From: Bacteroidales bacterium | Lineage (GTDB): Bacteria; Bacteroidota; Bacteroidia; Bacteroidales; UBA932 | Length of the DNA stretch: 64,000 nucleotides | Direction of reading: 5' to 3' | Assembly: GCA_031548545.1 (NCBI GenBank) | Contig: JAVBQY010000003.1 | Location: 6,899 to 70,898 of the forward strand | Part shown: positions 1 through 64,000 of the stretch, piece by piece | Layout of the letters: every line of letters starts with the position of its first letter | Numbering within the stretch: the stretch's first letter is position 1 | Notes under the pieces: generated by a model | Seen by the model: the letters and a program-made list of their open reading frames with translations, nothing else | Database searches by the model: none | What the model was told of the DNA's origin: nothing | Program-made: the position numbers and the translations under genes

Positions 1-434
1 GCGCAGGGATCAATGATATGAAATATCCCAGTCCGCTGGTAGCGGCCGGTTATGCCTTCAACAGCAGCCTGGCCCTCTCCGGCCGCTATAGTTTTGCCAT
101 AGGGGCGCCCGCCGGCTATGCGTTCACGGAACACAATATTGAAATTTATGCAGGCTACACGCCCCTGCAAATAGACGAGCACTGGTTTTTCACCCTCAAT
201 GCCGGTGGCATTGTAAAGCTCCAGGAGGTTACAGGACTCAACCCGTCTGTCAGGACGGGTCCCGTAAATGCAGGCTTCATGGCCGGCGCCGAAGCCGAAT
301 GGGCAATAGGCGTTTATTATGCCCTGTTTACTCAGGCCAATTACAGGCTATTGTTGCTGGATGAACAGCTCCGGCAGGAAATGTTTTATGGCGCCGGACT
401 ACGCATCAGCCTCAATGTTATTGGTGGGCATTAG
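1..434 (+). CDS. C-terminal part of a putative outer-membrane beta-barrel protein (gene begins upstream of the window)
   Basis: Frame is open from the window edge, with no stop between nt 3 and the listed ATG at 18. Alternating hydrophobic/aromatic strand-like pattern ([49 protein letters not shown]). Convergent 17-nt overlap with the recR stop. Confidence 0.35.
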
Positions 435-1041
435 GGGCAAAGGGCTGACGGTTCTTGATAGAGCGTCCCAGCGTGAGTTCATCCGTATATTCCAATTCAT
501 CACCAAAGCCTACACCACGGGCTATGGTGGTGACAGGGATATGGAAATCGCGTAGCTTCTTGTATAAGTAATAGCAGGTTGTTTCCCCTTCCATAGTGGT
601 ACTCAAGGCCAACACCACTTCTTTCACTCCGCCGCGGGCCATCCGCTCCATGAGCAGATCGATTTTCAGGTCGGCCGGCCCTATGCCGTCCATGGGAGAG
701 ATAATACCGCCCAGCACATGGTATAGTCCGTTGTACTGTTGGGTATTTTCAATACTCAACACCTCACGGATACTTTCTACCACGCAGATCACGGAAGCGT
801 CACGGCGCGGATTAGCGCAAATATCGCAGCGGTCGTTATCGGACAAGGTATTACACTCCGTACAGTGTTTGATTTCATTGCGCATGGCAATAAACGAACG
901 GCCAAAGCGTTCTACCTCTTGCTGCGGCTGCTTTAAAAGGTGCAAGGCCAAACGCAGGGCTGTTTTCCGGCCTACACCGGGCAGGCGCGACAGTTCGTCG
1001 ACGGCCGCCTGCAATAGTTTTGAAGGGAGCTGCTGATCCAT
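418..1041 (-). CDS. recR: Recombination protein RecR
   Basis: 207 aa. N-terminal helix-hairpin-helix [18 protein letters not shown]4 zinc finger [16 protein letters not shown], Toprim region [17 protein letters not shown] start. Confidence 0.95.
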
Positions 1042-1593
1042 TTATTCCTTGCCTCCGGCGCCTACAAAATAATCGTTTTTATCTTTGAACAGTACATTAA
1101 AAGTAGTCAGGCTGCCGTAGATCCGGGAAATATATTGCTGCAGATCCACCTTGTCTTCATCCGTCAGTTTTTTGTGGCTGTTGATGTTTTGCTCCAGGAC
1201 GCGCAGGCGGTCACGGACCATCACCAGCTTATGAAAGAAGACTTCCAGGGGAATTTCCTTCGACAGGGAATCATTGCCGGGCTTGAGTAACATGGTTCCG
1301 TTATTCCAACGCTCCCCCATTTCCACATCATGGTCTATACCATTATATTTATCCAAGATATAGGTCAGTACATTTTCCACTTCGGCCAATGAGAGTTGTT
1401 TATTGTCTTCCGGCGCAGCGGCTTCTTCTACCACTTCCATGTCGGCCATGGCCGTATGCTTAGGAAAATTCATTTTGCCGCCGCGTTCAAATATAATTTC
1501 ATAATTGGTGAGTGTTGCCTTGTACACAAAACCGGCGCCATAACGTTCATGCTCTACCCGGGTGCCTACCGTCAATTCTTTTTCCTGTTCCAT
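1042..1593 (-). CDS. Hypothetical protein, abuts recR with zero gap; N-terminal Tudor/SH3-like GxxVxHxxYGxGxV motif
   Basis: 183-aa ORF with ATG start. The stop codon directly abuts the recR ATG. Motif GTRVEHERYGAGFVY resembles the small beta-barrel found at the PcrA/UvrD C-terminus and in DUF3553-type proteins. C-terminal half is predicted helical. Confidence 0.7.
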   Translation of the reverse strand: MEQEKELTVGTRVEHERYGAGFVYKATLTNYEIIFERGGKMNFPKHTAMADMEVVEEAAAPEDNKQLSLAEVENVLTYILDKYNGIDHDVEMGERWNNGTMLLKPGNDSLSKEIPLEVFFHKLVMVRDRLRVLEQNINSHKKLTDEDKVDLQQYISRIYGSLTTFNVLFKDKNDYFVGAGGKE

Positions 1594-1730
1594 ATTAAAT
1601 TAAAGTCTTTAAAAAAAGTAAAAATACATATTTTTTGGTAGACCAAGTATAAAGATATCACAAATATTGTTTATTTTTACCGTGATATATTTACAATCAT
1701 CTGCTCACAAGCAAAAAAAATCAACTCTAT

Positions 1731-2348
1731 ATGCGTTTATACTACAGTTTCTTTTTAAGCCTCCTGTTATTGTGGGGCGCCCCCCTTGGCCTTAAGGCGC
1801 AGCTCCCGGAAGCAGTAAGCAACCCTGCTATATCCGCCACCTGGCTGGGACTGGACTTTGAAGAGGCGCTGATTATCGGCGATGCCTCCCTGGACATGGA
1901 TTCTTTCCGTGGAATTTATGCTAAAAAAATCAATGACATGATCAACAGCGAATCCCGGCGTTACGACTTCAAGAAATACCTGCTGAAAAACGAGGTACGT
2001 TACGACACGGCTATGCTGAACGAGAGCAATGCGGATATTTTTAAGGATAATTTTGTACCGTCGGCGCCCGGACTGCAAAGTTTCACACCTGCAGCGCTAC
2101 AGGCTTTGGTAAACGGATACACCTTTAAAAACCAGGACGGCCTGGCGGTAGTCTTCATTGTAAGGGCTATGAACAAGACGAAAGGGACGTTAACAGGTAA
2201 CTTCACCTATATAGACAGGGCGACTAAAACCATTCTCTTTACCAGGGAATATACGGCAACGGCCGGAGGGGTAGAATGGGCCGCTTATTGGGCCAACGGC
2301 TTCCGCAGAATACTCATCGCCCTGCAGTCCGACCTGAAAAAAGGCTAA
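1731..2348 (+). CDS. Secreted hypothetical protein
   Basis: 205-aa ORF. N-terminal signal peptide [26 protein letters not shown]-rich divergent promoter region upstream. No family recognised. Confidence 0.65.
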
Positions 2349-3070
2349 CGCCGCAGCTCAAAATTCTGTCCGAGGTACTTGCGGCGCACCTCTTCATTGG
2401 CCGCCAGGTCTTCGGCCGTACCCTTCTCCAGAATACTCCCGTCATACAGCAAATAGGCCCGGTCTGTAATAGCCAGGGTTTCATGTACATTATGGTCGGT
2501 AATAATAATACCGATATTCTTCTCTTTGAGCTTGGCAATAATAGACTGAATATCCTCCACCGCTATGGGGTCCACGCCGGCAAAGGGCTCGTCAAGCAAA
2601 ATAAATTTAGGCGAAATGGCCAGGGCGCGGGCTATTTCACAACGGCGGCGTTCACCGCCGGAAAGCTGTATTCCATAGCTTTTACGCACCTTGTGTAAAT
2701 GAAATTCGTTGATCAGCTCTTCCAATTTTTCACGGCGGGCCTCCTGGGTCATCCTGGTCATTTCCATGACCGACATGATGTTTTGTTCTACCGTCAGCTT
2801 CCGGAATACCGAAGCCTCTTGCGCCAGATAGCCGACGCCAAGCTGGGCGCGGCGGAACATAGGTTCTTTGGTGATATCCGTATCATCCAGAAAGATCTGT
2901 CCGCTATTGGCCTTGATCAGCCCCACGAACATATAAAAGGTAGTGGTTTTCCCGGCACCGTTGGGTCCCAGCAGCCCTACAATCTCTCCCTGTTCCACCT
3001 GAATGGAAACCCCCTTCACCACGGTACGCACACCGTACCTCTTTACTAAGTCTTTACAATGTAATAACAT
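2345..3070 (-). CDS. lptB: LPS export ABC transporter ATP-binding protein LptB
   Basis: 241 aa. Walker [13 protein letters not shown] signature LSGGERRR, Walker [12 protein letters not shown]. Length and C-terminal extension are typical of LptB, and the gene sits next to kdsD. Confidence 0.92.
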
Positions 3071-3102
3071 GTTAAAAATAATTATTCATTATTCATTGTT
3101 CA

Positions 3103-4083
3103 CTAAACAATCCCCTCCCGCATCAGATCATGCACATGGACCATACCCTCGTATTGTCCGTCCCTGAGCACGATCAGTTGGGATATTTCATTTTTTTCCA
3201 TCAGGCCGAAGGCATTTACCGCCAATTCTTCGGCGTCAATTGTCCGGGGGTTGCCGGCCATAATATCGCCGGCCGTCAATTGGTCGAAGCGCGGATACTT
3301 TTCCAGCATACGACGCACATCCCCATCGGTCACTATACCTACCAGTTGTTCCTGTTCATTGATAACCACCGTTGCGCCCAAACGGTTCGCCGATATCTCC
3401 ACGATGGTCTTCGTAATCCCGTCTGTGGGGCTTACACGGGGCTTCAGGGCCGGGTTGACGACATCTATAACCCGGAGGTACATTTTTTTCCCCAAAGCGC
3501 CACCCGGATGCACCCGGGCAAAGTCCTTGGCCGAAAAGCCACGCAACTGCAGCAGGCATACCGCCAGGGCGTCGCCCATCACCAACTGCACGGTGGTACT
3601 GGTCGTGGGGGCCAGGTTATTAGGACAGGCTTCGGCATCAACCGGTGTGGAAAGTACATAATCCGCCTGTTGGGCCAGGTAGGAGTCCAGATTGGACACC
3701 ATGGCGACCAATTTATTACCGCCAATATTACGGATCAGAGGTACCAGCATTTTAATTTCCGGCGTATTTCCACTCTTAGACAGGCAAAGCACCACATCCT
3801 CGGGCTGGATAATACCCAGGTCACCGTGAATAGCATCGGCTGCATGCATAAAAATCGCAGGGGTGCCGGTAGAGTTCAAAGTGGCTACTATTTTGGAGGC
3901 GATAATCGCACTTTTTCCTATACCCGAAACAATAACACGCCCCTTACTTTCATGGATTAACCGGACAACGCGGGCGAAACTGTCATCTATGGCGCCGGCC
4001 AATCCGGATACGCCTGCCGCCTCTGTTCTGATCGTCTCTATGGCCAGGGCGGCTATTTCTTTTTCCGTGTATTTCACTAACAA
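3103..4083 (-). CDS. kdsD: Arabinose-5-phosphate isomerase (KpsF/GutQ family; SIS domain plus tandem CBS domains)
   Basis: 326 aa. SIS motif VIVSGIGKSAIIASKIVATLNSTGTPA and LSKSGNTPE; C-terminal CBS pair. The start is non-ATG, either TTG at 4083 or GTG at 4077. Confidence 0.9.
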   Translation of the reverse strand: MLVKYTEKEIAALAIETIRTEAAGVSGLAGAIDDSFARVVRLIHESKGRVIVSGIGKSAIIASKIVATLNSTGTPAIFMHAADAIHGDLGIIQPEDVVLCLSKSGNTPEIKMLVPLIRNIGGNKLVAMVSNLDSYLAQQADYVLSTPVDAEACPNNLAPTTSTTVQLVMGDALAVCLLQLRGFSAKDFARVHPGGALGKKMYLRVIDVVNPALKPRVSPTDGITKTIVEISANRLGATVVINEQEQLVGIVTDGDVRRMLEKYPRFDQLTAGDIMAGNPRTIDAEELAVNAFGLMEKNEISQLIVLRDGQYEGMVHVHDLMREGIV

Positions 4084-4115
4084 GAATTTGTTTTTTTAAA
4101 AATATGTTGTAACTT

Positions 4116-4123
4116 TAGCTTTG
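4116..4123 (+). promoter_or_regulatory. Bacteroidota -7 promoter box TAGCTTTG upstream of recQ
   Basis: Exact match to the TAnnTTTG consensus, 16 nt before the recQ ATG, inside the divergent kdsD/recQ intergenic region. Confidence 0.5.
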
Positions 4124-4138
4124 CAAAGATAGCAAAAA

Positions 4139-6331
4139 ATGGTTATCACGAACGATATACTGTACGGTCAGTTAAAAAAATATTTCGGATTTGAGGCGTT
4201 TAAAGGGCTTCAGGAGCCGATCATCAAAAATGTACTGGAGGGGAACGACACATTCGTACTGATGCCCACCGGTGGTGGAAAGTCATTATGCTACCAGCTC
4301 CCCGCCTTGATTTTGGATGGTACGGCCATTGTTATTTCACCGCTCATCGCCCTGATGAAAAACCAGGTGGATGCCATCCGGGGCTTTATTACCGATAATA
4401 ACGGGGTGGCGCATTTCCTCAACTCCTCATTAAATAAGCAACAGTTGCAGGAAGTCCGTGAAGACCTCTTGCGGGGGGTGACCAAATTATTATATGTGGC
4501 GCCAGAATCCCTCACCAAGGAAGACAATATAAACCTGTTGAAACAGTTGAAGATTTCTTTCTATGCGGTGGACGAAGCGCACTGTATTTCCGAGTGGGGG
4601 CATGATTTCCGCCCGGAATACCGCCGGATCCGCCCGCTGATCAATGAAATCGGACACGCACCCCTGATTGCGCTCACGGCCACGGCGACCCCAAAGGTGC
4701 AGCATGACATCCAAAAAACACTGGGCATGTCGGAGTCGCTGGTATTCAAATCCTCTTTCAACCGTCCCAACCTTTACTATGAAATCCGCGCCAAGGTCAA
4801 CACGGAAAAAGAGATCATCAAATTCATCAAGAATAACGATAAAAAAAGCGGCATCATCTATTGCCTGAGCCGCAAAAAAGTGGAAGACCTGGCAGAATTG
4901 CTAAAGGTGAACGGCATCAACGCACTGCCCTACCATGCCGGGATGGACGCCGCGACCCGCTCCAATAACCAGGACCGTTTTCTGATGGAAGGGGTTGATG
5001 TGATCGTCGCTACCATAGCCTTCGGAATGGGGATAGACAAGCCCGATGTGCGTTTCGTAATCCATTATGATATTCCGAAAAGCCTGGAAGGTTATTACCA
5101 GGAAACCGGCCGCGCCGGACGTGACGGCGGCGAAGGACAATGTATTACCTTTTATAACTATAAAGACATCCAGAAACTCGAAAAATTCATGCAGGGCAAA
5201 CCGATCGCCGAACAGGAAATCGGCAAGCAACTCCTGCAGGAAACCGTAGCTTATGCGGAATCCAGCGTTTGCCGGAGAAAACTGCTATTGAATTATTTCG
5301 GAGAGGATTATATAGAAGAGAATTGCGGCTGTTGTGACAACTGCCTGCATCCCCGCAAGCAGTTTGAGGGACAGGAATACCTGATCCAGGTACTGGAAAC
5401 CGTACTGGCGGTAAAAGAAAAGTTCAAGGCCGAGCATATCACCAATATTCTGACCGGGATACTGAATTCCACCATCAAATCTTACCAACACCACGAGCTG
5501 GGCCTCTTCGGCGACGGAGCCGACAAAAACACGCATTTCTGGAATGCCATCATCCGCCAGGGCCTTATCCTGCACTTCCTGGAAAAAGAGATTGAAAATT
5601 ACGGCCTGTTGAAGCTCACGCCCAAAGGCCGGGCCTATCTCAAGGAACCCTATCCCATACAACTGTATGAAGACCACGAATATGCCGAGAGTGATGACAC
5701 GGACGACCTCTTATCTGGTCAAAAAGGAGGCAGCGGCAGTGATGAAGAACTCATAGCGTTGTTAAAGGACCTAAGGCACAGTCTCTCCAAGCGCCTCAAC
5801 CTGCCCCCCTTCGTCATCTTTCAGGATCCCTCTCTGGAAGACATGGCCATACAATACCCTATCACCCTTGATGAGTTGAAAAACTGCCAGGGGGTTGGCG
5901 AAGGCAAGGCAAAAAAATACGGCAGTGAATTTATCACCCTCATCAAACGTTATGTAGAGGAGAAAGAAATAGAACGGCCCCAGGATTTTGTGGTGAAATC
6001 CGTAGTCAACAAATCCGGCGCTAAAGTTTTCATCATCCAAAGTATAGACCGTAAAATGTCACTCGAAGATATTGCAGACGTGAAAGGTTTCCAGATGGAT
6101 GAACTGCTGACGGAAATAGAAGCTATTGTCAACTCCGGAACCCGGCTGAACATTGACTATTACATCAACGAGGCCATTGATGAAGAAAAGGTAGATGAAA
6201 TTTATACCTACTTCAAAGAGGACGCTGAGAATGAAAGCCTCGAAGCTGCGATGAAAGAATTGGGCAATGACTTCACGGAAGAAGAAGTGCGGCTGGTGCG
6301 CGTCAAATTCATGAGCGAAGTGGCCAATTAA
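4139..6331 (+). CDS. recQ: ATP-dependent DNA helicase RecQ
   Basis: 730 aa. Motif I MPTGGGKSLCYQLPA, DEAH box VDEAHCISEWGHDFRPEY, zinc-binding CRRKLLLNYFGE...CGCCDNC, C-terminal HRDC-like region. Confidence 0.95.
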   Translation: MVITNDILYGQLKKYFGFEAFKGLQEPIIKNVLEGNDTFVLMPTGGGKSLCYQLPALILDGTAIVISPLIALMKNQVDAIRGFITDNNGVAHFLNSSLNKQQLQEVREDLLRGVTKLLYVAPESLTKEDNINLLKQLKISFYAVDEAHCISEWGHDFRPEYRRIRPLINEIGHAPLIALTATATPKVQHDIQKTLGMSESLVFKSSFNRPNLYYEIRAKVNTEKEIIKFIKNNDKKSGIIYCLSRKKVEDLAELLKVNGINALPYHAGMDAATRSNNQDRFLMEGVDVIVATIAFGMGIDKPDVRFVIHYDIPKSLEGYYQETGRAGRDGGEGQCITFYNYKDIQKLEKFMQGKPIAEQEIGKQLLQETVAYAESSVCRRKLLLNYFGEDYIEENCGCCDNCLHPRKQFEGQEYLIQVLETVLAVKEKFKAEHITNILTGILNSTIKSYQHHELGLFGDGADKNTHFWNAIIRQGLILHFLEKEIENYGLLKLTPKGRAYLKEPYPIQLYEDHEYAESDDTDDLLSGQKGGSGSDEELIALLKDLRHSLSKRLNLPPFVIFQDPSLEDMAIQYPITLDELKNCQGVGEGKAKKYGSEFITLIKRYVEEKEIERPQDFVVKSVVNKSGAKVFIIQSIDRKMSLEDIADVKGFQMDELLTEIEAIVNSGTRLNIDYYINEAIDEEKVDEIYTYFKEDAENESLEAAMKELGNDFTEEEVRLVRVKFMSEVAN

Positions 6332-6335
6332 ACCT

Positions 6336-7565
6336 TTATTCTACGTATAACACCAAACCTTTAAGGTACTCCCCCTCCGGGTGGTAAATATTTACCGGAT
6401 GATCTGCCGGCTGGGTAAGCTGATGCAAAATGCGTACGCGGCGGCCGGCCATAGCGGCGGCAGAGAATACGGCATTGCGGAAATCGGTCCGGTCTACCAC
6501 TTGCGAACAACTGAAAGTAAAGATAATGCCACCGGGAGCTATACGTGTAAAGGCCGCTGCGTTCAAGCGCTTATAGGCCTGCAGGGCGTTTTTCAGCGCA
6601 CCCCTGTGTTTAGCAAATGCCGGAGGGTCCAGGATCATCAGGTCATAGGCATTGGGCTGAACGTTGCGAAGAAATTCAATGGCATCTGCAGTATAGGAAC
6701 TGTGTGTTCCTTTGATGGTTGCCCGACCGTTCAGGGCGACGTTCCTGTCCACCATATCCATGGCTTTTTGCGAGGCATCGACAGAATGCACCTGCCGCGC
6801 GCCGCAGCCAAGGGCGTAGACGGAAAAACCACCCGTATAGCAGAAAAGGTTCAGTACGGAACGTCCCGCCGCATAATGGCCCAACAGGGCGCGGTTATCA
6901 CGCTGGTCCAGAAAAAAGCCTGTTTTTTGCCCCTGTTCCCAATCCACTGCAAAACGGAAACCATTTTCCAGCACCTCGCCGGAAGGAGCCGCCCGGTGGT
7001 AAAGATATGCATCCGCCGTATCCTGGTTTTCTTTACTGGCCAGGGTTCCGGAACTCTTGTCATATACAGCGGCCAAGCGGTCACCATATAAACGCTGCAA
7101 AGCCTGTGCGATCACAGGCCGGGCGCGGAACATCCCTATGGAATGCGCCTGCAACACAGCCGTATCTCCGTAAATATCAATAATCAGGCCCGGAAGGTGA
7201 TCCCCCTCTCCGTGCACCAGGCGATAACAAGAAGTGGACGGTGAGGGATGCGGAGCAGGAGATACAACCGGATGGTCAGCATCAACCGCCAACTTGCAAC
7301 TTTCGCGTAAGGCCAGCGCATTCCGCAAGGCCTTATCCCAAAATATATCATCTATGGCACATGGCTCAAAGGCAAGCACCCGCACGGTAATAGAACCTTG
7401 CTGGTAATGCCCTGTAGCCAAAAAATCACCATTGGAAGCATAGACCTCCACCACATCGCCCTCTGCGGGCTGCCCTTTGATCCGGTCTATAGCGCCGGAA
7501 AATACCCAGGGGTGGAAGCGCCGCAGGGAATCCTCTCTCCCTTTTTTCAAGAATAGTTGTACCAT
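6336..7565 (-). CDS. rlmI: 23S rRNA m5C methyltransferase RlmI-like (PUA plus class I SAM methyltransferase)
   Basis: 409 aa. N-terminus KGREDSLRRFHPWVFSGAI closely parallels E. coli RlmI. Also QKTGFFLDQRDNR, SAM-binding LNLFCYTGGFSV, DPPAF, and C-terminal PEGEYLKG. Confidence 0.85.
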   Translation of the reverse strand: MVQLFLKKGREDSLRRFHPWVFSGAIDRIKGQPAEGDVVEVYASNGDFLATGHYQQGSITVRVLAFEPCAIDDIFWDKALRNALALRESCKLAVDADHPVVSPAPHPSPSTSCYRLVHGEGDHLPGLIIDIYGDTAVLQAHSIGMFRARPVIAQALQRLYGDRLAAVYDKSSGTLASKENQDTADAYLYHRAAPSGEVLENGFRFAVDWEQGQKTGFFLDQRDNRALLGHYAAGRSVLNLFCYTGGFSVYALGCGARQVHSVDASQKAMDMVDRNVALNGRATIKGTHSSYTADAIEFLRNVQPNAYDLMILDPPAFAKHRGALKNALQAYKRLNAAAFTRIAPGGIIFTFSCSQVVDRTDFRNAVFSAAAMAGRRVRILHQLTQPADHPVNIYHPEGEYLKGLVLYVE

Positions 7566-7571
7566 AAAATT

Positions 7572-8468
7572 TTAACAGCCGATTAACCGGCAGTGCTCCG
7601 ATTTGGTCTCCAGCTCAATTGTAGCATGGTTCACATGAAAATCCTCACACACTTGCCGTATATTGATTTTTAATAATTGTTGCTCCCCGGCGGTAACGGC
7701 ATCCTCCGTTACCACATGCAGGGTCATGATATGTTCCTCTCCGTCGAGCGTCCAGAGATGCAGGTCGTGTACCGATAAAACCCCCGGCAACGCACTGATT
7801 CCCGCCAAGAGCCGTTCCATATCCACCCCTGCCGGCACCTCCTGCAATAAGACTTTCAGCGCGCCTTTCAGATTGTTGTACACATTACTCAACACCCACA
7901 TACAGATACCGATAGACAATAGCGGGTCTATGAGCGGAAAATCCACAAACAACATGACCACACTGGCTACAAGCACCGCCATCCAGCCCAGCACGTCTTC
8001 CATAATGTGCAGGAAAACGGCCCTTTCATTCAGGGATGAGCCTTTCTTCAGGCGCAAGGCCGCCACGCCGTTCACCACAATACCGGCCACAGCCAGCCAA
8101 AACATACCGGCGGCTTTTGCCTCTTCCGGATGGATAATACGTACTACCGCCTCCCGGATAATAAACACGGAGCCCACTATCAGGACGACCGATATAAACA
8201 GGGCGCCCAGCAGGGAAAAACGGCGGTATCCGTAGGTATAATGCTTGTCACGGCCGCGGGCAGACACTTTTTGCAGGTACCAGGAAACACCCAGTGCAAT
8301 ACTATCGCCGAAGTCATGCATGGCATCCGAAAGAATGGCTACGCTATTGGTCCACAATCCTCCGGCCAGCTCTATACAGGCAAATACCAGATTGAGGAAG
8401 AAAGCCACGGTGATATTTTTCGAGGCCCCGGCTTGCGTATGGTGTGCATGCGTATGATCGTGTTCCAT
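7572..8468 (-). CDS. Cation diffusion facilitator (CzcD/ZitB-like) metal efflux transporter
   Basis: 298 aa. His-rich N-terminus MEHDHTHAHH, six predicted TM segments, metal-site motifs SDAMHDFGD and HIMEDVLGW, cytoplasmic C-terminal domain. Confidence 0.9.
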   Translation of the reverse strand: MEHDHTHAHHTQAGASKNITVAFFLNLVFACIELAGGLWTNSVAILSDAMHDFGDSIALGVSWYLQKVSARGRDKHYTYGYRRFSLLGALFISVVLIVGSVFIIREAVVRIIHPEEAKAAGMFWLAVAGIVVNGVAALRLKKGSSLNERAVFLHIMEDVLGWMAVLVASVVMLFVDFPLIDPLLSIGICMWVLSNVYNNLKGALKVLLQEVPAGVDMERLLAGISALPGVLSVHDLHLWTLDGEEHIMTLHVVTEDAVTAGEQQLLKINIRQVCEDFHVNHATIELETKSEHCRLIGC

Positions 8469-8511
8469 AAGACAAAGGTAGGTTTTTTTATGAAAATTGA
8501 AAAATTCTAAC

Positions 8512-8519
8512 TAACTTTG
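8512..8519 (+). promoter_or_regulatory. -7 promoter box TAACTTTG upstream of rpsA
   Basis: TAnnTTTG match 67 nt upstream of the rpsA ATG. Confidence 0.5.
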
Positions 8520-8586
8520 CAGGCTCTTTCGAAAGAAAGTCAATAAATAATGTCTAACCTGTTAATTTAAAAATTCTTACAAAAAA

Positions 8587-10470
8587 ATGACCAAAATTAA
8601 CGACAAGCTCGTGGATGACGAAGTACAGCTTCCCAAACACGAAGAAGAAATTGAAACCGTTATGGAAGAAGGCAATGAAGACGTGCTGCCTAAAAAAGCC
8701 CGCGTAAGCAACGCCTCCGTACCGGCAGAAAAATTTGACTGGGACACCTTTGAAAACGATTCATCCGTTTACGGCACCAGCAAAGAAAATGTAGAACAAC
8801 AGTATGACCAGACCCTGTCGAAAATCATTGAAAACGACGTGGTGGAAGGTACCGTTGTCACCCTGAACAAACGTGAAGTTATTGTAAACATCGGTTACAA
8901 GAGCGAAGGCGTAATCAACATCAACGAATTCCGCTACAACCCCGAACTTAAAGTGGGTGATAAGGTGGAAGTATATGTAGACAACGCCGAAGACAAACAC
9001 GGACAATTGATGCTTTCTCACAAGAAAGCCCGTGCACTGCGCTCTTGGGATCGTGTAAACCAGGCCCTCGAAGCGGACGAAATCGTAAAAGGCTATATCA
9101 AATGCCGTACGAAAGGCGGTATGATCGTAGACGTATTCGGAATCGAAGCCTTCCTCCCCGGATCGCAAATCGATGTTAAACCTATCCGCGACTATGATAT
9201 ATATGTGAACAAAACCATGGAATTCAAGATCGTTAAGATCAACCATGAATTCCGCAACGTGGTGGTATCACACAAAGCCCTTATCGAAGCAGAACTCGAA
9301 GCCCAGAAGAAAGAAATCATCGGCCGCCTTGAAAAAGGACAGGTACTCGAAGGTGTGGTTAAAAACATCACCTCTTACGGTGTATTCATCGACCTCGGCG
9401 GTGTGGACGGACTTATCCACATTACCGACCTCTCTTGGGGCCGTATCAACCATCCCGAAGAAATCGTACAATTGGATCAGAAGATCAACGTGGTTATCCT
9501 TGACTTCGATGACGCCAAAAAACGTATTGCGCTCGGCTTGAAACAGCTGACCCCGCACCCCTGGGATGCTTTGGACCAGAACCTCAAAGTGGGTGACAAG
9601 GTGAAAGGCCGCGTAGTGGTAATTGCCGACTACGGTGCGTTTATCGAAGTACAACCCGGCGTTGAAGGTTTGATCCACGTATCTGAAATGTCATGGTCTC
9701 AACACCTGCGCAGCGCTCAGGACTTCCTGAAAGTAGGCGACGAAGTGGAAGCCGTGATCCTGACCCTCGACAAAGACGAACGCAAGATGTCTTTGGGCAT
9801 TAAACAACTGAAACCGGATCCCTGGCAGGATATTACCCAACGCTACCCCGTTGGTTCACGCCACCAGGCCAAAGTTCGCAACTTCACCAATTTCGGTGTG
9901 TTCGTAGAACTGGAAGAAGGTGTTGACGGCCTGGTACACATCAGCGATTTGTCCTGGACCAAGAAAATTAAACACCCGAGTGAATTCACCGCTATCGGTG
10001 ACACCCTGGAAGTGGTAGTACTGGAAGTAGACCAGGACAACCGCCGCCTCAGCCTCGGTCACAAACAACTGGAAGAAAATCCCTGGGATGTATTCGAAAC
10101 CATCTTTACGGTAGACTCTATCCACGAAGGCACCATCACCTCTATTACCGACAAAACGGCATTCATCGCATTGCCCTACGGTGTAGAAGGTATGTCCAGC
10201 CTGAAACAACTGACCAAGGAAGACGGCGCCGTTGCCAAGGTAGATGAAAAACTGCCGTTCAAAGTACTGGAGTTCAACAAGGGCGCTAAACGCATCACCT
10301 TGTCGCACACCCGCACTTTCGAAGAAGCTAAACGCGAAGCTGAAACCAAAGAACGCAACGCCGAAGCGGACAGCACACAGAAAGCCGTGAAAAAATTGAA
10401 AGCCAATCTGGAAAGAACCACCTTGGGCGATATCGACGCACTGGCAGCGCTGAGCAGAAACGAACAATAA
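8587..10470 (+). CDS. rpsA: 30S ribosomal protein S1
   Basis: 627 aa. Six repeated S1 OB-fold modules (G..V.G.V......G.F...G.EG..H.SE pattern). Acidic N-terminal extension typical of Bacteroidota S1. Confidence 0.95.
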   Translation: MTKINDKLVDDEVQLPKHEEEIETVMEEGNEDVLPKKARVSNASVPAEKFDWDTFENDSSVYGTSKENVEQQYDQTLSKIIENDVVEGTVVTLNKREVIVNIGYKSEGVININEFRYNPELKVGDKVEVYVDNAEDKHGQLMLSHKKARALRSWDRVNQALEADEIVKGYIKCRTKGGMIVDVFGIEAFLPGSQIDVKPIRDYDIYVNKTMEFKIVKINHEFRNVVVSHKALIEAELEAQKKEIIGRLEKGQVLEGVVKNITSYGVFIDLGGVDGLIHITDLSWGRINHPEEIVQLDQKINVVILDFDDAKKRIALGLKQLTPHPWDALDQNLKVGDKVKGRVVVIADYGAFIEVQPGVEGLIHVSEMSWSQHLRSAQDFLKVGDEVEAVILTLDKDERKMSLGIKQLKPDPWQDITQRYPVGSRHQAKVRNFTNFGVFVELEEGVDGLVHISDLSWTKKIKHPSEFTAIGDTLEVVVLEVDQDNRRLSLGHKQLEENPWDVFETIFTVDSIHEGTITSITDKTAFIALPYGVEGMSSLKQLTKEDGAVAKVDEKLPFKVLEFNKGAKRITLSHTRTFEEAKREAETKERNAEADSTQKAVKKLKANLERTTLGDIDALAALSRNEQ

Positions 10471-10508
10471 ATACAGGGCTAAACAACTGCCCTTACGTAT
10501 TATAAAGG

Positions 10509-10539
10509 TCCGGAATTCTTACGAATTCCGGATTTTTTT
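10509..10539 (+). terminator. Rho-independent terminator after rpsA
   Basis: Perfect 10-bp stem TCCGGAATTC / GAATTCCGGA with a TTAC loop, followed by T7. Confidence 0.75.
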
Positions 10540-10570
10540 ATTATATTTGTTTCCTATTACTTTTGCATGC

Positions 10571-12145
10571 ATGAAAAAAATCCTCCCCCTATTCATCTTC
10601 TTACTCTGCCTGACTCCACTTGCAGCCCAAGACCTGCACGCCTTACAAGAAGGCTACAGCAAATACGGCCGCCTGCTTTATTATATCAATAGTCACTATG
10701 TAGATACGGCCAATATCCATAAGTTAGTGGAAAAGGCCGTAGTAGCCACCCTGCAACACCTCGACCCCCACTCTATATACCTCAGCGCCGAAGAGGTGAA
10801 AGCAGCCAATGAGCCCCTTGAGGGGAGCTTTGACGGCATAGGTGTGGAGTTCAATATCCTGAACGATACGCTTACCGTAGTCAGCGCCCTTTCCGGAGGC
10901 CCCTCGGAGCAAGTGGGCATCAAGGCCGGCGACCGCATTGTCCGTGTCAATGAAGAAAACATTGCCGGAGTAGGCCTTAAGAACGAACGTGTACTAAAGC
11001 TCCTGCGCGGCCCGAAAGGCAGCACGGTGAATATAGCGATCATACGCCAGGGAGTGAATGAAGCACTGCACTTTCTGGTGGTGCGCGACAAAATTCCCAT
11101 CCACAGCCTGGACGCTGCTTATGAGGTAAAGCCCGGCATGGTGTATATCCGCCTCAATAAATTTGCCATAACCACCATGGACGAATTATACACGGCGTTG
11201 CGCAAGTTTAAACGTAAACCGGCCGCCCTGATCCTTGACCTGCGGGGCAACAGCGGAGGTATACTACAAACCGCCATTGAGCTGGCCGACCAATTTTTCG
11301 ATGCCGGAAAACTGATGGTGTATACGGAAGGCGCCCATTGGACAAAAACAATGGAAATTTCTACCGGAGAAGGTCTCCTCAAGGCCTGCAGGTTAGCCGT
11401 ACTGATAGACGAAGGAAGCGCCTCGGCCAGTGAAATTGTGAGCGGCGCTATTCAGGACTGGGACCGTGGCGTGGTCATCGGCCGCCGTTCTTACGGAAAA
11501 GGATTGGTGCAACAGCTGCTACCGCTCAATGACGGCTCGCAGATCCGCCTCACCGTAGCCCGTTACCACACGCCTACCGGGCGGGTGATCCAACGGCCCT
11601 ATGATGCCGGCCATATTGAAAAATATTATACGGAAATTTACAAGCGGTACACCGACGGTGAAATTTACAGTCAGGACAGCATTCGCTTCCCGGACTCTCT
11701 GAAATTCCAAACCTTGAAAGAAAGGCGGGTGGTTTACGGCGGAGGCGGTATTATGCCCGACGTGTTTATGCCCTTGGATACCACTTATTATTCGGCCTAT
11801 TACTCAAAGATGCTCCGGTTGGGCATTCTCAACCAGTTTTCCATCCGTTATATGGATAACCACCGTGAGCGGCTCCAACGGCAATACAAGCAATTTACCG
11901 ACTTTGACAAGCAATTTGAGATAGACGCGGCGCTTTTCGAAGAACTACTGGCTTATGCAGAAAGCCAGCAACTGCCGCGAGACGAAGAAGGAATAAAAAC
12001 CTCGGGAGAAAATATTCGTTTAATCCTTAAAGCCTACATCGCCCGGATCCTTTGGGGCAGCAATGAATACTTCGAAGTAGTCAATAAACGTGATGACAAG
12101 GCCTTTCTTAAAGCAATAGAATTATTAGAAAAAAAAGATAAATAA
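10571..12145 (+). CDS. S41 family C-terminal processing (tail-specific) peptidase
   Basis: Signal peptide MKKILPLFIFLLCLTPLAAQ from the ATG at 10571; the listed 10547 start is a TTG inside promoter boxes. PDZ region GIKAGDRIVRVNE. Catalytic region DLRGNSGG ... SASASEI ... GKGLVQ. Confidence 0.9.
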   Translation: MKKILPLFIFLLCLTPLAAQDLHALQEGYSKYGRLLYYINSHYVDTANIHKLVEKAVVATLQHLDPHSIYLSAEEVKAANEPLEGSFDGIGVEFNILNDTLTVVSALSGGPSEQVGIKAGDRIVRVNEENIAGVGLKNERVLKLLRGPKGSTVNIAIIRQGVNEALHFLVVRDKIPIHSLDAAYEVKPGMVYIRLNKFAITTMDELYTALRKFKRKPAALILDLRGNSGGILQTAIELADQFFDAGKLMVYTEGAHWTKTMEISTGEGLLKACRLAVLIDEGSASASEIVSGAIQDWDRGVVIGRRSYGKGLVQQLLPLNDGSQIRLTVARYHTPTGRVIQRPYDAGHIEKYYTEIYKRYTDGEIYSQDSIRFPDSLKFQTLKERRVVYGGGGIMPDVFMPLDTTYYSAYYSKMLRLGILNQFSIRYMDNHRERLQRQYKQFTDFDKQFEIDAALFEELLAYAESQQLPRDEEGIKTSGENIRLILKAYIARILWGSNEYFEVVNKRDDKAFLKAIELLEKKDK

Positions 12146-12151
12146 AAAAGT

Positions 12152-13378
12152 ATGGGGAAAATTAATTTCAAAAAAATCTTCGCCAATCTGGGCATATTAA
12201 TTATAATCGCTATGCTTGCGGGCTGTATTGCCGGCTTCTTCATGGGCGGGAACGCCTCTATGTTTGATCCGCTCGGGCGTATATTTATTCTGCTGATTAA
12301 AATGCTGGTAGTTCCCCTGATCTTTGTATCCATACTGTCGGGGGCCATGAGCCTGGGCGCTACAAAAAAAGCCGGGAAGGTCGCCTTCATTTCCATTGCC
12401 TTCATTTTAGTGAGCTCTCTGCTGGCCGGCTTCATCGCCCTGGCGCTGGGCTTGTGGTTGCAGCCGGGCAGCGGTGTATCTCCGGAATTACTAAAGTCTT
12501 TCATGAACGGCCATGAGGCCGCCACCGGTCCGGCCGCCACACTGGGCTTCTGGGCAACGCTGGAAAGCTTTATCCCTGAAAATCCGGTAAGGGCTTTGGC
12601 GCAGGGAAACATACTCCAGATCATCGTATTCTGTATGTTGCTCGGTTTCGGCATAGGCACCATCCCCGGTGAGAAAAAAGAATTGATTACCAAAATGATC
12701 GATGGTTTTTTAGACGCATTGATCTGGTGTATAAAGGTCGTTATGTGGACGGCGCCGATCGGTGTTTTCGCCCTGATGGCCTCGGCCGTAGGCACCCTTG
12801 GCTTCGACATTTTCGGAAAACTGGCCAACCTGCTATGGGTGAACATACTGGCCTTGCTGATCCTTTGGGCCGGCGTTTACCTGCTCTGCATACACTTCTT
12901 CTCCAATGTTTCCGTGGCCCAATTCATCAAAGCCATGGTTAAACCGCAGGTCGTAGCCCTTTCCACCGCCTCTTCACTGGCCACCCTGGCCCTCAACATG
13001 AAAGTAAGCGAAGAAGAACTGAAAGTCCATAAAGACACCGTATCTTTCGTATTGCCCTTGGGCGCCACCATCAATATGGCCGGCAATGTCTTATACTATA
13101 TATTAGCCACCCTCTTCCTGGCCCAGTTTTACGGTATGGACATCAGCATGAGCGCCTATGTAGCCATTACCATCACGGCCGTATTAAGCGCCATAGGCCA
13201 GGCCGGCGTACCGGGCCCCACGCTCACCCTCTTTGCCGTACTGCTTGCCGGCGGTATTCCCCTGGACGGCGTAGCCCTGCTCTTTGCCGTGGACCGCCTC
13301 TTTGATATGCTGCGCACGACAATGAATATTACAGGGGACGCAGTCTGCGCCGCAGTGGTCGATAAATATACCAATTGA
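12152..13378 (+). CDS. Dicarboxylate/amino acid:cation symporter (DAACS/GltP family)
   Basis: 408 aa, multi-TM. Family-typical segments LKMLVVPLIFVSI, SSLATLA, GATINMAGN, DRLFDMLRTTMNITGD. Only 6 nt downstream of the S41 peptidase gene. Confidence 0.9.
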   Translation: MGKINFKKIFANLGILIIIAMLAGCIAGFFMGGNASMFDPLGRIFILLIKMLVVPLIFVSILSGAMSLGATKKAGKVAFISIAFILVSSLLAGFIALALGLWLQPGSGVSPELLKSFMNGHEAATGPAATLGFWATLESFIPENPVRALAQGNILQIIVFCMLLGFGIGTIPGEKKELITKMIDGFLDALIWCIKVVMWTAPIGVFALMASAVGTLGFDIFGKLANLLWVNILALLILWAGVYLLCIHFFSNVSVAQFIKAMVKPQVVALSTASSLATLALNMKVSEEELKVHKDTVSFVLPLGATINMAGNVLYYILATLFLAQFYGMDISMSAYVAITITAVLSAIGQAGVPGPTLTLFAVLLAGGIPLDGVALLFAVDRLFDMLRTTMNITGDAVCAAVVDKYTN

Positions 13379-13870
13379 TTATCGCGGCCACTCCCCGACT
13401 TCCAACTCGCGGATGTTGCCCTGGTCAATAATGAAACGCACGGCCGTGCGTACGGTATGAATACCGCGTACGCTGGCTCCTCCCGGATTGATGTGCAGCA
13501 GGTTGTAGTGCTTATCATACATCACCTTCAAAATATGGGAGTGCCCCGAAATAAACAGTTTGGGCGGCTGCTCCTCGATGAGCCGGCGCGCCTCATAAGA
13601 GTAGTTACCGGGATAGCCGCCAATGTGCATCATGAGCACATCCACCCCTTCCAGTGTGAAGCGTTGCACCTCGGGATACACGGTCCGCACGTGCCAGTCA
13701 TCGCAATTACCGAAGACCGCCCGCAGGGGTTTAAAGGCCGCCATTTCATCGGCCAGCTCCAGATTGCCGATATCGCCGGCATGCCATAACTCATCGACCC
13801 CCTCAAAAAAGCGGCAGAGTTTGTCATCAAAGCAATAATGGGTGTCGGAGAGTAATCCTATACGTTTCAT
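13379..13870 (-). CDS. YfcE/MJ0936-type metallophosphoesterase
   Basis: Motifs LSDTH, HAGDIG, GNCD, GHSH, GG. ATG at 13870 (MKRIGLLSDTH); the listed 13879 start is a TTG. Confidence 0.85.
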   Translation of the reverse strand: MKRIGLLSDTHYCFDDKLCRFFEGVDELWHAGDIGNLELADEMAAFKPLRAVFGNCDDWHVRTVYPEVQRFTLEGVDVLMMHIGGYPGNYSYEARRLIEEQPPKLFISGHSHILKVMYDKHYNLLHINPGGASVRGIHTVRTAVRFIIDQGNIRELEVGEWPR

Positions 13871-13913
13871 AGCTACCAAAGATACAGCGTTTTTCCCGAA
13901 TCACAAAATTTTA

Positions 13914-13921
13914 TATCTTTG
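13914..13921 (+). promoter_or_regulatory. -7 promoter box TATCTTTG upstream of rsmE
   Basis: TAnnTTTG match 15 nt before the rsmE ATG. Confidence 0.5.
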
Positions 13922-13935
13922 TAAAAATTTGGACT

Positions 13936-14646
13936 ATGCATCTGTTTTATACCCCCGATATACAAGGAACACACTATACCTTGAATGAAGAAGAATCTAA
14001 GCACTGCATACGGGTATTGCGCCTGGCCGAAGGGGATACGGTATACCTCACCGACGGACGGGGAACATTGTACACCACCCGGGTGGCCAGGGCCCATGAT
14101 AAGGCCTGTGTAGTGGAGCTTATCCGTAAAGAAGAAAACTACGGACAACGTGATTATTACCTGCAACTGGCCGTAGCGCCCACAAAGAACATGGAACGTT
14201 ATGAGTGGATGCTGGAAAAAATCACCGAAATAGGCGTTGACCGTATCAGCCCCCTGCTTTGCGAACATGCCGAGCGCCGTATACTGAAGCACGAACGGGC
14301 GGAGAAAATTATAACCGCCGCCATGAAACAATCTCTGAAAGCCTACCTGCCGCAACTGGATGCATTGACCCCTTTCATGCAATTTATACGGCAGCCCTTT
14401 GACGGCCAGAAATTCATAGGGCACTGCGCCGAAGGGGAACGGATAGTACTGCCCAAAGTCCTTGAAGGTTGTAATAAAGCCCTTATCCTGATTGGCCCGG
14501 AAGGCGACTTCTCCGCCGCCGAAATCAAAGCGGCGCTGGAGCAGGGATTCACACCGGTGAGCCTGGGCGACACGCGGCTGCGCGTGGAAACGGCAGCAGT
14601 GGTAGCCTGCAGTCAACTACAAACGATACAATTACTTAAACCCTGA
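13936..14646 (+). CDS. rsmE: 16S rRNA (uracil1498-N3)-methyltransferase RsmE
   Basis: 236 aa. N-terminal PUA-like MHLFY...E.HC.RVLRL..GD, C-terminal SPOUT knot LIGPEGDFS..E, LG...LR.ETA. Confidence 0.9.
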   Translation: MHLFYTPDIQGTHYTLNEEESKHCIRVLRLAEGDTVYLTDGRGTLYTTRVARAHDKACVVELIRKEENYGQRDYYLQLAVAPTKNMERYEWMLEKITEIGVDRISPLLCEHAERRILKHERAEKIITAAMKQSLKAYLPQLDALTPFMQFIRQPFDGQKFIGHCAEGERIVLPKVLEGCNKALILIGPEGDFSAAEIKAALEQGFTPVSLGDTRLRVETAAVVACSQLQTIQLLKP

Positions 14647-14649
14647 CAC

Positions 14650-15102
14650 ATGTCAAATATCCTGATCAGAAAAGCACAGAGAGAAGATTGTCCGCGGCTG
14701 ATGGAACTCATCCGGGGCCTGGCCGATTACGAAAAAATGCCTGATGAAGTGACGGTAGCCCTCTCCCATTTTGAGGAAAGCGGCTTCGGGCCCAATCCCG
14801 TATGGTGGGGCTTTGTGGCCGAAACAGACGGTATGGTTTACGGCTTCGCCCTCTACTATATCCGGTATAGTACCTGGAAGGGACAACGCCTGTGGCTCGA
14901 AGATTTATATGTAGACCCGCATAAGCGGGGGCAAAAACTGGGCGCCATGCTCTTTGACCGGCTTATCGAAGAGGCCAGGGCAAAAGGCTATTCGGGAATG
15001 AACTGGCAGGCGCTGGACTGGAATGAACCGGCCCTGAACTTTTACCGTAAATACAAGGCTAATTTCGACCCCAGCTGGGTAAACTGCAGCATTGACTTTT
15101 AA
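14650..15102 (+). CDS. GNAT family N-acetyltransferase (diamine/SSAT-like)
   Basis: 150 aa. Acetyl-CoA binding RGQKLGAMLF; overall resemblance to spermidine/spermine-type acetyltransferases (LADYEKMPDEV). Confidence 0.85.
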   Translation: MSNILIRKAQREDCPRLMELIRGLADYEKMPDEVTVALSHFEESGFGPNPVWWGFVAETDGMVYGFALYYIRYSTWKGQRLWLEDLYVDPHKRGQKLGAMLFDRLIEEARAKGYSGMNWQALDWNEPALNFYRKYKANFDPSWVNCSIDF

Positions 15103-15135
15103 TCACCTGTTCCTATTTCAATTATACCTAACGAC

Positions 15136-15417
15136 ATGACCATAACTGCCCTGATTGGCTATGCTGCCGCCGCCTTATCCATCCTCAACCAATTTCCGCA
15201 AGCGATTAAAGTAATAAAGACGAGAGACACGCACAGCCTGTCCCTCTCTATGTACTGTATTGTTGAAGTCTGTATTTCTTTATGGCTGGTATACGGCATC
15301 CTGCTCAATGACCTGCCCCTGATTGTGGGCAACGCCATATCCCTAATCCCCATTACCTACATTTGGCTGACCAAGATTTACCATACCATTACCGGCAAAG
15401 ACCCCTGGGGCATATAG
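15136..15417 (+). CDS. SemiSWEET (PQ-loop, 3-TM) sugar transporter
   Basis: 93 aa, three predicted TM helices. PQ motif in LNQFPQAIKVIKTRDT after TM1. Confidence 0.8.
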   Translation: MTITALIGYAAAALSILNQFPQAIKVIKTRDTHSLSLSMYCIVEVCISLWLVYGILLNDLPLIVGNAISLIPITYIWLTKIYHTITGKDPWGI

Positions 15418-15421
15418 TCTA

Positions 15422-16153
15422 CTAAAAAACGGTATACTCTTTTTGGGTCTTATCAAAGATTTTACGGCTGAACTGGTACAAAGTGGCGGCTTTGTGCGGC
15501 ACGTTGGTTTGCCGTTCGGCCAAAGGCAATAAAAATTTAAAGGTATTCACCTTGCGCCGGAAATTACGTTTGTCCACTGGCCGGCCCATAATCAATTCGT
15601 ATAAACGCTGAAACTCCGTCAGCGTAAATTTGTCGGGAAGCAATTCGAAAACCACCGGCTCATAAGCCACATCACGGCGTAGCTTTTCAAGCGCTCCGTC
15701 CAGGATATCACGGTGGTCAAAAATCAGGTCCCCTATTTCATGCAAGTCCCGCCAATGGGCTTCCGGAGACATTGTACAGACATCAATATCTTTGATGTTT
15801 ACTACGGCATAGAAAGCAATAGTAATTACCCTCCATTCTCCCACGCCTTTTTGCTGTATCCATAAAAAGTCGAATTCACGCCGGTGAAGCCGGTCCACGG
15901 CGCTGAACACCTTGAACTGTTTCAGAAAAACATTTCCGATACTGATACCGGTTTGCTCCCTTAGCGTACGCACAGCTGTTTCTTCCACACTCTCAGAAAC
16001 AAGCACGTGATTACCGGGCAACTTCCACTCCGTAGCCACGGCGCCATCATGTTCTATTAGCTCTCTGCGTAACAAGACCTTCAGACTGCCGGCATCATAA
16101 CCGAAAATCACGCAGTCAACAGAAACCTGTCTTAGCATATCGGGACTTTTCAT
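15422..16153 (-). CDS. Nudix-fold transcriptional regulator (NrtR/AraR-like: degenerate Nudix domain plus C-terminal winged helix)
   Basis: 243 aa. The Nudix-box position reads GNHVLVSESVEETAVRTLREQTGI, with two of the three catalytic Glu of REuxEExGu replaced (T, Q). The C-terminal ~90 aa (FTLTEFQRLYELIMGRPVDKRNFRRKV) look like the wHTH of NrtR-type regulators. It flanks the PUL. Confidence 0.75.
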   Translation of the reverse strand: MKSPDMLRQVSVDCVIFGYDAGSLKVLLRRELIEHDGAVATEWKLPGNHVLVSESVEETAVRTLREQTGISIGNVFLKQFKVFSAVDRLHRREFDFLWIQQKGVGEWRVITIAFYAVVNIKDIDVCTMSPEAHWRDLHEIGDLIFDHRDILDGALEKLRRDVAYEPVVFELLPDKFTLTEFQRLYELIMGRPVDKRNFRRKVNTFKFLLPLAERQTNVPHKAATLYQFSRKIFDKTQKEYTVF

Positions 16154-16188
16154 GTGTACAAATATAATTATTTTTTATCTTTTATAAA

Positions 16189-16217
16189 ACAGGCCTTGCC
16201 GGTCCGACAAGGCCTGT
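16189..16217 (-). terminator. Hairpin terminator after the susC-susD-PKD operon
   Basis: 10-bp stem ACAGGCCTTG / CAAGGCCTGT with a 9-nt loop. On the minus strand it is followed by GTTTTATAAAAG, which is T/A rich. Confidence 0.5.
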
Positions 16218-16256
16218 TCGTAAAACACACTAATCTAACCTAAAACACTACAAGGC

Positions 16257-17096
16257 TTAGGGATGAGTAAAACGCATAAAGAAAGCGCCCCAACCTAACC
16301 TAATTCTTAATTTAAGGATATTTTCATCCAGTTGCAGAACATCATACCTATTGGTGGCCCAGGCGCCGTTAGGCACATAGGATGGGAATCCGCCATTACT
16401 TAAGGTAAGCGTCTTGGTATCTCCATCAATTTCCAAATTCCATTGCTGGCCGGCCGGCTGTGCATAAGGTACCAATACGCTACCGCTCGGCTTAGGTTGT
16501 ACGCCGAAAGCTTCTGCAGCATCTTCATTACACAAAACCCAGCCTAAAGACACCAATTCATAATTCCCTGCCCGGTCATAACCATTAGCGTGGAATTTCA
16601 GGGTATCATCATACACTTTAGGGTCTTGCTCATTCGGACCGGCTACCCACCACTCCGGATTAGGAGCCCATTCTGGTCCATTCCCAATATGACCGCTATT
16701 ATTATGATCCCATACCCAAGGCTTTGATGTCAGGTTAATCACGTCTATGGGGTAATCTTCCGTAACTTCAAATGTAATGGTTTTGGTAGTACTGATACCG
16801 GCCTTATTGTAAACAGCCAATTGTACGGAGTAAGTGCCTGCATCATAATACTGGCGTGTAATATCAACCCCCACTTTGGTAGCTCCTCCGAAATTCCAGA
16901 TGCCCACCACACCGGGAGTAAGGATATTAAACTTCATATTTGCAGGTGTAGTTCCGGCGGGTTCTATACTGTACTGAATATTTTCGATGTCTGCAATGGC
17001 GCCCATATCCGGCTTCTTGTCTTCCATGGGTGTACAGGCTGTTACCAGGCAGGCAGGCAGGCAGGCCAACAAAGCATATTTTATAATTTTTTTCAT
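16257..17096 (-). CDS. PKD-domain surface lipoprotein, probable SusE/F-position glycan-binding protein
   Basis: 279 aa. Lipoprotein signal MKKIIKYALLACLPACLVTAC. PKD-like fold (WNFGG...DAGTYSVQLAVYNKAG). Trp/aromatic-rich C-terminal domain. Lies immediately downstream of susD. Confidence 0.8.
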   Translation of the reverse strand: MKKIIKYALLACLPACLVTACTPMEDKKPDMGAIADIENIQYSIEPAGTTPANMKFNILTPGVVGIWNFGGATKVGVDITRQYYDAGTYSVQLAVYNKAGISTTKTITFEVTEDYPIDVINLTSKPWVWDHNNSGHIGNGPEWAPNPEWWVAGPNEQDPKVYDDTLKFHANGYDRAGNYELVSLGWVLCNEDAAEAFGVQPKPSGSVLVPYAQPAGQQWNLEIDGDTKTLTLSNGGFPSYVPNGAWATNRYDVLQLDENILKLRIRLGWGAFFMRFTHP

Positions 17097-17116
17097 ATTT
17101 CAAGTTCGTTTAAATA

Positions 17117-18637
17117 TTAATTATAACCGGGGTTTTGTTTCAACTCGCCATGGGTGCGGTCGATTTCAGCAGCAGGCAGGGGCCAGTATTTCTTATAGGA
17201 TACATAACCCTTAGCGCCCAACACCTCTTCGGCCTTGTTAAAGCGTTGCAAGTCCCAATAACGGTGACCTTCGCAGGCAAATTCCAAATGCCGTTCACTC
17301 AGAATACCATCAAGGGTTACCGCACGTTGAGTAAAGGAAGTACCGAAAGCACGGCGGCGCACGGCGTCAAAGGGTGTTTGAGCATCACCGCTGCCAAGGC
17401 GCAAACGCAACTCAGACATATTCAACAGCACCTCCGCATAACGGAAAATACGGATATTATTACGGAAGTTCATATCGGCGTTACCGGTGGTAACATCGTT
17501 ATAGCCCTTACGCGGCGCATATTTTTTATTGAAGAAACCGGTATCATCATAAGAGGGGTCATAAGTACAACCGGGGTTATCAGCCATATATTTCTGCATA
17601 TTCAGGATACCGCCGTCTCTGCGCTGGTCAGTCGGATCATATAAACCGTACAAAGTCGGCATAACTACATCAAAACCCCAACCTTCCTGAAAATCAGGAC
17701 TATTTTTCAAACCACGGGGCCCGATAAGTTTAGGGAATACGGTACCACCCACACCATTGCTATAATCCCAGGTTCTGGAAGCGCCTTTATCATAGTAGTT
17801 CACTTCAAAAATTGATTCCGAGCTCCATTCTCCTTCATCCTTGAAGATGCCTTCAAAGTCGGATTTAAGGCTGTAATATCCTTTAGATTCAATATCTTCC
17901 ATATCGGCCAACACTTCTGCATAACGCGAGCGGTCTTGCTGGTACATTACCATACGGGCTTTCAGCATCTGTGCGGCGGCGCGGGTAATACGGCCCTGCT
18001 CCCCATCGGCTACCGATAAAGGCAGGTAGTCTCCGCCGATCACCTCATCCATGACAGCAACCAACTTAGCATACACCTCATCAGCTGTAAGTTGCGGAGC
18101 GGTAAAGGGTGTGGTAAGGTTCTTGTCATAATAAGGAATGTTGCCCCAGAGTTTCCATAACCAATGGTAGTAGTAGGTAAACAAGTATTTAGCTTCTCCC
18201 AACACACGGTTCTTGGCGGCCGGAGACATGCCCTGTATTTTGTCTATATTCTCAATTACCTGCAAGGCACGGTTAACACCCGAATAATAGATGGTCCACA
18301 ACACATCGGGTTGCTCCAGCGGGGTAATCTGAAAACGGTTAAGCAGCGTTACCACCTTTTGGTCGTATTCCGTACCGCCGCCGGATTTCACGTCATCCGA
18401 CATCATGTCCGAAATCATGGTAATCTGGTTATATTGCCCCCACACATAGGAATCCCATTGCAAAGGGTCATAGGCGGCCACCAGGGCCTGGGTGATATCT
18501 GCTTCTGTTTGATAATAATCACTGGCCATTACACCGCTTGGCGGATACACATCGAGGAATGACTCGGAACAAGCGCTCAGGCCGGTCAAAGCAATGATGC
18601 TATATAAGTATATTTTTTTCATAACGTAATTAGTCAT
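17117..18637 (-). CDS. susD: SusD/RagB family nutrient-binding outer-membrane lipoprotein
   Basis: 506 aa. Lipoprotein signal ...ALTGLSACSESFLDV. Typical SusD TPR-like N-terminal half and C-terminal ...W..R..EL..EG.R..DL.R. An alternative ATG at 18622 gives MKKIYLY. Confidence 0.93.
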   Translation of the reverse strand: MTNYVMKKIYLYSIIALTGLSACSESFLDVYPPSGVMASDYYQTEADITQALVAAYDPLQWDSYVWGQYNQITMISDMMSDDVKSGGGTEYDQKVVTLLNRFQITPLEQPDVLWTIYYSGVNRALQVIENIDKIQGMSPAAKNRVLGEAKYLFTYYYHWLWKLWGNIPYYDKNLTTPFTAPQLTADEVYAKLVAVMDEVIGGDYLPLSVADGEQGRITRAAAQMLKARMVMYQQDRSRYAEVLADMEDIESKGYYSLKSDFEGIFKDEGEWSSESIFEVNYYDKGASRTWDYSNGVGGTVFPKLIGPRGLKNSPDFQEGWGFDVVMPTLYGLYDPTDQRRDGGILNMQKYMADNPGCTYDPSYDDTGFFNKKYAPRKGYNDVTTGNADMNFRNNIRIFRYAEVLLNMSELRLRLGSGDAQTPFDAVRRRAFGTSFTQRAVTLDGILSERHLEFACEGHRYWDLQRFNKAEEVLGAKGYVSYKKYWPLPAAEIDRTHGELKQNPGYN

Positions 18638-18650
18638 TTAAGGTTGAAAA

Positions 18651-21600
18651 TTATAAGCCCAGGTTAACACCGAATGATAAGGTGCGTGATTGCGGATAGA
18701 CGCCCTTATCTATACCATTGGACATTTCCGGGTCAAAACCACGATAGCCGGTAAAGGTCAGCAGGTTTTCCGCCATGAAATACACCCGCAGTTTTTCAAC
18801 AAAGAATTTCTTAGTAATATTTTTCGGCAAGGTATACCCTATTTGCAGGCTCTTCAGGCGCAGGTAAGAACCGTTTTGTACATACAGGTCTGAAGATTTC
18901 CAGTTACCATTCGGGTCTACAAAGCTCAAACGCGGAGTAGAATTAGAAGTGCCGGGACCGGTCCAACGGTCAATCATGTAACCGGGCAGGTTCACAGAGG
19001 CCAGGTCAAGACGGCGGGTTACGTCATAAATATCAGAACCGGCCACACCCTGGAAGAAGGCATTCAAATCAATACCTTTCCACGCCAAATCAATAGTAAA
19101 ACCATAGGTCCATTTGGGGAAGAAGTTACCGATCATCGTACGGTCATCATCAGAGATCTTGCCGTCACCGTTCAGGTCTATAAAGCGAACATCACCGGCT
19201 ACGGCATTGGGCTGGATCTTACCGCCGTTTTGGTTCACATAGGCGTCGACCTCGGCCTGTGTCTGGAAAAGGCCGGCAGTTCTCAATCCGTAGAAGAAAT
19301 GGTAAGGATAACCATTCTCATCGCGGCTGATGGTACCTACCTGGTTATGGCTGTCGGCATTGTTATAACCGGACTCATTACCGAGATTATTCAGGGTATT
19401 TTTCAGGTAGGTAGCATTGGCGCTGAGACCTACATTCAGGTCGCCTACATTAAAGCGGTAACCCAGGTCCATTTCAACCCCCTGGTTGGTCATGTCACCC
19501 ACGTTGCCGATGGGCTTGGAGTCACCCACATAAGTAGGAATGGGCACCTCGATCAACATACCTTCCGTCTTTTTGTTATAGTAGTCAATAGAGAAGGTCA
19601 GCGCATTGTTAAAGAAACGGGCGTCAAGTCCGATGTCGGTCTGAGCCGTTGCTTCCCATTTGATATCAGGATTGGAAATACCATTGGGTTTCACACCGGT
19701 AACAATAGTTTCGCTACCGTTAGCCCCACTACCAAAGATATAGTTATTACCGCTATTCATGGTTACGGTATAACGGTAGTTACCAATGGCATCGTTACCG
19801 TTCTTACCCCAGCTTCCGCGGATTTTCAGGTAGCTGAACCACTCGGGGCGGTCTTGCATAAAACGCTCGTTCGTCACATTCCATCCCAATGATACAGAGG
19901 GGAAGTAGGCAAAACGGTTATTGGCGCCGAAGCGGGAAGAACCGTCGCGGCGGAGGGTAAATTCAACCATATAACGTTCATCATAGTTGTAACTAAGACG
20001 TCCGAAATAAGACACCAGCGCATAACGGTCAAAAGCGGATCCGCCGGCATTGCGTTGTCCGTTGGGCGTTTTGGTAAAATCAATATTCGCCTTTGAAGGA
20101 TCATCGGACAAGAGGTCATAACTGCCGCCGGACACATTGCGTCCGTTATATTCACGGGCGGATTGTCCGAGCAGTACCGAGAAATTATGTTTATCGGCTA
20201 TGGTATTGGTATAGCTCAGGGTGTTTTCCCACTGCCAGTCCAAGCCACGGTTAGAAGAGGACCATACTTCAGATTTCTCATTTTTGTTACTTTGGCCCAG
20301 ATAAAACTGAGGACTGTGTCCGTCATTGCCCCAGAAAGCCAGGTCGACACCAAAAGATGACTTAAATTTCAAGCCTTTGTACAGCTCAATTTCTCCGTAG
20401 AAAGAACTCACAAACTTATCCGACCAGTTTTTAGAAGCCGGCAGGTTCATCATGGCTACGGGGTTTACAATTTCATTATAGGTAGAGCCCGGCAGTTCAT
20501 AGACACGACCGTTTTTATCTTTTACGGCCGTAGGATGTGCTGCCAAGGTGGCAGAAGGATCATCTGCGTACACAGGCACCAGCGGAGAAAGCATCAGGGC
20601 GTTACCCAACGCTTCACCGAATACGCCGTTGGTTCCGATACCTGTAGAATTGATGTGCGCATAAGAGGCGTTCACCCCGATTACCGCTTTACGCAGGTAA
20701 TCCCGTTCGGAAGACTTGTCAAACATCGTATAGCTGTTGTTCAAGCGGATGCTCATACGGTCATAATTGGAACGGCCGTAATTACCTCCAACGATACCAT
20801 CTTGCGTCAGGTAACCGAAAGAGATATAGTAGTTATTTTTCTCCGTAGCGCCGGAAATACCAATCTGATGGTTTTGTATGCCGGCGTTATAATTAAACAC
20901 CTCATCCTGCCAGTTGGTATTGTGCTTGTAGTTGGTAGGATCCGGATAGATAGGCGCCTTGCCGTCATTAATATTCATTTCATTCATCAAAGTCTGGTAT
21001 TCAAACGCGTCCAATACGGCACGTTGTTTCCAGGGGTTCTGCCAACCATAAGAAAAATCATAGGTCAGGCGAACAGGCCCCTGAGAACCGCTCTTGGTCG
21101 TCACCAGGATAACCCCGTTGGCGCCACGTGTTCCGTATACGGCGGCAGAAGCCGCATCTTTCAAGACTTCAATAGAGGCGATGTCTGTAGGATTCAGGTA
21201 ATCAATACCGCCACCGACTTGCATTCCATCAATAATATACAAAGGATCACTATTACCAGTAGTACCGATACCGCGGATACGCACCGTAGAACCGGAACCC
21301 GGCTGGCCGGAAGACTGGGTTATATTAACCCCAGCCACCTTACCACGCAGTACATTTTCAATACGGGTCGGCGTTTCGTTCTCAATATCGGAAGATTTCA
21401 CACTTCCGATCGCTGCGGTAACCACACTTTTCTTTTGTACGCCGTAGCCCACCACCACTAACTCTTCCAAATTCACAGCATTTTCCATCAAACTCACGTT
21501 GACGGTATTCTGCGTTGCTACCACCTCTTTGGTAGAATAACCCATCGACGTAAACACCAGCGTCTTGCCCAGAGGAGCATTAACACTAAATTCACCCGAC

Positions 21601-21761
21601 TCATTCGTAACGGCGTAGGTAGAAGTGCCCTTCACCTGCACACTAACACCTACCAGGGGAGTGTCATCGATCTCCGAGGAAACGCGCCCCTTGATAATGC
21701 TCACCTGCGCGTTCGCCACTATGGCAAAACAACACATTAGACAGATTAAAACTTTTTTCAT
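18651..21761 (-). CDS. susC: SusC/RagA family TonB-dependent outer-membrane transporter
   Basis: 1036 aa. Signal peptide, carboxypeptidase-regulatory-like N-domain (IKGRVSS..D.PLVGVSVQVKGT), TonB plug (VVVGYGVQKK...IRIRG), terminal beta-strand LSFGVNLGL. Confidence 0.95.
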   Translation of the reverse strand: MKKVLICLMCCFAIVANAQVSIIKGRVSSEIDDTPLVGVSVQVKGTSTYAVTNESGEFSVNAPLGKTLVFTSMGYSTKEVVATQNTVNVSLMENAVNLEELVVVGYGVQKKSVVTAAIGSVKSSDIENETPTRIENVLRGKVAGVNITQSSGQPGSGSTVRIRGIGTTGNSDPLYIIDGMQVGGGIDYLNPTDIASIEVLKDAASAAVYGTRGANGVILVTTKSGSQGPVRLTYDFSYGWQNPWKQRAVLDAFEYQTLMNEMNINDGKAPIYPDPTNYKHNTNWQDEVFNYNAGIQNHQIGISGATEKNNYYISFGYLTQDGIVGGNYGRSNYDRMSIRLNNSYTMFDKSSERDYLRKAVIGVNASYAHINSTGIGTNGVFGEALGNALMLSPLVPVYADDPSATLAAHPTAVKDKNGRVYELPGSTYNEIVNPVAMMNLPASKNWSDKFVSSFYGEIELYKGLKFKSSFGVDLAFWGNDGHSPQFYLGQSNKNEKSEVWSSSNRGLDWQWENTLSYTNTIADKHNFSVLLGQSAREYNGRNVSGGSYDLLSDDPSKANIDFTKTPNGQRNAGGSAFDRYALVSYFGRLSYNYDERYMVEFTLRRDGSSRFGANNRFAYFPSVSLGWNVTNERFMQDRPEWFSYLKIRGSWGKNGNDAIGNYRYTVTMNSGNNYIFGSGANGSETIVTGVKPNGISNPDIKWEATAQTDIGLDARFFNNALTFSIDYYNKKTEGMLIEVPIPTYVGDSKPIGNVGDMTNQGVEMDLGYRFNVGDLNVGLSANATYLKNTLNNLGNESGYNNADSHNQVGTISRDENGYPYHFFYGLRTAGLFQTQAEVDAYVNQNGGKIQPNAVAGDVRFIDLNGDGKISDDDRTMIGNFFPKWTYGFTIDLAWKGIDLNAFFQGVAGSDIYDVTRRLDLASVNLPGYMIDRWTGPGTSNSTPRLSFVDPNGNWKSSDLYVQNGSYLRLKSLQIGYTLPKNITKKFFVEKLRVYFMAENLLTFTGYRGFDPEMSNGIDKGVYPQSRTLSFGVNLGL

Positions 21762-21799
21762 AGGTTACTTTTATTAATTATTTTAGGTAAAACAGTGTG

Positions 21800-21807
21800 C
21801 AAAAATA
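21800..21807 (-). promoter_or_regulatory. -7 promoter box (TATTTTTG on the minus strand) for susC
   Basis: The plus strand reads CAAAAATA. It lies 39 nt upstream of the susC ATG at 21761. Confidence 0.45.
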
Positions 21808-21836
21808 ATAATAATTTAACAACTAACAAATTCTTA

Positions 21837-21851
21837 GTGTCATTTTCACAC
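21837..21851. promoter_or_regulatory. Candidate operator: inverted repeat GTGT-N7-ACAC (GTGTCATTTTCACAC)
   Basis: Lies ~30-45 bp upstream of the susC -7 box. It has the same half-sites and spacing as the second site at 21947-21963. Confidence 0.3.
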
Positions 21852-21929
21852 GATTTTTTTAATACAAAAAATAATTCTATAACATACTCTAAATTAGGAT
21901 AACTATTTTTGCATATAGAAAATAATAAC

Positions 21930-21937
21930 TATATTTG
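21930..21937 (+). promoter_or_regulatory. -7 promoter box TATATTTG for the GH30-GH16-GH3-GH3-GH5 operon
   Basis: TAnnTTTG match 66 nt upstream of the GH30 ATG at 22003. Confidence 0.5.
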
Positions 21938-21946
21938 TCCGGGTAT

Positions 21947-21963
21947 TGTGTTAAAATCACACA
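21947..21963. promoter_or_regulatory. Candidate operator: inverted repeat TGTGT-N7-ACACA (TGTGTTAAAATCACACA)
   Basis: 5-bp perfect arms. It begins 10 nt after the -7 box, so it covers the expected transcription start of the GH operon. Confidence 0.35.
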
Positions 21964-22002
21964 TCTGTATACGGCTTAACATTTTCTTTACACCTTAATA
22001 CT

Positions 22003-23451
22003 ATGTTTAAAAACAGAGCGCTCATAAAAACACTATTCATCGGCAGCTTAGCCTGTATTTTATTACAATGCTCAAAATCAGATCCTTATCCAGGCCCCAC
22101 ACCAGGTCCGAACCCGGATGACGAAAGTGGGATTATAGAGACTTATTTGACCTCCGGAGACCAGAAAAATTTACTTAAGCGGCTAAGCCCCATTAAACCC
22201 GGCGGACGCCTGTCCAGTTTTAACGTTGTATTGGACTCTACGACCTTGTATCAGGAAATGGATGGCTTCGGCGCTGCTTTAACCGGCTCTTCGGCCTATT
22301 TACTTAAAAACATGTCGAGCAGCAAACGGGCGGAGCTATTGCAAAAGCTGTTCAACCCATCCAATGGGATAGGTATGAGCTATTTGCGACTCACCATAGG
22401 ATCGTCAGATTTTTCTTTAGGCAACTACTCTTATTGTGATACGGACGATATTAAGCAATTTGATATCCCTGCTACAGACAGGCGCGACCTGCTGCCTGTA
22501 CTCAAAGAGATATTGGCCATCAAACCCGACATCAAAATACTAGGAAGCCCCTGGAGCGCCCCGGCATGGATGAAACAAAACAATAGTATGAACGGGGGGC
22601 GCCTGATCTCTACTCCCGAAACATATACCGCCTTTGCCGAGTATCTGGTGAAATATATCCAAGCCTTTGCACAGGAAGGAATCACCATTGACGCCATTAC
22701 CCTCCAGAATGAACCGCTGCATGAAACCGGCGGTTATCCGACCATGAAAATGGAGTGGGAAGAACAGAATGAAATTATCAAAAACTACCTGGGACCGCGT
22801 TTTGTATCCGAAAATATTAAAACAAAGATCATTATCTACGACCATAACTGGGATATGTGGTCTTATCCCAACAATATCTTAAAGGATCCAGTAACCCGGA
22901 CCTTTGTTGACGGCTCCGGCTTCCACGGCTATGGCGGCACCTACCCGACCATGGGCAGCCTGCACGATATGCATCCCGATAAAGGACTCTACTTCACGGA
23001 GCAATCTGCCGGCGGATGGGGCGAAGGCTTTGCCGGCGACCTTAAATGGCATTCCGAGAACATATTCACCGGCCCCATCAACAACTGGTCTAAAAATGTA
23101 TTGATGTGGAACCTGGCCCTCAACCCGCAAAGCGGGCCCACCAACGGAGGCTGCACGAACTGCCGCGGCGTGGCCACCATCTCCGGCGACGCCTATACCT
23201 TTAATGAAGAATATTACATTATCGGCCATTTCTCCAAATTCATCCGCAAAGGCGCCCAACGTATCAAATACAGTATTAACGGCAATTACACTTCTTTCTT
23301 TTGCTCCGCCTTCCTTAACACCGACGGCAGTAAAGTCTTATTTGCAGCCAATAACAGCAATAGCGCGCAAAACTTCAACGTACGCTGCGGTAACCGTGAG
23401 TTCAATTATATCATCCCGGCCGTAGCCGTTGTAACATTCACCTGGAAATAA
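22003..23451 (+). CDS. Glycoside hydrolase family 30 (beta-1,6-glucanase/glucosylceramidase-like)
   Basis: 482 aa. Lipoprotein-like signal ...LACILLQCS. Motifs GFGAALTGSSAYLL, LRLTIGSSDF, WSAPAWMK, acid/base LQNEP, nucleophile region YFTEQS. Confidence 0.88.
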   Translation: MFKNRALIKTLFIGSLACILLQCSKSDPYPGPTPGPNPDDESGIIETYLTSGDQKNLLKRLSPIKPGGRLSSFNVVLDSTTLYQEMDGFGAALTGSSAYLLKNMSSSKRAELLQKLFNPSNGIGMSYLRLTIGSSDFSLGNYSYCDTDDIKQFDIPATDRRDLLPVLKEILAIKPDIKILGSPWSAPAWMKQNNSMNGGRLISTPETYTAFAEYLVKYIQAFAQEGITIDAITLQNEPLHETGGYPTMKMEWEEQNEIIKNYLGPRFVSENIKTKIIIYDHNWDMWSYPNNILKDPVTRTFVDGSGFHGYGGTYPTMGSLHDMHPDKGLYFTEQSAGGWGEGFAGDLKWHSENIFTGPINNWSKNVLMWNLALNPQSGPTNGGCTNCRGVATISGDAYTFNEEYYIIGHFSKFIRKGAQRIKYSINGNYTSFFCSAFLNTDGSKVLFAANNSNSAQNFNVRCGNREFNYIIPAVAVVTFTWK

Positions 23452-23464
23452 ATTCTTATCAACT

Positions 23465-24322
23465 ATGAAAAACCTGTATTACATTCTGTTATTGTGCCCC
23501 CTCTTCCTGTCTTTCACCTGCGTATCCTGTGTCAGTAAAGACAAATCGGACGGATCAAACCAACCTCCCATAATCACCGGCCCGGAAGAAGATCCGGATG
23601 CCGGAAAAACCTACCAGCTGGTATGGAGTGATGAATTCGACTACCATGGCCTCCCCGACAACCGGAAATGGTGGTATGAAACCGGCGCCCACGGTTGGGG
23701 CAATAATGAACTGCAAAATTATGTTGCCGGCGCTTCCGGCACGGATACCAGTGCGCTTGTATCTAACGGCACACTAAAAATTATCGCGCAAAAGCAAGGG
23801 AGCCAGGTTATCTCGGTCCGCATGAATACAAATGAAAGTTGGACTTACGGCCGGTTTGAAGCGCGGCTCAAATTACCGGCCGGCAAAGGCACCTGGCCGG
23901 CATTCTGGATGATGCCTAAAAATTTCCAAAGCTGGCCCGAGGATGGTGAGATTGATATTATGGAAGAAGTGGGGTATCGCCCGAATTATATTTCCTCGTC
24001 CATCCATTGTTTAGCTTATTACCATAAAGTAGGCACGCAAAAGACAGCGGAACGATTTATAGCTACGGCCCAAAGTGATTTTCACGTTTATGCGGTGGAG
24101 TGGACCCGCAATTATATCTACGGCTTTGTTGACGGCGTGCGTTATTTCACCTTTTTGAATGACAAAAGCAACAACAAAAACACCTGGCCCTTCAATGCGC
24201 CTTTCTACCTAAAACTCAACCTGGCCTGGGGGGGAGACTGGGGCGGTGCACAAGGCCTGGACGAAACAGCCCTGCCGGCCACCTATGAAATTGATTATGT
24301 AAGGGTCTATCAAAAACAATAG
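23465..24322 (+). CDS. Glycoside hydrolase family 16 laminarinase (endo-beta-1,3-glucanase)
   Basis: 285 aa with signal peptide. WSDEFDY, GWGNNELQNY, YGRFEARLKLP.GKGTWPAFWMM, catalytic ExDxxE as GEIDIMEE. Confidence 0.92.
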   Translation: MKNLYYILLLCPLFLSFTCVSCVSKDKSDGSNQPPIITGPEEDPDAGKTYQLVWSDEFDYHGLPDNRKWWYETGAHGWGNNELQNYVAGASGTDTSALVSNGTLKIIAQKQGSQVISVRMNTNESWTYGRFEARLKLPAGKGTWPAFWMMPKNFQSWPEDGEIDIMEEVGYRPNYISSSIHCLAYYHKVGTQKTAERFIATAQSDFHVYAVEWTRNYIYGFVDGVRYFTFLNDKSNNKNTWPFNAPFYLKLNLAWGGDWGGAQGLDETALPATYEIDYVRVYQKQ

Positions 24323-24327
24323 TTACA

Positions 24328-26541
24328 ATGAAGCAGTTATATTTATTCTTAGCCTTATTATTCCCCCTGTCATTAGCCGGGCAGTTGGCATCCGAAGCGC
24401 AACGCATCGAAGCCTTGCTTTCAAAAATGACCCTGGAAGAAAAAATCGGCCAGATGAATCAATTGAGCCACGACAGCAATATGGAGGCCGAACTCAAAGC
24501 CGGAAGAATAGGCTCTATACTCAATGTGGTCGGGGCGGAAGAAGTCAACCGCCTGCAGAAGATAGCGGTGGAAGAAAGCCGGCTGGGCATTCCGCTGATT
24601 ATCGGCCGCGATGTGATTCACGGTTTTAAAACAATATTCCCTATTCCTATCGGACAGGCGGCCTGTTTCGACCCCGCCATAGTGGAAGAAGGAGCGGCGA
24701 TAGCCGCTGCCGAAGCGCGCTCGGCAGGCATACACTGGACCTTTGCGCCTATGCTTGACATTTCACGGGATCCGCGCTGGGGCCGCCTGGCCGAAGGCCT
24801 GGGGGAGGACCCCTACCTGGGCAGCGTACTGGGCAGCGCCATGGTGCGCGGATTTCAGGGCAAGAAACTGTCTGACAGCACCTCTATCGCCGCCTGCATC
24901 AAGCACTTTATAGGCTATGGCGCTGCAGAAGGCGGACGTGACTACAACAGCACCAATATACCGCCGCATCTCCTGCGCAATGTGTATATGCGACCATTCA
25001 AGGCCGCTGTAGAAGCCGGCGCCGCCACACTCATGACCTCCTTCAACGACAATGACGGTATTCCGGCCTCCGCCAATAAATTTTTACTTACGGATGTACT
25101 GCGCAATGAGTGGAAGTTCGATGGCTTTGTGGTATCCGACTGGGCTTCTGTCACCGAAATGATCAGCCACGGCTCATGCGCTGATCCGAAGGATGCCGCC
25201 ATGCAATCCGTAAATGCAGGTATGGACATGGAAATGGTGAGCAGGGCTTTTATCAATCACCTCCCGGAACTCATTAAAGAGGGTAAGGTGTCCGAAGCAA
25301 GTATTGATAACGCCGTGCGTAATATCCTGCGCATCAAATTCCGGCTGGGGCTCTTTGACAAGCCCTATGTAAATACCGAAGGCAACCCGGTATTCTATGC
25401 CGCAGCACACCTGAAAGCCGCACAAAAAGCAGCCGAAGAATCAGCCGTACTCCTCAAGAATAATGGCGTCCTTCCGCTCAAGGCGTCCATCAAATCCATA
25501 GCGGTAACAGGCCCTATGGCCGATGCGCCGCACGACCAGCTCGGCACCTGGGTATTCGATGGTGAAAAACAGCATACTGTTACCCCCCTGGCCGCCCTGC
25601 GCGAGCTATACGGCAAGCAGACACACATCCTTTACGAACAAGGGGTGGCGTACAGCCGCGACAAAAGCAGTAATGGCATTGCCGCCGCCGTAAAGGCCGC
25701 CGAAAAGGCCGATGTAGTGCTTGCATTTGTCGGTGAAGAGGCTATTCTTTCCGGAGAGGCCCATTCTTTGGCCGAAATTAAACTGAAAGGCGCACAACAA
25801 GCCTTAATCAATGCACTAAAAGCAACCGGCAAACCACTGGTAATCGTAGTGATGGCCGGCCGGCCCTTAGACATACGGGAGGAGTTAAAGGCTGCAGACG
25901 CCCTGCTATACAGCTTCCACCCCGGCACCATGGGTGGGCCCGCACTGGCCAATCTGCTCTCCGGCAAGGTCGTGCCCAGCGGAAAATTGCCCATGACCTT
26001 CCCTAAGGAAGTTGGACAAATCCCTTTATACTACAATCACAACAGAACCGGACGCCCCTTCCGCGGCAACGAAACAATGATAGACGATATCCCGCTCGAA
26101 GCCGGACAGACCTCTTTGGGTAATAGCAGCTATTACCTGGACGCCGGCGCCGGCCCCCTCTTCCCCTTCGGTTTCGGACTGAGCTACAGCACCTTTGAAT
26201 ATTCCGATTTAAGGCTCGACAAAACGGACCTCCGCCAGGGCGAAAGCCTGAGAGCCAGCGTCACGCTGAAAAACACAGGTAACTATGCGGCTACGGAAGT
26301 CGTACAACTTTATGTACGCGACCTTGTAGGTTCGATTGCACGCCCGGTCAAAGAGTTAAAGGGGTTCCGACGCGTGAGCCTAAAAGCCGGAGAAGCTGTA
26401 CGTGTAACCTTTAATCTGCAGGCAGACGACCTGGCTTTTTACGGGCTTACAATGCAGGAAACCACAGAGCCCGGCGCCTTCAAATTATGGATAGGCGGAG
26501 ACAGTAATGCCGCATTAGAAACAGTATTCACTCTAAAATAA
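24328..26541 (+). CDS. Glycoside hydrolase family 3 beta-glucosidase
   Basis: 737 aa. MTLEEKIGQM, GRDVIHG, KHF.GYG, nucleophile region FVVSDWAS, C-terminal Fn3-like domain (EVVQLYVRD). Confidence 0.93.
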   Translation: MKQLYLFLALLFPLSLAGQLASEAQRIEALLSKMTLEEKIGQMNQLSHDSNMEAELKAGRIGSILNVVGAEEVNRLQKIAVEESRLGIPLIIGRDVIHGFKTIFPIPIGQAACFDPAIVEEGAAIAAAEARSAGIHWTFAPMLDISRDPRWGRLAEGLGEDPYLGSVLGSAMVRGFQGKKLSDSTSIAACIKHFIGYGAAEGGRDYNSTNIPPHLLRNVYMRPFKAAVEAGAATLMTSFNDNDGIPASANKFLLTDVLRNEWKFDGFVVSDWASVTEMISHGSCADPKDAAMQSVNAGMDMEMVSRAFINHLPELIKEGKVSEASIDNAVRNILRIKFRLGLFDKPYVNTEGNPVFYAAAHLKAAQKAAEESAVLLKNNGVLPLKASIKSIAVTGPMADAPHDQLGTWVFDGEKQHTVTPLAALRELYGKQTHILYEQGVAYSRDKSSNGIAAAVKAAEKADVVLAFVGEEAILSGEAHSLAEIKLKGAQQALINALKATGKPLVIVVMAGRPLDIREELKAADALLYSFHPGTMGGPALANLLSGKVVPSGKLPMTFPKEVGQIPLYYNHNRTGRPFRGNETMIDDIPLEAGQTSLGNSSYYLDAGAGPLFPFGFGLSYSTFEYSDLRLDKTDLRQGESLRASVTLKNTGNYAATEVVQLYVRDLVGSIARPVKELKGFRRVSLKAGEAVRVTFNLQADDLAFYGLTMQETTEPGAFKLWIGGDSNAALETVFTLK

Positions 26542-26556
26542 GTACACAAGCCAAGC

Positions 26557-28863
26557 ATGAAAAAAAGTATTCTAATCGTTTTAAGCACGCTGCTGCTCAT
26601 TGCCTGCTCGACCGGCACGCAAAGCGGGAACAAGGAGATTGCACGCAAAGTAGACCAACTGCTTCAGGAAATGACCCTGGAGGAAAAGGTAGGACAGATG
26701 GCGCAAATCACCCTTGATGTGGTCACCAAAGGTCCGGACCGCTACTCCAGCGACGAACCGGTGGTCTTAGACCAGGAACAGTTGCGGCACGCCCTTACGC
26801 AATATCATATAGGTTCTATACTGAATACGGCCAACAACCGGGCGCGCACACCCGAAACCTGGGGCAAAATCATCGGTGATATCCAACAGGTGGCTACCCA
26901 GGAAACACGGATGAAGATACCGGTAATCTATGGTATTGACGCCATACACGGTGTCACTTACTCTGCCGGCAGCACCCTGTTCCCCCACGAACTGGCCCTG
27001 GCGGCCACCTGGGACCCCACGTTCGGCTACACGCTGGGAGAGGTCACGGCTTATGAAACCCGCGCCTGCAATATTCCCTGGAATTTCTCACCGGTACTGG
27101 ACCTGGGCGCCGACCCGCGCTATTCGCGCCTTGCCGAAGGCATGGGCGAAGATCCGTACCTGATCAGTCGTTTCGGAGAACAGATCATCAAAGGATATGA
27201 AGGCAAAGACAATAATATTGCGGATCCTTACCATGTAGCCTCCTGCATGAAACACTTCCTGGGCTATGCCGTACCGACTTCCGGGAAAGACCGCACACCC
27301 GCCTATATCCCCGATTATGTCCTGCGGGAATATCATTTACCGTCTTTCAAGGCAGCCATTGAAGCCGGCGCCCATACCATCATGATCAATTCGGGCGTAA
27401 TCAACGGTATTCCCGTACACGCCAATTATGCCTTACTCGTTAGCCTGCTCCGCGAAGAGCTGGGATTTCAGGGCCTGATCGTGAGCGACTGGGGGGACAT
27501 TGAGAACCTGTATAAACGCGACCTGGTAGCGGCCAACAATAAAGAAGCCGTTAAGATGGCCGTCAATGCCGGGGTAGACATGTCCATGATTACCTATAAT
27601 TACGAGGCGTTCTGCGATGACCTGGTGGCCCTGGTCAATGAGGGGGAAGTATCCATGCAACGTATCAATGAAGCGGTCGGCCGTATTCTTACCTTGAAAT
27701 ACGAACTGAATCTCTTTGAACGCCCCACGGTAGACTATAAGGATTATCCGCATTACGGCAGTATGGAACATGCACGCAAGGCCTATGAGGTAGCCGCCGA
27801 AGCCATTACCCTGTTAAAGAATGACGACAAAGTGCTCCCGCTTAAAAAGAGCGCCAAAATATTGGTAACCGGTCCTGCCGCCAACGCTATGCGGCCGCTC
27901 AACGGCTGCTGGAGCTACTCATGGCAGGGACAATTGGCCGATGAGTTTGCCGGTGAATACAACACCATCTTTGAGGCCATGCAAAACAAGATCGGCAAGA
28001 ATGCGGTCTGGATACCCGGCGTGAGCTACGGGCAAGAGATAGATTACCGCGTAGAAAACAAAGACCGTTATGAAGAAGCGCTCCGCAGCGCCCGGCAGGC
28101 CGATTATATCCTGTTGTGCATCGGTGAAAACTCTTACGCCGAAAAACCCGGTGATGTGGCCGACCTGACGTTAAGCAAACTACAGCTACAATATGCTAAA
28201 GACCTGCTTAAAACAGGCAAACCGGTGGTCCTGGTACTGGCCGAGGGACGTCCCCGTATCATACGGGAGATCGTGCCTGAGAGTAAGGCCATACTCATGG
28301 CCTACTGGCCAGGCAATTACGGCGGAGACGCGCTGGCAGACATTATTTTCGGGGAGGTAAACCCCTCCGGAAAATTACCCATCACCTACCCAAGCGCTGT
28401 CAACTCTTTGGTGGGTTACATTCATAAGCCGTCGGAAGAACAGGTAAAATCTGCCGGAATGTATAATTACGAAGGGGACTTCACCCCCGAATTCTATTTC
28501 GGCTACGGTTTAAGCTATACGACTTTTGAGTACAAAAACCTACGGCTGAGCACAGAACAGCTCAAGGCCGGAGAAAAACTGGAAATCAGCGTTGAGGTAA
28601 CCAATACCGGAGCTATGGCCGGAAAAGAGGTGGTACAGTTATACACCTCCGACCTGGTAGCCAGCATGACACCCGACATGCAACGCTTGCGGCGCTTTGA
28701 GAAAATACTGCTCCAGCCCGGCGAAACAAAAACGGTATGTTTCACCATAGATGCTACGGACCTGGCATTTGTAAACGCCAGGAATCAGTGGGTAACGGAA
28801 CCGGGCGATTTCAAAGTCCGGATCGGCAACAGCCCGCTTGAACAAATATTTTCTTATCAATAA
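26557..28863 (+). CDS. Glycoside hydrolase family 3 beta-glucosidase (second paralog)
   Basis: 768 aa. Lipoprotein signal LLLIACS. MTLEEKVGQM, GIDAIHG, KHFLGY, LIVSDWGD, EVVQLYTSD. Confidence 0.93.
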   Translation: MKKSILIVLSTLLLIACSTGTQSGNKEIARKVDQLLQEMTLEEKVGQMAQITLDVVTKGPDRYSSDEPVVLDQEQLRHALTQYHIGSILNTANNRARTPETWGKIIGDIQQVATQETRMKIPVIYGIDAIHGVTYSAGSTLFPHELALAATWDPTFGYTLGEVTAYETRACNIPWNFSPVLDLGADPRYSRLAEGMGEDPYLISRFGEQIIKGYEGKDNNIADPYHVASCMKHFLGYAVPTSGKDRTPAYIPDYVLREYHLPSFKAAIEAGAHTIMINSGVINGIPVHANYALLVSLLREELGFQGLIVSDWGDIENLYKRDLVAANNKEAVKMAVNAGVDMSMITYNYEAFCDDLVALVNEGEVSMQRINEAVGRILTLKYELNLFERPTVDYKDYPHYGSMEHARKAYEVAAEAITLLKNDDKVLPLKKSAKILVTGPAANAMRPLNGCWSYSWQGQLADEFAGEYNTIFEAMQNKIGKNAVWIPGVSYGQEIDYRVENKDRYEEALRSARQADYILLCIGENSYAEKPGDVADLTLSKLQLQYAKDLLKTGKPVVLVLAEGRPRIIREIVPESKAILMAYWPGNYGGDALADIIFGEVNPSGKLPITYPSAVNSLVGYIHKPSEEQVKSAGMYNYEGDFTPEFYFGYGLSYTTFEYKNLRLSTEQLKAGEKLEISVEVTNTGAMAGKEVVQLYTSDLVASMTPDMQRLRRFEKILLQPGETKTVCFTIDATDLAFVNARNQWVTEPGDFKVRIGNSPLEQIFSYQ

Positions 28864-28871
28864 GCCATACG

Positions 28872-30623
28872 ATGAAAAAACATTTCATATACTTATTATT
28901 TTTACTCCTTGCCACGACACAGTGCACGGAAAAAAAAGAGTTTTTACATGCCGAAGGTACACGCATCGTACATAAAGGCGAGAACGTATTGTTACGCGGC
29001 TTCGGCCTCGGCGGATGGGTGTTGCAGGAGCCCTATATGCTCCGGCTTTCCGGCATTGTAAACACCCAACAAGAGCTGAAAGACAGCATTGCAGCCTTGA
29101 TAGGCGATGAGCGTATGCAGGCATTTTACGAGGCCTGGCGGACCAACGGCATACAAAAACAGGACATAGACTCGCTGGCGGCCTGGGGCTTCAATTCCGT
29201 ACGCCTGCCCATGCATTATAATTTGTATACGCTGCCCATTGCGCAGGAACCCGTAGCCGGGCAACAAAGCTGGCTGGAGAAAGGATTTGCGCTTACCGAC
29301 AGCCTGCTGGCCTGGTGTAAAGCCAACCACATGTACCTGATGCTCGATCTGCATGCTGCCCCCGGCGGACAGGGCAACGACGTAGCCATCTCCGACGCCT
29401 CGGAACTTAGGTTATGGCAGAGTGAAGAGAATAAAACAAAGACCATCGCCCTGTGGCGTAAACTGGCCGAACGCTATGCCAATGAAGAATGGATAGGCGG
29501 CTATGATATTATCAACGAGCCCAACTATGGCTTTCAGGACCCGGAAGACCGCAACGGCCTGGCCGAGCAGGAAAATGCGCCGCTCCGGCAGCTGATGGTA
29601 GAGATCACCCGAGCGATTCGCGAAGTGGACACAAACCACCTGATCATCATCGAAGGCAATGGTTGGGGCAACAACTACAACGGCATATTCCCCCTATGGG
29701 ACAACAACATGGCTATCAGCTTCCATAAATATTGGAATTTCAATGACCCCTCTTCTATTGCTCATTTTTTGAAAATAAGGGAAGAACAAAACGCACCCTT
29801 ATGGATGAGCGAGTCCGGTGAAAACAGCAATGCCTGGTTCACCGATGCCATCCGCCTGTTTGAAGCCAATAATATCGGCTGGTGCTGGTGGACCTATAAA
29901 AGGATAGGCTTAGGCTGCCCCATGGAAATCATTGTTCCGGAAGGCTATAATAAGCTACTGGACTATTGGAGCGGCAAAGGCCCTAAACCTACGGCGGAAG
30001 AAAGCGTGGAGATACTGACCCGCCTGGCCGAAAACTACAAGATCAGCCATACTGTTTTTCACAAAGGGTATATTGACGCCTTAATCCGCCAGGCCGGCAG
30101 TGAGCAAAGCATAGCATTCAAACCGCACCTGCTGCCTGCACAGGGAACTTATGCGCTTTTTGCCTCGGATTATGACATGGGGCGCAGCGGCAGCGCTTAT
30201 CACGATAAGGATTCGGCCAATTACCGGGTATCGGACCCCAAACAGACCGGAGGCAACCGGGGACATCAATACCGCAATGACGGCGTAGATATCAGCCGCT
30301 CATCCAATGAAGGCGGCAACGGCTATTGCATCAGCTATACCGAAGGCGGAGAATGGTTACAGTATACGCTTCAAGCCGAGACGGAGGGCGAATACGCCCT
30401 TGCGGTGACTGTCGCCAGTCCGGAAGGCAAAGGAAGTATCCGTTTTACGATGAACGGCATTCCGGCCGGAAATGAAATATCCTTTGCTCATACCGGAGGT
30501 TATGACCATTGGAAATCATTTGAAGCCGGCCATGTCAAGGCCGTAAAAGGAGAAAATATTTTCAGGGTGTATATCGGCCGGGATGGCTTTAACCTGGAGC
30601 GCATAACCTTCAGCAGGCAATAA
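28872..30623 (+). CDS. Glycoside hydrolase family 5 with C-terminal CBM6-like carbohydrate-binding module
   Basis: 583 aa. GFNSVRLPMHY, DLHAAPGGQ, acid/base IINEPN, nucleophile MSESGEN. The C-terminal ~140 aa form a beta-sandwich (GEWLQYTLQAETEGEYALAVTVAS...FNLERITF) typical of CBM6. Confidence 0.85.
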   Translation: MKKHFIYLLFLLLATTQCTEKKEFLHAEGTRIVHKGENVLLRGFGLGGWVLQEPYMLRLSGIVNTQQELKDSIAALIGDERMQAFYEAWRTNGIQKQDIDSLAAWGFNSVRLPMHYNLYTLPIAQEPVAGQQSWLEKGFALTDSLLAWCKANHMYLMLDLHAAPGGQGNDVAISDASELRLWQSEENKTKTIALWRKLAERYANEEWIGGYDIINEPNYGFQDPEDRNGLAEQENAPLRQLMVEITRAIREVDTNHLIIIEGNGWGNNYNGIFPLWDNNMAISFHKYWNFNDPSSIAHFLKIREEQNAPLWMSESGENSNAWFTDAIRLFEANNIGWCWWTYKRIGLGCPMEIIVPEGYNKLLDYWSGKGPKPTAEESVEILTRLAENYKISHTVFHKGYIDALIRQAGSEQSIAFKPHLLPAQGTYALFASDYDMGRSGSAYHDKDSANYRVSDPKQTGGNRGHQYRNDGVDISRSSNEGGNGYCISYTEGGEWLQYTLQAETEGEYALAVTVASPEGKGSIRFTMNGIPAGNEISFAHTGGYDHWKSFEAGHVKAVKGENIFRVYIGRDGFNLERITFSRQ

Positions 30624-30680
30624 AATTCCGCAGGCCTTTTATGAATAACCACCGGTCCTGCCTTATTCAAAAATTTAATG

Positions 30681-30688
30681 TATATTTG
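30681..30688 (+). promoter_or_regulatory. -7 promoter box TATATTTG upstream of the MFS transporter
   Basis: TAnnTTTG match 40 nt upstream of the ATG at 30728. Confidence 0.45.
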
Positions 30689-30727
30689 CAGCATTAACCC
30701 TTGATAGAATCTTAAACAATTCATTTT

Positions 30728-32011
30728 ATGACACAAACCAGACAACAAGACAACACGGTTGCGATTATCATGATGATTTTCCTGTTCGGGATGATCTCTT
30801 TCGTCACCAATCTTGCCGCCCCTATGGGCGTCATTGTAAAGGAACAGTTTGAAGTTTCCAACGTACTCGGCATGCTGGGTAACTTTGCCAACTTCCTGGC
30901 CTATGCCTGTATGGGTATTCCGGCCGGCTTACTGCTCCAAAAAGTAGGATACAAGAAAACCGCACTCCTCGCCGTAGCCATTGGCTTTGTTGGCGTAGGC
31001 ATACAGTTTCTATCCGGGGTAGCCTCCAGCTTTGTGGTATATTTATTGGGCGCCTTTGTCGCCGGTTTCTCCATGTGTATGTTGAATACGGTGGTCAACC
31101 CCATGTTGAACACCCTTGGCGGCGGCGGTAAAAAAGGCAACCAGTTATTACAGGTAGGCGGCACGTTCAACTCTTTGGCCGGCACCATCACCCCCATGCT
31201 GGTGGGTATGCTGATCGGTCAGGTGAGTAAAGAAACGGCCATCTCCAATGTAAATCCCGTATTGTTTATTGCCATGGGTGTATTTGCTATGGTGTTCATC
31301 GTATTGTCGATGGTCTCCATACCCGAACCCCACCTGGCTAACAAAGTAGTAGCAAAAAGCAATGACCAATACAGCGCCTGGTCTTTCCGTCACTTCATAT
31401 TGGGCGCCGTGGCTATTTTCGTATATGTAGGTGTTGAAGTAGGTATCCCCGGCACGATGATGTTGTTCTTATCGGACACGACCGGTGCAGGTGGCGGACT
31501 CAGCGCCACCACGGCAGGCTTTGTAGCCGGTACCTATTGGTTCCTGATGCTGATCGGCCGTTTTGCCGGCGCCTCACTCGGGCATAAGATCTCCAGCAAA
31601 ACCATGTTAAGTACGGCGGCCTGTGTAGGCATAGCGCTCATCCTGGCGGCTATTTTCTCGCCTGTAAGCATGACGGTTTCCATCCCTGTTTTCACCGGCT
31701 CGTCGTTTGCTATGACACAGGTTCCGATGGGCGCCCTCTTCCTGGTATTGTGCGGGCTCTGCACTTCGGTGATGTGGGGTGGCATTTTCAACCTGGCGGT
31801 AGAAGGCCTGGGCAAATATGTAGCCGCAGCCTCCGGTATTTTCATGACCATGGTAGTTGGCGGCGGTATCCTGCCCCTGCTGCAAAATTTTGTAGCAGAC
31901 AAGGCTTCCTATATGGTTTCTTACTGGGTACCCGTAGCCGGATTGCTCTATATTCTGTTCTATGCAATGATCGGGCACAAAAACGTTAACGACAACATTC
32001 CGGTGGAATAA
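30728..32011 (+). CDS. Sugar MFS transporter (glucose/galactose, FucP/GluP-like FHS family)
   Basis: 427 aa, 12 predicted TM segments. Motifs typical of glucose/galactose transporters (GMISFVTNLAAP, GYKKT, NPMLNTLGG). Confidence 0.9.
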   Translation: MTQTRQQDNTVAIIMMIFLFGMISFVTNLAAPMGVIVKEQFEVSNVLGMLGNFANFLAYACMGIPAGLLLQKVGYKKTALLAVAIGFVGVGIQFLSGVASSFVVYLLGAFVAGFSMCMLNTVVNPMLNTLGGGGKKGNQLLQVGGTFNSLAGTITPMLVGMLIGQVSKETAISNVNPVLFIAMGVFAMVFIVLSMVSIPEPHLANKVVAKSNDQYSAWSFRHFILGAVAIFVYVGVEVGIPGTMMLFLSDTTGAGGGLSATTAGFVAGTYWFLMLIGRFAGASLGHKISSKTMLSTAACVGIALILAAIFSPVSMTVSIPVFTGSSFAMTQVPMGALFLVLCGLCTSVMWGGIFNLAVEGLGKYVAAASGIFMTMVVGGGILPLLQNFVADKASYMVSYWVPVAGLLYILFYAMIGHKNVNDNIPVE

Positions 32012-32051
32012 AAATCACCCGTAGACCCTTAAAATTTGAGCGTCGAAATGC

Positions 32052-32089
32052 AGGCCGCAGGAAATAGGAGCTCCTATTTTCTACGGCCT
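32052..32089 (+). terminator. Long hairpin after the MFS gene containing a perfect 18-bp palindrome
   Basis: Outer stem AGGCCG / CGGCCT. Inner perfect palindrome AAATAGGAGCTCCTATTT (32062-32079). The downstream T-tract is weak. Confidence 0.4.
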
Positions 32090-32144
32090 GTCTTAGTTGA
32101 AAACATTTTTTGACCGACTTGAATCTTTTTATTATTTTTGTAAT

Positions 32145-33431
32145 ATGTCAACATTACTGCAACGATTTTTACGCTACGTCGCTTTCGACACCCAATCGGA
32201 TCCGGATTGCTTGTCACGGCCCAGTACACCAGGCCAATCGGCGCTATTGCAATTATTGGCCGGAGAGCTCCGGGCATTGGGCATTAAGGCGGAAATCGAT
32301 GCCAATAGTAATCTTATGGCCTTTATTCCTGCCAATAATGGAAAAACATGTCCATCCGTAGCCTTTCTCGCCCATGTGGATACGGCGACGGAAGTGAGCG
32401 GAAAAAATGTACAGGCCCAGGTCATCGGGCCATATGACGGAGGGGATATTCCGCTGACTGCAACAGACAATAAGGTATTACGCCCTGCCGACTTTCCGGC
32501 GCTATCCCGCTATAAAGGACAAACCATCATTACCTCCGGCGGTAATACCCTGCTCGGGGCCGATGATAAGGCCGGCGTGGCCATTATCATGCAGCTGGCC
32601 CAACACCTTTCCGAACATCCGGAGCTACCGCACGGCGAACTACGGATAGCCTTCACACCGGACGAAGAAACAGGCCGCGGCACCGATAATTTTGACATGC
32701 AGGCCTTCGGGGCCGATTATGCCTACACCTTTGATGGCGGCGGCATCGGCGAGCTGGAGTATGAGAATTTCAATGCCGCCCAGGCTACATTGACCGTACA
32801 GGGCTGTAATATGCATCCGGGCGAGGCAGGCACAACGTTCCGGAACGCCCTGCTCTTACTCGAAGCCTTCAACCGGCAACTACCGGCCGGCCAGCGGCCC
32901 GAAACAACCTCCGGTTACCAGGGTTTTTTCCTGCTATCACAAGTGCAGGGCAATTCCGAAAAAGCAGTAGCCAAATACCTTATACGCGACCATAGCAGCG
33001 AACTGTTTGCACAGAAAAAGGCTTTTTTGGAAAGCCTTGTTGACACACTGAACCGGGAGTATGGCGCCGGGAGTTTCAACCTGAAAATAACCGACCAGTA
33101 TTACAACATGCGCCCCCTCATCGAACAACAAATGGAAGTGGTAGAGATCGCCCTGGAAGCTATGAGGATGGCGGGAGTAAAGCCGGATGTCAAGCCCATC
33201 CGGGGCGGCACCGACGGGGCGCGGCTGACATACATGGGGCTCCCCTGTCCCAACCTCTTTGCCGGCGGGCACAATTTCCACAGTATATATGAATTCGTGC
33301 CGCTGCAAAGCATGGAAAAAGCGCTTGAAGTAGCCTTGAACATTGTCCGATTATATGAAAACCACCAACCACCACCAAAACCGCCGCAACTGGGACGAGA
33401 CCCTGCGGGAAATCCCCTTTGTACGTATTAG
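32145..33431 (+). CDS. pepT: Peptidase T (tripeptide aminopeptidase, M20B)
   Basis: ATG at 32145 gives MSTLLQRFLRYVAFDTQSDP; the listed 32097 start is a TTG. Motifs FLAHVDT, LGADDKAG, FTPDEE..RG, GGTDGA. An unusual ~20-aa Pro-rich C-terminal tail overlaps comEC. Confidence 0.9.
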   Translation: MSTLLQRFLRYVAFDTQSDPDCLSRPSTPGQSALLQLLAGELRALGIKAEIDANSNLMAFIPANNGKTCPSVAFLAHVDTATEVSGKNVQAQVIGPYDGGDIPLTATDNKVLRPADFPALSRYKGQTIITSGGNTLLGADDKAGVAIIMQLAQHLSEHPELPHGELRIAFTPDEETGRGTDNFDMQAFGADYAYTFDGGGIGELEYENFNAAQATLTVQGCNMHPGEAGTTFRNALLLLEAFNRQLPAGQRPETTSGYQGFFLLSQVQGNSEKAVAKYLIRDHSSELFAQKKAFLESLVDTLNREYGAGSFNLKITDQYYNMRPLIEQQMEVVEIALEAMRMAGVKPDVKPIRGGTDGARLTYMGLPCPNLFAGGHNFHSIYEFVPLQSMEKALEVALNIVRLYENHQPPPKPPQLGRDPAGNPLCTY

Positions 33432-35511
33432 CCTCGCCTTCCTGACCGGCATTATCTGTCCATCCATAACGGGCTTCAGCTACCCGGCAGTCGGTATAAC
33501 AGCGGCTTTATTTTTGCTGTATATCACCACGCTGCCCTGGCCTTTCGCCCGAATTTACCGCTACCAATGGCTTAACGGCTGCGCCGGCCTGCTGTTCTTA
33601 TTTTCAGCAGGCACCAGCCTGGCTCAGCTACAACCGGCAAGCAGTTCCCTGCCTACGGATGAAGACATCTATATACAAGCCGTGGTCGACAAGAAAGCCC
33701 AACGCACCGGCCGGTATATTAAAACGCCGGTAACAGTGTACCGCTACGGCCGGCAAGCGGCCGGCAGCGCTACAGTCTCCTCCGCCCCCCGCCTATATAG
33801 TATAAAGGAAGCCTCCCTGCTCTATCTGGAGGCCGACAGTGCTCAGGCTCTCCCGGAACTGGGAGATACCCTAAGCGCATGGGCGCGCCTGAATACGCTG
33901 GCGGTGCCTCAACATCCGGGCGAGTTCGATTACAGGACCCACATGGCCCGCAAGGGTGTTTTTGCCACCGGCTTTGTGCGCGCACACCATTACAGACTGT
34001 CGCCGGGAAAAACAACAGGCTGGGCCTACTGGCCGGAACGCCTGCAGGCGCGGGCCGAAAACATTTTCAGGGAAATGGGGTTACAGGGAGACGAACTGGC
34101 CGTGCTGAATGCGCTCACCCTGGGAGACCGTACAGCAATAGACCAGGAACTGAACCGGGCCTTTACCATAGCCGGCGTAACCCATATACTCTCTGTTTCA
34201 GGGCTCCATGTCGGGCTAATCTTCGCTATATTATCCAAATTATTATCCTTCCTTGGAAAAAGAAAACGGGGACTCGTCATCAAAAACACCCTGATAATTA
34301 TAGTCCTGTGGAGCTATGCCGCCATTTCGGGGTTCTCCCCCTCGGTCAACCGGGCTACCGTTATGTTTTCCTTTGTCCTGGCAGGAAAAATCATGCAGCG
34401 GGATATCAGCATTTACAATTCACTGGCGGCTTCGGCCTTTTTCCTGTGCCTGATCAACCCTTTCAACCTGTTCGACATCGGCTTCCAACTCTCCTACCTG
34501 GCCCTGCTGTCCTTAGTATATTTCCAGCCTTACATTTACCGGCTGCTTTACTTTCCCAATAAAGTAGTCAATTACATCTGGGAGGTATGCAGCGTATCCT
34601 TAGCCGCCCAACTGGGCACACTCCCACTAAGCCTTTTCATATTCCACCAGTTTCCCAATTATTTTATACTCTCCAACCTCTGGGCCCTCCCGCTTACCGG
34701 TGTGACCACCTACCTTAGCGTAGCCCTGCTGACCCTCAACCGGCTGCCATACGTATCCGCCGTTATCGCCTGGCTATTGGAAAAATCACTATGGTTACTT
34801 AACAGCGGCGTAAGGTTTACCGAAGCGCTGCCTTACGCGGTAAGTGAACATATCGCCGTGTCTGCACCGCAATTATGGCTGATGTCCGCCCTCGTACTGC
34901 TCTTCGCCCTCTATATCGAATTCCGGGAAAAGCGGCTCCTGTACTGTTCGGTCCTCCTCCTCACCGCCATCCTCAACCTGAACCTGCAGCGTGCAACCGG
35001 CAACCGGCAGCAACAGCTGTTGGCCGTTTACAATGTCAAAAACAGCGCTTACATCCACCTGATTGATGGAAACAATAGCCTGGCACTGAGGGATAGCGCC
35101 AGCCTGACAAGGGACTTCAGCTTCAATCTTCAGGGCTTTTTCACAGACAGGGGCATACGCCGGGATAGGATGCAATGCCTGCAGACAGGCGTTCCGCTCT
35201 GCAACCGGCGCCATCAGCACTTGGCCGTTTACCGGAATTTCTTTATCTTTGGAAACAATATTATTAAAGTACTCAGCAGGGAGGATCCGCTCCCTTTTCA
35301 CCCCATGATGATAGACTACCTGATTGTAACTGCAGCCTGCCGGCAAGACCCAGCATCACTGCTGGATATATACCATCCGCGGCAGGTGGTAGTGGACGCC
35401 TCGGTGCCGGCCTACCGCAGCCGGTTATGGAAAACGGCTGCCGGCGAACGGCAGGTAGCCCTGCACAATGTAAAACAAGACGGCGCTTTTATTGCCCAAC
35501 TTTCAAACTAA
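33355..35511 (+). CDS. comEC: ComEC/Rec2 family competence-type membrane channel protein
   Basis: First ATG is at 33355; the listed 33343 start is a TTG. N-terminal OB-like DUF4131 region, competence domain GVTHILSVSGLHVG, many TM segments. Short C-terminal domain without the HxHxDH motif. Confidence 0.85.
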   Translation: MKTTNHHQNRRNWDETLREIPFVRISLAFLTGIICPSITGFSYPAVGITAALFLLYITTLPWPFARIYRYQWLNGCAGLLFLFSAGTSLAQLQPASSSLPTDEDIYIQAVVDKKAQRTGRYIKTPVTVYRYGRQAAGSATVSSAPRLYSIKEASLLYLEADSAQALPELGDTLSAWARLNTLAVPQHPGEFDYRTHMARKGVFATGFVRAHHYRLSPGKTTGWAYWPERLQARAENIFREMGLQGDELAVLNALTLGDRTAIDQELNRAFTIAGVTHILSVSGLHVGLIFAILSKLLSFLGKRKRGLVIKNTLIIIVLWSYAAISGFSPSVNRATVMFSFVLAGKIMQRDISIYNSLAASAFFLCLINPFNLFDIGFQLSYLALLSLVYFQPYIYRLLYFPNKVVNYIWEVCSVSLAAQLGTLPLSLFIFHQFPNYFILSNLWALPLTGVTTYLSVALLTLNRLPYVSAVIAWLLEKSLWLLNSGVRFTEALPYAVSEHIAVSAPQLWLMSALVLLFALYIEFREKRLLYCSVLLLTAILNLNLQRATGNRQQQLLAVYNVKNSAYIHLIDGNNSLALRDSASLTRDFSFNLQGFFTDRGIRRDRMQCLQTGVPLCNRRHQHLAVYRNFFIFGNNIIKVLSREDPLPFHPMMIDYLIVTAACRQDPASLLDIYHPRQVVVDASVPAYRSRLWKTAAGERQVALHNVKQDGAFIAQLSN

Positions 35512-35519
35512 ACCTGATT

Positions 35520-35990
35520 ATGGCTGAAACACTCATCCTGCCCGCCAATGCCGGCAAAGAAGAAAAATACCGGGCGCTCCTGCCTCAACTCAAGGCCCTG
35601 CTCGACGGAGAGCGCGATCCTATCGCCAACATGGCCAACCTATCGGCCGCCCTCAAAGAAGTGTTCAACTTCTGGTGGGCCGGTTTTTATCTGGTCCGCG
35701 ACAATGAACTTGTACTCGGCCCCTTTCAGGGTCCCATTGCCTGCACACGCATCCGCTTCGGCCGCGGGGTTTGCGGCGCTGCCTGGGCCTCCGGAGAAAC
35801 AATCATCGTACCCGACGTGGAGGCCTTTCCCGGACATATCGCCTGCAGTTCCGCCTCTAAATCCGAAATTGTCCTGCCCTGGAAGAAAGACGGGCACATC
35901 CTGGGCGTATTGGATATAGACAGCGAACAGCTTAACCATTTTGACCGTATTGACGCCCATTACCTCGAACAAATCCTCCTCCTCCTTTAA
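35520..35990 (+). CDS. msrC: Free methionine-(R)-sulfoxide reductase (GAF domain, YebR/MsrC)
   Basis: ATG at 35520 (MAETLILP...). Near-collinear similarity to E. coli YebR: WAGFYL...LVLGPFQG.IAC.RI..GRGVCG, GHIAC...SEIVLP, GVLDIDS. Confidence 0.88.
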   Translation: MAETLILPANAGKEEKYRALLPQLKALLDGERDPIANMANLSAALKEVFNFWWAGFYLVRDNELVLGPFQGPIACTRIRFGRGVCGAAWASGETIIVPDVEAFPGHIACSSASKSEIVLPWKKDGHILGVLDIDSEQLNHFDRIDAHYLEQILLLL

Positions 35991-36029
35991 AATTTTACCG
36001 ACGAAATCGAAGTAAAATAAAAGAGCGGA

Positions 36030-36854
36030 CTACTTTAAGCCGTAGTTCAAACGCACTGTTACACCCAAGGCCCAGGGGCGGACGGCATCCGCCATATCAA
36101 CCAAAGCGCCGTAAGCTAAATGCGCCGGAGCGGAAGACGCATAAGACACCAGGCTATTGGAGGGAGCTTTCGCCCCGACCGGGTTCATGCCCCAATCAAA
36201 ATATACCCCCGTATACAACCTCCAATGCCCGGATAAGGTCCACTTATACCCGGCTTCGGCAGCCAACATAAAAGCAGTATTGAATTTCAGGTCTGCTTTT
36301 TCGTCCACAGCCCGGTTATTGTACAAGCCTAAAGCAGGCTCATCACTATAAGTCACATTAAGCTGCCGGCTATAGGCCGTAGTCGTTAAGACGCCCGTTT
36401 CCTGCGCTTTTGCACTCAGGGGAATAGCAATCTTCACCCCCAGCGCCGCATAAAACGAAGAAGGGGTCGGGCGCTGAAACTCCATCATCAGCGGGATAGA
36501 CAGAAAGCCGGCTGCAACCTTTTCCTTATAACCGGTATACGCATAATTAAAATCAATATCAGCGCCTAAATCCGACCGCATAATATTGGTATTGGCAAGG
36601 CTGCCGGCCGTGGTTTCCGCATTATAAAACGCCCATTCAAGGCCGCTCCTCACCGACCACTGCGGTGAGAAGATGAGATGGTAGCCGAGTCCGAACTTTC
36701 CGCCCCAACCGGGGCTATAATCTGTTCCCGGAACCGTATAATGGAGTGTAGAAAGGCCGCCGCCGCCATTTACGGAAAATTCATGGCGAAGCTGAGCCAT
36801 TGCGGGGGCGCCGATCAAAAATAACAGTATAAATAGTAATAGTTGACGTTTCAT
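36030..36854 (-). CDS. Small outer-membrane beta-barrel protein (paralog of 43182-44027)
   Basis: 274 aa. Signal peptide ...APAMAQ. Alternating-residue strands; starts HEFSVNGGGGLSTLHYTV; C-terminal strand VTVRLNYGLK. It starts 18 nt downstream of the stop of the 2101-aa T9SS cargo gene. Confidence 0.8.
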   Translation of the reverse strand: MKRQLLLFILLFLIGAPAMAQLRHEFSVNGGGGLSTLHYTVPGTDYSPGWGGKFGLGYHLIFSPQWSVRSGLEWAFYNAETTAGSLANTNIMRSDLGADIDFNYAYTGYKEKVAAGFLSIPLMMEFQRPTPSSFYAALGVKIAIPLSAKAQETGVLTTTAYSRQLNVTYSDEPALGLYNNRAVDEKADLKFNTAFMLAAEAGYKWTLSGHWRLYTGVYFDWGMNPVGAKAPSNSLVSYASSAPAHLAYGALVDMADAVRPWALGVTVRLNYGLK

Positions 36855-36872
36855 TGTAATTCGCTTAAAAGA

Positions 36873-39800
36873 TTATTGCACTAACAATTTGGACGTCTGT
36901 TTATTTCCATCGACATCCACCAACTGGATAAGATAAAGTCCCGGCATCAGGCCGCTGACATCCACGGAAGTAACCGTACCGGTTACGGGAATATTAGCCT
37001 TCTCTATACCACCGGACATGTTGTAGACATTCATGACGCTACCGCTTTGCCCCGCCTTAAAATTCACGGTCACTTGTCCGCCCGCATTCACCGGATTCGG
37101 ATACACGGATAAGGCATTTGACGGAGTCTGCGGCGCAAAATCACATACGGCCAATTTATAGCCTTTGTCTGTCTGCATCTCGCAACGATATACACCGGCA
37201 TCGCCGTCAGGAACAGAGATATAAGGCTTAGTGGCGCCGGCAATAGCAAGCCCATTTCTATACCATTGGAAAGCCGTATAGTGGAAGCCGCCATTCGTTA
37301 CAGGATTACAATTAACGGTGGGCATTTCCGACCATTCATAAGCAATCACCTCTTCTTCCGGCATGCCGACAATGAGCGCCACCTCCCGGCTAATCGTCAC
37401 GGCAGAACGGCCGGAAACAATTACCCGGTAAATAGCCGCATCGGCAACCGTTACCGCATTAATAGCGAATGAAGAGGCCGTAGCGCCGTCAATATCCTGC
37501 CAGATGGCATTATCTTTCTTCTGCCACTGGTACTTCAACTCCAACCCTGAAGCCGTAACCATAAATGAAGCCGGTTCGCCGATACAGGCTTTCACCTCTT
37601 CCGGCTGCGTAGCCAGCAAGGTGGGAATAGGCGTTATGGTCAACCGTCCGGGCAGCGGTTTCATGATATACATTTCCGGGAGCGCATTTTCCACTACCGT
37701 AGCAATAGGATACACGCCGGCTTTTGACTGTCCGGACACCACGGCAATAAAGGTCGTCATGTCCAAGACATCGGTCACCGCATGCCCGTCAAATAAGGGA
37801 CCGGAAACCGTACCCGTCAATTCGGGAATCGCATCATTTTCAACCATTGTCTTATTATCCGCTGTAATTGTAAGCACGGATTTTGAAATCACACAGGTAT
37901 CTTCCGAAGGACTGGATTCCAAATCCGCATCGGCCTCGTATACGGCAGCTACCGAATAACAAATCTGCTGCGCCATAGGCGGATGTACATGCGTATACGT
38001 AGTCGCATCCGTTTCAATTAAAGGGGTGCTTGCGCCATTGGCATATACTTTAAAAGTCACTTTATTATTGTCAGGCCTGGTTAAAACGGCGGCCAGGTTC
38101 CAGTTCCCGACAATAGACTGCGGCAGGAGAGCAAACTGCCCCCTCGATTGGGCAATCAGATTGCCTTTCCCGTTAATTGTAGCGCTTGTCGGGTCTATCC
38201 CTGCGACATAAACAGCTTCATCTCCGGTTTTAGGCGCCTGTATGTATTCATAGGAAATCACCAAATCATCGCCTAACAGAATATCTACCGGAGTAGTCAG
38301 CTCGATATGATTAAACACCGCATCGCCACTTGCATGCACTTGTAAATCGGTCAATGGCTGGGTATGGGCTAATTCTCCATTTCTATAAATATTCAGGGCC
38401 ATATCCGTTCCCCGTCCTATAACTAACAATTCCACGGCTTTAAGCTTATACCCCTCATATAACATCAGGTCTTCGGCGGTAAAGTAAATAGCAGGTTCCA
38501 AAAATCCTCCGGAGGCCAGTCCAACGCCCGTGCCTGTGGGATTGCGTCCTGTATCCCAGCGCAAAACAACATCAGATTCGTCCTTGCGCACAACTGCGGC
38601 TTGTGCGGTAATCACAGGCGTTTCCGATACGGCAATCACTTCCAAAGGCTGTTTAAAAGGATGCGATATATTGAGCTTTCTTCCCTCATCCCCTTCCAGC
38701 TTTTTGTACAATTTCACATCGCTCTGCAGCGCCTGTAAGTTAAGCGGCATCTTCTTTTGCAAAGCCGACCGTTGTTCCGTCAGGTCAGGCATAGCGGCTC
38801 CACCTGCACTAATGGGGGCGGATACCAAAGCGGCAGACGGAATCGGCCCTGTCCCGATGGAAATATCGTCAATCATCAGCATCCAGGCATCAATAGACAC
38901 GCAATTAATAGCCACATGTTTTGCCTCGGCAGGCAGTACGTAGGAATAACGGGTCCATGGCCCGGAGGGCGCCTCCTCATAGGCCCCCTGAGACAACACA
39001 TGGATAAAATCAGCCACCGCATTACCGGTGGTAGAGTATAACACCCTGAATCGTTCACTAAATTGCGAACTATACGATTTAGCCCAAAACGCCACCGTAG
39101 CCTCCGATTCCAGGTTCAACTCAGGACTAATCATCCAGTCATTGTTTTGCACCCCGTCAGTAGCAGCCACACATGCAAAAAACTTCTTCCCGCTATGCGG
39201 CGCCCATTGGTCAGGGAGCGCAGCAGCCATATCTACCGTTTCGCCGGTTGCACGGTCTTTAAATTTAGTCGGACTCATCACCATAAAGGCCATTTTAGCA
39301 TACTCATTCGTAAAAGTGACATTCTCATAAAACGCATAGGTATCCTTATCGTCGCCGTCATAGTAAGTCCAGGAAGCGGTACCCGGAGCATTAATGGCAA
39401 AATCGGCATGCGCTTCCGCATTATCAAAAACGCCTTTAAACTCAGGTCTTTCAAAATTCCAGGCCAAATCTATAGCCTGGTCCTCATCGTTATATTCCGC
39501 CACAAGCGCAGTAGGGGCCGCACCGGCCTGTTTCACAACAACTGCAGCGGTATTTCCTCCGGCTGCAATATTGATTATACCGGAGCGTACCAACTGGCTT
39601 TTATTTTCGGCGCAGCTAAACCGGATACTCGCCTCGTCGGACACAGGCCCGCTCACGTCATCAAGCTGAATCCACGAGTCCGTAGTGCTTGCTTTCCAGG
39701 AGCTTGCATTGGAAGTTAAAGTAATGGCCTGGCCCTGACTGTCTATATTACCCACCTTCATACGCTTGGGCGAAGTCAGGTCCATAAAGGTATAAGTAAA

Positions 39801-42800
39801 GGTAGGTACGACATTCATCGACATATATGAACCTTCAATAAGCAGATTTACAGGTAGCCAACCAAACGTCTGATAACTGGCATATACACTGGTTTCCTGT
39901 GAACCTCTTAATGCCGTAGAAGGAATTATACGCGCTCCCGCTCCTCCAACCTTTGTAAACACCACATAAAAATTACCGGAGACCACGGCCGGTTTCGGAA
40001 AAGTAACCGTAGTATAACCATTCGTCGAAGGCGTAACAGTAGCGCTGGCCAGCAATGCCCCGACAGTACCCGGAAGATCCGAATACGGGCTGGGCATTTC
40101 AGCATGGACGGCTACTTTTACGGTCACCGTACCCGCAACATTAAATGAATAAAACTTAACAGAAGGAATTTCTCCGGGCGAAGTATTGACAAAACGTTCG
40201 GCAATACCCTGAGGAAATGTCGTATAATTATCACCCACGGCCGTCATAAACACATTCTGGGCGGATTGATAGAAGTAGAGTGCACTTTCATCACCGTAAA
40301 CATTCCAAATGTCGGCCGTACCCCCTACCTGTACGTGCTTTTCGCTCGTGGTATCAACGGTGGCTGCCAGATTAGACACTTCCAGGGAAACATCATGATA
40401 CACCGTGGCGGAAGCAGCCGGATAGGCCGCCACATAGCTGGCGGCAGTAGAAGAGGCTGGAGATCCGCCCGGGGTGCTCCATTTCCAGGACGTAGGGTAG
40501 TTTTTCGACACATCCAGGTAAAAGACCTGTCCGCCATTGCGTGGCAAAGATTGGCCGCGCGATTGCGTATTCCAACCCGTAGAAACGGAAATGAAGTCTA
40601 TGTCCGGAGTAACCGCTTTTACCTCAATGGCATTTTCCAATGTTTTCACATCTTCGCCTTCGGTGTTTTTCACCTTCAGCGTAACATTATAGGTGCCCTG
40701 ATGCATATACACTGTCTCCGGATTGGAGAGCGTGCTGGCTGTCATTTCAGCTCCCGGCATGGACCAATCCCACAGCACCACAGGACCTCCAGTAGTTTTA
40801 TCTGTAAAAATAACTTTATCGCCCTCATTTATCGTAATAGGGGCCGTAGCGCCATTCATGGCAAAAGCGGCGACAGGACGTACGACATCCACCTCATGGG
40901 TAAATTTAATATTGGGGCGGTAGTCATATAAGGTAGACGTTGAGGCGCCGGAAATATCCAGGGCCGCAGTCGCTGCCCAATAACGAAGTTTCCCGGTCGC
41001 CGGCGTATAAGGCGTTAGCGGATTACGCGTAGCGTCTGTGGGGTATTCCGTTTCTACAATAACCAGCAAGGCGCTGGCGCCGTCATAAGTAAACGAGCCT
41101 GCATTAAAGGGGAAAGAAGCATACACACCTGCCGGATTGGTATAATTTTGATATTCGGCCACCTTTACCGCTCCGGCAGAGATTGCCCCATAGGTATTGT
41201 ACGCACCTGAGCTAAGGCTTGACACGGAGGCATCCAGCTGTTTAAGATAAACACGCACCGTACTGGTCGTTATCGTCTGGCTTTCGGAACAATACCATGA
41301 AACGGATGTAATATTATGATTACCTATGCGCTCAATTTCCGCCGGCGTATATAAGGCCGCCGTGTACAATTTAGCCCGGTTAAAACCACTGGTTCCCAAA
41401 GGCAGGGCGCCTTGGGCCGTACCTGTCCCCACAATCAGTTCTTCTTTATTTTTCAACAAGGCGGTTATCGTAACCGTCTTACTGGATTCTTCCGGACTTC
41501 CTGCATTCACCGTTAAGGCAGCGGTATAGGTTCCGGGCACATTATACGTGATCAGCGGCGGTGTTTTGCCGGTAAAACTGGCGGGGGTTCCTCCCTCAAA
41601 AGTCCAGTTCCAGCTGGTGGCGCCATTGGATGCATCTCTGAATGAGATGGACTCCGTCGCATAAAATTCGGTTTTGCTGACCACAAAGCCTGCCGCTACA
41701 GCCCCCGCACGGTAGCCTCCGTTCACATATTCCTCTCCGGAACCCACGGGGTCAAGATAGTCTTTCATCCTTTTTTTCGGATCGGCATTCTGATCATAAT
41801 GATACCATAAAGCGCCGTATATAGAGTTTCCTTTAGGGCTGGCGCAATTCTCCTCCGGGCCGCCGGTCAGGGTGCCCACCACGCGTCCGTTCTGGTCAAA
41901 CAAAGGAGAACCGGAAGCGCCGCCCTGCGTTAAGCCGTGTCCATTGGCGGTAGCCACAAAGAGCGCCTGCCAATAAGCGCCGGTCGCTCCGACCTCACCA
42001 CTGTTCATTCTGGCCGTATAAGAAACAGCCGGGCTGGTATAGGTAAAAATTTTCTTCACATCCCCGTTAGGATGGCCGATACCCACGCCCGATTGAGGCG
42101 CTACCCGCCTCCTGTCCCAGCCATTATAATACACTCCGTAATTTTCCGGAATACGGTCGTTCAACTGCAACAGGCTGCCGTCGGAGCCTCCGTGTACCTG
42201 AATTTGCGTTAACATCGTAGCGCCGACAATCGTATTATTTTGAGACGTCGTATAGGTTCCCGGATTAGGGTCATAGTCGTCTTTACAGCCCGCCACTTCA
42301 TAGTTAAAATAATAGATGGCCTTATTCATGTCGGCGGCGGTTTGTCCGTCATAACAGTGGAAGGCGCTTAAGAATATAGGATCAAGGTTACGCGCGGTAT
42401 TGTTGATAATAGTTCCGCTACACAAACCGTAACCGCCGCCGGCTATCGGCGTCAAAATACGCGCCACCCCTCTTTTCTGGTCTTGCCAGTTATCTCCTTC
42501 CGGACAGTTAACATTCACCTGGCAGGCCAGGGTGCCGACAAAGCGGATATGCAACTGATCTCCGTCGGCAGACAAATCCATGTGATTATAACCATAACCG
42601 ATAGATGCGATGACTAACTGCAAAGCGCCTGCTTTATCGGTTGTTCGTACAGGAGGGACATACTCCAGGGTAATTTGGTCACCGGGAAGCGGCTGTGTGG
42701 CATACTCCTGCCGTTTAGGGTTGGTGTTGGAGGTAAAGGCGCCTATCACCTGGCCTTTGGCCGCATTATACAAGAAAAGGTGGCCACCCTCCGGGATAAT

Positions 42801-43178
42801 AAACTTATCATAGGTCAGCAACAAGGCAATGGCATTGGGCACTTTCAGCGTCAGGCGCCAAATAGACTGCCCGTTGGGAAGCACGGTCCATTCTCCGGAG
42901 TTTTCCGGTGTAAGGTGAACCGGAATTTCATAAAAGGCACGGGGAGGCATCCCCGCAGCTTCCCGGATCTTGTCTTCCGCTTTCAAAGCGGCGACATCAA
43001 AGTCAGGCTGCACGTGACGCAGCTGTTGCGCGCTCATCGGCGCAATGCCCGGATGTAAGAAACTGGGAGGTGTTCCGCCTTCGCTGATTTGCGCCCCCAG
43101 AGAGAGGGTGCAGCAAAGAGAAAGGCAAACCAAAAGGTATTTTAGAAAAAAGAGTCGTCTGTTCATGGTATTTTTCAT
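36873..43178 (-). CDS. Giant T9SS-secreted mosaic protein: lysyl-endopeptidase-like S1 serine protease, PKD repeats, BACON-like, choice-of-anchor-J/cleaved-adhesin-like, MBG-like and Ig-like domains, type-A T9SS C-terminal sorting domain
   Basis: 2101 aa with signal peptide. Catalytic triad candidates His274 (SAFHCY, nt 42357-42359), Asp333 (GSDGSLLQL, 42180-42182), Ser422 (GGASGSPLF, 41913-41915). PKD-like WNWTFEGG / WDWSMPG / WKWSTPGG modules. BACON-like SWKASTTDSWIQL...VVVKQ. NDWMISPELNL...FRVLYSTTG...MIDDISIG. C-terminal VYPNPVNAGG...GLYLIQL...KLLVQ. Confidence 0.9.
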   Translation of the reverse strand: MKNTMNRRLFFLKYLLVCLSLCCTLSLGAQISEGGTPPSFLHPGIAPMSAQQLRHVQPDFDVAALKAEDKIREAAGMPPRAFYEIPVHLTPENSGEWTVLPNGQSIWRLTLKVPNAIALLLTYDKFIIPEGGHLFLYNAAKGQVIGAFTSNTNPKRQEYATQPLPGDQITLEYVPPVRTTDKAGALQLVIASIGYGYNHMDLSADGDQLHIRFVGTLACQVNVNCPEGDNWQDQKRGVARILTPIAGGGYGLCSGTIINNTARNLDPIFLSAFHCYDGQTAADMNKAIYYFNYEVAGCKDDYDPNPGTYTTSQNNTIVGATMLTQIQVHGGSDGSLLQLNDRIPENYGVYYNGWDRRRVAPQSGVGIGHPNGDVKKIFTYTSPAVSYTARMNSGEVGATGAYWQALFVATANGHGLTQGGASGSPLFDQNGRVVGTLTGGPEENCASPKGNSIYGALWYHYDQNADPKKRMKDYLDPVGSGEEYVNGGYRAGAVAAGFVVSKTEFYATESISFRDASNGATSWNWTFEGGTPASFTGKTPPLITYNVPGTYTAALTVNAGSPEESSKTVTITALLKNKEELIVGTGTAQGALPLGTSGFNRAKLYTAALYTPAEIERIGNHNITSVSWYCSESQTITTSTVRVYLKQLDASVSSLSSGAYNTYGAISAGAVKVAEYQNYTNPAGVYASFPFNAGSFTYDGASALLVIVETEYPTDATRNPLTPYTPATGKLRYWAATAALDISGASTSTLYDYRPNIKFTHEVDVVRPVAAFAMNGATAPITINEGDKVIFTDKTTGGPVVLWDWSMPGAEMTASTLSNPETVYMHQGTYNVTLKVKNTEGEDVKTLENAIEVKAVTPDIDFISVSTGWNTQSRGQSLPRNGGQVFYLDVSKNYPTSWKWSTPGGSPASSTAASYVAAYPAASATVYHDVSLEVSNLAATVDTTSEKHVQVGGTADIWNVYGDESALYFYQSAQNVFMTAVGDNYTTFPQGIAERFVNTSPGEIPSVKFYSFNVAGTVTVKVAVHAEMPSPYSDLPGTVGALLASATVTPSTNGYTTVTFPKPAVVSGNFYVVFTKVGGAGARIIPSTALRGSQETSVYASYQTFGWLPVNLLIEGSYMSMNVVPTFTYTFMDLTSPKRMKVGNIDSQGQAITLTSNASSWKASTTDSWIQLDDVSGPVSDEASIRFSCAENKSQLVRSGIINIAAGGNTAAVVVKQAGAAPTALVAEYNDEDQAIDLAWNFERPEFKGVFDNAEAHADFAINAPGTASWTYYDGDDKDTYAFYENVTFTNEYAKMAFMVMSPTKFKDRATGETVDMAAALPDQWAPHSGKKFFACVAATDGVQNNDWMISPELNLESEATVAFWAKSYSSQFSERFRVLYSTTGNAVADFIHVLSQGAYEEAPSGPWTRYSYVLPAEAKHVAINCVSIDAWMLMIDDISIGTGPIPSAALVSAPISAGGAAMPDLTEQRSALQKKMPLNLQALQSDVKLYKKLEGDEGRKLNISHPFKQPLEVIAVSETPVITAQAAVVRKDESDVVLRWDTGRNPTGTGVGLASGGFLEPAIYFTAEDLMLYEGYKLKAVELLVIGRGTDMALNIYRNGELAHTQPLTDLQVHASGDAVFNHIELTTPVDILLGDDLVISYEYIQAPKTGDEAVYVAGIDPTSATINGKGNLIAQSRGQFALLPQSIVGNWNLAAVLTRPDNNKVTFKVYANGASTPLIETDATTYTHVHPPMAQQICYSVAAVYEADADLESSPSEDTCVISKSVLTITADNKTMVENDAIPELTGTVSGPLFDGHAVTDVLDMTTFIAVVSGQSKAGVYPIATVVENALPEMYIMKPLPGRLTITPIPTLLATQPEEVKACIGEPASFMVTASGLELKYQWQKKDNAIWQDIDGATASSFAINAVTVADAAIYRVIVSGRSAVTISREVALIVGMPEEEVIAYEWSEMPTVNCNPVTNGGFHYTAFQWYRNGLAIAGATKPYISVPDGDAGVYRCEMQTDKGYKLAVCDFAPQTPSNALSVYPNPVNAGGQVTVNFKAGQSGSVMNVYNMSGGIEKANIPVTGTVTSVDVSGLMPGLYLIQLVDVDGNKQTSKLLVQ

Positions 43179-43181
43179 TTT

Positions 43182-44027
43182 TTATAAACCGAATGTCAAG
43201 CGAAGATTAAGACCCACAGCCATTGGCCGGAATGCGGAAACCAATCCGGTATCCAAGGCTCCTGAAGAATAAGTATATTTCGGCGGAGAAGACGTCAATG
43301 TCGAATTATCTTCGGCAAATGTCACCAGTGCTGCATCCGACTTCTTTTGCATATTATTCAGGCCATAGTTAAAATATAAACCTGCATAAAAGCTCATTCT
43401 TTCAGTAAGGGATAAACGGTATCCGGCTTCCAAATGCAATTGTACGGCTATGTTCGCTTCATAAGAGCCCGAATATTCTTTTACGCCCTTAGGGGTATTC
43501 GGGGCAAACAAGGCGTCTATATTATACTCGACGGCCTCATAATCCAGGTACACAGCATTGGTTTGGTGTCCTGCCGCCTGCGCCGTATAGTTCGTACTTA
43601 CCGGAATACCGATTTTACAGCCGCCGGCAAACTGAAAGGCGTGCTTATCTGCCAAAGGCAGGGTATAACGGCCCAACAAAGGAATTTCCAGCATCAACAA
43701 CGACTGCTTTTCAGTAAAGCCCGACAGGGTATAATCAAAACGGCCGGCAGCCTGCTGAGCGCTCAGCGAGGCCTTATTCATACGAAGTTCGGCGCCGTAA
43801 TAAGACATATCGATTCCTGAAAGGAGGCTCCACGATGTATTAAAATTATAGGCATAGCCCACTCCGCCGCCGCCGCCGAAACCATTAGACAAAGTAGCTC
43901 CGTCGACACTATAACTCAGTGTCTGGAGGCCGCCAAAGCCATTTACAGATAACTCATGCTTGTTTTGGCCGTTCACCGTATTTCCGATAAGTAATGAAAG
44001 GCCTATTATTATAATTAATCTTCTCAT
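43182..44027 (-). CDS. Small outer-membrane beta-barrel protein (paralog of 36030-36854)
   Basis: 281 aa with signal peptide. Starts HELSVNGFGGLQTLSYSV and ends VGLNLRLTFGL. Collinear with the other barrel protein. 21 nt downstream of the 1993-aa cargo gene and 3 nt upstream of the 2101-aa gene. Confidence 0.8.
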   Translation of the reverse strand: MRRLIIIIGLSLLIGNTVNGQNKHELSVNGFGGLQTLSYSVDGATLSNGFGGGGGVGYAYNFNTSWSLLSGIDMSYYGAELRMNKASLSAQQAAGRFDYTLSGFTEKQSLLMLEIPLLGRYTLPLADKHAFQFAGGCKIGIPVSTNYTAQAAGHQTNAVYLDYEAVEYNIDALFAPNTPKGVKEYSGSYEANIAVQLHLEAGYRLSLTERMSFYAGLYFNYGLNNMQKKSDAALVTFAEDNSTLTSSPPKYTYSSGALDTGLVSAFRPMAVGLNLRLTFGL

Positions 44028-44048
44028 AATGCTATTTCTTTAAACACA

Positions 44049-47000
44049 TTAATACACAACAATTTTCTGCGTTTCTACAGTTCCGTCGGGCAACTGTATC
44101 TGTAAGAGATAAACGCCCATATTTTCCGGAGGAGTAATACTGTCCGAAACATCAGCATAATGCCGTATCAACTTACCGGCAAGGTCATAGACCGAAACGT
44201 TCACCTTGCTGACGCCTTCCGGCAGAGAAAGGCTCAACAATGCTCCGGCGGCTACCGGATTAGGATATACGGTTATTCCGGTCGCATGTTGCACCACCTG
44301 GCTCCTGCAGGTATGATGCCATTGGCCGGTTGACTGCATGCGTACATCGGCATAATAACTGTTGCGGTCATTATTGAAGGCAATATAATTATCTGTTTCC
44401 AAGACTTCCGTACTGCCGTCACGGTACCATTTGAAAGCGTCAAAGGTATATCCGCCGTTATTGAGCGGGTTATTGACAATAGCCAGGGTCTTGCCCCAAC
44501 GTTCAACATACAATGGTTTGGCCGTACTACCCAACGCCTCAGAGACAACCAGCCTATAACTCATGCTTCCGACAGAAGGCACGGTCGCTGTAATTACAAT
44601 ATCGGCCTTGTGTTTATCGAATACGAGCTGCTTCGGCGTACCTGTGGTATAAGGATCTCCGTTAATTTTAATATCGCCGGCGCCATTAATAGAAAGCATG
44701 ATGCTATTGTCACCGCAGGCAGCCATGTATTGCATGTGGTCATCAACAGCCAGGGGCTCATTGTTAATCGTAATGCCGGTCACCTCCGGAGTCTGCCTAA
44801 CGAATACCACTTCAATAAGATGGTTCGCAGCCACGTTCGTAAAGGTATAATAAGCATTCTCTACGGCAGTGGAATTATTGCTGCCGTCAATCAGGACTTC
44901 CGCAATGCGGTAATAATTATCGGGGATGATGACAAAGTTCTTGGTAGCCCCATGGTTTACAGTCACCGACCCGGCGGGTAAAATAGTACCGCCAACGCCG
45001 GCTGTAGCCGTAAGGACATAAGTAAGGCGTTCAAATGTCGCTTCGATGGTATGGTCGGCCGATATCGCCGTAAAGGCATACGTACCGCTGCTCACCGCCG
45101 CTGCATTATTGACCCCGTCAATCAATACCTGTGCAATCTTATAGCCGGTAGCGGGCTTAATGGTGTAGCTGCTATTGGTACCATGCGCCCGGGTCAATAC
45201 ACCAGCCGGAGTTATAGTACCACCGGCTCCGGCTGTGGCCGTTATCGTATAAGTCAATTGAGAGAAACTTGCGGCAATCGTATGGTCGGCGGTGATATTG
45301 GCGAAGGTATAGCTGGCAGCAGTAACCGCTGCGGCATTGTCCACACCGTCAATCAGGACAGACTGCAGTTTATAGCCGGCATCCGGCACTATGCTATAAC
45401 TTTGGCTACTGCCGTAATCGGCCGTCAGGGTTCCGGCCGGAACAATCGTTCCGCCATTACCGGCCGTTGCATTGAGGGTGTAGGTAAGCAGGGTAAAGGC
45501 CGCTTCGATGGTATGGCTGGTATTGATATCGGTAAAAGTATAACTACCGGCGGTTACGGCGGCTGCATTATCAAGGCCGTCCACCAGCACGCGGCTTAGC
45601 CTGTAGCCGGTATTGGGCGTAAAGGTATAGCTTTGCGCCGAGCCATGGGACACGGACAAGGTGCCGGACGGTGAAATACTACCGTTCAAATCACTTGTAG
45701 CGGTTATGGTGTAGGTCATCGGAGTAAAAGAAGCGTCGATGGAATGATTTTCATTGATATTCGTAAACGTATAGGTATAGGAACTATTGGCTACAGCCAA
45801 AGGATCCGGAACGCCATCTACCAATACGTTGCCGATACTGAAGCCTGTATTGGCCGTAATGACAAAAGATTTATCATCACCGGCCAGGGCTCCCACCGCA
45901 CCGGAAGGAGTGATTGCACCACCGTGACCGGCCGTAGCAGCAATCGTATACTGAGATGACATAAAAGAAGCAGTTATGGTATGTGCGGCGTCTACATTTG
46001 TAAAGGTATAATGACCGGCAGCTACAGCCGAAGGAGTGTTTACTCCGTCGACCAACACTTCACTGATGGCATAAGCAGGGTCTGCTGTTATTTGGAACGC
46101 CTGGTCACGGCCTTCATATACGGGGGTTGCACCGGCTGGGCTTATTGAACCGCCGGCTCCGGCTGAAGAAGAAATCATATGCGTTACCGGTTCCACACGG
46201 ATATTGTCAATATAAATATCGGTACCCACTAAGCCAATAGCCTCAAACACCAATCGTCCCATAGTCATCTGCGAACAATCCAAGGTAACGGTATATTCAT
46301 ACCAGCCTATAGCAGGGGCCGCAGGCTCCAGATGCCTGTTCCGCCTTACGGTCAGCACCGGGGTCTGATCAGTATACACACCGTATTTATCTGTTAAATA
46401 GACATTCACCCGGTCGTCTTTCATACTGTTCCCCTCATCACGGTACATATAAAATTTTAACACGTAATTATTGCCGCTAAAATCAAGTACCGGAAGGGTA
46501 AGGGCTACACGGGTCCCGCTTTTAGCTAAAAAACTATTAAAGCCTAACATCCCGGCGCCGGACTGCGGGTAACAGTTCTGGGGAAAGCCCATGGTCTTGG
46601 TTACATTTTCCCAAAAAACCGTTTCGGTCGTTTCATTCTTATAACATTGTTTAATAAAAACTTTTCTTTCATCGGGCTGAATATCATCGAAGCCTTCAAC
46701 AAAAGGAAGCGCCCTCGGGGTCATACAGGGAGACTCACTCACCACAATTTCCTGCTCCACAGGAGCCGACTCGCAATAGTTGTCATACACCACGGATACA
46801 CCGTAGTTATAGCTTCCGGGCAAGGCCGATTCATCTTTCAGGATGTTATCGAAAACCGGATTCACATTAAGTTTCACACCGTTCCTGTAAACATTAAATC
46901 CTTTGCGGTTAATATCTTCAGCGCCGGCTAAAGCGCCTATACACCAACTACCGCGGGCGATCTGAGCAGAAAGAGGAGCCCAGGACTGGCCGTCGTAAAT

Positions 47001-50000
47001 CATATCCGATTTACCTTTCAATGCTTCGTCCACAATATTATCATAAGCGGCCGGCTTTCCGGCAGCCGTCATATTACAACGAATGCCTATCCATAAATGC
47101 TGGGCGGGATTAATTACCGGAGGCTGGGCAAGACGAATCATGTTCCATTGCCCAATAGTCAATGTTTCTGTAATAACAGGCTGATCAACAAGCAGTGTAC
47201 CGGGCTCGGTTTCCGAACCTCCTTGCCAGATACGGATACTATAATTACAATTTTTGTCTGCCGGAATAAATTTCACCACCGTGATTTTTTCACCGTCCAT
47301 TGCCGTTAAGTCCGCCGGCTCCCAACGGGACGCAATCATAAAATCAATAGCCTGCGGCTGACCGATAGACCCTTCCATGGAAGATCCGCTATAAGCCAGC
47401 GTGTGCTCTTGCGTAGGTGATTTCCACTCCAGTCCTACGGTATACCAGTCGGGATCAGCAGGTGGAATAAGGGTAAGGCTCTTCACCGGCTCACCGCAAC
47501 GATCCACCACTAAAAGCTCCGGTGTCACTATCCGCTTGGATACCCCACAGAAATTATTATAAACGGCTTCCACCTCGTAGGTATAAGGACCCAGCGCCAA
47601 GGCAGCATCCGTGTAGCTTGTCGCCGTCACCGCAGCGGCCAACAACACATTATTTCTATATACACTGTAATGTAACAGGTTTTCCGTCCGGGCCGGCGCT
47701 GCCCAGCTCAGCTGTACGCTTCGGTCATTGACGGAATACTCCAATTCCCTTACCGGATCACATTTATCGGAAGTATATACGGAAATTTCATCCAACATAA
47801 CACCATAACCGGCATTATTCACCCCCTCAAAAGCAATCCAATAAGTTTCAGACGCTCCGGGCAGGTCTATCACACGTTCCGTCCATTCCGGCACATTGCC
47901 GGTATAAGTCGCCAACAAGGTCCATTTGGCGGTAGGCGAGTTTTTATAATAGACCCTTAATTCGTCCTGGTTTGTATTATACGCCTTTTGCGCATGCCAG
48001 AAAGTAAGGATGGGCCGTGCTACCAATGACAGATTGATGGCCGGTAATATTAATTTTGTAGTTTCCCCTTTCAGGTAAGAGTGAAAATACATTTTGTAAG
48101 CGCCGGACTTTGCCGTAGTAGGTTGTCCGCTCGTTGCATTGACAACCTCCCAGGGCGCATTGCCCAACATGTAATCATTGATCCAGCAAGCAGGGAGTGC
48201 CCTGGTATTGAAATTTTCCTCATATGGAAATACCGTAATACGGGGTGCGCATTCCTCGGGTGTTATCGCAACGGTTTTGACTACCGGGCTGGATTCGCAA
48301 TTGTCATTCCATACAGCCGTTACGGCATACACCGTATTTCCGGCAGCTGTCGCCAGATCAAGGTACTCCGTGGCGGTCACCAATGCCGGATTGACTTTCT
48401 CCCCATTTCGGTAAATATTATAACCGGCCACCCCATCATAGCCCTCCCAGATCAGCTGTACGTTCTTCCAGTTAGGATAGTTGACTACAAACTCAAGATT
48501 TTTAGGCGCTGCACAGATAGACAGCGGACCGCCGATCTGAATATCATCAATATATAAATTATTTCCGCCATTGCTCACCACTTCAAAGAATACATATCCG
48601 GCGGTTAAAGTAGCCGAAGACAAGGCAACCCTATAATCATACCAGCCGTCTTTCAGTACTGCCGGGGCTTTGGCTGCGCTCCTGTTAAAAGTCTGCACCG
48701 GGGAAAGGCCGGCAATGCTCTTGGTCGGGCTCACATATACATTCACCCGGTCCACAGAGTCCGGAAGCGCAAAATTACGATATAACTTAAAGGAAACCAG
48801 GCAATCAGCATTACTAAAATCCAGGTATGGAGAACGCAGCACGCTCTTGGCCCCCTTAGTGTAAGCCGGGCAGTTAAAGCGCAACATTTTTGAACCGGAG
48901 GCCGGAGTACAAGCCGGATTGGTACCGGAGGAGACCAACTCCCAAACCGCATCAAGCTTTCCGGAAATATTCCAGCAGGAAGAGGCAAAATCACCATCAA
49001 AATTTTCTACCACCGGCAAAGCAAGCGGAGCTACACAGGGGTCATCCGGCATCACCACCGAATAGGTGGAAGCCGGCGACTCACATTCAACCGGATTGCC
49101 ATAAAGCGCCGTAACACCATAAACATAAGTTCCCGGCCCGGAGACTTCCGTATTAAAAGTACGGTCTGTAACCATGGACGTATTTTGTTTAACACCATCT
49201 TTAAAAACATTATAACCACTCACCTGCGCTTTTTCACCATACAATTTAAAAGGTAAATTCACCGCCCGCGAACCAGAAGGAGCAAGATTCTCGGTCCAAT
49301 TGGACCAGGTTGTCCGGTTACTGGTGGTCATCGCATTGCCTACCGGCAAAGACAAGTCTGCATGAACAGTCCAAGGCAGGTTTGATTTGGAAGATCCGGC
49401 GGACAACTCTATCCAATAAGTACCGGGAGCCAAGGTACAGCCCATGCTGGCCCTTATATACATTATAGGATAAGAGGGTTGAGTAAGAGTTGCCGCGCTC
49501 ACCCTGAAGCAATTGGTAAATCCGGTCTCCGAGAAATGGTTTAAATCATCACCCCAGATCACCTTACCGCCGGCATTGGGCTTACCGTCCCAAATACGTA
49601 CATAGGCGGCATTAAAGGGCGAAACCAGAGAATAACTTGCAGAGGTATAACCACTTGGATAGGCATAAAACTCAACAAAATCAATCTTGGTTTCGTTGGT
49701 CAGGGTAAAATCATCCGTTACATGTTGGTTATTCCCTTTATTAATAGCCTTACCCTGGATCATCTGGCGCGTATTCATCTTACTGACGTCCGCCCCATTG
49801 AATCCGACCCCTAAATCCGTAACGAAACGTCCGTTATCATAAATTAAGGTCAAACTACTGGCATCACTGGCCGGCACTTCCCAATTAACTGTAAAGTTAA
49901 ACCACTCCGGCTTATGCATATTAACCGTAACGCTTGCAGGTGCATTACAGGTAGACTGAGCCTTAGCCCCCTCTGAGTAAGCCATCGCCAGAAGCAATAT

Positions 50001-50030
50001 ACCCAGGATTTGGAGAATCTGTTTTTTCAT
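44049..50030 (-). CDS. Giant T9SS-secreted repeat adhesin-like protein (Fn3-like plus choice-of-anchor-J-like supermodules, six InlB-B-repeat-like tandem repeats, type-A T9SS C-terminal sorting domain)
   Basis: 1993 aa with signal peptide MKKQILQILGILLLAMAYSEGAKAQ. Four GYNV/IY(R/K)NG...Y.Y.V.AVY.N.CES Fn3-like units. Three ENF(D/N)...W...YIDDIQIG-type modules. Six ~77-aa repeats. C-terminal ITVYPNPVAAG...GVYLLQIQL...QKIVVY. Confidence 0.9.
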   Translation of the reverse strand: MKKQILQILGILLLAMAYSEGAKAQSTCNAPASVTVNMHKPEWFNFTVNWEVPASDASSLTLIYDNGRFVTDLGVGFNGADVSKMNTRQMIQGKAINKGNNQHVTDDFTLTNETKIDFVEFYAYPSGYTSASYSLVSPFNAAYVRIWDGKPNAGGKVIWGDDLNHFSETGFTNCFRVSAATLTQPSYPIMYIRASMGCTLAPGTYWIELSAGSSKSNLPWTVHADLSLPVGNAMTTSNRTTWSNWTENLAPSGSRAVNLPFKLYGEKAQVSGYNVFKDGVKQNTSMVTDRTFNTEVSGPGTYVYGVTALYGNPVECESPASTYSVVMPDDPCVAPLALPVVENFDGDFASSCWNISGKLDAVWELVSSGTNPACTPASGSKMLRFNCPAYTKGAKSVLRSPYLDFSNADCLVSFKLYRNFALPDSVDRVNVYVSPTKSIAGLSPVQTFNRSAAKAPAVLKDGWYDYRVALSSATLTAGYVFFEVVSNGGNNLYIDDIQIGGPLSICAAPKNLEFVVNYPNWKNVQLIWEGYDGVAGYNIYRNGEKVNPALVTATEYLDLATAAGNTVYAVTAVWNDNCESSPVVKTVAITPEECAPRITVFPYEENFNTRALPACWINDYMLGNAPWEVVNATSGQPTTAKSGAYKMYFHSYLKGETTKLILPAINLSLVARPILTFWHAQKAYNTNQDELRVYYKNSPTAKWTLLATYTGNVPEWTERVIDLPGASETYWIAFEGVNNAGYGVMLDEISVYTSDKCDPVRELEYSVNDRSVQLSWAAPARTENLLHYSVYRNNVLLAAAVTATSYTDAALALGPYTYEVEAVYNNFCGVSKRIVTPELLVVDRCGEPVKSLTLIPPADPDWYTVGLEWKSPTQEHTLAYSGSSMEGSIGQPQAIDFMIASRWEPADLTAMDGEKITVVKFIPADKNCNYSIRIWQGGSETEPGTLLVDQPVITETLTIGQWNMIRLAQPPVINPAQHLWIGIRCNMTAAGKPAAYDNIVDEALKGKSDMIYDGQSWAPLSAQIARGSWCIGALAGAEDINRKGFNVYRNGVKLNVNPVFDNILKDESALPGSYNYGVSVVYDNYCESAPVEQEIVVSESPCMTPRALPFVEGFDDIQPDERKVFIKQCYKNETTETVFWENVTKTMGFPQNCYPQSGAGMLGFNSFLAKSGTRVALTLPVLDFSGNNYVLKFYMYRDEGNSMKDDRVNVYLTDKYGVYTDQTPVLTVRRNRHLEPAAPAIGWYEYTVTLDCSQMTMGRLVFEAIGLVGTDIYIDNIRVEPVTHMISSSAGAGGSISPAGATPVYEGRDQAFQITADPAYAISEVLVDGVNTPSAVAAGHYTFTNVDAAHTITASFMSSQYTIAATAGHGGAITPSGAVGALAGDDKSFVITANTGFSIGNVLVDGVPDPLAVANSSYTYTFTNINENHSIDASFTPMTYTITATSDLNGSISPSGTLSVSHGSAQSYTFTPNTGYRLSRVLVDGLDNAAAVTAGSYTFTDINTSHTIEAAFTLLTYTLNATAGNGGTIVPAGTLTADYGSSQSYSIVPDAGYKLQSVLIDGVDNAAAVTAASYTFANITADHTIAASFSQLTYTITATAGAGGTITPAGVLTRAHGTNSSYTIKPATGYKIAQVLIDGVNNAAAVSSGTYAFTAISADHTIEATFERLTYVLTATAGVGGTILPAGSVTVNHGATKNFVIIPDNYYRIAEVLIDGSNNSTAVENAYYTFTNVAANHLIEVVFVRQTPEVTGITINNEPLAVDDHMQYMAACGDNSIMLSINGAGDIKINGDPYTTGTPKQLVFDKHKADIVITATVPSVGSMSYRLVVSEALGSTAKPLYVERWGKTLAIVNNPLNNGGYTFDAFKWYRDGSTEVLETDNYIAFNNDRNSYYADVRMQSTGQWHHTCRSQVVQHATGITVYPNPVAAGALLSLSLPEGVSKVNVSVYDLAGKLIRHYADVSDSITPPENMGVYLLQIQLPDGTVETQKIVVY
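44802..46178 (-). repeat. Six in-frame tandem coding repeats (72-79 aa, about 231 bp each) inside the 1993-aa gene
   Basis: Protein residues 1285-1743. Each unit reads ..TYT(I/L)TATAG.GG(T/S)I.P(A/S)G......G....(F/Y).I.P..GY.I..VL(V/I)DG.....AV..(G/A).YTFT.I...HTI.A.F, resembling divergent InlB B-repeats. The DNA copies are diverged rather than identical. Confidence 0.85.
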
Positions 50031-50068
50031 AAGGTTATTGTAAGTTTAGTTAGCAAAATTCGATTTTA

Positions 50069-50076
50069 CAAAATTA
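50069..50076 (-). promoter_or_regulatory. -7 promoter box (TAATTTTG on the minus strand) for the four-gene T9SS cargo operon
   Basis: The plus strand reads CAAAATTA, 39 nt upstream of the ATG at 50030, in the AT-rich divergent intergenic region. Confidence 0.4.
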
Positions 50077-50214
50077 TACGAAAAAATCCAGAAAAACACA
50101 AATTTAGACCTATATAAAATCTAACAAAATAAAAATAAAAACACTCATTATCAGCTATTTATTTTTTTACGCATCTTTCTTTCCCTTTTTAAGGCTTTTT
50201 CTAAAAAGAAATAG

Positions 50215-50222
50215 TAAATTTG
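50215..50222 (+). promoter_or_regulatory. -7 promoter box TAAATTTG for the TPR-LuxR regulator
   Basis: TAnnTTTG match 18 nt upstream of the ATG at 50240. Confidence 0.45.
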
Positions 50223-50239
50223 TGATACGCTATTTTAAT

Positions 50240-51970
50240 ATGAAAAAAATTATTTTCCTTTGTTGCTATCTCATCATTAGTCCGGCGCTACTCCAGGGTG
50301 TAGAGACAGGCCACAACCGGCAAGATTTTGACTCTTTAACAGCTAAAATAAAACACATTAGCTTTCATAGCCGGTCAAAGGCCTTATTACTCATGCAGGA
50401 ACTAAGGCAGTTAGCCCAAGATCATCCGGACAGCCTTAATTTAAAAAAGGAATGTCTTTACTATGAAGCTGAAATAGCTTATGCACAGGGGATTTATGAC
50501 TCCACCCTGATTCAACGCCTCCAGTATGAATTTCAGCGTACAAACAAAAGCAAACAGCCATTCCAATATGCTATTTTACAATATGCCATAGCGTTAAACC
50601 ACCTGACCAACGGAAATTATGCAGAGGCCTTCAGCATGACCCTGCATTCCCTGGAACAGTTCACGCAACTAAAAGACAGCGCATTTATAACGGAGACGAA
50701 TCTTTCATTAGGGCGGGTCTGTAGTTATATTGAAAGTTATAGAATGGCCGAAGATTATTACCAGAGAGCCCGAAAATTCACGAATCCGTCACGGAGCGAA
50801 TACTTTAGAATATGTTCCAATATATATACCACCCGCCTGGAGGACCTTGATGTCTTAGTAGACTCACTGCAAAACCTGATACCGGTCTTTGAGCGCCTGC
50901 AAGATACCTCTTCCATTGCCTCTACCTATTTAAATATAGGCTTGACCTATGCAGCCCAACAAAAATATGATAAAACCTATGAAAATTACCTGGCGGCCCA
51001 AAAGCTGCATCCATATATAGACAATCAGTTGTTTTCTATTTCTCTATGGCAAAACCTCGGCACCTACTACCTGCATATCGATAATCTCAAGGAGTCCTAT
51101 AAATATTTTCAAACGGCTAAAAATCTGGCCGTTCAATCGGGCAACCCCTATTTTATCGCCAGTATCTTACCCTCGCTGGCCGTCTTACACGAGAAACTAC
51201 ACCATAATGATAGCGCCTATATTTACCTGAAAGAATATAACGCCCTCAGAAATAAGCTATCAAGCAGCGCCAACCCCATTGAGGCGTATCAGGCCTATGT
51301 CAATGTCTTCCTGGCCGCCTCTCAGAAAGAGTTAACAATCAAGGAGCAGGAAATTTTACTACAAAACACCTATTTCATTGTCACCCTGATTTCCGCTACC
51401 GGTATTATTTTACTTATTATTTCCTGGGTAGTGATCTTGCAACAGCAAAAACGCCACATCCGCCAACAGACCCTATTAAAGGAGGCTGAAAACAGAGACC
51501 TTGAAGAAAGACTTCAAAGCAAGCAGGAAATTGAGCGGCTTCAAAAGGCTCAAATCCACACGCAAAGCAGGGAACTCACCACACATGCACTGGCCTTGTC
51601 CAACAAAAATCAAATTCTGCAACAAATTTCCAACATCCTTGACCGGGTACATACAGAACCTGCGGCCATTGAGGATATCCGCAAGATTATCAAAAACAAT
51701 ATCGAAACCGATAAGGCCTGGAAAAATTTCGTGGTGCACTTTGACAAGGTGCATCCTAATTTTTTCGACCGGCTACAGCAAATAAGCAACGAGCTTTCAA
51801 AAAACGACATCCGGTTGAGCGCCTATTTTCGTATAGGCATGACATCCAAACAAATCGCCCAAATGATCAATGTATCGGCAGATTCCATCTATATGCACCG
51901 TTGCCGGTTAAAGAAGAAGTTGAATCTCACGGACGAGCAGGATCTGGATGATTTTATTCAACATATATAA
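50240..51970 (+). CDS. Membrane-spanning one-component regulator: periplasmic TPR sensor, one TM helix, coiled coil, LuxR-type HTH
   Basis: ATG at 50240 (MKKIIFLCCYLIISPALLQG signal); the listed 50222 start is a GTG inside the -7 box. TPR-like repeats through ~aa 340. TM YFIVTLISATGIILLIISWVVIL (nt 51371-51439). Coiled coil EAENRDLEERLQSKQEIERLQKAQ. HTH DIRLSAYFRIGMTSKQIAQMINVSADSIYMHRCRLKKKL. Confidence 0.85.
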   Translation: MKKIIFLCCYLIISPALLQGVETGHNRQDFDSLTAKIKHISFHSRSKALLLMQELRQLAQDHPDSLNLKKECLYYEAEIAYAQGIYDSTLIQRLQYEFQRTNKSKQPFQYAILQYAIALNHLTNGNYAEAFSMTLHSLEQFTQLKDSAFITETNLSLGRVCSYIESYRMAEDYYQRARKFTNPSRSEYFRICSNIYTTRLEDLDVLVDSLQNLIPVFERLQDTSSIASTYLNIGLTYAAQQKYDKTYENYLAAQKLHPYIDNQLFSISLWQNLGTYYLHIDNLKESYKYFQTAKNLAVQSGNPYFIASILPSLAVLHEKLHHNDSAYIYLKEYNALRNKLSSSANPIEAYQAYVNVFLAASQKELTIKEQEILLQNTYFIVTLISATGIILLIISWVVILQQQKRHIRQQTLLKEAENRDLEERLQSKQEIERLQKAQIHTQSRELTTHALALSNKNQILQQISNILDRVHTEPAAIEDIRKIIKNNIETDKAWKNFVVHFDKVHPNFFDRLQQISNELSKNDIRLSAYFRIGMTSKQIAQMINVSADSIYMHRCRLKKKLNLTDEQDLDDFIQHI

Positions 51971-51973
51971 TAA

Positions 51974-52042
51974 GGTATAAAAAAACCGGCGAGGAAAATT
52001 CCCGCCGGTTTTTTTATTGATTAAATACCTGTCGCTTATTGG
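51974..52042. repeat. Left copy of a 69-bp direct repeat (terminator plus 7-nt nifJ 3' fragment)
   Basis: Aligns to 53800-53868 at an offset of exactly 1826 bp, 67/69 identical. 51980-52042 is identical to 53806-53868 (63 bp) by hand alignment. Confidence 0.9.
51979..52015. terminator. Bidirectional rho-independent terminator (serves the LuxR-type gene on + and the DUF262 gene on -)
   Basis: A7, stem CCGGCGAGG / CCCGCCGG, then T7. Confidence 0.8.
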
Positions 52043-53755
52043 TTAGATTTTCCAAATACCGCAGGCGGTTTTCGCCAGACTGGCCTGACGATGCTGTATC
52101 ATCCTTATATTCCATTCTTCTCCGGATATCGTATTACTTAAAGCATAACGACTCGTTTTATATACTTCCAGCTTTTCGGAGAACGATTTACGAGCGGCAT
52201 CTTTATTATTTTTGGAGGGTTCTAATAAAGATAAATTACCAATCATGTATACATTACGCAGATGTTCATCTTCTGTAAATTTTCCTGCCCACAACTTATC
52301 CAAACTTTCTGGCAAAACATGTTCTATAGTTGCATCATCCGTAATATAGTCGGCCTTAACCCCATTGTGCAATTGGGCTTCAATCTTGTATAAAATATAG
52401 CGGGCTATCTTCCTTTGTTGACTATTACTTGTATTGACACTCTTTAATTCAAAGTAATTTTTGAAAGTATGATCATCCAAATATAGCTCTTTCAGGTCTT
52501 CTATCACCTGGGTGGCCGATAACAATGTCTTATCATAGATCTTGTTGGCCGTCTTGTTATAAGCTTTTTCCATTTCATTGGTTTGCAACTTCCCTATCAC
52601 ATTATATCTAAATGAAATGGCCACTACGGCACTCAAGACTTTTTTAAATTCGGAAATTGACAATTTTGCATAGGCAGCCATTAGCAAAGGCTGGCATAAG
52701 GTAACCCTAAATAAATTAAGACTGTTAACATCGTCTTTTATAGCCTTATCCCCTCCCCACAATTCGTCTTCAGGATTACTTAATGCATTATAAATATAAG
52801 AGTATTCCTCCAGGTGTTCCAAGAGATCTACAACATCTTGCGGAGTCCTTACCAGTCTTTTTATACCTTTAAACAATTGCTCTTTACTAACTAAAGAACT
52901 CCTGGTATTCAGGTAATACCTCAAAAAAACAGGAAATTTCTTTAACCCTACCGCACCCACTATTTTTTTCCATTGCCCTTTTACCAGTTCAAGATCACTG
53001 GGCGTTTTTGCAACCAACGAAAATAGAAAATTTTTCAACAGATCCGTCGATGTAAGTTCTATTCCTCTGGAATTCAAAGTTTCAAAAACGGTATAGGCAT
53101 TTAACTCATCAACCACCGTGATTTGAATAAATTTCAATAACTCACCTACGGTTTTATCTAAAAATGCGGCTATCTTCTCTCCATTTTTTTCGTCCTTAAA
53201 CAAGAGTTCTAACTGTCCTCTATAATATTCGTAAGCATCCCATAATAATTTTTCGGAGTCTGAAAGTTTATTGTAATTAATGGGAGTCTTAAAATTCAAT
53301 AAACGCTGTTGGTAAAAACCATCATTATTCTCATTCAAAAATAATTTACTGGAATAGGACAGGGAAGAAGGATCTTTCTGACCTATATACTTTTTCATCA
53401 ATAACTCGGCCCTTTCATTATTATCAGCCGTATCAGCTCCCTCATCCGCCAACTTCCGGATTTTGTCTATAACTGCCAGGACAATGATACTTAAAGTAGT
53501 AAAACGCTGCTGACCATCAATAATCCAATATTGTTTATCCGACTCCCCGCCCTTTATCTGTAAAACAATAGAGCCCATATAATGAGCTGACAAATCATTT
53601 TTTACATTCAATAAATCATTCCATAAATCTTCCCATTGATCCTGTTCCCAAGAATAATCACGCTGGAATTGAGGAACAAAATAAATCTTGCCGTTTCCTA
53701 AAATATCATTTAACGTAAACGTTTTAGTATCCAGTAAGTTTGATGTTGAAGCCAT
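52043..53755 (-). CDS. GmrSD-like type IV (modification-dependent) restriction enzyme candidate: N-terminal DUF262 ParB-like NTPase plus C-terminal DUF1524 His-Me finger nuclease
   Basis: ATG at 53755 (MASTSNLL...); the listed 53779 start is a TTG inside the -7 box. Motifs PQFQRDYSW, IIDGQQRFTTL, FETLNSRGIELTSTDLLKN, and C-terminal TIEHVLPES ... GNLSLLEPSKNN. Confidence 0.88.
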   Translation of the reverse strand: MASTSNLLDTKTFTLNDILGNGKIYFVPQFQRDYSWEQDQWEDLWNDLLNVKNDLSAHYMGSIVLQIKGGESDKQYWIIDGQQRFTTLSIIVLAVIDKIRKLADEGADTADNNERAELLMKKYIGQKDPSSLSYSSKLFLNENNDGFYQQRLLNFKTPINYNKLSDSEKLLWDAYEYYRGQLELLFKDEKNGEKIAAFLDKTVGELLKFIQITVVDELNAYTVFETLNSRGIELTSTDLLKNFLFSLVAKTPSDLELVKGQWKKIVGAVGLKKFPVFLRYYLNTRSSLVSKEQLFKGIKRLVRTPQDVVDLLEHLEEYSYIYNALSNPEDELWGGDKAIKDDVNSLNLFRVTLCQPLLMAAYAKLSISEFKKVLSAVVAISFRYNVIGKLQTNEMEKAYNKTANKIYDKTLLSATQVIEDLKELYLDDHTFKNYFELKSVNTSNSQQRKIARYILYKIEAQLHNGVKADYITDDATIEHVLPESLDKLWAGKFTEDEHLRNVYMIGNLSLLEPSKNNKDAARKSFSEKLEVYKTSRYALSNTISGEEWNIRMIQHRQASLAKTACGIWKI

Positions 53756-53776
53756 AATTTTAGAAGAATAATTATA

Positions 53777-53784
53777 CAAATATA
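53777..53784 (-). promoter_or_regulatory. -7 promoter box (TATATTTG on the minus strand) for the DUF262 gene
   Basis: The plus strand reads CAAATATA, 22 nt upstream of the ATG at 53755. It lies inside the cassette, between the gene and the right repeat copy. Confidence 0.45.
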
Positions 53785-53799
53785 AAGATTAATAGCTTT

Positions 53800-53868
53800 G
53801 GTAACAAAAAACCGGCGAGGAAAATTCCCGCCGGTTTTTTTATTGATTAAATACCTGTCGCTTATTGG
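53800..53868. repeat. Right copy of the 69-bp direct repeat (native nifJ 3' end plus terminator)
   Basis: See the left copy. Here CTTATTGG is the reverse complement of the last nifJ codons (..CAA TAA). Confidence 0.9.
53805..53841. terminator. Rho-independent terminator after nifJ (duplicate of 51979-52015)
   Basis: Same hairpin and flanking A/T runs as the left copy. Confidence 0.8.
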
Positions 53869-56800
53869 GCAGCCAGGCGTTTATAGCTGTTGTAGCGCCA
53901 TTTGGCGAACTCTTCGGTCAGGCCGAACAGTTCCTGCGCTTCTGCAGGGAAGGTCTTGGTCAGCGAGCTGTAACGCACTTCACTCTTCAGGAAGTCCTGG
54001 AACTTGCTCCAATCCGGTTCTTTGCTATCCAGGGTGAAGGGGTTCTTGCCTTCTTTCTCGAGCAGCGGGTTGAAACGGTAGCAGTGCCAGTAACCACATT
54101 CTACAGCCAACTTCTCTTCACGTTGCGACACGCCCATGCCACCTCTTAAGCCGTGGTTGATACAGGGAGCGTAAGCAATGATCAATGAAGGACCGTCATA
54201 AGCTTCGGCCTCTTTCAGGGCGTTGAAGTACTGAGACTGGTTGGCGCCCATAGCTACCTGGGCTACATACACATAGCCATAGCTCATGGCCATCATGCCA
54301 AGGTCTTTCTTGCGAATGCGTTTACCGGAAGTAGCAAATTTAGCCACTGCGCCTGCAGGAGTCGATTTTGAAGACTGTCCGCCGGTGTTGGAATACACTT
54401 CGGTATCCATTACCAGTACGTTTACGTTCTCGCCGGAAGCCAGTACATGGTCCAGGCCGCCGTATCCGATATCGTAAGCCCAACCGTCGCCACCAAAGAT
54501 CCACTGTGAGCGTACTACCAGATAATCTTTCAACTGATAAATTTCCTTGCAGATATCACAAGCGCATTTCTCTACCAGAGGGATCAACTTGTCGGCAATT
54601 TCACGGGTCTTGGCAGCATCATCGCGATGGCTGATCCACTCGGCAAACAAGGCTTTTTCTTCGGAAGTGCATTGGCTGCATTCCTGGCCCTGGGTCATCA
54701 GGTGAGCCAAACGGTCACGCATACGTTCGCTACCCATGCGCATACCCAAACCAAACTCGGCATTGTCTTCGAACAAGGAGTTGGCCCAAGCCGGACCCTG
54801 TCCGTTTTTGTTGCAGGTATAAGGTGATGCGGGGAATGAACCGCCATAAATAGACGAACAGCCCGTAGCGTTGGCTACCATCATACGGTCACCGAACAGC
54901 TGGGTGATGGTTTTAATATAAGGTGTCTCACCGCAACCGGCACAGGCTCCGGAGAACTCGAACAAAGGTTGGGCGAATTGGCTGGGCTTAACACTGTGTT
55001 TCTTATCCATCACCGTGTCTTTGTAGCCCACATGGGTGTGCAGGTAGTCAAAATGTTTCTGCTCGCCCAACTGAGATTCCAGGGGTTTCATCACCAAGGC
55101 CTTGGTCTTAGCAGGACAAACATCGGCACAGTTACCGCAACCGGAACAGTCAAGCGGGGTAACCTGTATACGGAATTTGTAGTCTTTGCATGCAGCCGCA
55201 CCCTGGATGGTTTCCAGTCCGCCGGGTACTGCGGCCAGCTCTTCTTCGGTAAGAAGGAAGGGACGGATGGCAGCGTGGGGACAAACATAAGAACACTGGT
55301 TACACTGGATACAGTTGGCCGGAACCCATTCGGGCACATGTACGGCAATACCGCGTTTTTCAAAGGCGGCGGAACCGCAGGGCATAGTACCGTCTTCGTA
55401 GTTCAGGAAAGCGCTCACCGGAAGGTCGTCGCCATTCTGGGCATTCACTACATCGGCCACGTGTTTCACCCATTCGGGCGCCAGGCGGTTGTGTGTGTCG
55501 GCCTCGAACTTACCGCTCAATGAAGCCCAATCGGCTGGAACCTCTACCTTTACGGCATTGTCTCCGGCATCTACGGCGGCATAGTTCATCTTCACGATGT
55601 CTTCACCTTTCTTGCCGTAGCTCTTGTCAATGGCTTTCTTCATTTCTTTCACCGCCTGGGTGTAGTCAATCACATTGGCGATTTTAAAGAAGGCAGCCTG
55701 CAGAATGGTATTGGTACGGTTGCCCAAACCGATCTTATCGGCAATAGCCGTAGCATCGATGATATAGAAGTTGATCTTCTTATCGGCCAATGTACGTTTC
55801 ACAAAGTCGGGCAGGTGTTTCTTCGTATCTTCCACACTGTACATGCTGTTGAGCAGGAATGTACCGCCGGGTTTGATACCTTTCAGGATATCATACTTAC
55901 CCAGGTAAGAGAATACGTGGCAGGCCACAAAATCGGGGGTAGATACCAGGTAGGGAGAGGTAATGGGGTTATCACCGAAGCGCAGGTGCGAGCAGGTGAA
56001 ACCGCCGGACTTTTTAGAGTCATAAGCAAAATAAGCCTGGCAGTATTTAGGCGTGGTTTCGCCGATGATCTTGATGGTATTTTTGTTGGCGCCTACCGTA
56101 CCGTCAGAGCCCAAACCGTAGAACTTACATTCGTAAGTACCTTTCTTGGCCAGGCTGATTTCGGCTTTCTGAGGCAGTGATTTGAACGTCACGTCATCAA
56201 CAATACCCACGGTGAAACCGTTTTTGGGTTCATTGAGGGCCAGGTTTTCAAATACGGAAAGGATCTGTGCAGGCGTCGTATCTTTAGATGAAAGACCGTA
56301 ACGGCCGCCTACTACTACAGGTGCATTGGCTTGTCCGTACAGCACTTCTTTCACATCAAGGTACAAGGGTTCGCCGTTGGCGCCGGGTTCTTTCGTACGG
56401 TCAAGTACGGCAATGCGTTTAACCGTTGCAGGAAGTACACGCAGGAAATATTTGGCAGAGAACGGACGGTAGAGATGAACGGTGATCACCCCTACTTTTT
56501 CGCCTTTGGCATTCAGGTGATCAACGGTTTCTTTGATGGTATCGCAAACAGAGCCCATAGCGATAACTACACGGTCTGCATCAGCAGCACCATAGTAGGT
56601 GAAAGGCAGGTACGAACGGCCGGTCAGTTCGCTGATCTCTCCCATATAGCGGGCTACGATATCGGGAACTGCATCATAGAAAGGATTAGAAGCTTCACGA
56701 CCCTGGAAGTATACATCCGGGTTCTGCGCCGTACCGCGGGTTACCGGCTTATTGGGGTTCAAAGCGCGGCCGCGGAAAGCAGCCATGGCCTTGTCACTCA

Positions 56801-57392
56801 CCATATCTTTGAGGTCTTCGGCATCAATCACTTCGATCTTCTGGATCTCATGTGATGTACGGAAACCGTCAAAAAAGTTCAGGAAAGGAACGCGTGATTT
56901 CAGTGCTGCCAGGTGGGATACAGCCGAAAGGTCCATCACTTCCTGTACACCGCCTGCAGCCAACATGGCAAAACCGGTCTGACGGGCAGCCATTACGTCC
57001 TGATGGTCTCCGAAAATAGACAAAGCCTGTGAAGCCAATGCGCGGGCCGATACATGGAACACGGCGGGTAATAATTCACCGGCAATTTTGTACATATTGG
57101 GGATCATCAACAGCAAACCCTGGGAAGCGGTGAAGGTAGTCGTAAGGGCGCCGGCCTGCAAAGAACCGTGTACGGCACCGGCTGCTCCGCCTTCGCTTTG
57201 CATTTCGAGCACCTTTACGGTTTCACCCCAGAGGTTTTTCTTGCCATAGGCAGCCCATTCGTCCACGTACTCCGCCATGGTCGATGAAGGTGTGATCGGA
57301 TAAATAGCAGCAGCTTCACTGAACATATAAGCAATGTGGGCTGCGGCATAGTTACCGTCACAGGTAATAAATTTCTTTTCTTTCTTACTCAT
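53862..57392 (-). CDS. nifJ: Pyruvate:ferredoxin (flavodoxin) oxidoreductase
   Basis: 1176 aa. Two 4Fe-4S ferredoxin motifs CIQCNQCSYVCP and CSGCGNCADVCP. TPP-binding GGDGWAYDIGYGGLDH. Collinear with single-polypeptide PFOR. Confidence 0.95.
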   Translation of the reverse strand: MSKKEKKFITCDGNYAAAHIAYMFSEAAAIYPITPSSTMAEYVDEWAAYGKKNLWGETVKVLEMQSEGGAAGAVHGSLQAGALTTTFTASQGLLLMIPNMYKIAGELLPAVFHVSARALASQALSIFGDHQDVMAARQTGFAMLAAGGVQEVMDLSAVSHLAALKSRVPFLNFFDGFRTSHEIQKIEVIDAEDLKDMVSDKAMAAFRGRALNPNKPVTRGTAQNPDVYFQGREASNPFYDAVPDIVARYMGEISELTGRSYLPFTYYGAADADRVVIAMGSVCDTIKETVDHLNAKGEKVGVITVHLYRPFSAKYFLRVLPATVKRIAVLDRTKEPGANGEPLYLDVKEVLYGQANAPVVVGGRYGLSSKDTTPAQILSVFENLALNEPKNGFTVGIVDDVTFKSLPQKAEISLAKKGTYECKFYGLGSDGTVGANKNTIKIIGETTPKYCQAYFAYDSKKSGGFTCSHLRFGDNPITSPYLVSTPDFVACHVFSYLGKYDILKGIKPGGTFLLNSMYSVEDTKKHLPDFVKRTLADKKINFYIIDATAIADKIGLGNRTNTILQAAFFKIANVIDYTQAVKEMKKAIDKSYGKKGEDIVKMNYAAVDAGDNAVKVEVPADWASLSGKFEADTHNRLAPEWVKHVADVVNAQNGDDLPVSAFLNYEDGTMPCGSAAFEKRGIAVHVPEWVPANCIQCNQCSYVCPHAAIRPFLLTEEELAAVPGGLETIQGAAACKDYKFRIQVTPLDCSGCGNCADVCPAKTKALVMKPLESQLGEQKHFDYLHTHVGYKDTVMDKKHSVKPSQFAQPLFEFSGACAGCGETPYIKTITQLFGDRMMVANATGCSSIYGGSFPASPYTCNKNGQGPAWANSLFEDNAEFGLGMRMGSERMRDRLAHLMTQGQECSQCTSEEKALFAEWISHRDDAAKTREIADKLIPLVEKCACDICKEIYQLKDYLVVRSQWIFGGDGWAYDIGYGGLDHVLASGENVNVLVMDTEVYSNTGGQSSKSTPAGAVAKFATSGKRIRKKDLGMMAMSYGYVYVAQVAMGANQSQYFNALKEAEAYDGPSLIIAYAPCINHGLRGGMGVSQREEKLAVECGYWHCYRFNPLLEKEGKNPFTLDSKEPDWSKFQDFLKSEVRYSSLTKTFPAEAQELFGLTEEFAKWRYNSYKRLAAQ

Positions 57393-57446
57393 GTTGGTTC
57401 TAAATATATTGTTTTAATTTTTTCTTGTATTTCTCTTAGTCTCTTT

Positions 57447-58559
57447 TTACTTAGCCACCTTATAAAAGGGTGTTTTTACCACTTTGGCCTTCAACAGGCG
57501 CTCACGCACTTTTACAAAAATTTCCGTATCGGCTTTGGAGAAGGCGGTCTGCACATAACCCATACCGATACCCAGCTTCAGGGACGGCGACATGGTGCCC
57601 GAAGTTACCACACCGATTACATTGCCCGAAGCATCGGCCAGCTCATAGCCATGGCGGGGAATACCCTTGTCTACCATTTCAAATCCTACCAGCTTACGGC
57701 TTACACCTTCGGTTTTTTGTCTCAACAGATAATCCTTGTCCATAAAATCACCTTTGGCCTCACTGAATTTGGTAATCCAGCCCAAACCGGCTTCAATGGA
57801 AGAGGTGGTATCATCTATATCATTGCCATAAAGGCAGAAGCCCATTTCGAGGCGCAGGGTATCGCGGGCGCCCAGGCCTATGGGTTTGATACCGAACTCG
57901 GCGCCGGCTTCAAATACGGCTTTCCACAATTTGGCGCCATCTTCATTGGCCACATAAATTTCACATCCGCCGGAACCGGTATAACCGGTCGTAGACAGAA
58001 TAACATTGGGAATACCGGCCACGGTCAATTTCTTGAACGTGTAGTATTCCATATCTTCAACCACCTGGTCGCAGATCTTCTGCATGGCTTTCAGGGCTAA
58101 GGGACCCTGCACGGCCAACTGGCAGATTTCATCGGAGGCGTTATACAACTCTTTACCGGGCGTCAGGCCGAATTGGGGGGCTATGGCGCACATATGGTCC
58201 CAGTCTTTCTGCACATTAGCAGCATTGATTACCAACAAATAAGTTTCAGCATCAATGCAATACACCAACAAGTCATCAACAATACCGCCCTTTCCGTTCG
58301 GATAGCAGGAATATTGGATTTTCCCGGGAGTCAGTACGGCCACATCATTGGAGGTCACATACTGAACAAAGGCTAAGGCCTTCGGTCCCTTCACCCAGAC
58401 TTCACCCATGTGGCTCACATCAAACACCCCCACCTTCTCGCGGACGGTCTGGTGTTCTTCGTTGATCCCCACATACTCAATCGGCATATTATAGCCGGCA
58501 AAGGGGGCCATTTTGGCGCCCAAATCAATATGATACTGTGTAAAAGCTGTTGTTTTCAT
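57447..58559 (-). CDS. gcvT: Glycine cleavage system aminomethyltransferase (T protein)
   Basis: 370 aa. [45 protein letters not shown]. Confidence 0.93.
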
Positions 58560-58613
58560 TATTTTTTTCGGTTAAAAGTCAGCAAATATACATTTTTTTT
58601 TCATCTTTGCCAA

Positions 58614-59009
58614 ATGGAAACAGTACGCATAGACAAATACTTATGGGCGGTACGCCTGTTCAAAACGCGCAGCGAGGCCGCCGACGCCTGCAAAAACAAC
58701 AGAGTGAAAGTGAATGGCATAGAAGCCAAACCCTCCCGGGACCTCAAGGCAGGCGACCTTATTACCATCCGGAAAATGCCGGTGATTTACAGTTATAAAA
58801 TATTGGCGCTCATCGAAAACCGGCAACCGGCTAAAAATGTACCGCTGTACATTGAAAACATCACTCCGGAGGAAGAATTAGCTAAATTAGAGAAACGCAA
58901 CATCGGCGTATTCGTTCAACGCGATCCAGGCACCGGCCGTCCCACAAAAAAGGACAGGCGGGACATCGACCGGCTGTTCGAAGATATGGAGGATGAGCTG
59001 GACGATTAG
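58614..59009 (+). CDS. RNA-binding S4 domain protein (Hsp15/HslR-like)
   Basis: ATG at 58614 gives METVRIDKYLWAVRLFKTRSEAADACKNNRVKVNG, the S4 alpha-L motif. Basic/acidic C-terminal tail. The listed 58410 extension overlaps the gcvT start region. Confidence 0.85.
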   Translation: METVRIDKYLWAVRLFKTRSEAADACKNNRVKVNGIEAKPSRDLKAGDLITIRKMPVIYSYKILALIENRQPAKNVPLYIENITPEEELAKLEKRNIGVFVQRDPGTGRPTKKDRRDIDRLFEDMEDELDD

Positions 59010-59986
59010 AAGTTATACGTCAACCCTATATTGAAAGACTCATTGATCTGCAGGCGGGGGCCGCGCGTTTCTTCCACGCCGGCCTCATTGGTCACCTTAT
59101 AGCGCGACTTGTCTTTATAGACCAGGCGGCAATAAATCTGGGCGGCCAGGTAATTCGTAATCTTGAAATCCAGCTTGTTTTCCCAGTCCACATCTATATT
59201 CTGCGGGCTGTCCATATAATTGGAGAACAACTCCAGCTTGCTATAATAAGCAATGTAATTTTTCACAATGGGGGCCTTGAAGATCGCGCTCGCATAAAAG
59301 CCGATGGTAGCCGCACATTTATCACCCGGCTTCACGTCGGTATACAGGTTCATCTTGGAGATCGTCGTATCCAGCACAAAGGTGAAACGACCGGAAAGCG
59401 GAGCCACGGTAACATCCCACATATCATTATGCTTATAACTCATACCAAGCGAAGTAGTCAGGTAGGCCGGAGAGAACAGGCGCGAGATAATGCTTTGATC
59501 GGTCGGCGATTTATAACCCGGAGCAAACTGGCTTTTCAGGTCGACCAGGGCGGTATAATAAAACTCAGACTTTTCGGCCGTACGCACCCCGAAAGAATTG
59601 GTAAACTGGAAACGGTCCTCTTTCTTTTGCAGGTGATTGTCCGGATCCCAGGTCATGGCGTAAGCGCCATCAAATACCGATTGGAAAAACAACAAGTGGT
59701 GTTTGTAGGTATATGAGAGATTGGACGCAGCCCGCAGGGTAACATTGGACACCCCGCCCCCGTCCCAGGCTTCATTATACGACACCTGTGCAAAAGACAA
59801 CATATTTTTACCATGGAAAAAATGGCGCTGGGGCGGCGGAGCCGGTATCCCTTCGGCCGCACCGTTAATTACCGCGGAAGTATCCGGCGCATCGGCGAAA
59901 CTCACTTTGGCAAGGCCGGCAGAAAGCTGGGCCGAAGCCATATTCACACTGATCAATAAAAACAATAATACAACAACTTTTTTCAT
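59006..59986 (-). CDS. Putative outer-membrane protein (possibly DUF3078 family; family call is from memory only)
   Basis: 326 aa. Signal peptide MKKVVVLLFLLISVNMASAQ, beta-strand-rich sequence, terminal ...FNIGLTYNF aromatic residue typical of OMPs. Confidence 0.65.
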   Translation of the reverse strand: MKKVVVLLFLLISVNMASAQLSAGLAKVSFADAPDTSAVINGAAEGIPAPPPQRHFFHGKNMLSFAQVSYNEAWDGGGVSNVTLRAASNLSYTYKHHLLFFQSVFDGAYAMTWDPDNHLQKKEDRFQFTNSFGVRTAEKSEFYYTALVDLKSQFAPGYKSPTDQSIISRLFSPAYLTTSLGMSYKHNDMWDVTVAPLSGRFTFVLDTTISKMNLYTDVKPGDKCAATIGFYASAIFKAPIVKNYIAYYSKLELFSNYMDSPQNIDVDWENKLDFKITNYLAAQIYCRLVYKDKSRYKVTNEAGVEETRGPRLQINESFNIGLTYNF

Positions 59987-59991
59987 TCTGT

Positions 59992-60969
59992 CTATATATA
60001 AATTTCTAATAATTTTGCACTTGTTTTTGGCTCCAACCGGATATCGGCAAGGGCGGCCGGCACCAGCAGGCTTTCTCCGGCGGCAAGGGATTCTTTTTCA
60101 CCCGCGGCGTCAACCAGCACTTCGCCTTCCAGGCACATGTAAATAACAAAGCTATCCTGCTCCGACAAATCGCGCGCCACCAACTTGTCTATACACAAAT
60201 TATTGACTGTAAAATACGGACAGGAGGCCAATTGCACCGGTTCATTTCCCTGTGGCGTATAACGGGTCTTATAATTACTGCGCACCGTGTAATCAAGCGT
60301 ATCAATCGCCAGATCGACATGCATATCACGGGCCGTAGCCGGATTATGTTCCCGTCCCCAGTCATACACCCGGTAGGTGATATCGGACGTTTGCTGCACC
60401 TCTGCCAGCAACACCCCTTTACCAATGGCGTGAATACGCCCTGCCGGGATAAAAAAGACATCGCCGGGGGCTGCCGGTTCGAAATTCAAAATATCTGTAA
60501 GGCTGTTATCCTGCAACCTCCGGTAAAAATCACGCGGATTGGTCTCCTGCTTAAAACCCGAATAAATACCCGCACCGGGAGCGGCGGAAAGCACGTACCA
60601 CATTTCCGTTTTCCCATAAGCAGCATGACGCTCGGCCGCCGTAGCATCATCGGGATGCACCTGCACGGACAAAGTTTCCGTCGCATCAATCAACTTAATA
60701 AGCAAAGGAAACTCCATACCGAAGCGCTCATAGACCTTATCGCCTACAAGCTCTCCCATATACACTTCTATCAGTTCCTCTATGTTATTACCTTTTAAAT
60801 AACCGTTCAGCACCTTTGACTGGTTTTTCTGCACGGCGGAAATTTCCCAGCTCTCGCCCACCTTAAGCGCAGGATCGAAAGGCTTGTGCATCTGTTGGGC
60901 CAATTGATGGCCGCCCCAAACGGTTTCTTTAGCTATTGCTTTGAATTTTAAAGGATAAAGATTTGCCAC
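59992..60969 (-). CDS. manA: Class I mannose-6-phosphate isomerase
   Basis: LYPLKFK...VWGG, LSVQVHPDD, KTEMWYVL, FIPAGRIHAIG. There is no in-frame ATG before the conserved N-terminus. The likely start is GTG at 60969 (VANLYPLKF); the listed start at 61017 is also GTG but overlaps the udk -7 box. Confidence 0.88.
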   Translation of the reverse strand: MANLYPLKFKAIAKETVWGGHQLAQQMHKPFDPALKVGESWEISAVQKNQSKVLNGYLKGNNIEELIEVYMGELVGDKVYERFGMEFPLLIKLIDATETLSVQVHPDDATAAERHAAYGKTEMWYVLSAAPGAGIYSGFKQETNPRDFYRRLQDNSLTDILNFEPAAPGDVFFIPAGRIHAIGKGVLLAEVQQTSDITYRVYDWGREHNPATARDMHVDLAIDTLDYTVRSNYKTRYTPQGNEPVQLASCPYFTVNNLCIDKLVARDLSEQDSFVIYMCLEGEVLVDAAGEKESLAAGESLLVPAALADIRLEPKTSAKLLEIYI

Positions 60970-61004
60970 GATAAAATTTTTCCACAAAATTACATATTTT
61001 TTTA

Positions 61005-61012
61005 TACTTTTG
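61005..61012 (+). promoter_or_regulatory. -7 promoter box TACTTTTG upstream of udk
   Basis: TAnnTTTG match 33 nt before the udk ATG at 61045. Confidence 0.4.
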
Positions 61013-61044
61013 CACACTAAATTGTAAATGAATCCTCCTGACTT

Positions 61045-61671
61045 ATGTTAATTATCGGCATCGCCGGCGGCACAGGTTCCGGCAAAACAACCGTTGTGCG
61101 CAAGATCACTGAACTGTTGCCCAAAGGGCAGGTGGCCATATTGCCGCAAGACTCGTATTACAAGGACAACAGCCATCTTCCGCTGGAAGAAAGGCTGGGG
61201 CTCAACTTTGACCACCCCGAATCCATAGACTTCGACCTGCTGGTCAAAGACCTGAAAACACTCAAAGCCGGTAAAGGCATCCGGCAACCTATTTATTCTT
61301 ACCTGACCTGTACACGGGCGGAAGAGACCTTTCCGGTAGCTCCGCACCCGGTGGTCATCGTGGAAGGCATCCTGATCTTTACCAGCAAGGAATTACGCAA
61401 GCTGATGGACATCAAAATATTCGTAGACGCCGACGCCGACGACCGGTTGGGCCGCGTGATCTGCCGTGATATTGTGGAACGCGGACGCGATGTACAAGCC
61501 GTGCTTGACCGCTACCAAAAAGTAGTAAAGCCCATGCACCTGCAATTCATTGAGCCGAGTAAGCGTTACGCCGACCTCATCATTCCGCAGGGCGGGCATA
61601 ATAAGGTGGGGATTGACATGCTGCATGCCATCATTGAAAGAGCGATGAACAGGAATGAAGTGACTAAGTAA
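61045..61671 (+). CDS. udk: Uridine kinase
   Basis: 208 aa. P-loop GIAGGTGSGKTT, QDSYY, NFDHP, EGIL motifs. Confidence 0.93.
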   Translation: MLIIGIAGGTGSGKTTVVRKITELLPKGQVAILPQDSYYKDNSHLPLEERLGLNFDHPESIDFDLLVKDLKTLKAGKGIRQPIYSYLTCTRAEETFPVAPHPVVIVEGILIFTSKELRKLMDIKIFVDADADDRLGRVICRDIVERGRDVQAVLDRYQKVVKPMHLQFIEPSKRYADLIIPQGGHNKVGIDMLHAIIERAMNRNEVTK

Positions 61672-61761
61672 GAGACCAGGCAAACAAGAGGTCAAGCTAC
61701 TAAGAAACAATATATTAAATAATTTTTCTTGTTTCAGTTTTCAATTCTCCATTATTATTTG

Positions 61762-61769
61762 TATCTTTG
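61762..61769 (+). promoter_or_regulatory. -7 promoter box TATCTTTG upstream of tRNA-Leu
   Basis: TAnnTTTG match 23 nt upstream of the tRNA 5' end. Confidence 0.45.
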
Positions 61770-61791
61770 CACCCCTTATTGCAGTTTTATT

Positions 61792-61873
61792 GCGGGCATG
61801 GCGTAATTGGTAGCCGCGCCAGACTTAGGATCTGGTGCCGTAAGGCGTGGGGGTTCGAGTCCCTTTGCCCGCA
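61792..61873 (+). tRNA. tRNA-Leu (anticodon UAG), type II with long variable arm
   Basis: Hand fold: acceptor GCGGGCA / TGCCCGC plus discriminator A; anticodon stem CCAGA / TCTGG with loop CTTAGGA; variable arm TGCCGTAAGGCGT; T-loop TTCGAGT. CCA is not encoded. Confidence 0.9.
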
Positions 61874-61897
61874 CAAACAAAAAAATAAATTATCAGC

Positions 61898-63232
61898 ATG
61901 AAATTAGCTCAACAGAACACCGGCGATTTGACGGCAACTATTGCCTTGACCATTGAAAAAACCGATTATGAACCCCGTGTTAAAAAAGCCTTGAACGAAC
62001 ACCGCCGCAAGGCCGAGATCAAAGGTTTCCGCCAGGGAATGGCTCCCATGAGCCTGATCGAAAAGCTCTATGGCAAATCGACCCTGCTTGATGAAGTGCA
62101 AAAACTGATGTCCGAAGGCATCAACAAACATATCGATGAAAACAAGCTTCAACTGCTTGGCGAGCCCCTGCCCAACGAAGACGAATCCGAAAAAAACGAC
62201 TGGGAAAAGGGTGGCGACTTAGCATTCAAATTCGACATCGCCCTGGCTCCTGCAATTGATATCAAATTCACGGAAAAAGACAAGGTTCCTTTTTATAAGA
62301 TTAAAGTAAGCGATGAGGAACTGAACAAATACAAAGACCAGATCACCCGCCAATACGGCAAGCTGGAAGATGTTGAAGCCGCCGGCGAAGAAGATTTCCT
62401 GAAGGCGACCCTTACCCAGGGTGACAAGCTGATTGAAGACACCTACATGTCCTTGAAAAATATCGAAGACAAGAAACTGAAAAAACCTTTCCTCGGTAAA
62501 AAAGTAGGGGATGAATTTGAAGTAGACGTAAAGAAAACCTTCACCAACGAAACCGACCTGGCTGCCATGCTGAAAGTGAAAAAAGAAGAGTTAGGGCAGT
62601 TCGAACCGGTATTCAATGTAAAGCTGACGGAAGTGAAATGCTTCGTTCCGGCCGAAATGAACCAGGATCTTTTTGACCGTATTTTCGGCAAAGACGAGGT
62701 GAAGAGCATGGACGAGTTCAATAAAAAGGCCGAAGAACGCATTGCCGGCGAATATGCACAGGAAAGCGATTACCGTTTCGCCATGGACGCCCGCACCAAG
62801 GCCCTTGAAAAAGCGCAGCTGCAATTACCGGAAGGCTTCCTGAAACGCTGGTTACTCTATGCCAATGAAGGCAAGATTACCCAGGAACAGATAGACAAAG
62901 ATTTCGACGCCTTTGCCGATGACCTGCGCTGGCAAATGATCCGCGGTTATATTACCCGCGAACAGGAGCTGAAAGTAGAACATGAAGACCTGTTGGACCA
63001 CGCCCGCAAGATGGCCCGCTACCAGTTTGCCATGTACGGGCTGAACAACGCCCCTGCAGAACATATCGACCACTATGCCAACAGCATTTTAGCCAACGAG
63101 CAGGAAATTAAACGCATCTACGAAAAAGTGGAAGAAGACAAGGTGGTAAACTACATCAAGAGCGTAGTGAAATTGGATGAAAAGGACATCACCATGGAAA
63201 AACTGCAGCAACTTTACGAGGAGAAAAAATAA
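61898..63232 (+). CDS. tig: Trigger factor
   Basis: 444 aa. Lys/Glu-rich. N-terminal ribosome-binding region with GFRQGMAP (GFRxGxxP signature). Lies upstream of clpP-clpX as in many bacteria. Confidence 0.92.
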   Translation: MKLAQQNTGDLTATIALTIEKTDYEPRVKKALNEHRRKAEIKGFRQGMAPMSLIEKLYGKSTLLDEVQKLMSEGINKHIDENKLQLLGEPLPNEDESEKNDWEKGGDLAFKFDIALAPAIDIKFTEKDKVPFYKIKVSDEELNKYKDQITRQYGKLEDVEAAGEEDFLKATLTQGDKLIEDTYMSLKNIEDKKLKKPFLGKKVGDEFEVDVKKTFTNETDLAAMLKVKKEELGQFEPVFNVKLTEVKCFVPAEMNQDLFDRIFGKDEVKSMDEFNKKAEERIAGEYAQESDYRFAMDARTKALEKAQLQLPEGFLKRWLLYANEGKITQEQIDKDFDAFADDLRWQMIRGYITREQELKVEHEDLLDHARKMARYQFAMYGLNNAPAEHIDHYANSILANEQEIKRIYEKVEEDKVVNYIKSVVKLDEKDITMEKLQQLYEEKK

Positions 63233-63906
63233 TGCAAAACGAATTTAAGAAATACGCCGTAAAGCATGCAGGCATCAGCAGCCTGAGCCTGCACCGCTAT
63301 AACTCAATGTATGCCGGATATATCAATCCTACCATCATTGAAGAACGCCAGTTAAACGTGGCTTCTATGGACGTATTTTCCCGCCTGATGATGGACCGCA
63401 TTATCTTCCTGGGTGTTCCCATTAACGATGATGTCGCCAATATCATCCAGGCGCAATTGCTCTTCCTGGAATCTACCGACTCAACCAAAGACATACAGCT
63501 CTACCTGAATACCCCCGGCGGCTCCGTGTCGGCCGGACTGGGCATTTATGATACCATGCAACTGGTCTCCTCCAAGGTTGCGACCATCTGTACCGGCATG
63601 GCCGCCTCCATGGGCGCCATCCTGCTCACAGCCGGCAGCACCGGCCGCCGCTCGGCCCTCCCCCACTCGCGGGTGATGATTCACCAACCGATGGGTGGCG
63701 CCGAAGGACAGGCCTCCGATATTGAAATCACGGCACGTGAAATCATGAAGCTCAAACGGGAGTTGTATGAAATCATTGCCCATCATTCCGGAAAGCCCTA
63801 CGAGCAAATAGAAAAAGATGCTGATCGTGACCATTGGATGACCTCGCAAGAGGCCCTGGCATATGGTATGATTGATGAAATCCTGGTAAAAATGAAAAGC
63901 GTATAA
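63232..63906 (+). CDS. clpP: ATP-dependent Clp protease proteolytic subunit
   Basis: 224 aa. RIIFLG, catalytic GMAASMGA (Ser), MIHQP (His), DRD. Its start overlaps the tig stop (TAATG). Confidence 0.95.
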   Translation: MQNEFKKYAVKHAGISSLSLHRYNSMYAGYINPTIIEERQLNVASMDVFSRLMMDRIIFLGVPINDDVANIIQAQLLFLESTDSTKDIQLYLNTPGGSVSAGLGIYDTMQLVSSKVATICTGMAASMGAILLTAGSTGRRSALPHSRVMIHQPMGGAEGQASDIEITAREIMKLKRELYEIIAHHSGKPYEQIEKDADRDHWMTSQEALAYGMIDEILVKMKSV

Positions 63907-63915
63907 ACGCAACTA

Positions 63916-64000
63916 ATGGCAAAGAAAGAATCCAACACTACGCATTCCTGCAGTTTCTGCGGCCGGCCGGCCCATGAGGTGCCTTTATTGATTGACGGGC
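63916..64000 (+). CDS. clpX: ClpX ATPase, N-terminal fragment (continues past the window end)
   Basis: MAKKESNTTHSCSFCGRPAHEVPLLIDG carries the N-terminal zinc-binding domain CSFCG motif. Sits directly after clpP. Confidence 0.85.
   Translation, partial: MAKKESNTTHSCSFCGRPAHEVPLLIDG

Follow-up and report, generated by a model that had tools for sequence, protein, structure and literature searches.

The retention of type A T9SS cargo at the cell surface is poorly understood outside Porphyromonas. In the accepted picture, as current reviews hold it, PorV takes care of all type A cargo and A-LPS serves as its anchor, without a cargo-specific barrel (PMC12618676, PMC10202324), which speaks against a dedicated barrel anchor. 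The locus considered here lies in a Bacteroidales window (the whole stretch of DNA analysed, 64,000 nt) and encodes two giant type A cargo proteins, each with the gene for a small outer-membrane β-barrel directly behind its own. It raises the question of whether each barrel is the dedicated partner of the cargo encoded before it. From synteny alone, we infer that the barrel may bind a conserved module near the C-terminus of its cargo and serve as a cognate outer-membrane docking anchor, as PorP/SprF does for type B cargo; we give this reading a probability of roughly one in two. A precedent exists in type B cargo, which relies on cognate PorP/SprF barrels and also involves the peptidoglycan-binding PorE, and in PorZ, which stays bound to PorQ (PMC9143113, PMC12618676, PMC10202324). 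Full-text searches of an incomplete literature collection found no description of barrels linked to type A cargo. The features of the locus are collected in Table 1.

Table 1. Features of the cargo/barrel locus and its upstream region, in window coordinates.
Feature	Coordinates	Strand	Description and evidence
Giant cargo 1, 1993 aa	44049-50030	minus	ORF; signal peptide, three choice-of-anchor J/MAM, FN3-like (RGI_lyase beta-sheet), six InlB B-repeat-like domains, pre-CTD module, type A CTD (domain HMM matches)
Type A T9SS sorting domain, cargo 1	44052-44276	minus	TIGR04183, 34.8 bits vs cutoff 23
Pre-CTD Ig-like module, cargo 1	44292-44525	minus	~residues 1836-1913; ...VERWGKTLAIVNNPLNNGGYTFDAFKWYRDG...HHTC; module HMM 82-85 bits
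Barrel A, 281 aa	43182-44027	minus	SPI signal peptide and small outer-membrane β-barrel, strands 3-5 very long; PF13568, 34.1 bits; AF2 model
Giant cargo 2, 2101 aa	36873-43178	minus	Signal peptide, trypsin-like serine peptidase, two PKD, BACON, choice-of-anchor J/Cleaved_Adhesin, MBG, Ig domains, pre-CTD module, type A CTD (domain HMM matches)
Type A T9SS sorting domain, cargo 2	36876-37112	minus	TIGR04183, 33.9 bits vs cutoff 23; PF18962, 34.1 vs 27
Pre-CTD Ig-like module, cargo 2	37128-37364	minus	~residues 1939-2017; ...YEWSEMPTVNCNPVTNGGFHYTAFQWYRNG...AVC; module HMM 85-88 bits
Barrel B, 274 aa	36030-36854	minus	Paralog of barrel A; PF13505, 34.2 bits; nearest relatives, apart from the L002 ortholog, are OmpA-fused barrels
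AT-rich intergenic region upstream of giant 1	50031-50221	minus	Holds TAATTTTG at 50069-50076
Divergent regulator	50222-51970	plus	TPR repeats, DUF6377/SusR_C, GerE (LuxR-type) HTH (Pfam)

The genes follow one another on the minus strand in the order cargo 1, barrel A, cargo 2 and barrel B, with gaps of 21, 3 and 18 nt. Neither terminators nor sigma-70 promoters above shuffled background were detected in the intergenic gaps. The divergent gene beyond the operon encodes a SusR-like regulator, with Pfam matches to TPR_12 (3.6e-15), GerE (2.6e-06) and DUF6377 (1.4e-05, below the gathering score), and it probably controls the four genes. The element TAATTTTG in the region between regulator and giant 1 matches TAnnTTTG, which we take to be the Bacteroidetes -7 promoter type, and is a tentative promoter candidate. 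When all ORFs of the window were searched, the CTD HMM matched only the two giants and the barrel HMM only the two barrels. Furthermore, the full four-gene arrangement and its divergent regulator are kept in a Bacteroidales MAG (locus L002), whose barrel is 81% identical. Taken together, these two observations indicate that the cargo/barrel arrangement is not due to chance. T9SS machinery genes are absent from the 64-kb window.

Both giants carry the marks of type A T9SS cargo. Hydrophobic N-terminal leaders are visible, the C-terminal domains exceed the NCBI type A cutoff (TIGR04183, 23 bits) and neither protein matches the type B model (TIGR04131). Secretion itself is predicted from this combination of signal peptide and CTD. 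The two proteins are homologous over their last ~170 residues (26% identity, E 9e-15), a stretch that comprises the CTD and the domain preceding it. In the AF2 model of cargo 1, the CTD reaches a pLDDT of 82-92, and the preceding module is all-beta with a pLDDT of 60-77. This module is an Ig-like domain of ~85 aa. Among 41 copies, no Pfam or NCBIfam model gives a true match and NCBIfam returns nothing meaningful; the weak Pfam matches are all Ig-like, namely Ig_7 'CHU_C associated' in four copies (best E 0.0018) and Ig_2 in one. In cargo 2, Ig_2 matches weakly at residues 1954-2006. A degenerate second CTD was also considered and ruled out, as hhalign against the CTD profile gave a probability of 3.8%. 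An index-limited search for homologs with the module profile gave at least four, all of them short proteins.

The two barrels align over their full length with 35% identity (E 1e-32). They share a signal peptide ending in G/A-Q, the start (K/R)HE(L/F)SVNG and an aromatic-rich last strand. Across the wider barrel family, H24, E25, G33, I115, P116, G136, K138, E200, a YGLN motif and G272 are conserved, and the subfamily is characterized by an HEFS start and the motifs EKQ..L.IP, G.K.GIP and LYTG.Y.DYGLNN. Membership of PorP/SprF can be ruled out, since PF11751 and TIGR03519 match neither window barrel at E<=1 (Pfam, NCBIfam) nor any of 91 barrel relatives at E<=1e-3, and the neighbouring cargo CTDs are type A. 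The barrels are instead members of the generic PF13568/PF13505 OmpA-like superfamily: barrel A passes PF13568 (OMP_b-brl_2; gathering score 27), which 82 of the 91 relatives also match, and barrel B passes PF13505 (OMP_b-brl; gathering score 28.7). Within this superfamily they belong to a large subfamily, with 656 clusters at E<=1e-30. The peptidoglycan-binding OmpA domain (PF00691) is found in about 40-50% of sampled relatives (34 of 91 in one set) and in all ten sampled long barrel variants encoded downstream of cargo. Both window barrels end with the barrel itself and have no C-terminal OmpA_C domain.

The earlier note on this DNA had described four co-directional, closely spaced genes, two paralogous barrels outside PorP/SprF, type A CTDs and a shared pre-CTD module, all of which are borne out by the ORF coordinates, alignments and HMM searches given above. 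Its further suggestion of a distinct barrel family holds only in part: the barrels are separate from PorP/SprF, but they lie inside known Pfam space, barrel A scoring above the gathering cutoff of PF13568 and barrel B above that of PF13505, and OmpA-type fusions make up about half of their relatives.

Regarding the fold, the AF2 model of barrel A has a pLDDT of 90.8 and a pTM of 0.83. The top Foldseek matches are the OmpA transmembrane domain, NspA, OpcA, Pla, OmpW and OmpX, with a probability of 1.0 but low TM scores of 0.23-0.39. The predicted structure is a small OmpA/OpcA/Pla-like barrel of the 8- or 10-stranded class, with a long extracellular extension in the form of a tall beta-sheet (strands of 27-33 residues) and no sign of a wide pore. 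A PorV- or FadL-like 14-stranded shuttle was ruled out, as FadL reaches TM scores of only 0.12-0.22 at low probability and 274-281 aa are too short for such a barrel. Among sequence relatives with solved structures, the profile search retrieved only an opacity protein (E 0.3). One barrel relative (P0183) carries the NCBI name 'PorT family protein'; we take this label, where it occurs on barrel relatives, to be a generic family name and not a sign of orthology.

The association between barrel and cargo recurs well beyond the window. All ten barrel homologs that were looked up individually (27-100% identity) have a gene for a protein with module and type A CTD directly upstream. The passengers of these cargo proteins are unrelated, comprising an M6 peptidase, Big_2, Fn3_assoc/CHB_HEX, a YDG/MBG giant, GH30, PL8 and a mini-protein of 341 aa; the GH30 and PL8 pairs lie inside PULs (two loci), and the mini-protein pair lies in a conjugative transposon. 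A metagenome sample gathered through the barrel motif comprised 80 loci, 72 of them with an evaluable upstream ORF. This ORF carries a type A CTD in 56 of the 72 by TIGR04183 and in 57 by our own HMM, counts that are inflated by lineage-specific expansions and come mostly from a few JGI sample series. The median gap between cargo and barrel in these loci is 54 nt. The neighbourhood statistics on barrel homologs 3' of CTD genes, proposed in the earlier note, thus came out strongly in favour of the pairing. The non-redundant pairs number 58 at 90% identity and fall into 23 clusters at 50%, and a scan of a genome collection with a narrow alignment yielded 3 loci. About 20% of barrel homologs have no adjacent CTD gene; three of these loci (L027, L031 and L096) do have a CTD-bearing ORF further upstream, its end lying no more than ~1 kb from the barrel.

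The earlier note had also regarded the two pairs of the window as a duplicated two-gene unit. The barrels and the C-termini of the giants are indeed homologous, but a recent tandem duplication is ruled out, because pair A is closer to pairs elsewhere than to pair B, in both barrel and CTD; the pairs are old lineages. The nearest barrels and the nearest CTDs of pair A sit in the same foreign loci. Moreover, barrel, module and CTD co-diverge across the pairs (Mantel r 0.65-0.68, p 2e-4; r 0.68 for barrel and CTD). The CTD and the pre-CTD region correlate with the barrel to the same degree; co-divergence is thus a sign that the parts are inherited together and does not single out the interacting one.

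Of the parts of the cargo, it is the module, and not the CTD, whose occurrence best matches that of the barrel. The module was detected in 59 of the 65 barrel-linked cargo proteins that could be evaluated, at a fixed position of -165 to -80 from the C-terminus, always just before the CTD. Among the loci analysed, a barrel gene follows 62 of 67 module-bearing genes and 5 of 11 CTD-only genes (Fisher p 6e-4, in a biased sample). The two kinds of cargo meet in a single locus (L011), where the cargo with module and CTD has a barrel and the cargo with the CTD only has none. Against the pairing stands the sole module+CTD gene found independently of a barrel (P0209 in locus L101), which is followed by an SMC/AAA ATPase gene and no barrel.

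These data bear on the possibility that the target of the barrel is the type A CTD itself, which would thereby escape cleavage, in the way that PorQ retains the CTD of PorZ or PorV retains PorU, the module being a mere spacer or folding domain. About 80% of barrels do follow a gene with a TIGR04183 CTD, the distances of barrel and CTD are correlated as given above, and reviews speculate that cognate barrels shield CTDs from cleavage (PMC10202324). However, four proteins without a CTD have the module as their very C-terminus and are still followed by a barrel gene, one of them a lipoprotein with the export-signal-like CKEDEP, while 6 of the 11 CTD-only cargo proteins in the same loci lack a barrel; these two observations are the reason why the module tracks the barrel better than the CTD does. 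Since the barrel fold is also unlike that of FadL-type PorV, we regard binding of the CTD as unlikely.

It is also conceivable, and we consider it quite unlikely, that there is no physical partnership and that the barrel is an accessory under shared regulation, acting as a small channel for products of the secreted enzymes or as an OmpA-like stabiliser of the outer membrane during giant-protein production. The generic OmpA-like families to which the barrel belongs and the two loci inside PULs would fit this role, and an outer-membrane barrel in a T9SS cellulase cluster was named a 'possible transporter' by Naas et al. (PMC5831590). Nevertheless, cargo that spans adhesins, proteases, lyases and a 341-aa mini-protein offers no common product to import, the predicted barrel is of a small class, and a generic accessory should not track one 85-aa module as closely as is observed.

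A third possibility, improbable in our estimate, is that the giant cargo depends on the barrel for its export or assembly and not for its retention, the barrel acting at the translocon as a shuttle or targeting factor for that one cargo, which is the part played by PorP/SprF for type B cargo. In F. johnsoniae, the very secretion of type B substrates depends on the cognate PorP/SprF protein (PMC12618676), and the gaps of 3-21 nt are an arrangement for translational coupling. The peptidoglycan-binding OmpA fusion in about half of the relatives, however, is more in keeping with a static anchor than with a mobile shuttle, and one of the proteins paired with a barrel is the lipoprotein that has no CTD. 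Finally, a mobile recombination cassette of module, CTD and barrel, shuffled onto passengers with the barrel function unrelated to the cargo, would account for the same C-terminal cassette on very different passenger domains, for the pair in a conjugative transposon and for the relatedness of pairs across organisms, but it is very improbable, because order and short gaps are kept across barrels 27-46% identical, which is not expected without selection on pairing, and the surroundings of the window cluster show neither a transposase nor repeat boundaries.

In the docking-anchor reading, the locus would be one operon with two cargo/anchor pairs under the divergent SusR-like regulator. The giants would be exported by Sec and then cross the outer membrane through the T9SS by means of the type A CTD. 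The barrel encoded downstream would insert in the outer membrane, project its tall beta-sheet extension and act as a docking platform gripping the membrane-proximal C-terminal module, so that the giant adhesin or enzyme would be kept on the cell surface. In the OmpA-fused relatives, ~40-50% of those sampled, the anchor would have a link to the cell wall, through which it could take up load. More tentatively, and as a wider claim that we hold to be possible but somewhat short of an even chance, this docking of an Ig-like module in a cognate downstream OmpA-type barrel could be widespread in Bacteroidota as a third way of attaching surface proteins, beside A-LPS sortase linkage and PorP/SprF binding, often wired to peptidoglycan, also used by lipoproteins that bypass the T9SS and carried on conjugative elements.

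Such a mode would be most relevant to Bacteroidales of the gut and rumen, namely to their giant adhesins and the enzymes with which they degrade polysaccharides. If correct, a barrel partner assigned cargo by cargo and recognisable in sequence (module and CTD, then barrel) would provide a testable anchoring mechanism and allow the prediction of which secreted enzymes remain cell-bound. It would also offer a portable two-part surface-display tag for Bacteroidota, and make defined families of both the module and the barrel subfamily, which are unannotated and only generically labelled by current pipelines.

Among known systems, the OmpA family (a small barrel plus PF00691) shares the fold class, and about half of the barrel relatives have the full OmpA architecture. 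OmpA proteins have been proposed as anchors of the cellulolytic surface complex of Fibrobacter succinogenes (PMC6851124), the same role as that proposed here, in which surface enzyme complexes are tied to the cell wall. In contrast with that family, the window barrels lack OmpA_C, have their own subfamily motifs and are defined by synteny with module+CTD cargo, which is unreported for OmpA proteins. PorT is likewise a small Bacteroidota outer-membrane barrel tied to T9SS function, and the PorT-labelled relatives found here match PF13568. PorT, however, is a single-copy core component that is not linked to cargo.

The attachment complex of P. gingivalis resembles the proposal in another respect: in PorQ-PorZ and PorV-PorU, proteins with type A-like CTDs stay bound to a barrel and are neither cleaved nor linked to A-LPS. 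PorQ and PorV differ in being core machinery, present once per genome and PorP/SprF-like and FadL-like, respectively, whereas the barrels described here are small and OmpA-like, occur in multiple duplicates and are each encoded with a particular cargo. The closest parallel is that of PorP/SprF with type B cargo (SprB-SprF in F. johnsoniae; PG1035-PorP-PorE in P. gingivalis), where a cargo-specific outer-membrane barrel is likewise encoded beside T9SS cargo. A role in secretion and surface anchorage has been proposed or shown there and is proposed here, and an OmpA_C-type peptidoglycan-binding domain appears in both, as PorE in the former and as the fused OmpA domain of many relatives in the latter. 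The two systems differ in that the barrels of the present pairs belong to PF13568/PF13505, their cargo is type A (TIGR04183) rather than type B, and an extra conserved Ig-like module accompanies the CTD.

The four co-directional minus-strand genes described in the earlier note, in which a giant cargo protein is twice followed by a small barrel, are present as ORFs separated by 21, 3 and 18 nt. No terminator-like hairpin was found in the gaps between them, and the first ATG of the operon is preceded at 38 nt by a TAnnTTTG motif, which we take to be the Bacteroidetes-type promoter consensus. The divergent gene upstream encodes a regulator with TPR, DUF6377/SusR_C and GerE domains, and a Bacteroidales MAG with an 81%-identical barrel keeps all four genes and the regulator. 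Throughout the 64-kb window, HMMs for the T9SS C-terminal sorting domain (CTD) and for the barrel match only the two giants and the two small genes, respectively. The surroundings include a low-GC patch (0.37-0.40 vs about 0.49), which may be a horizontal acquisition, and a classical polysaccharide utilisation locus (PUL), which looks beta-glucan directed and in which every enzyme lacks a CTD.

Features of the window and of homologous loci (L-numbers), each in the coordinates of its own sequence
Sequence	Feature	Position	Strand
Window	Cargo 1, 1993 aa (ORF)	44049-50030	-
Window	Barrel A, 281 aa (ORF)	43182-44027	-
Window	Cargo 2, 2101 aa (ORF)	36873-43178	-
Window	Barrel B, 274 aa (ORF)	36030-36854	-
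Window	Low-GC patch with SusR-like regulator and the next entry	50001-54000	
Window	GmrSD-type restriction endonuclease	52043-53779	-
Window	PUL	17117-30623	
Window	PUL: SusD	17117-18637	-
Window	PUL: SusC	18651-21761	-
Window	PUL: GH30, GH16, two GH3, GH5+CBM6	within 17117-30623	+
L005	Two tandem genes, 615-626 aa	3878-7598	
L011	Two cargo genes, barrel, LemA	629-8755	
L019	341-aa mini-protein, 508-aa barrel-OmpA fusion	6957-9527	
L027	Cargo module and CTD in different frames	2026-4173	
L101	P0209 and ATPase gene	2-2172	

The two barrels are paralogs, as had been claimed (35% identity over the full length, E 1e-32). Barrel A passes the gathering threshold of PF13568 and barrel B that of PF13505, while neither matches the PorP/SprF models at E<=1. 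The suggestion of a distinct family thus holds in part: the barrels do lie outside PorP/SprF, but they are ordinary PF13568/PF13505 members, related to OmpA-type proteins. When 1.84 billion cluster representatives were searched by profile, 1622 clusters matched at E<=1e-10, of which 656 reached E<=1e-30; barrel-only proteins of 270-310 aa make up about 60% of the best matches, and the remainder have 450-600 aa. Among 91 scanned relatives, 82 match PF13568, 34 end in an OmpA peptidoglycan-binding domain and none matches PorP/SprF; database labels are 'OmpA family protein', 'PorT family protein' or 'hypothetical'. Family-wide motifs comprise a signal peptide ending A-Q, HE(F/L)S, GGGLS, E-K-Q...L-x-I-P, G-x-K-x-G-I-P, LYTGxYxDYGLNN and a terminal G-x-K-x-R-L-x-F-G. 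In a sheep-rumen Bacteroidales MAG (L005), each of two tandem genes has a split barrel-HMM match with additional sequence.

The AlphaFold2 model of barrel A, built from 41 homologs, is confident (pLDDT 90.8, pTM 0.83). Its mid-chain strands are 27-33 residues long, which predicts a tall extension beyond the membrane. Foldseek places it, with low TM-scores, near OmpA, NspA, OpcA, Pla/OmpT, OmpW and OmpX; no T9SS component stands among the best 50 matches listed, and no solved structure related by sequence was found.

Both giants end in type A CTDs, as first read (TIGR04183, 33.9 and 34.8 bits; cutoff 23), with no type B match in the HMM scan. Apart from a weak internal stretch, their similarity is confined to the last ~170 residues (26% identity, E 9e-15). 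Cargo 1 carries three MAM/choice-of-anchor J, FN3-like and six InlB B-repeat-like domains, and cargo 2 carries trypsin-like peptidase, PKD, BACON, choice-of-anchor J/Cleaved_Adhesin, MBG and Ig domains. Because residues ~250-455 of cargo 2 form a trypsin-like serine peptidase domain (Trypsin_2, 28.9 bits, barely over cutoff), this protein probably combines protease and adhesin functions at the surface instead of being an adhesin alone.

The neighbourhood count envisaged in the earlier note places a type A CTD gene directly upstream of the barrel in 10/10 singly examined homologs with usable context, a set that includes the window's own protein and a close ortholog of it. The passenger parts of these cargo proteins are mutually unrelated: an M6 peptidase with Big_2, a Big_2 protein, an Fn3_assoc/CHB_HEX protein, a >2700-aa YDG/MBG giant, a GH30 and a PL8 lyase inside SusC/SusD loci, and a 341-aa mini-protein. 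The latter (L019), which carries module and CTD, is encoded with a barrel-OmpA fusion in the tra operon of a conjugative transposon, between TraO and TraQ. Scanning metagenomes for the barrel motif GxY[FLA][DN]YGLN[ND] gave 80 loci, 72 of them evaluable (upstream ORF of at least 50 residues). The upstream ORF matches TIGR04183 at E<=1e-3 in 56 of the 72, and a custom CTD HMM in 57, although a few JGI sample series supplied most of the loci, so that lineage-specific expansions add to these counts. The pairs form 58 non-redundant entries at 90% identity and 23 clusters at 50%, with a median gap of 54 nt. The rate is equal for barrel-only and OmpA-fused forms (26/32 each), PF00691 being present in 10/10 sampled long forms. 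Other CTD-positive ORFs are scarce in these loci, with only about eight in a total of 678 ORFs of 100 aa or more; four end within about 1 kb 5' of the barrel, one of them directly (L064), and one stands directly after it.

The shared F(Q/K)WYR(N/D)G motif belongs to a conserved ~85-aa domain, so that the homologous pre-CTD module proposed earlier is borne out; this domain has the consensus ..pF..lVv.RWNNTLtViNNP.NNGGy.F..YkWfRNG....ySAG..g..l....Y.vevtT.dG..lrTC. With an HMM trained on 21 copies, the module was located in 59/65 evaluable barrel-upstream proteins, where it invariably occupies positions -165 to -80 relative to the C-terminus and immediately precedes the CTD. It is not covered by any model in Pfam or NCBIfam: 41 copies gave only weak, Ig-like matches (Ig_7 'CHU_C associated' in four). 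Kinship with the CTD profile was ruled out (hhalign probability 3.8%). A shallow AF2 model of module and CTD is all-beta and resembles tandem Ig domains (pLDDT 60-77 and 82-92, respectively). Most copies have a conserved Cys near the end (..RTC..), which one subfamily carries instead just before a KWYK motif; given a single Cys in barrel A and none in barrel B, a general module-barrel disulfide is unlikely.

In all collected loci, a barrel comes next after 62/67 module-bearing genes vs 5/11 CTD-only genes (Fisher p 6e-4), a contrast that is only suggestive because the loci were ascertained through barrels. L011 is an internal control: its barrel follows the first cargo (module and CTD) and precedes a second with a CTD but no module, after which comes LemA instead of a barrel. 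P0209 (L101), the sole module and CTD protein found independently of barrels, is a counter-example, being followed after 5 nt by an SMC_N/AAA_15-type ATPase gene and no barrel. In four loci (L039, L042, L065 and L090), the barrel-upstream protein lacks a CTD and ends in the module; that of L039 is a lipoprotein (MKK...AMTSCKEDEP, a lipobox followed by CKEDEP) with NHL repeats, and about 55 nt separate the end of its ORF from the barrel (at 1499). The L027 cargo, 5' of its barrel, may be a frameshift or pseudogene.

Barrel distances correlate with those of the adjacent CTDs (Mantel r 0.68, p 2e-4) and of the pre-CTD regions (r 0.65, p 2e-4); the pairs therefore travel as units, with the two candidate interacting elements left undistinguished. 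The nearest barrels of pair A (L008, L021, L006 and L022) carry its nearest CTDs, while barrel B, its own ortholog aside, is closest to OmpA-fused barrels. These relatives rule out a recent duplication, so the pairs, earlier read as duplicated as a unit, are old lineages side by side.

We put at about even (roughly 0.5) the chance that the barrel is a cognate surface anchor. Cargo would be exported by Sec and translocated by the T9SS via its type A CTD; the module would then dock on the tall extracellular sheet of its barrel, near the membrane because T9SS cargo is oriented with the C-terminus there, and so keep the cargo at the surface. OmpA-fused barrels would couple this anchor to peptidoglycan. 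Binding of the CTD itself would fit the Mantel correlations equally, but it is unlikely, as the CTD-less paired proteins share the module. The barrel as a co-regulated accessory without binding is slightly more doubtful. A role in export or as a shuttle ranks just lower: a static, wall-tethered barrel suits anchoring better. An origin of the synteny in a mobile cassette is very improbable.

Published accounts describe type B cargo served by PorP/SprF, with PorE binding peptidoglycan, and the further cargo-barrel precedents PorQ-PorZ and PorV-PorU (PMC9143113, PMC12618676, PMC10202324). The present system would work likewise, but it is no member of the PorP/SprF-type B arrangement, differing in both barrel HMM and CTD type. 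According to reviews, PorV is used by all type A CTDs (PMC12618676, PMC10202324). In Fibrobacter, OmpA proteins, to which the window barrels are related by family, have been proposed to anchor T9SS-linked cellulase complexes to the wall (PMC6851124), and for a T9SS cellulase cluster Naas et al. (2018) noted an outer-membrane barrel, which they called a 'possible transporter' (PMC5831590). No description of a type A cargo-barrel pairing with an Ig-like module was found in the full-text literature searched; the systematic pairing of this barrel subfamily with type A cargo, together with the accompanying module, appears to be new.

What the first reader, a model, noticed from the sequence alone, without database searches (positions are those of the whole stretch)
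51974..53868. Single-gene GmrSD-like defence cassette bracketed by a 69-bp direct repeat that duplicates the nifJ 3' end and its terminator
- Repeat: nt 51974-52042 and 53800-53868 are the same sequence at an offset of exactly 1826 bp. By my hand alignment 67/69 positions match, and the last 63 bp (51980-52042 = 53806-53868) are identical.
- Content of each copy: an A-run, GC hairpin and T-run forming a bidirectional terminator, plus CTTATTGG. In the right copy CTTATTGG is the reverse complement of the last nifJ codons (Gln-stop). The left copy therefore carries an orphan 7-nt piece of the nifJ 3' end.
- Junction: the DUF262 stop codon (52043-52045) starts at the very first base after the left repeat.
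- Cargo: exactly one gene lies between the copies. It has its own TATATTTG -7 box (53777-53784, minus strand). It is visibly AT-rich; my spot counts of single 60-nt lines give about 25-37% G+C inside versus about 50% in nifJ.
- Protein: QFQRDYSW and IIDGQQRFTTL (DUF262 ParB-like NTPase) plus IEHVLPES...GNLSLLEPSKNN (DUF1524 His-Me finger). This is the GmrSD/BrxU/SspE-type architecture used for modification-dependent restriction.
- No integrase, transposase or IS ends are present.

The geometry fits an insertion that duplicated its target. It equally fits a cassette that can be gained or lost by recombination between 63-bp repeats. A defence gene docking at a terminator without a resident recombinase does not match any standard mobile-element class that I know.
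Basis: partly seen in the sequence, partly recalled or inferred. Interest (0 to 1): 0.75.

Follow-up and report, generated by a model that had tools for sequence, protein, structure and literature searches.

The report
Restriction gene inserted between duplicated terminators
A single horizontally acquired anti-phage restriction gene (GmrSD-like, HEC-06 type) sits between two identical 63-bp copies of the local terminator; this is a new example of the already described but mechanistically unsolved "insertion with long target duplication" of restriction genes.

Summary
Window 51974-52042 and 53800-53868 match at 67/69 positions. The core 51980-52042 = 53806-53868 is an exact 63-bp repeat, spaced 1826 bp apart, and is the only long non-coding repeat in the 64 kb.

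Between the copies lies one intact, AT-rich gene (G+C 0.355 versus 0.49 for the window). It is a full-length HEC-06-type GmrSD-like enzyme (PADLOC E = 1.9e-206) with the DGQQR and EH motifs intact. No recombinase was found among 41 ORFs scanned across the window.

The interpretation needs two corrections.
- The geometry does match a described class: "insertion with long target duplication" of restriction genes (Nobusato 2000; Furuta 2010). That class includes solo Type IV genes.
- The repeat is homologous to the region downstream of the LuxR-type gene in a relative, including the first 13 nt of a gldA-like gene. The supposed "orphan nifJ piece" is therefore ambiguous: 6 of its 7 nt are a microhomology.

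No true empty site exists in the available data. The gene sits at a lineage-specific junction of two synteny blocks.

Homologues elsewhere are enriched for flanking direct repeats (12/76 versus 5/243 controls). In three loci the copies differ almost only at synonymous sites (12/14). This favours homology-anchored, single-crossover integration over an in-situ staggered cut.

Verdict: new member of a known kind, of moderate interest.

The parts
51980..52042 (.). Left copy of the exact 63-bp direct repeat R. The extended 69-bp version starts at 51974. It contains the bidirectional terminator hairpin 51977-52017 and serves the LuxR-type gene (+) and GmrSD (-).
53806..53868 (.). Right copy of R. 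The extended version starts at 53800. It is the terminator of nifJ, and its last 7 nt overlap the nifJ Gln-stop codons.
52043..53755 (-). Cargo gene: a 570-aa GmrSD-like Type IV restriction enzyme of the HEC-06 subfamily. DGQQR is at residues 80-84, IEHVLPE at 477-483 and GNLSLLEPSKNN at 506-517.
   Evidence: Pfam; PADLOC HEC-06 E = 1.9e-206 over 4-570; translation; invariant columns; functional data on HEC-06 from bioRxiv 10.1101/2024.01.29.577857
53756..53808 (-). 50-nt upstream region of the cargo plus the junction. It holds a Bacteroidetes-type -7 box TATATTTG (53777-53784). A possible -33 TTTG (53805-53808) lies 20 nt upstream and straddles the R/cargo junction: three T from the terminator T-run plus the G that is one of the two mismatches of the 69-bp repeat.
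   Evidence: sequence. The promoter consensus is from memory (Bayley et al. 2000). This is inference, not tested.
52030..52041 (+). TGTCGCTTATTG inside R, repeated at 53856-53867. It is a remnant of the start of a gldA-like ABC gene (ATGTCGCTTATTG in relative L102). Its reverse complement supplies CAATAA, the last two codons of nifJ.
50222..51970 (+). Left neighbour: a TPR plus LuxR/GerE (SusR_C-type) regulator. Its stop is at 51968-51970, 9 nt before the R core.
53862..57392 (-). Right neighbour: nifJ (pyruvate:ferredoxin/flavodoxin oxidoreductase, 1176 aa). Homology to relatives ends exactly at its stop codon.
35991..53861 (.). Context: a lineage-specific 17.9-kb interval between the GAF gene and nifJ. 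It holds OMP, a T9SS protein of 2101 aa, OMP, a T9SS protein of 1993 aa, the LuxR-type gene, R, GmrSD and R. In the 92% and 88% nifJ relatives only 1-2 small ORFs lie between ComEC/GAF and nifJ.

Best explanation
**What it is (shown).** It is a solo, intact, horizontally acquired GmrSD-like Type IV restriction gene of the HEC-06 subfamily, in a Bacteroidales genome. HEC-06 is an experimentally validated anti-phage family; its defence needs the DGQQR NTPase motif and the EH His-Me nuclease motif. The gene lies in the short convergent intergenic region between a LuxR-type regulator gene and nifJ. It is flanked by two identical 63-bp copies of that region's bidirectional terminator. After the event, all three genes still have a terminator.

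**What class it belongs to.** This is an instance of "insertion with long target duplication", the class described for restriction-modification genes of Types I-IV.

**How it arose (inferred).** The repeat was most likely not made by a transposase-like staggered cut. More likely, a non-replicating DNA molecule integrated by a single homologous crossover. That molecule was a circularised fragment taken up from, or excised in, a close relative. It carried the cargo plus about 63-69 bp of the local sequence. A one-ended, homology-anchored illegitimate join would give the same product. Either route leaves the homology segment once on each side of the cargo.

**What follows (inferred).** The same repeats allow precise RecA- or slippage-mediated loss, re-circularisation and possibly amplification. 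The gene can therefore be gained and lost within a species without any recombinase of its own.

**Function (inferred from the family).** NTP-dependent cleavage of modified phage DNA.
For: **Identity**
- Pfam GmrSD_N and GmrSD_C.
- PADLOC HEC-06, E = 1.9e-206, full length.
- Motifs present and invariant across 32 homologues.
- HEC-06 defence and its loss in Q79A/R80A and E471A/H472A mutants (10.1101/2024.01.29.577857).

**Foreign origin**
- G+C 0.355 vs 0.49; GC3 0.36 vs 0.57.
- Homologues at 57-76% identity occur across Bacteroidota, Campylobacterota, Leptospirales and Ignavibacteria.

**Class**
- Direct repeat longer than 30 bp, unique in the window, no mobility genes found, and the repeat spans a neighbour's stop codon.
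- These are the criteria and the typical picture in PMC2853133.

**Recurrence in the family**
- 12 of 76 genome loci carry a flanking direct repeat, against 5 of 243 shifted controls (Fisher P = 3.5e-5).
- The repeat sequences are all different and mostly unique to their locus. Examples:
  - L010: 75 nt, the first 75 nt of hsdM.
  - L007: 21 nt spanning a stop codon.
  - L079: 103 nt.
  - L107, the 73%-identical homologue: 74 nt, the last 74 nt of hsdR including its stop.

**Mechanism**
- In L010, L079 and L107 the two copies differ at 14 positions, and 12 of these are synonymous.
- P = 3e-7 if all changes were neutral. P = 1e-4 for in-situ duplication followed by neutral decay of the orphan copy.
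- The copies are therefore two diverged functional alleles, donor and recipient. A crossover with DNA that already carried local homology predicts exactly this.
- Experimental precedent: circles with one-sided homology integrate by single crossover and leave 109-950-bp duplications (PMC3240628).
- An HFIR model has been proposed for analogous orphan arrays (PMC5361080).
- In the window, the two mismatches sit at the outer edge of the 69-bp repeat, as expected for donor/recipient differences outside the crossover.
- ComEC is encoded in the window.
Against: - For the window itself, the 63-bp copies are identical. They carry no allelic signal, so the mechanism is carried over from homologous loci.
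- The model needs a conspecific donor in which the cargo already lay next to R. It therefore does not explain the first joining of cargo and R.
- No empty site and no such donor were found.
- 63 bp is short for RecA-dependent recombination, and the 21-bp repeat in L007 is too short.
- L079 is not a clean case. The intact 3' end of the gene follows the upstream copy.
- 64 of the 76 usable loci show no flanking repeat.
- The end of R lies within 1-7 nt of an older block junction (the CAATAA microhomology). I cannot explain this near-coincidence.
- The modification specificity and the activity of this particular protein are untested.
Confidence: 0.5

Rival explanations
1. True in-situ target duplication. 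The target was opened by two nicks or breaks about 63-69 bp apart, or a replication fork switched template (microhomology-mediated). The foreign 1.76-kb fragment was joined in and the gap was filled, copying the terminator region. This is the reading implied by Kobayashi's group, who suggested double-strand breakage by the restriction enzyme.
For: - The copies are 63/63 identical with sharp boundaries.
- The cargo is exactly one gene, with 50 nt upstream and 0 nt downstream.
- No donor with the cargo next to R is known.
- A/T-rich microhomologies are possible at both junctions: the T-run with TTTG, and CAATAA.
- The terminator hairpin could stall forks.
- Repeat lengths in the family vary from 21 to 103 bp.
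Against: - In the three homologous loci where the repeat overlaps coding sequence, 12 of 14 differences between copies are synonymous (P = 1e-4 under duplication plus decay of the orphan copy).
- The bases nearest the cargo/R junction are mismatched (AC vs TA). That is not a typical microhomology join.
- No experimental precedent for 60-400-bp staggered insertion appears in the papers I read.
Confidence: 0.25
2. Site-specific integration by a recombinase acting in trans. The cassette would be a minimal, non-autonomous integrative element (CIME-like), with attL and attR being the two R copies. A tyrosine or serine recombinase encoded elsewhere in the genome would mobilise it.
For: - One homologue (L023) is flanked by a full tRNA-Pro and an 88%-identical copy of its 3' 57 nt. 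This is the classical signature of integrase-mediated insertion, yet with no integrase in the 2-kb insert.
- Identity segments of 45-60 bp are typical of such att sites (PMC2853133).
Against: - No recombinase was found among the ORFs scanned in the 64-kb window.
- R is not a tRNA or tmRNA gene.
- Repeat sequences and lengths differ in every locus, and they are pieces of whatever gene is adjacent: hsdM start, hsdR end, membrane-protein stop. This is not expected for a site-specific system.
- The cargo has no conserved non-coding ends among homologues.
Confidence: 0.08
3. The tandem arrangement is an assembly resolution artefact. The real molecules would be LuxR-R-nifJ plus a separate 1826-bp circle (cargo plus one R), or the cargo lies elsewhere next to another R copy.
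For: - The source is a metagenome-assembled Bacteroidales contig.
- The Logan k=31 unitig stops 30 nt into R at both ends. That pattern fits both the integrated form and circle-plus-empty-site.
- The same sample also holds a related strain (L103).
Against: - A 63-bp repeat is shorter than the reads and the large k-mers used by metagenome assemblers, so the joins are normally read-supported. This rests on general knowledge and was not checked on reads.
- A 1.8-kb circle with no replication gene would not be kept at genome-like coverage.
- Analogous integrated structures exist in 7 independent Logan assemblies (L106-L112) and in several genomes.
Confidence: 0.07
4. R is a dispersed REP-like terminator element, and the gene merely landed between two pre-existing copies. 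Furuta et al. call this class "chance insertion between repeated sequences".
For: - Some cyanobacterial homologues (L049, L050) are flanked by repeats that also occur in tandem.
- The rest of the source genome could not be searched.
Against: - There are only two copies in 64 kb.
- The hairpin 23-mer gives one chance hit in JGI metagenomes, inside a high-GC ccmH-like gene, and none in viral contigs.
- R is collinear with the single-copy region downstream of the LuxR-type gene in a relative.
Confidence: 0.02

Closest known systems
"Insertion with long target duplication" of restriction-modification genes (Nobusato et al. 2000 Gene 259:99; Furuta, Abe & Kobayashi 2010 NAR, PMC2853133)
   Same: - Restriction gene(s) and nothing else in the insert, with no mobility gene.
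- Direct repeats longer than 30 bp that are copies of local sequence and are unique.
- Repeats that span the stop or start codon of a neighbour.
- Insert with deviant G+C.
- Already seen for a solo Type IV gene (mcrA).
   Different: - This case is a GmrSD/HEC-06 gene in Bacteroidales; the published cases are mostly Proteobacteria, Campylobacterota and cyanobacteria.
- The duplicated target is an entire bidirectional terminator.
- The defining empty-site comparison is not available here.
- The published work leaves the mechanism open (DSB suggested). The synonymous-biased differences found here point to a donor/recipient crossover.
HEC-06 / GmrSD-like Type IV restriction enzymes (Payne et al. 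bioRxiv 10.1101/2024.01.29.577857; GmrSD, BrxU, SspE)
   Same: - DUF262 with DGQQR, a helical linker and a DUF1524 His-Me finger in one polypeptide of about 570 aa.
- Full-length match to the HEC-06 profile.
- Close homologues (70-73% identity) are embedded in type I R-M operons, as that paper describes.
   Different: - Here the gene is solo, between a regulator gene and nifJ. It is not embedded in another defence system.
- Similarity to SspE is weak (E about 1e-4), and BrxU is not detected by phmmer.
- Activity and modification specificity are untested.
Single-crossover (Campbell-type) integration and homology-facilitated illegitimate recombination (de Vries & Wackernagel 2002; Prudhomme et al. 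2002; Amarir-Bouhram et al. 2011, PMC3240628; T6SS effector-immunity arrays, PMC5361080)
   Same: - Foreign DNA anchored by a short stretch of local homology.
- The product carries a variable-length duplication of the homology.
- The copies are donor and recipient alleles.
- No element-encoded recombinase is needed.
   Different: - Those are laboratory or inferred events with homologies of 100 bp or more.
- Here the homology is 63-69 bp (21-103 bp in the family), and the process is inferred from sequence only.
Integron gene cassettes, CIMEs and minimal mobile elements
   Same: Single promoter-poor or solo genes that are gained and lost at a fixed site, bracketed by repeated sequence.
   Different: - No attC-type imperfect palindrome; the repeats are identical copies of host sequence.
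- No IntI or other recombinase was found among the ORFs scanned in the window.
- Minimal mobile elements (from memory: Saunders & Snyder 2002) are exchanged by double crossover in flanking genes and leave no duplication.

Membership tests
GmrSD-like Type IV restriction enzyme, HEC-06 subfamily | N-terminal DUF262/GmrSD_N (ParB-like NTPase) domain with the DGQQR motif | tested here: met
   - PF03235 E = 2e-39 over residues 15-245.
- DGQQR at residues 80-84, invariant in 32 homologues.
GmrSD-like Type IV restriction enzyme, HEC-06 subfamily | C-terminal DUF1524/GmrSD_C His-Me finger with the (D/E)H...N motif | tested here: met
   - PF07510 E = 1.5e-21 over residues 428-562.
- IEHVLPE at 477-483 and GNLSLLEPSKNN at 506-517.
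- E478, H479 and N507 are invariant.
- This corresponds to EHICP in HEC-06.
GmrSD-like Type IV restriction enzyme, HEC-06 subfamily | Full-length similarity to the HEC-06 profile rather than to BrxU, SspE or classical GmrSD | tested here: met
   - PADLOC PDLC04154 HEC-06, E = 1.9e-206, residues 4-570 on profile positions 3-566 of 569.
- SspE models reach only about 1e-17 on the N-terminus.
- PDB: 9jfl, a DUF262 protein, E = 9e-22; SspE E = 1.8e-4.
GmrSD-like Type IV restriction enzyme, HEC-06 subfamily | Anti-phage activity or modification-dependent DNA cleavage | not testable with these tools
   Known only for the tested HEC-06 representative.
Insertion with long target duplication (criteria of Furuta et al. 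2010) | The insert contains restriction gene(s), is shorter than 20 kb and holds no mobility-related gene | tested here: met
   - The insert is 1763 bp and holds one GmrSD gene.
- No recombinase was found among the ORFs scanned in the window.
Insertion with long target duplication (criteria of Furuta et al. 2010) | Flanking direct repeats longer than 30 bp and of low copy number | tested here: met
   - 63 bp exact, or 69 bp at 97%.
- Two copies in 64 kb.
- Absent from the metagenome and viral scans apart from one chance hit.
- The rest of the source genome was not searchable.
Insertion with long target duplication (criteria of Furuta et al. 2010) | A related genome has an empty site whose single copy aligns with both repeats | tested here: inconclusive
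   - No relative has the LuxR-type gene next to nifJ.
- The 85% LuxR-type relative has one R-homologous region, followed by a gldA-like gene.
- The 92-86% nifJ relatives have one unrelated terminator and other neighbours.
Integrase-mediated genomic island or CIME | att repeats at a tRNA/tmRNA or other conserved integrase target, with a recombinase in cis or demonstrable in trans | tested here: not met
   - R is an intergenic terminator, not a tRNA.
- No integrase was found among the ORFs scanned in 64 kb.
- A recombinase acting in trans cannot be excluded.
- One homologue, L023, does show tRNA-Pro att-like repeats.
Integron gene cassette | attC imperfect inverted-repeat sites that differ between cassettes, next to intI/attI | tested here: not met
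   - The two flanks are identical copies of a GC-rich perfect terminator hairpin.
- No IntI-type protein appears among the ORFs scanned.
DNA transposon / IS | Terminal inverted repeats, a short (<15 bp) target duplication and a transposase | tested here: not met
   - No terminal inverted repeats of the cargo. The only inverted matches are the hairpin arms themselves.
- The duplication is 63 bp.
- There is no transposase.

The most novel reading that the evidence does not exclude
HEC-06/GmrSD genes may be self-promoting cassettes. In this reading, the nuclease (or the breaks it provokes at hairpins or stalled forks) creates the recombinogenic ends. Those ends drive the gene's own insertion at gene boundaries and terminators, producing long duplications, and later its excision as a circle. 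That would amount to a recombinase-free, virus-like life cycle for solo Type IV restriction genes, as Kobayashi's group hypothesised for R-M systems but never demonstrated.
Probability: 0.07. Interest if true: 0.8.

Novelty: new member of a known kind. Interest (0 to 1): 0.4.

Why it matters
Many defence genes sit in variable "hotspots" with no mobile-element genes nearby. How they get there is an open question. This locus is a clean, recent example: a 63/63-identical repeat and an unameliorated G+C. It belongs to a 25-year-old, mechanistically unexplained pattern.

The comparison across homologues adds a testable clue. Where the repeat overlaps coding sequence, the two copies differ almost only synonymously. 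They are therefore donor and recipient alleles, not a fresh duplication. This points to ordinary host recombination on a short anchor: either a single crossover with a circularised fragment, or homology-facilitated illegitimate recombination. That would be the route by which solo restriction genes hop between related genomes and between homologous type I R-M operons. It would also explain why the repeats span start and stop codons.

If confirmed on a larger set, this would explain both the gain and the easy loss of such genes without any dedicated mobility machinery.

Tried and rejected
1. **Empty site.**
   - The exact nifJ product is not on record.
   - Relatives with nifJ at 92, 88, 88, 87 and 86% identity all have a different single terminator and different downstream genes: L087, L088, L105, L104, L082-85.
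   - The 85% LuxR-type relative (L102) has a gldA-like gene downstream.
   - So no empty site exists. Instead the locus turned out to be a junction of two synteny blocks.
2. **Dispersed-repeat test.** The hairpin 23-mer gave one chance match in JGI metagenomes, inside a high-GC ccmH-like ORF, and none in viral contigs.
3. **Excess of ~1.8-kb contigs among homologues.** I suspected circles or flanking repeats.
   - The contigs have no terminal overlap or shared k-mers.
   - They break about 30 nt beyond the gene ends, inside flanks conserved with L002 and with the gut-Bacteroidales locus hflX-DUF4954-GmrSD-fumarase.
   - The cause is therefore allelic or strain variation of the gene, not repeats.
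4. **Vector search.** No plasmid or phage record has a homologue above 40% identity. No viral-contig relative was found.
5. **Conserved cassette ends.** The non-coding flanks of the closest homologues share nothing with the window.
6. **Microhomology at the junctions.** GGTA lies 2 nt away from the core at the left edge of R, and AATAA-like motifs follow the stop codon in homologues. These are suggestive but not decisive.
7. **L079 as a clean parallel.** Rejected: the intact 3' end of the gene follows the upstream copy, so its history is more complex.


Full report
**1.

The repeat finder reports 51974-52042 and 53800-53868 as a 69-nt direct repeat at 97% identity, spaced 1826 bp apart. The last 63 nt (51980-52042 = 53806-53868) are identical. 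They occur exactly twice in the window even when 3 mismatches are allowed, with none expected in shuffles. A scan of all 64 kb finds no other long non-coding repeat.

Each copy contains A7-CCGGCG(A)GG-loop-CCCGCCGG-T7. It folds at -23 to -27.5 kcal/mol (z = -3.8 to -5.5) on either strand, as a bidirectional intrinsic terminator.

The junction positions are as follows:
- The LuxR-type ORF stops at 51968-51970, 9 nt before the core.
- The cargo ORF stops at 52043-52045, directly after the left copy, and starts at ATG 53753-53755.
- nifJ stops at 53862-53864, inside the right copy.

The cargo (52043-53805) has G+C 0.355, against 0.49 for the window and 0.513 for nifJ. GC3 is 0.36 against 0.57.

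A Logan unitig from run SRR23967709 equals window 52013-53835 exactly. That is the unique interval plus k-1 = 30 nt of the repeat on each side. An independent assembly therefore sees the same four junctions. A k=31 graph cannot, however, distinguish the integrated form from an empty site plus a circle.

**2. The gene**

The 570-aa product matches Pfam GmrSD_N (2e-39) and GmrSD_C (1.5e-21). It matches the PADLOC HEC-06 profile over its full length (E = 1.9e-206).

DGQQR (residues 80-84), IEHVLPE (477-483) and GNLSLLEPSKNN (506-517) are present. They are invariant in an alignment of 32 homologues.

HEC-06 is a GmrSD-like protein shown to protect against phages. Mutations in DGQQR and in the EH motif abolish that protection. 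The same study notes that GmrSD-like genes are often embedded in Hma and type I R-M loci (bioRxiv 10.1101/2024.01.29.577857).

The nearest solved structure by sequence is a DUF262 protein, 9jfl (E = 9e-22). SspE is a weak match. The defence call is therefore well supported by homology. The activity of this protein is untested.

**3. Surroundings and relatives**

The window is from a Bacteroidales metagenome-assembled contig of 89.6 kb. Its giant secreted proteins carry T9SS sorting domains. Pfam scans of 41 ORFs, most of the non-overlapping ORFs of 150 aa or more, found no integrase or transposase. They did find RecR, RecQ, a beta-glucan PUL, ComEC, GAF and housekeeping genes.

I looked for an empty site and found none.

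*The nifJ side.* Relatives have one unrelated terminator and different downstream genes. These are L087 (92% identity), L088 and L105 (88%), L104 (87%) and L082-85 (86%). DNA homology between the window and L087 stops exactly at the nifJ stop codon. In L087 and L105, ComEC/GAF lies just beyond one or two small ORFs downstream of nifJ. In the window, 17.9 kb separates GAF (35427-35990) from nifJ. That interval holds two OMP genes, two giant T9SS proteins, the LuxR-type gene, R, GmrSD and R.

*The LuxR side.* The only close relative of the LuxR-type gene is at 85% amino-acid identity (GCA_031551045.1, L102). It has the same T9SS-OMP-T9SS-LuxR block, at 77% DNA identity over window 40263-51963. 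There the block is followed by a gldA-like ABC gene. The nifJ gene of that genome lies on another contig.

The 3' part of R (TTTTTTATTGATTAAATACCTGTCGCTTATTG) aligns with the L102 sequence from the terminator T-run to ATGTCGCTTATTG, the first 13 nt of the ABC gene. The local alignment scores 27, against 15.5 +/- 2.3 for shuffles, and 0 of 2000 shuffles reach it. R is therefore native to the LuxR side and ends in a remnant of a gene start.

The reverse complement of that remnant, CAATAA, is also the native end of nifJ in the 92% and 88% relatives. The "7-nt orphan piece of nifJ" in the left copy is thus mostly a 6-nt microhomology shared by both parents. The nifJ|R joint looks like an older illegitimate junction of two synteny blocks. 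The end of the duplication lies 1 nt beyond that microhomology. I cannot explain this near-coincidence.

**4. This geometry is a described class**

Nobusato et al. (2000) and Furuta, Abe and Kobayashi (2010, PMC2853133) described "insertion with long target duplication". In that class, restriction-modification genes of Types I-IV are inserted with no mobility gene and are flanked by long direct repeats of the target. The published repeats run from 45-47 bp to over 400 bp. They often span a neighbour's start or stop codon, and the inserts often have deviant G+C. One case is a solo Type IV mcrA gene. The authors leave the mechanism open, suggesting double-strand breakage and a virus-like cycle of insertion, amplification and release. 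They do not discuss illegitimate or homology-anchored recombination.

The present locus meets their criteria except for the empty-site comparison, which is unavailable.

**5. The pattern recurs in this protein family**

A scan of one genome per species returned 80 loci with homologues at 45-76% identity, from several phyla. I compared 1 kb upstream with 1 kb downstream of the gene. Of 76 usable loci, 12 gave a direct-repeat hit. Of 243 equally spaced control positions in the same loci, 5 did (Fisher P = 3.5e-5). The repeat sequences are all different, and in most loci they occur only as the two flanking copies.

| Locus | Repeat | What it corresponds to |
|---|---|---|
| L010 | 75 nt, 93% | first 75 nt of hsdM; orphan copy upstream |
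| L007 | 21 nt | spans the stop codon of the upstream gene |
| L079 | 103 nt, 96% | 3' part of a CobQ-like gene |
| L068 | 61 nt, 85% | not assigned |
| L053 | 42 nt | not assigned |
| L029 | 42 nt | not assigned |
| L023 | 57 nt, 88% | 3' part of a full tRNA-Pro; integrase-type signature but no integrase |
| L049/L050 | 37 and ~96-107 nt | cyanobacterial repeats, tandem in L050 |
| L106-L112 | 74 nt, 93% | last 74 nt of hsdR including its stop; the orphan copy abuts hsdS |

The last row is the 73%-identical homologue P0006, seen on seven independent Logan contigs. It is embedded in hsdR-GmrSD-hsdS-deaminase-hsdM.

Most homologues have no repeat. One example is the human-gut Bacteroidales locus hflX-DUF4954-GmrSD-fumarase.

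**6. A clue to mechanism**

In the three loci where the repeat overlaps coding sequence, the copies differ mainly at synonymous sites:

| Locus | Differences | Synonymous |
|---|---|---|
| L010 | 5 | 5 |
| L107 | 5 | 4 |
| L079 | 4 | 3 |
| Total | 14 | 12 |

Random substitutions in these sequences would be synonymous 20% of the time. An in-situ duplication followed by neutral decay of the orphan copy predicts about 34%. The observed excess has P = 3e-7 and P = 1e-4 respectively.

The orphan copy is therefore a piece of a different, functional allele. In other words, the "duplication" is donor flank plus recipient flank.

This is what a single (Campbell-type) crossover predicts, if it occurs between the chromosome and a circularised fragment carrying the cargo plus a short piece of the neighbouring gene. 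One-ended homology-facilitated illegitimate recombination predicts the same. Experimentally, non-replicating circles with one-sided homology integrate in E. coli mainly by single crossover and leave duplications of 109-950 bp (PMC3240628). An HFIR model has been proposed for orphan immunity-gene arrays (PMC5361080).

For L107 the model is concrete. A fragment [last 74 nt of hsdR - GmrSD] comes from an operon like L003, where the gene sits between hsdR and hsdS without a repeat. It then integrates into the hsdR end of another operon.

**7. Application to the window**

What is shown:
- one intact HEC-06 gene;
- identical 63-bp repeats;
- a low-G+C cargo;
- no recombinase among the ORFs scanned;
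- R native to the LuxR side;
- a position at a variable block junction.

What is inferred:
- The cassette entered, or re-entered, this chromosome by a crossover within about 63-69 bp of R, carried on the incoming DNA. The TA/AC difference at the outer edge of the 69-bp version is then a donor/recipient difference outside the crossover.
- The repeats now allow precise loss, circle formation and possibly amplification.
- The duplication gives GmrSD a terminator and leaves the LuxR-type gene and nifJ with theirs.
- A -33-like TTTG, 20 nt upstream of the TATATTTG box, is formed at the R/cargo junction. The promoter consensus is from memory.

Weaknesses:
- The window's copies are identical, so they carry no allelic signal.
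- The model needs a conspecific donor with the cargo next to R, which I could not find.
- It does not explain the first joining of cargo and R. For that step, an illegitimate (microhomology or template-switch) event remains the likely origin, and this is also the main rival for the whole structure.

**8. Rivals**

- In-situ staggered break or template switch: 0.25.
- Recombinase acting in trans: 0.08. L023 shows this happens in the family, but repeat sequences and lengths vary with the local gene.
- Assembly artefact or episomal circle: 0.07. This needs reads to settle.
- Dispersed repeat: 0.02.

No plasmid, phage or viral-contig vector was found.

**9. Verdict**

The locus is a new member of a known kind: a GmrSD/HEC-06 example, in Bacteroidales, of insertion with long target duplication. 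Interest is moderate. The locus itself is ordinary for its class. The family-wide enrichment and the synonymous-biased differences between repeat copies give a testable explanation for a long-standing puzzle: how restriction and defence genes move without mobility genes.

Noticed in passing
window 35991-53861; L087, L105, L102: The whole 17.9-kb stretch between GAF and nifJ is lineage-specific. It holds two OMP genes, T9SS giants of 2101 and 1993 aa, the LuxR-type gene and the GmrSD cassette. Relatives with 92% and 88% nifJ have only 1-2 small ORFs between ComEC/GAF and nifJ. In GCA_031551045.1 the T9SS-LuxR block sits next to a gldA-like ABC gene. The block's right end in the window is 13 nt into that gene, joined to nifJ at a CAATAA microhomology.
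   Followed up: partly
L107 2976-3049 and 4884-4957 (also L106, L108-L112): The 73%-identical homologue is embedded in hsdR-GmrSD-hsdS-deaminase-hsdM. It is flanked by a 74-nt direct repeat that is the last 74 nt of hsdR including its stop. The orphan copy abuts the hsdS start. Four of the 5 differences between copies are synonymous.
   Followed up: yes
L010 5822-5896 and 7748-7822: In a Saprospiraceae genome the homologue lies upstream of hsdM. It is flanked by a 75-nt repeat of the hsdM 5' end. All 5 differences between copies are third-position synonymous changes.
   Followed up: yes
L023 5831-5906 and 7911-7967: A solo homologue lies between a complete tRNA-Pro(TGG) and an 88%-identical copy of its 3' 57 nt. 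These are att-like repeats of an integrative element, but the 2-kb insert has no integrase. It may be a decayed or trans-mobilised mini-island.
   Followed up: partly
homologue list; L098-L101, L089-L097: About 13 of 120 homologues are known only from contigs of 1800-1900 bp. These break about 30 nt beyond the gene ends inside conserved flanks. In gut Bacteroidales the gene sits in a fixed locus (hflX-DUF4954-GmrSD-fumarase) with many alleles. The gene therefore appears far more variable than its flanks, through diversifying selection or allele exchange.
   Followed up: partly
L050 5842-5974 and 7789-8074; L049: In Coleofasciculus genomes the homologue is flanked by a ~96-nt unit present once or twice upstream and 3-4 times in tandem downstream. 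This could be an amplified flanking repeat or a local repeat family.
   Followed up: no
window 53805-53808 and 53777-53784 (minus strand): A possible -33 TTTG for the GmrSD promoter is formed by three T of the duplicated terminator's T-run plus the G that is one of the two mismatches between the 69-bp copies. It lies 20 nt upstream of the TATATTTG -7 box.
   Followed up: no
L103 (Logan SRR23967709) vs L001: The same sequencing run contains both the window's GmrSD cassette (100% identical) and the 85%-identical LuxR-type allele of the GCA_031551045.1 type. Two related Bacteroidales strains or species therefore co-occur in the sample. This is relevant to assembly chimerism and to donor availability.
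   Followed up: no
window 15422-30623: A polysaccharide utilisation locus: a NrtR/AraR-like regulator, a PKD protein, SusD, a SusC-like TonB receptor, GH30, GH16, two GH3 and a GH5-CBM6. It is probably a beta-glucan PUL.
   Followed up: no
window 44863-45590: Four copies of a 231-nt periodic unit (69-71% identical to the reference copy over the 35-nt aligned segment) lie inside the 1993-aa T9SS protein gene. These are repeated protein domains, not related to R.
   Followed up: no
window 33343-35511: A ComEC (competence, DNA-uptake channel) gene lies 16.5 kb from the cassette. This is compatible with DNA uptake, but ComEC is widespread and this is not evidence of natural transformation.
   Followed up: no
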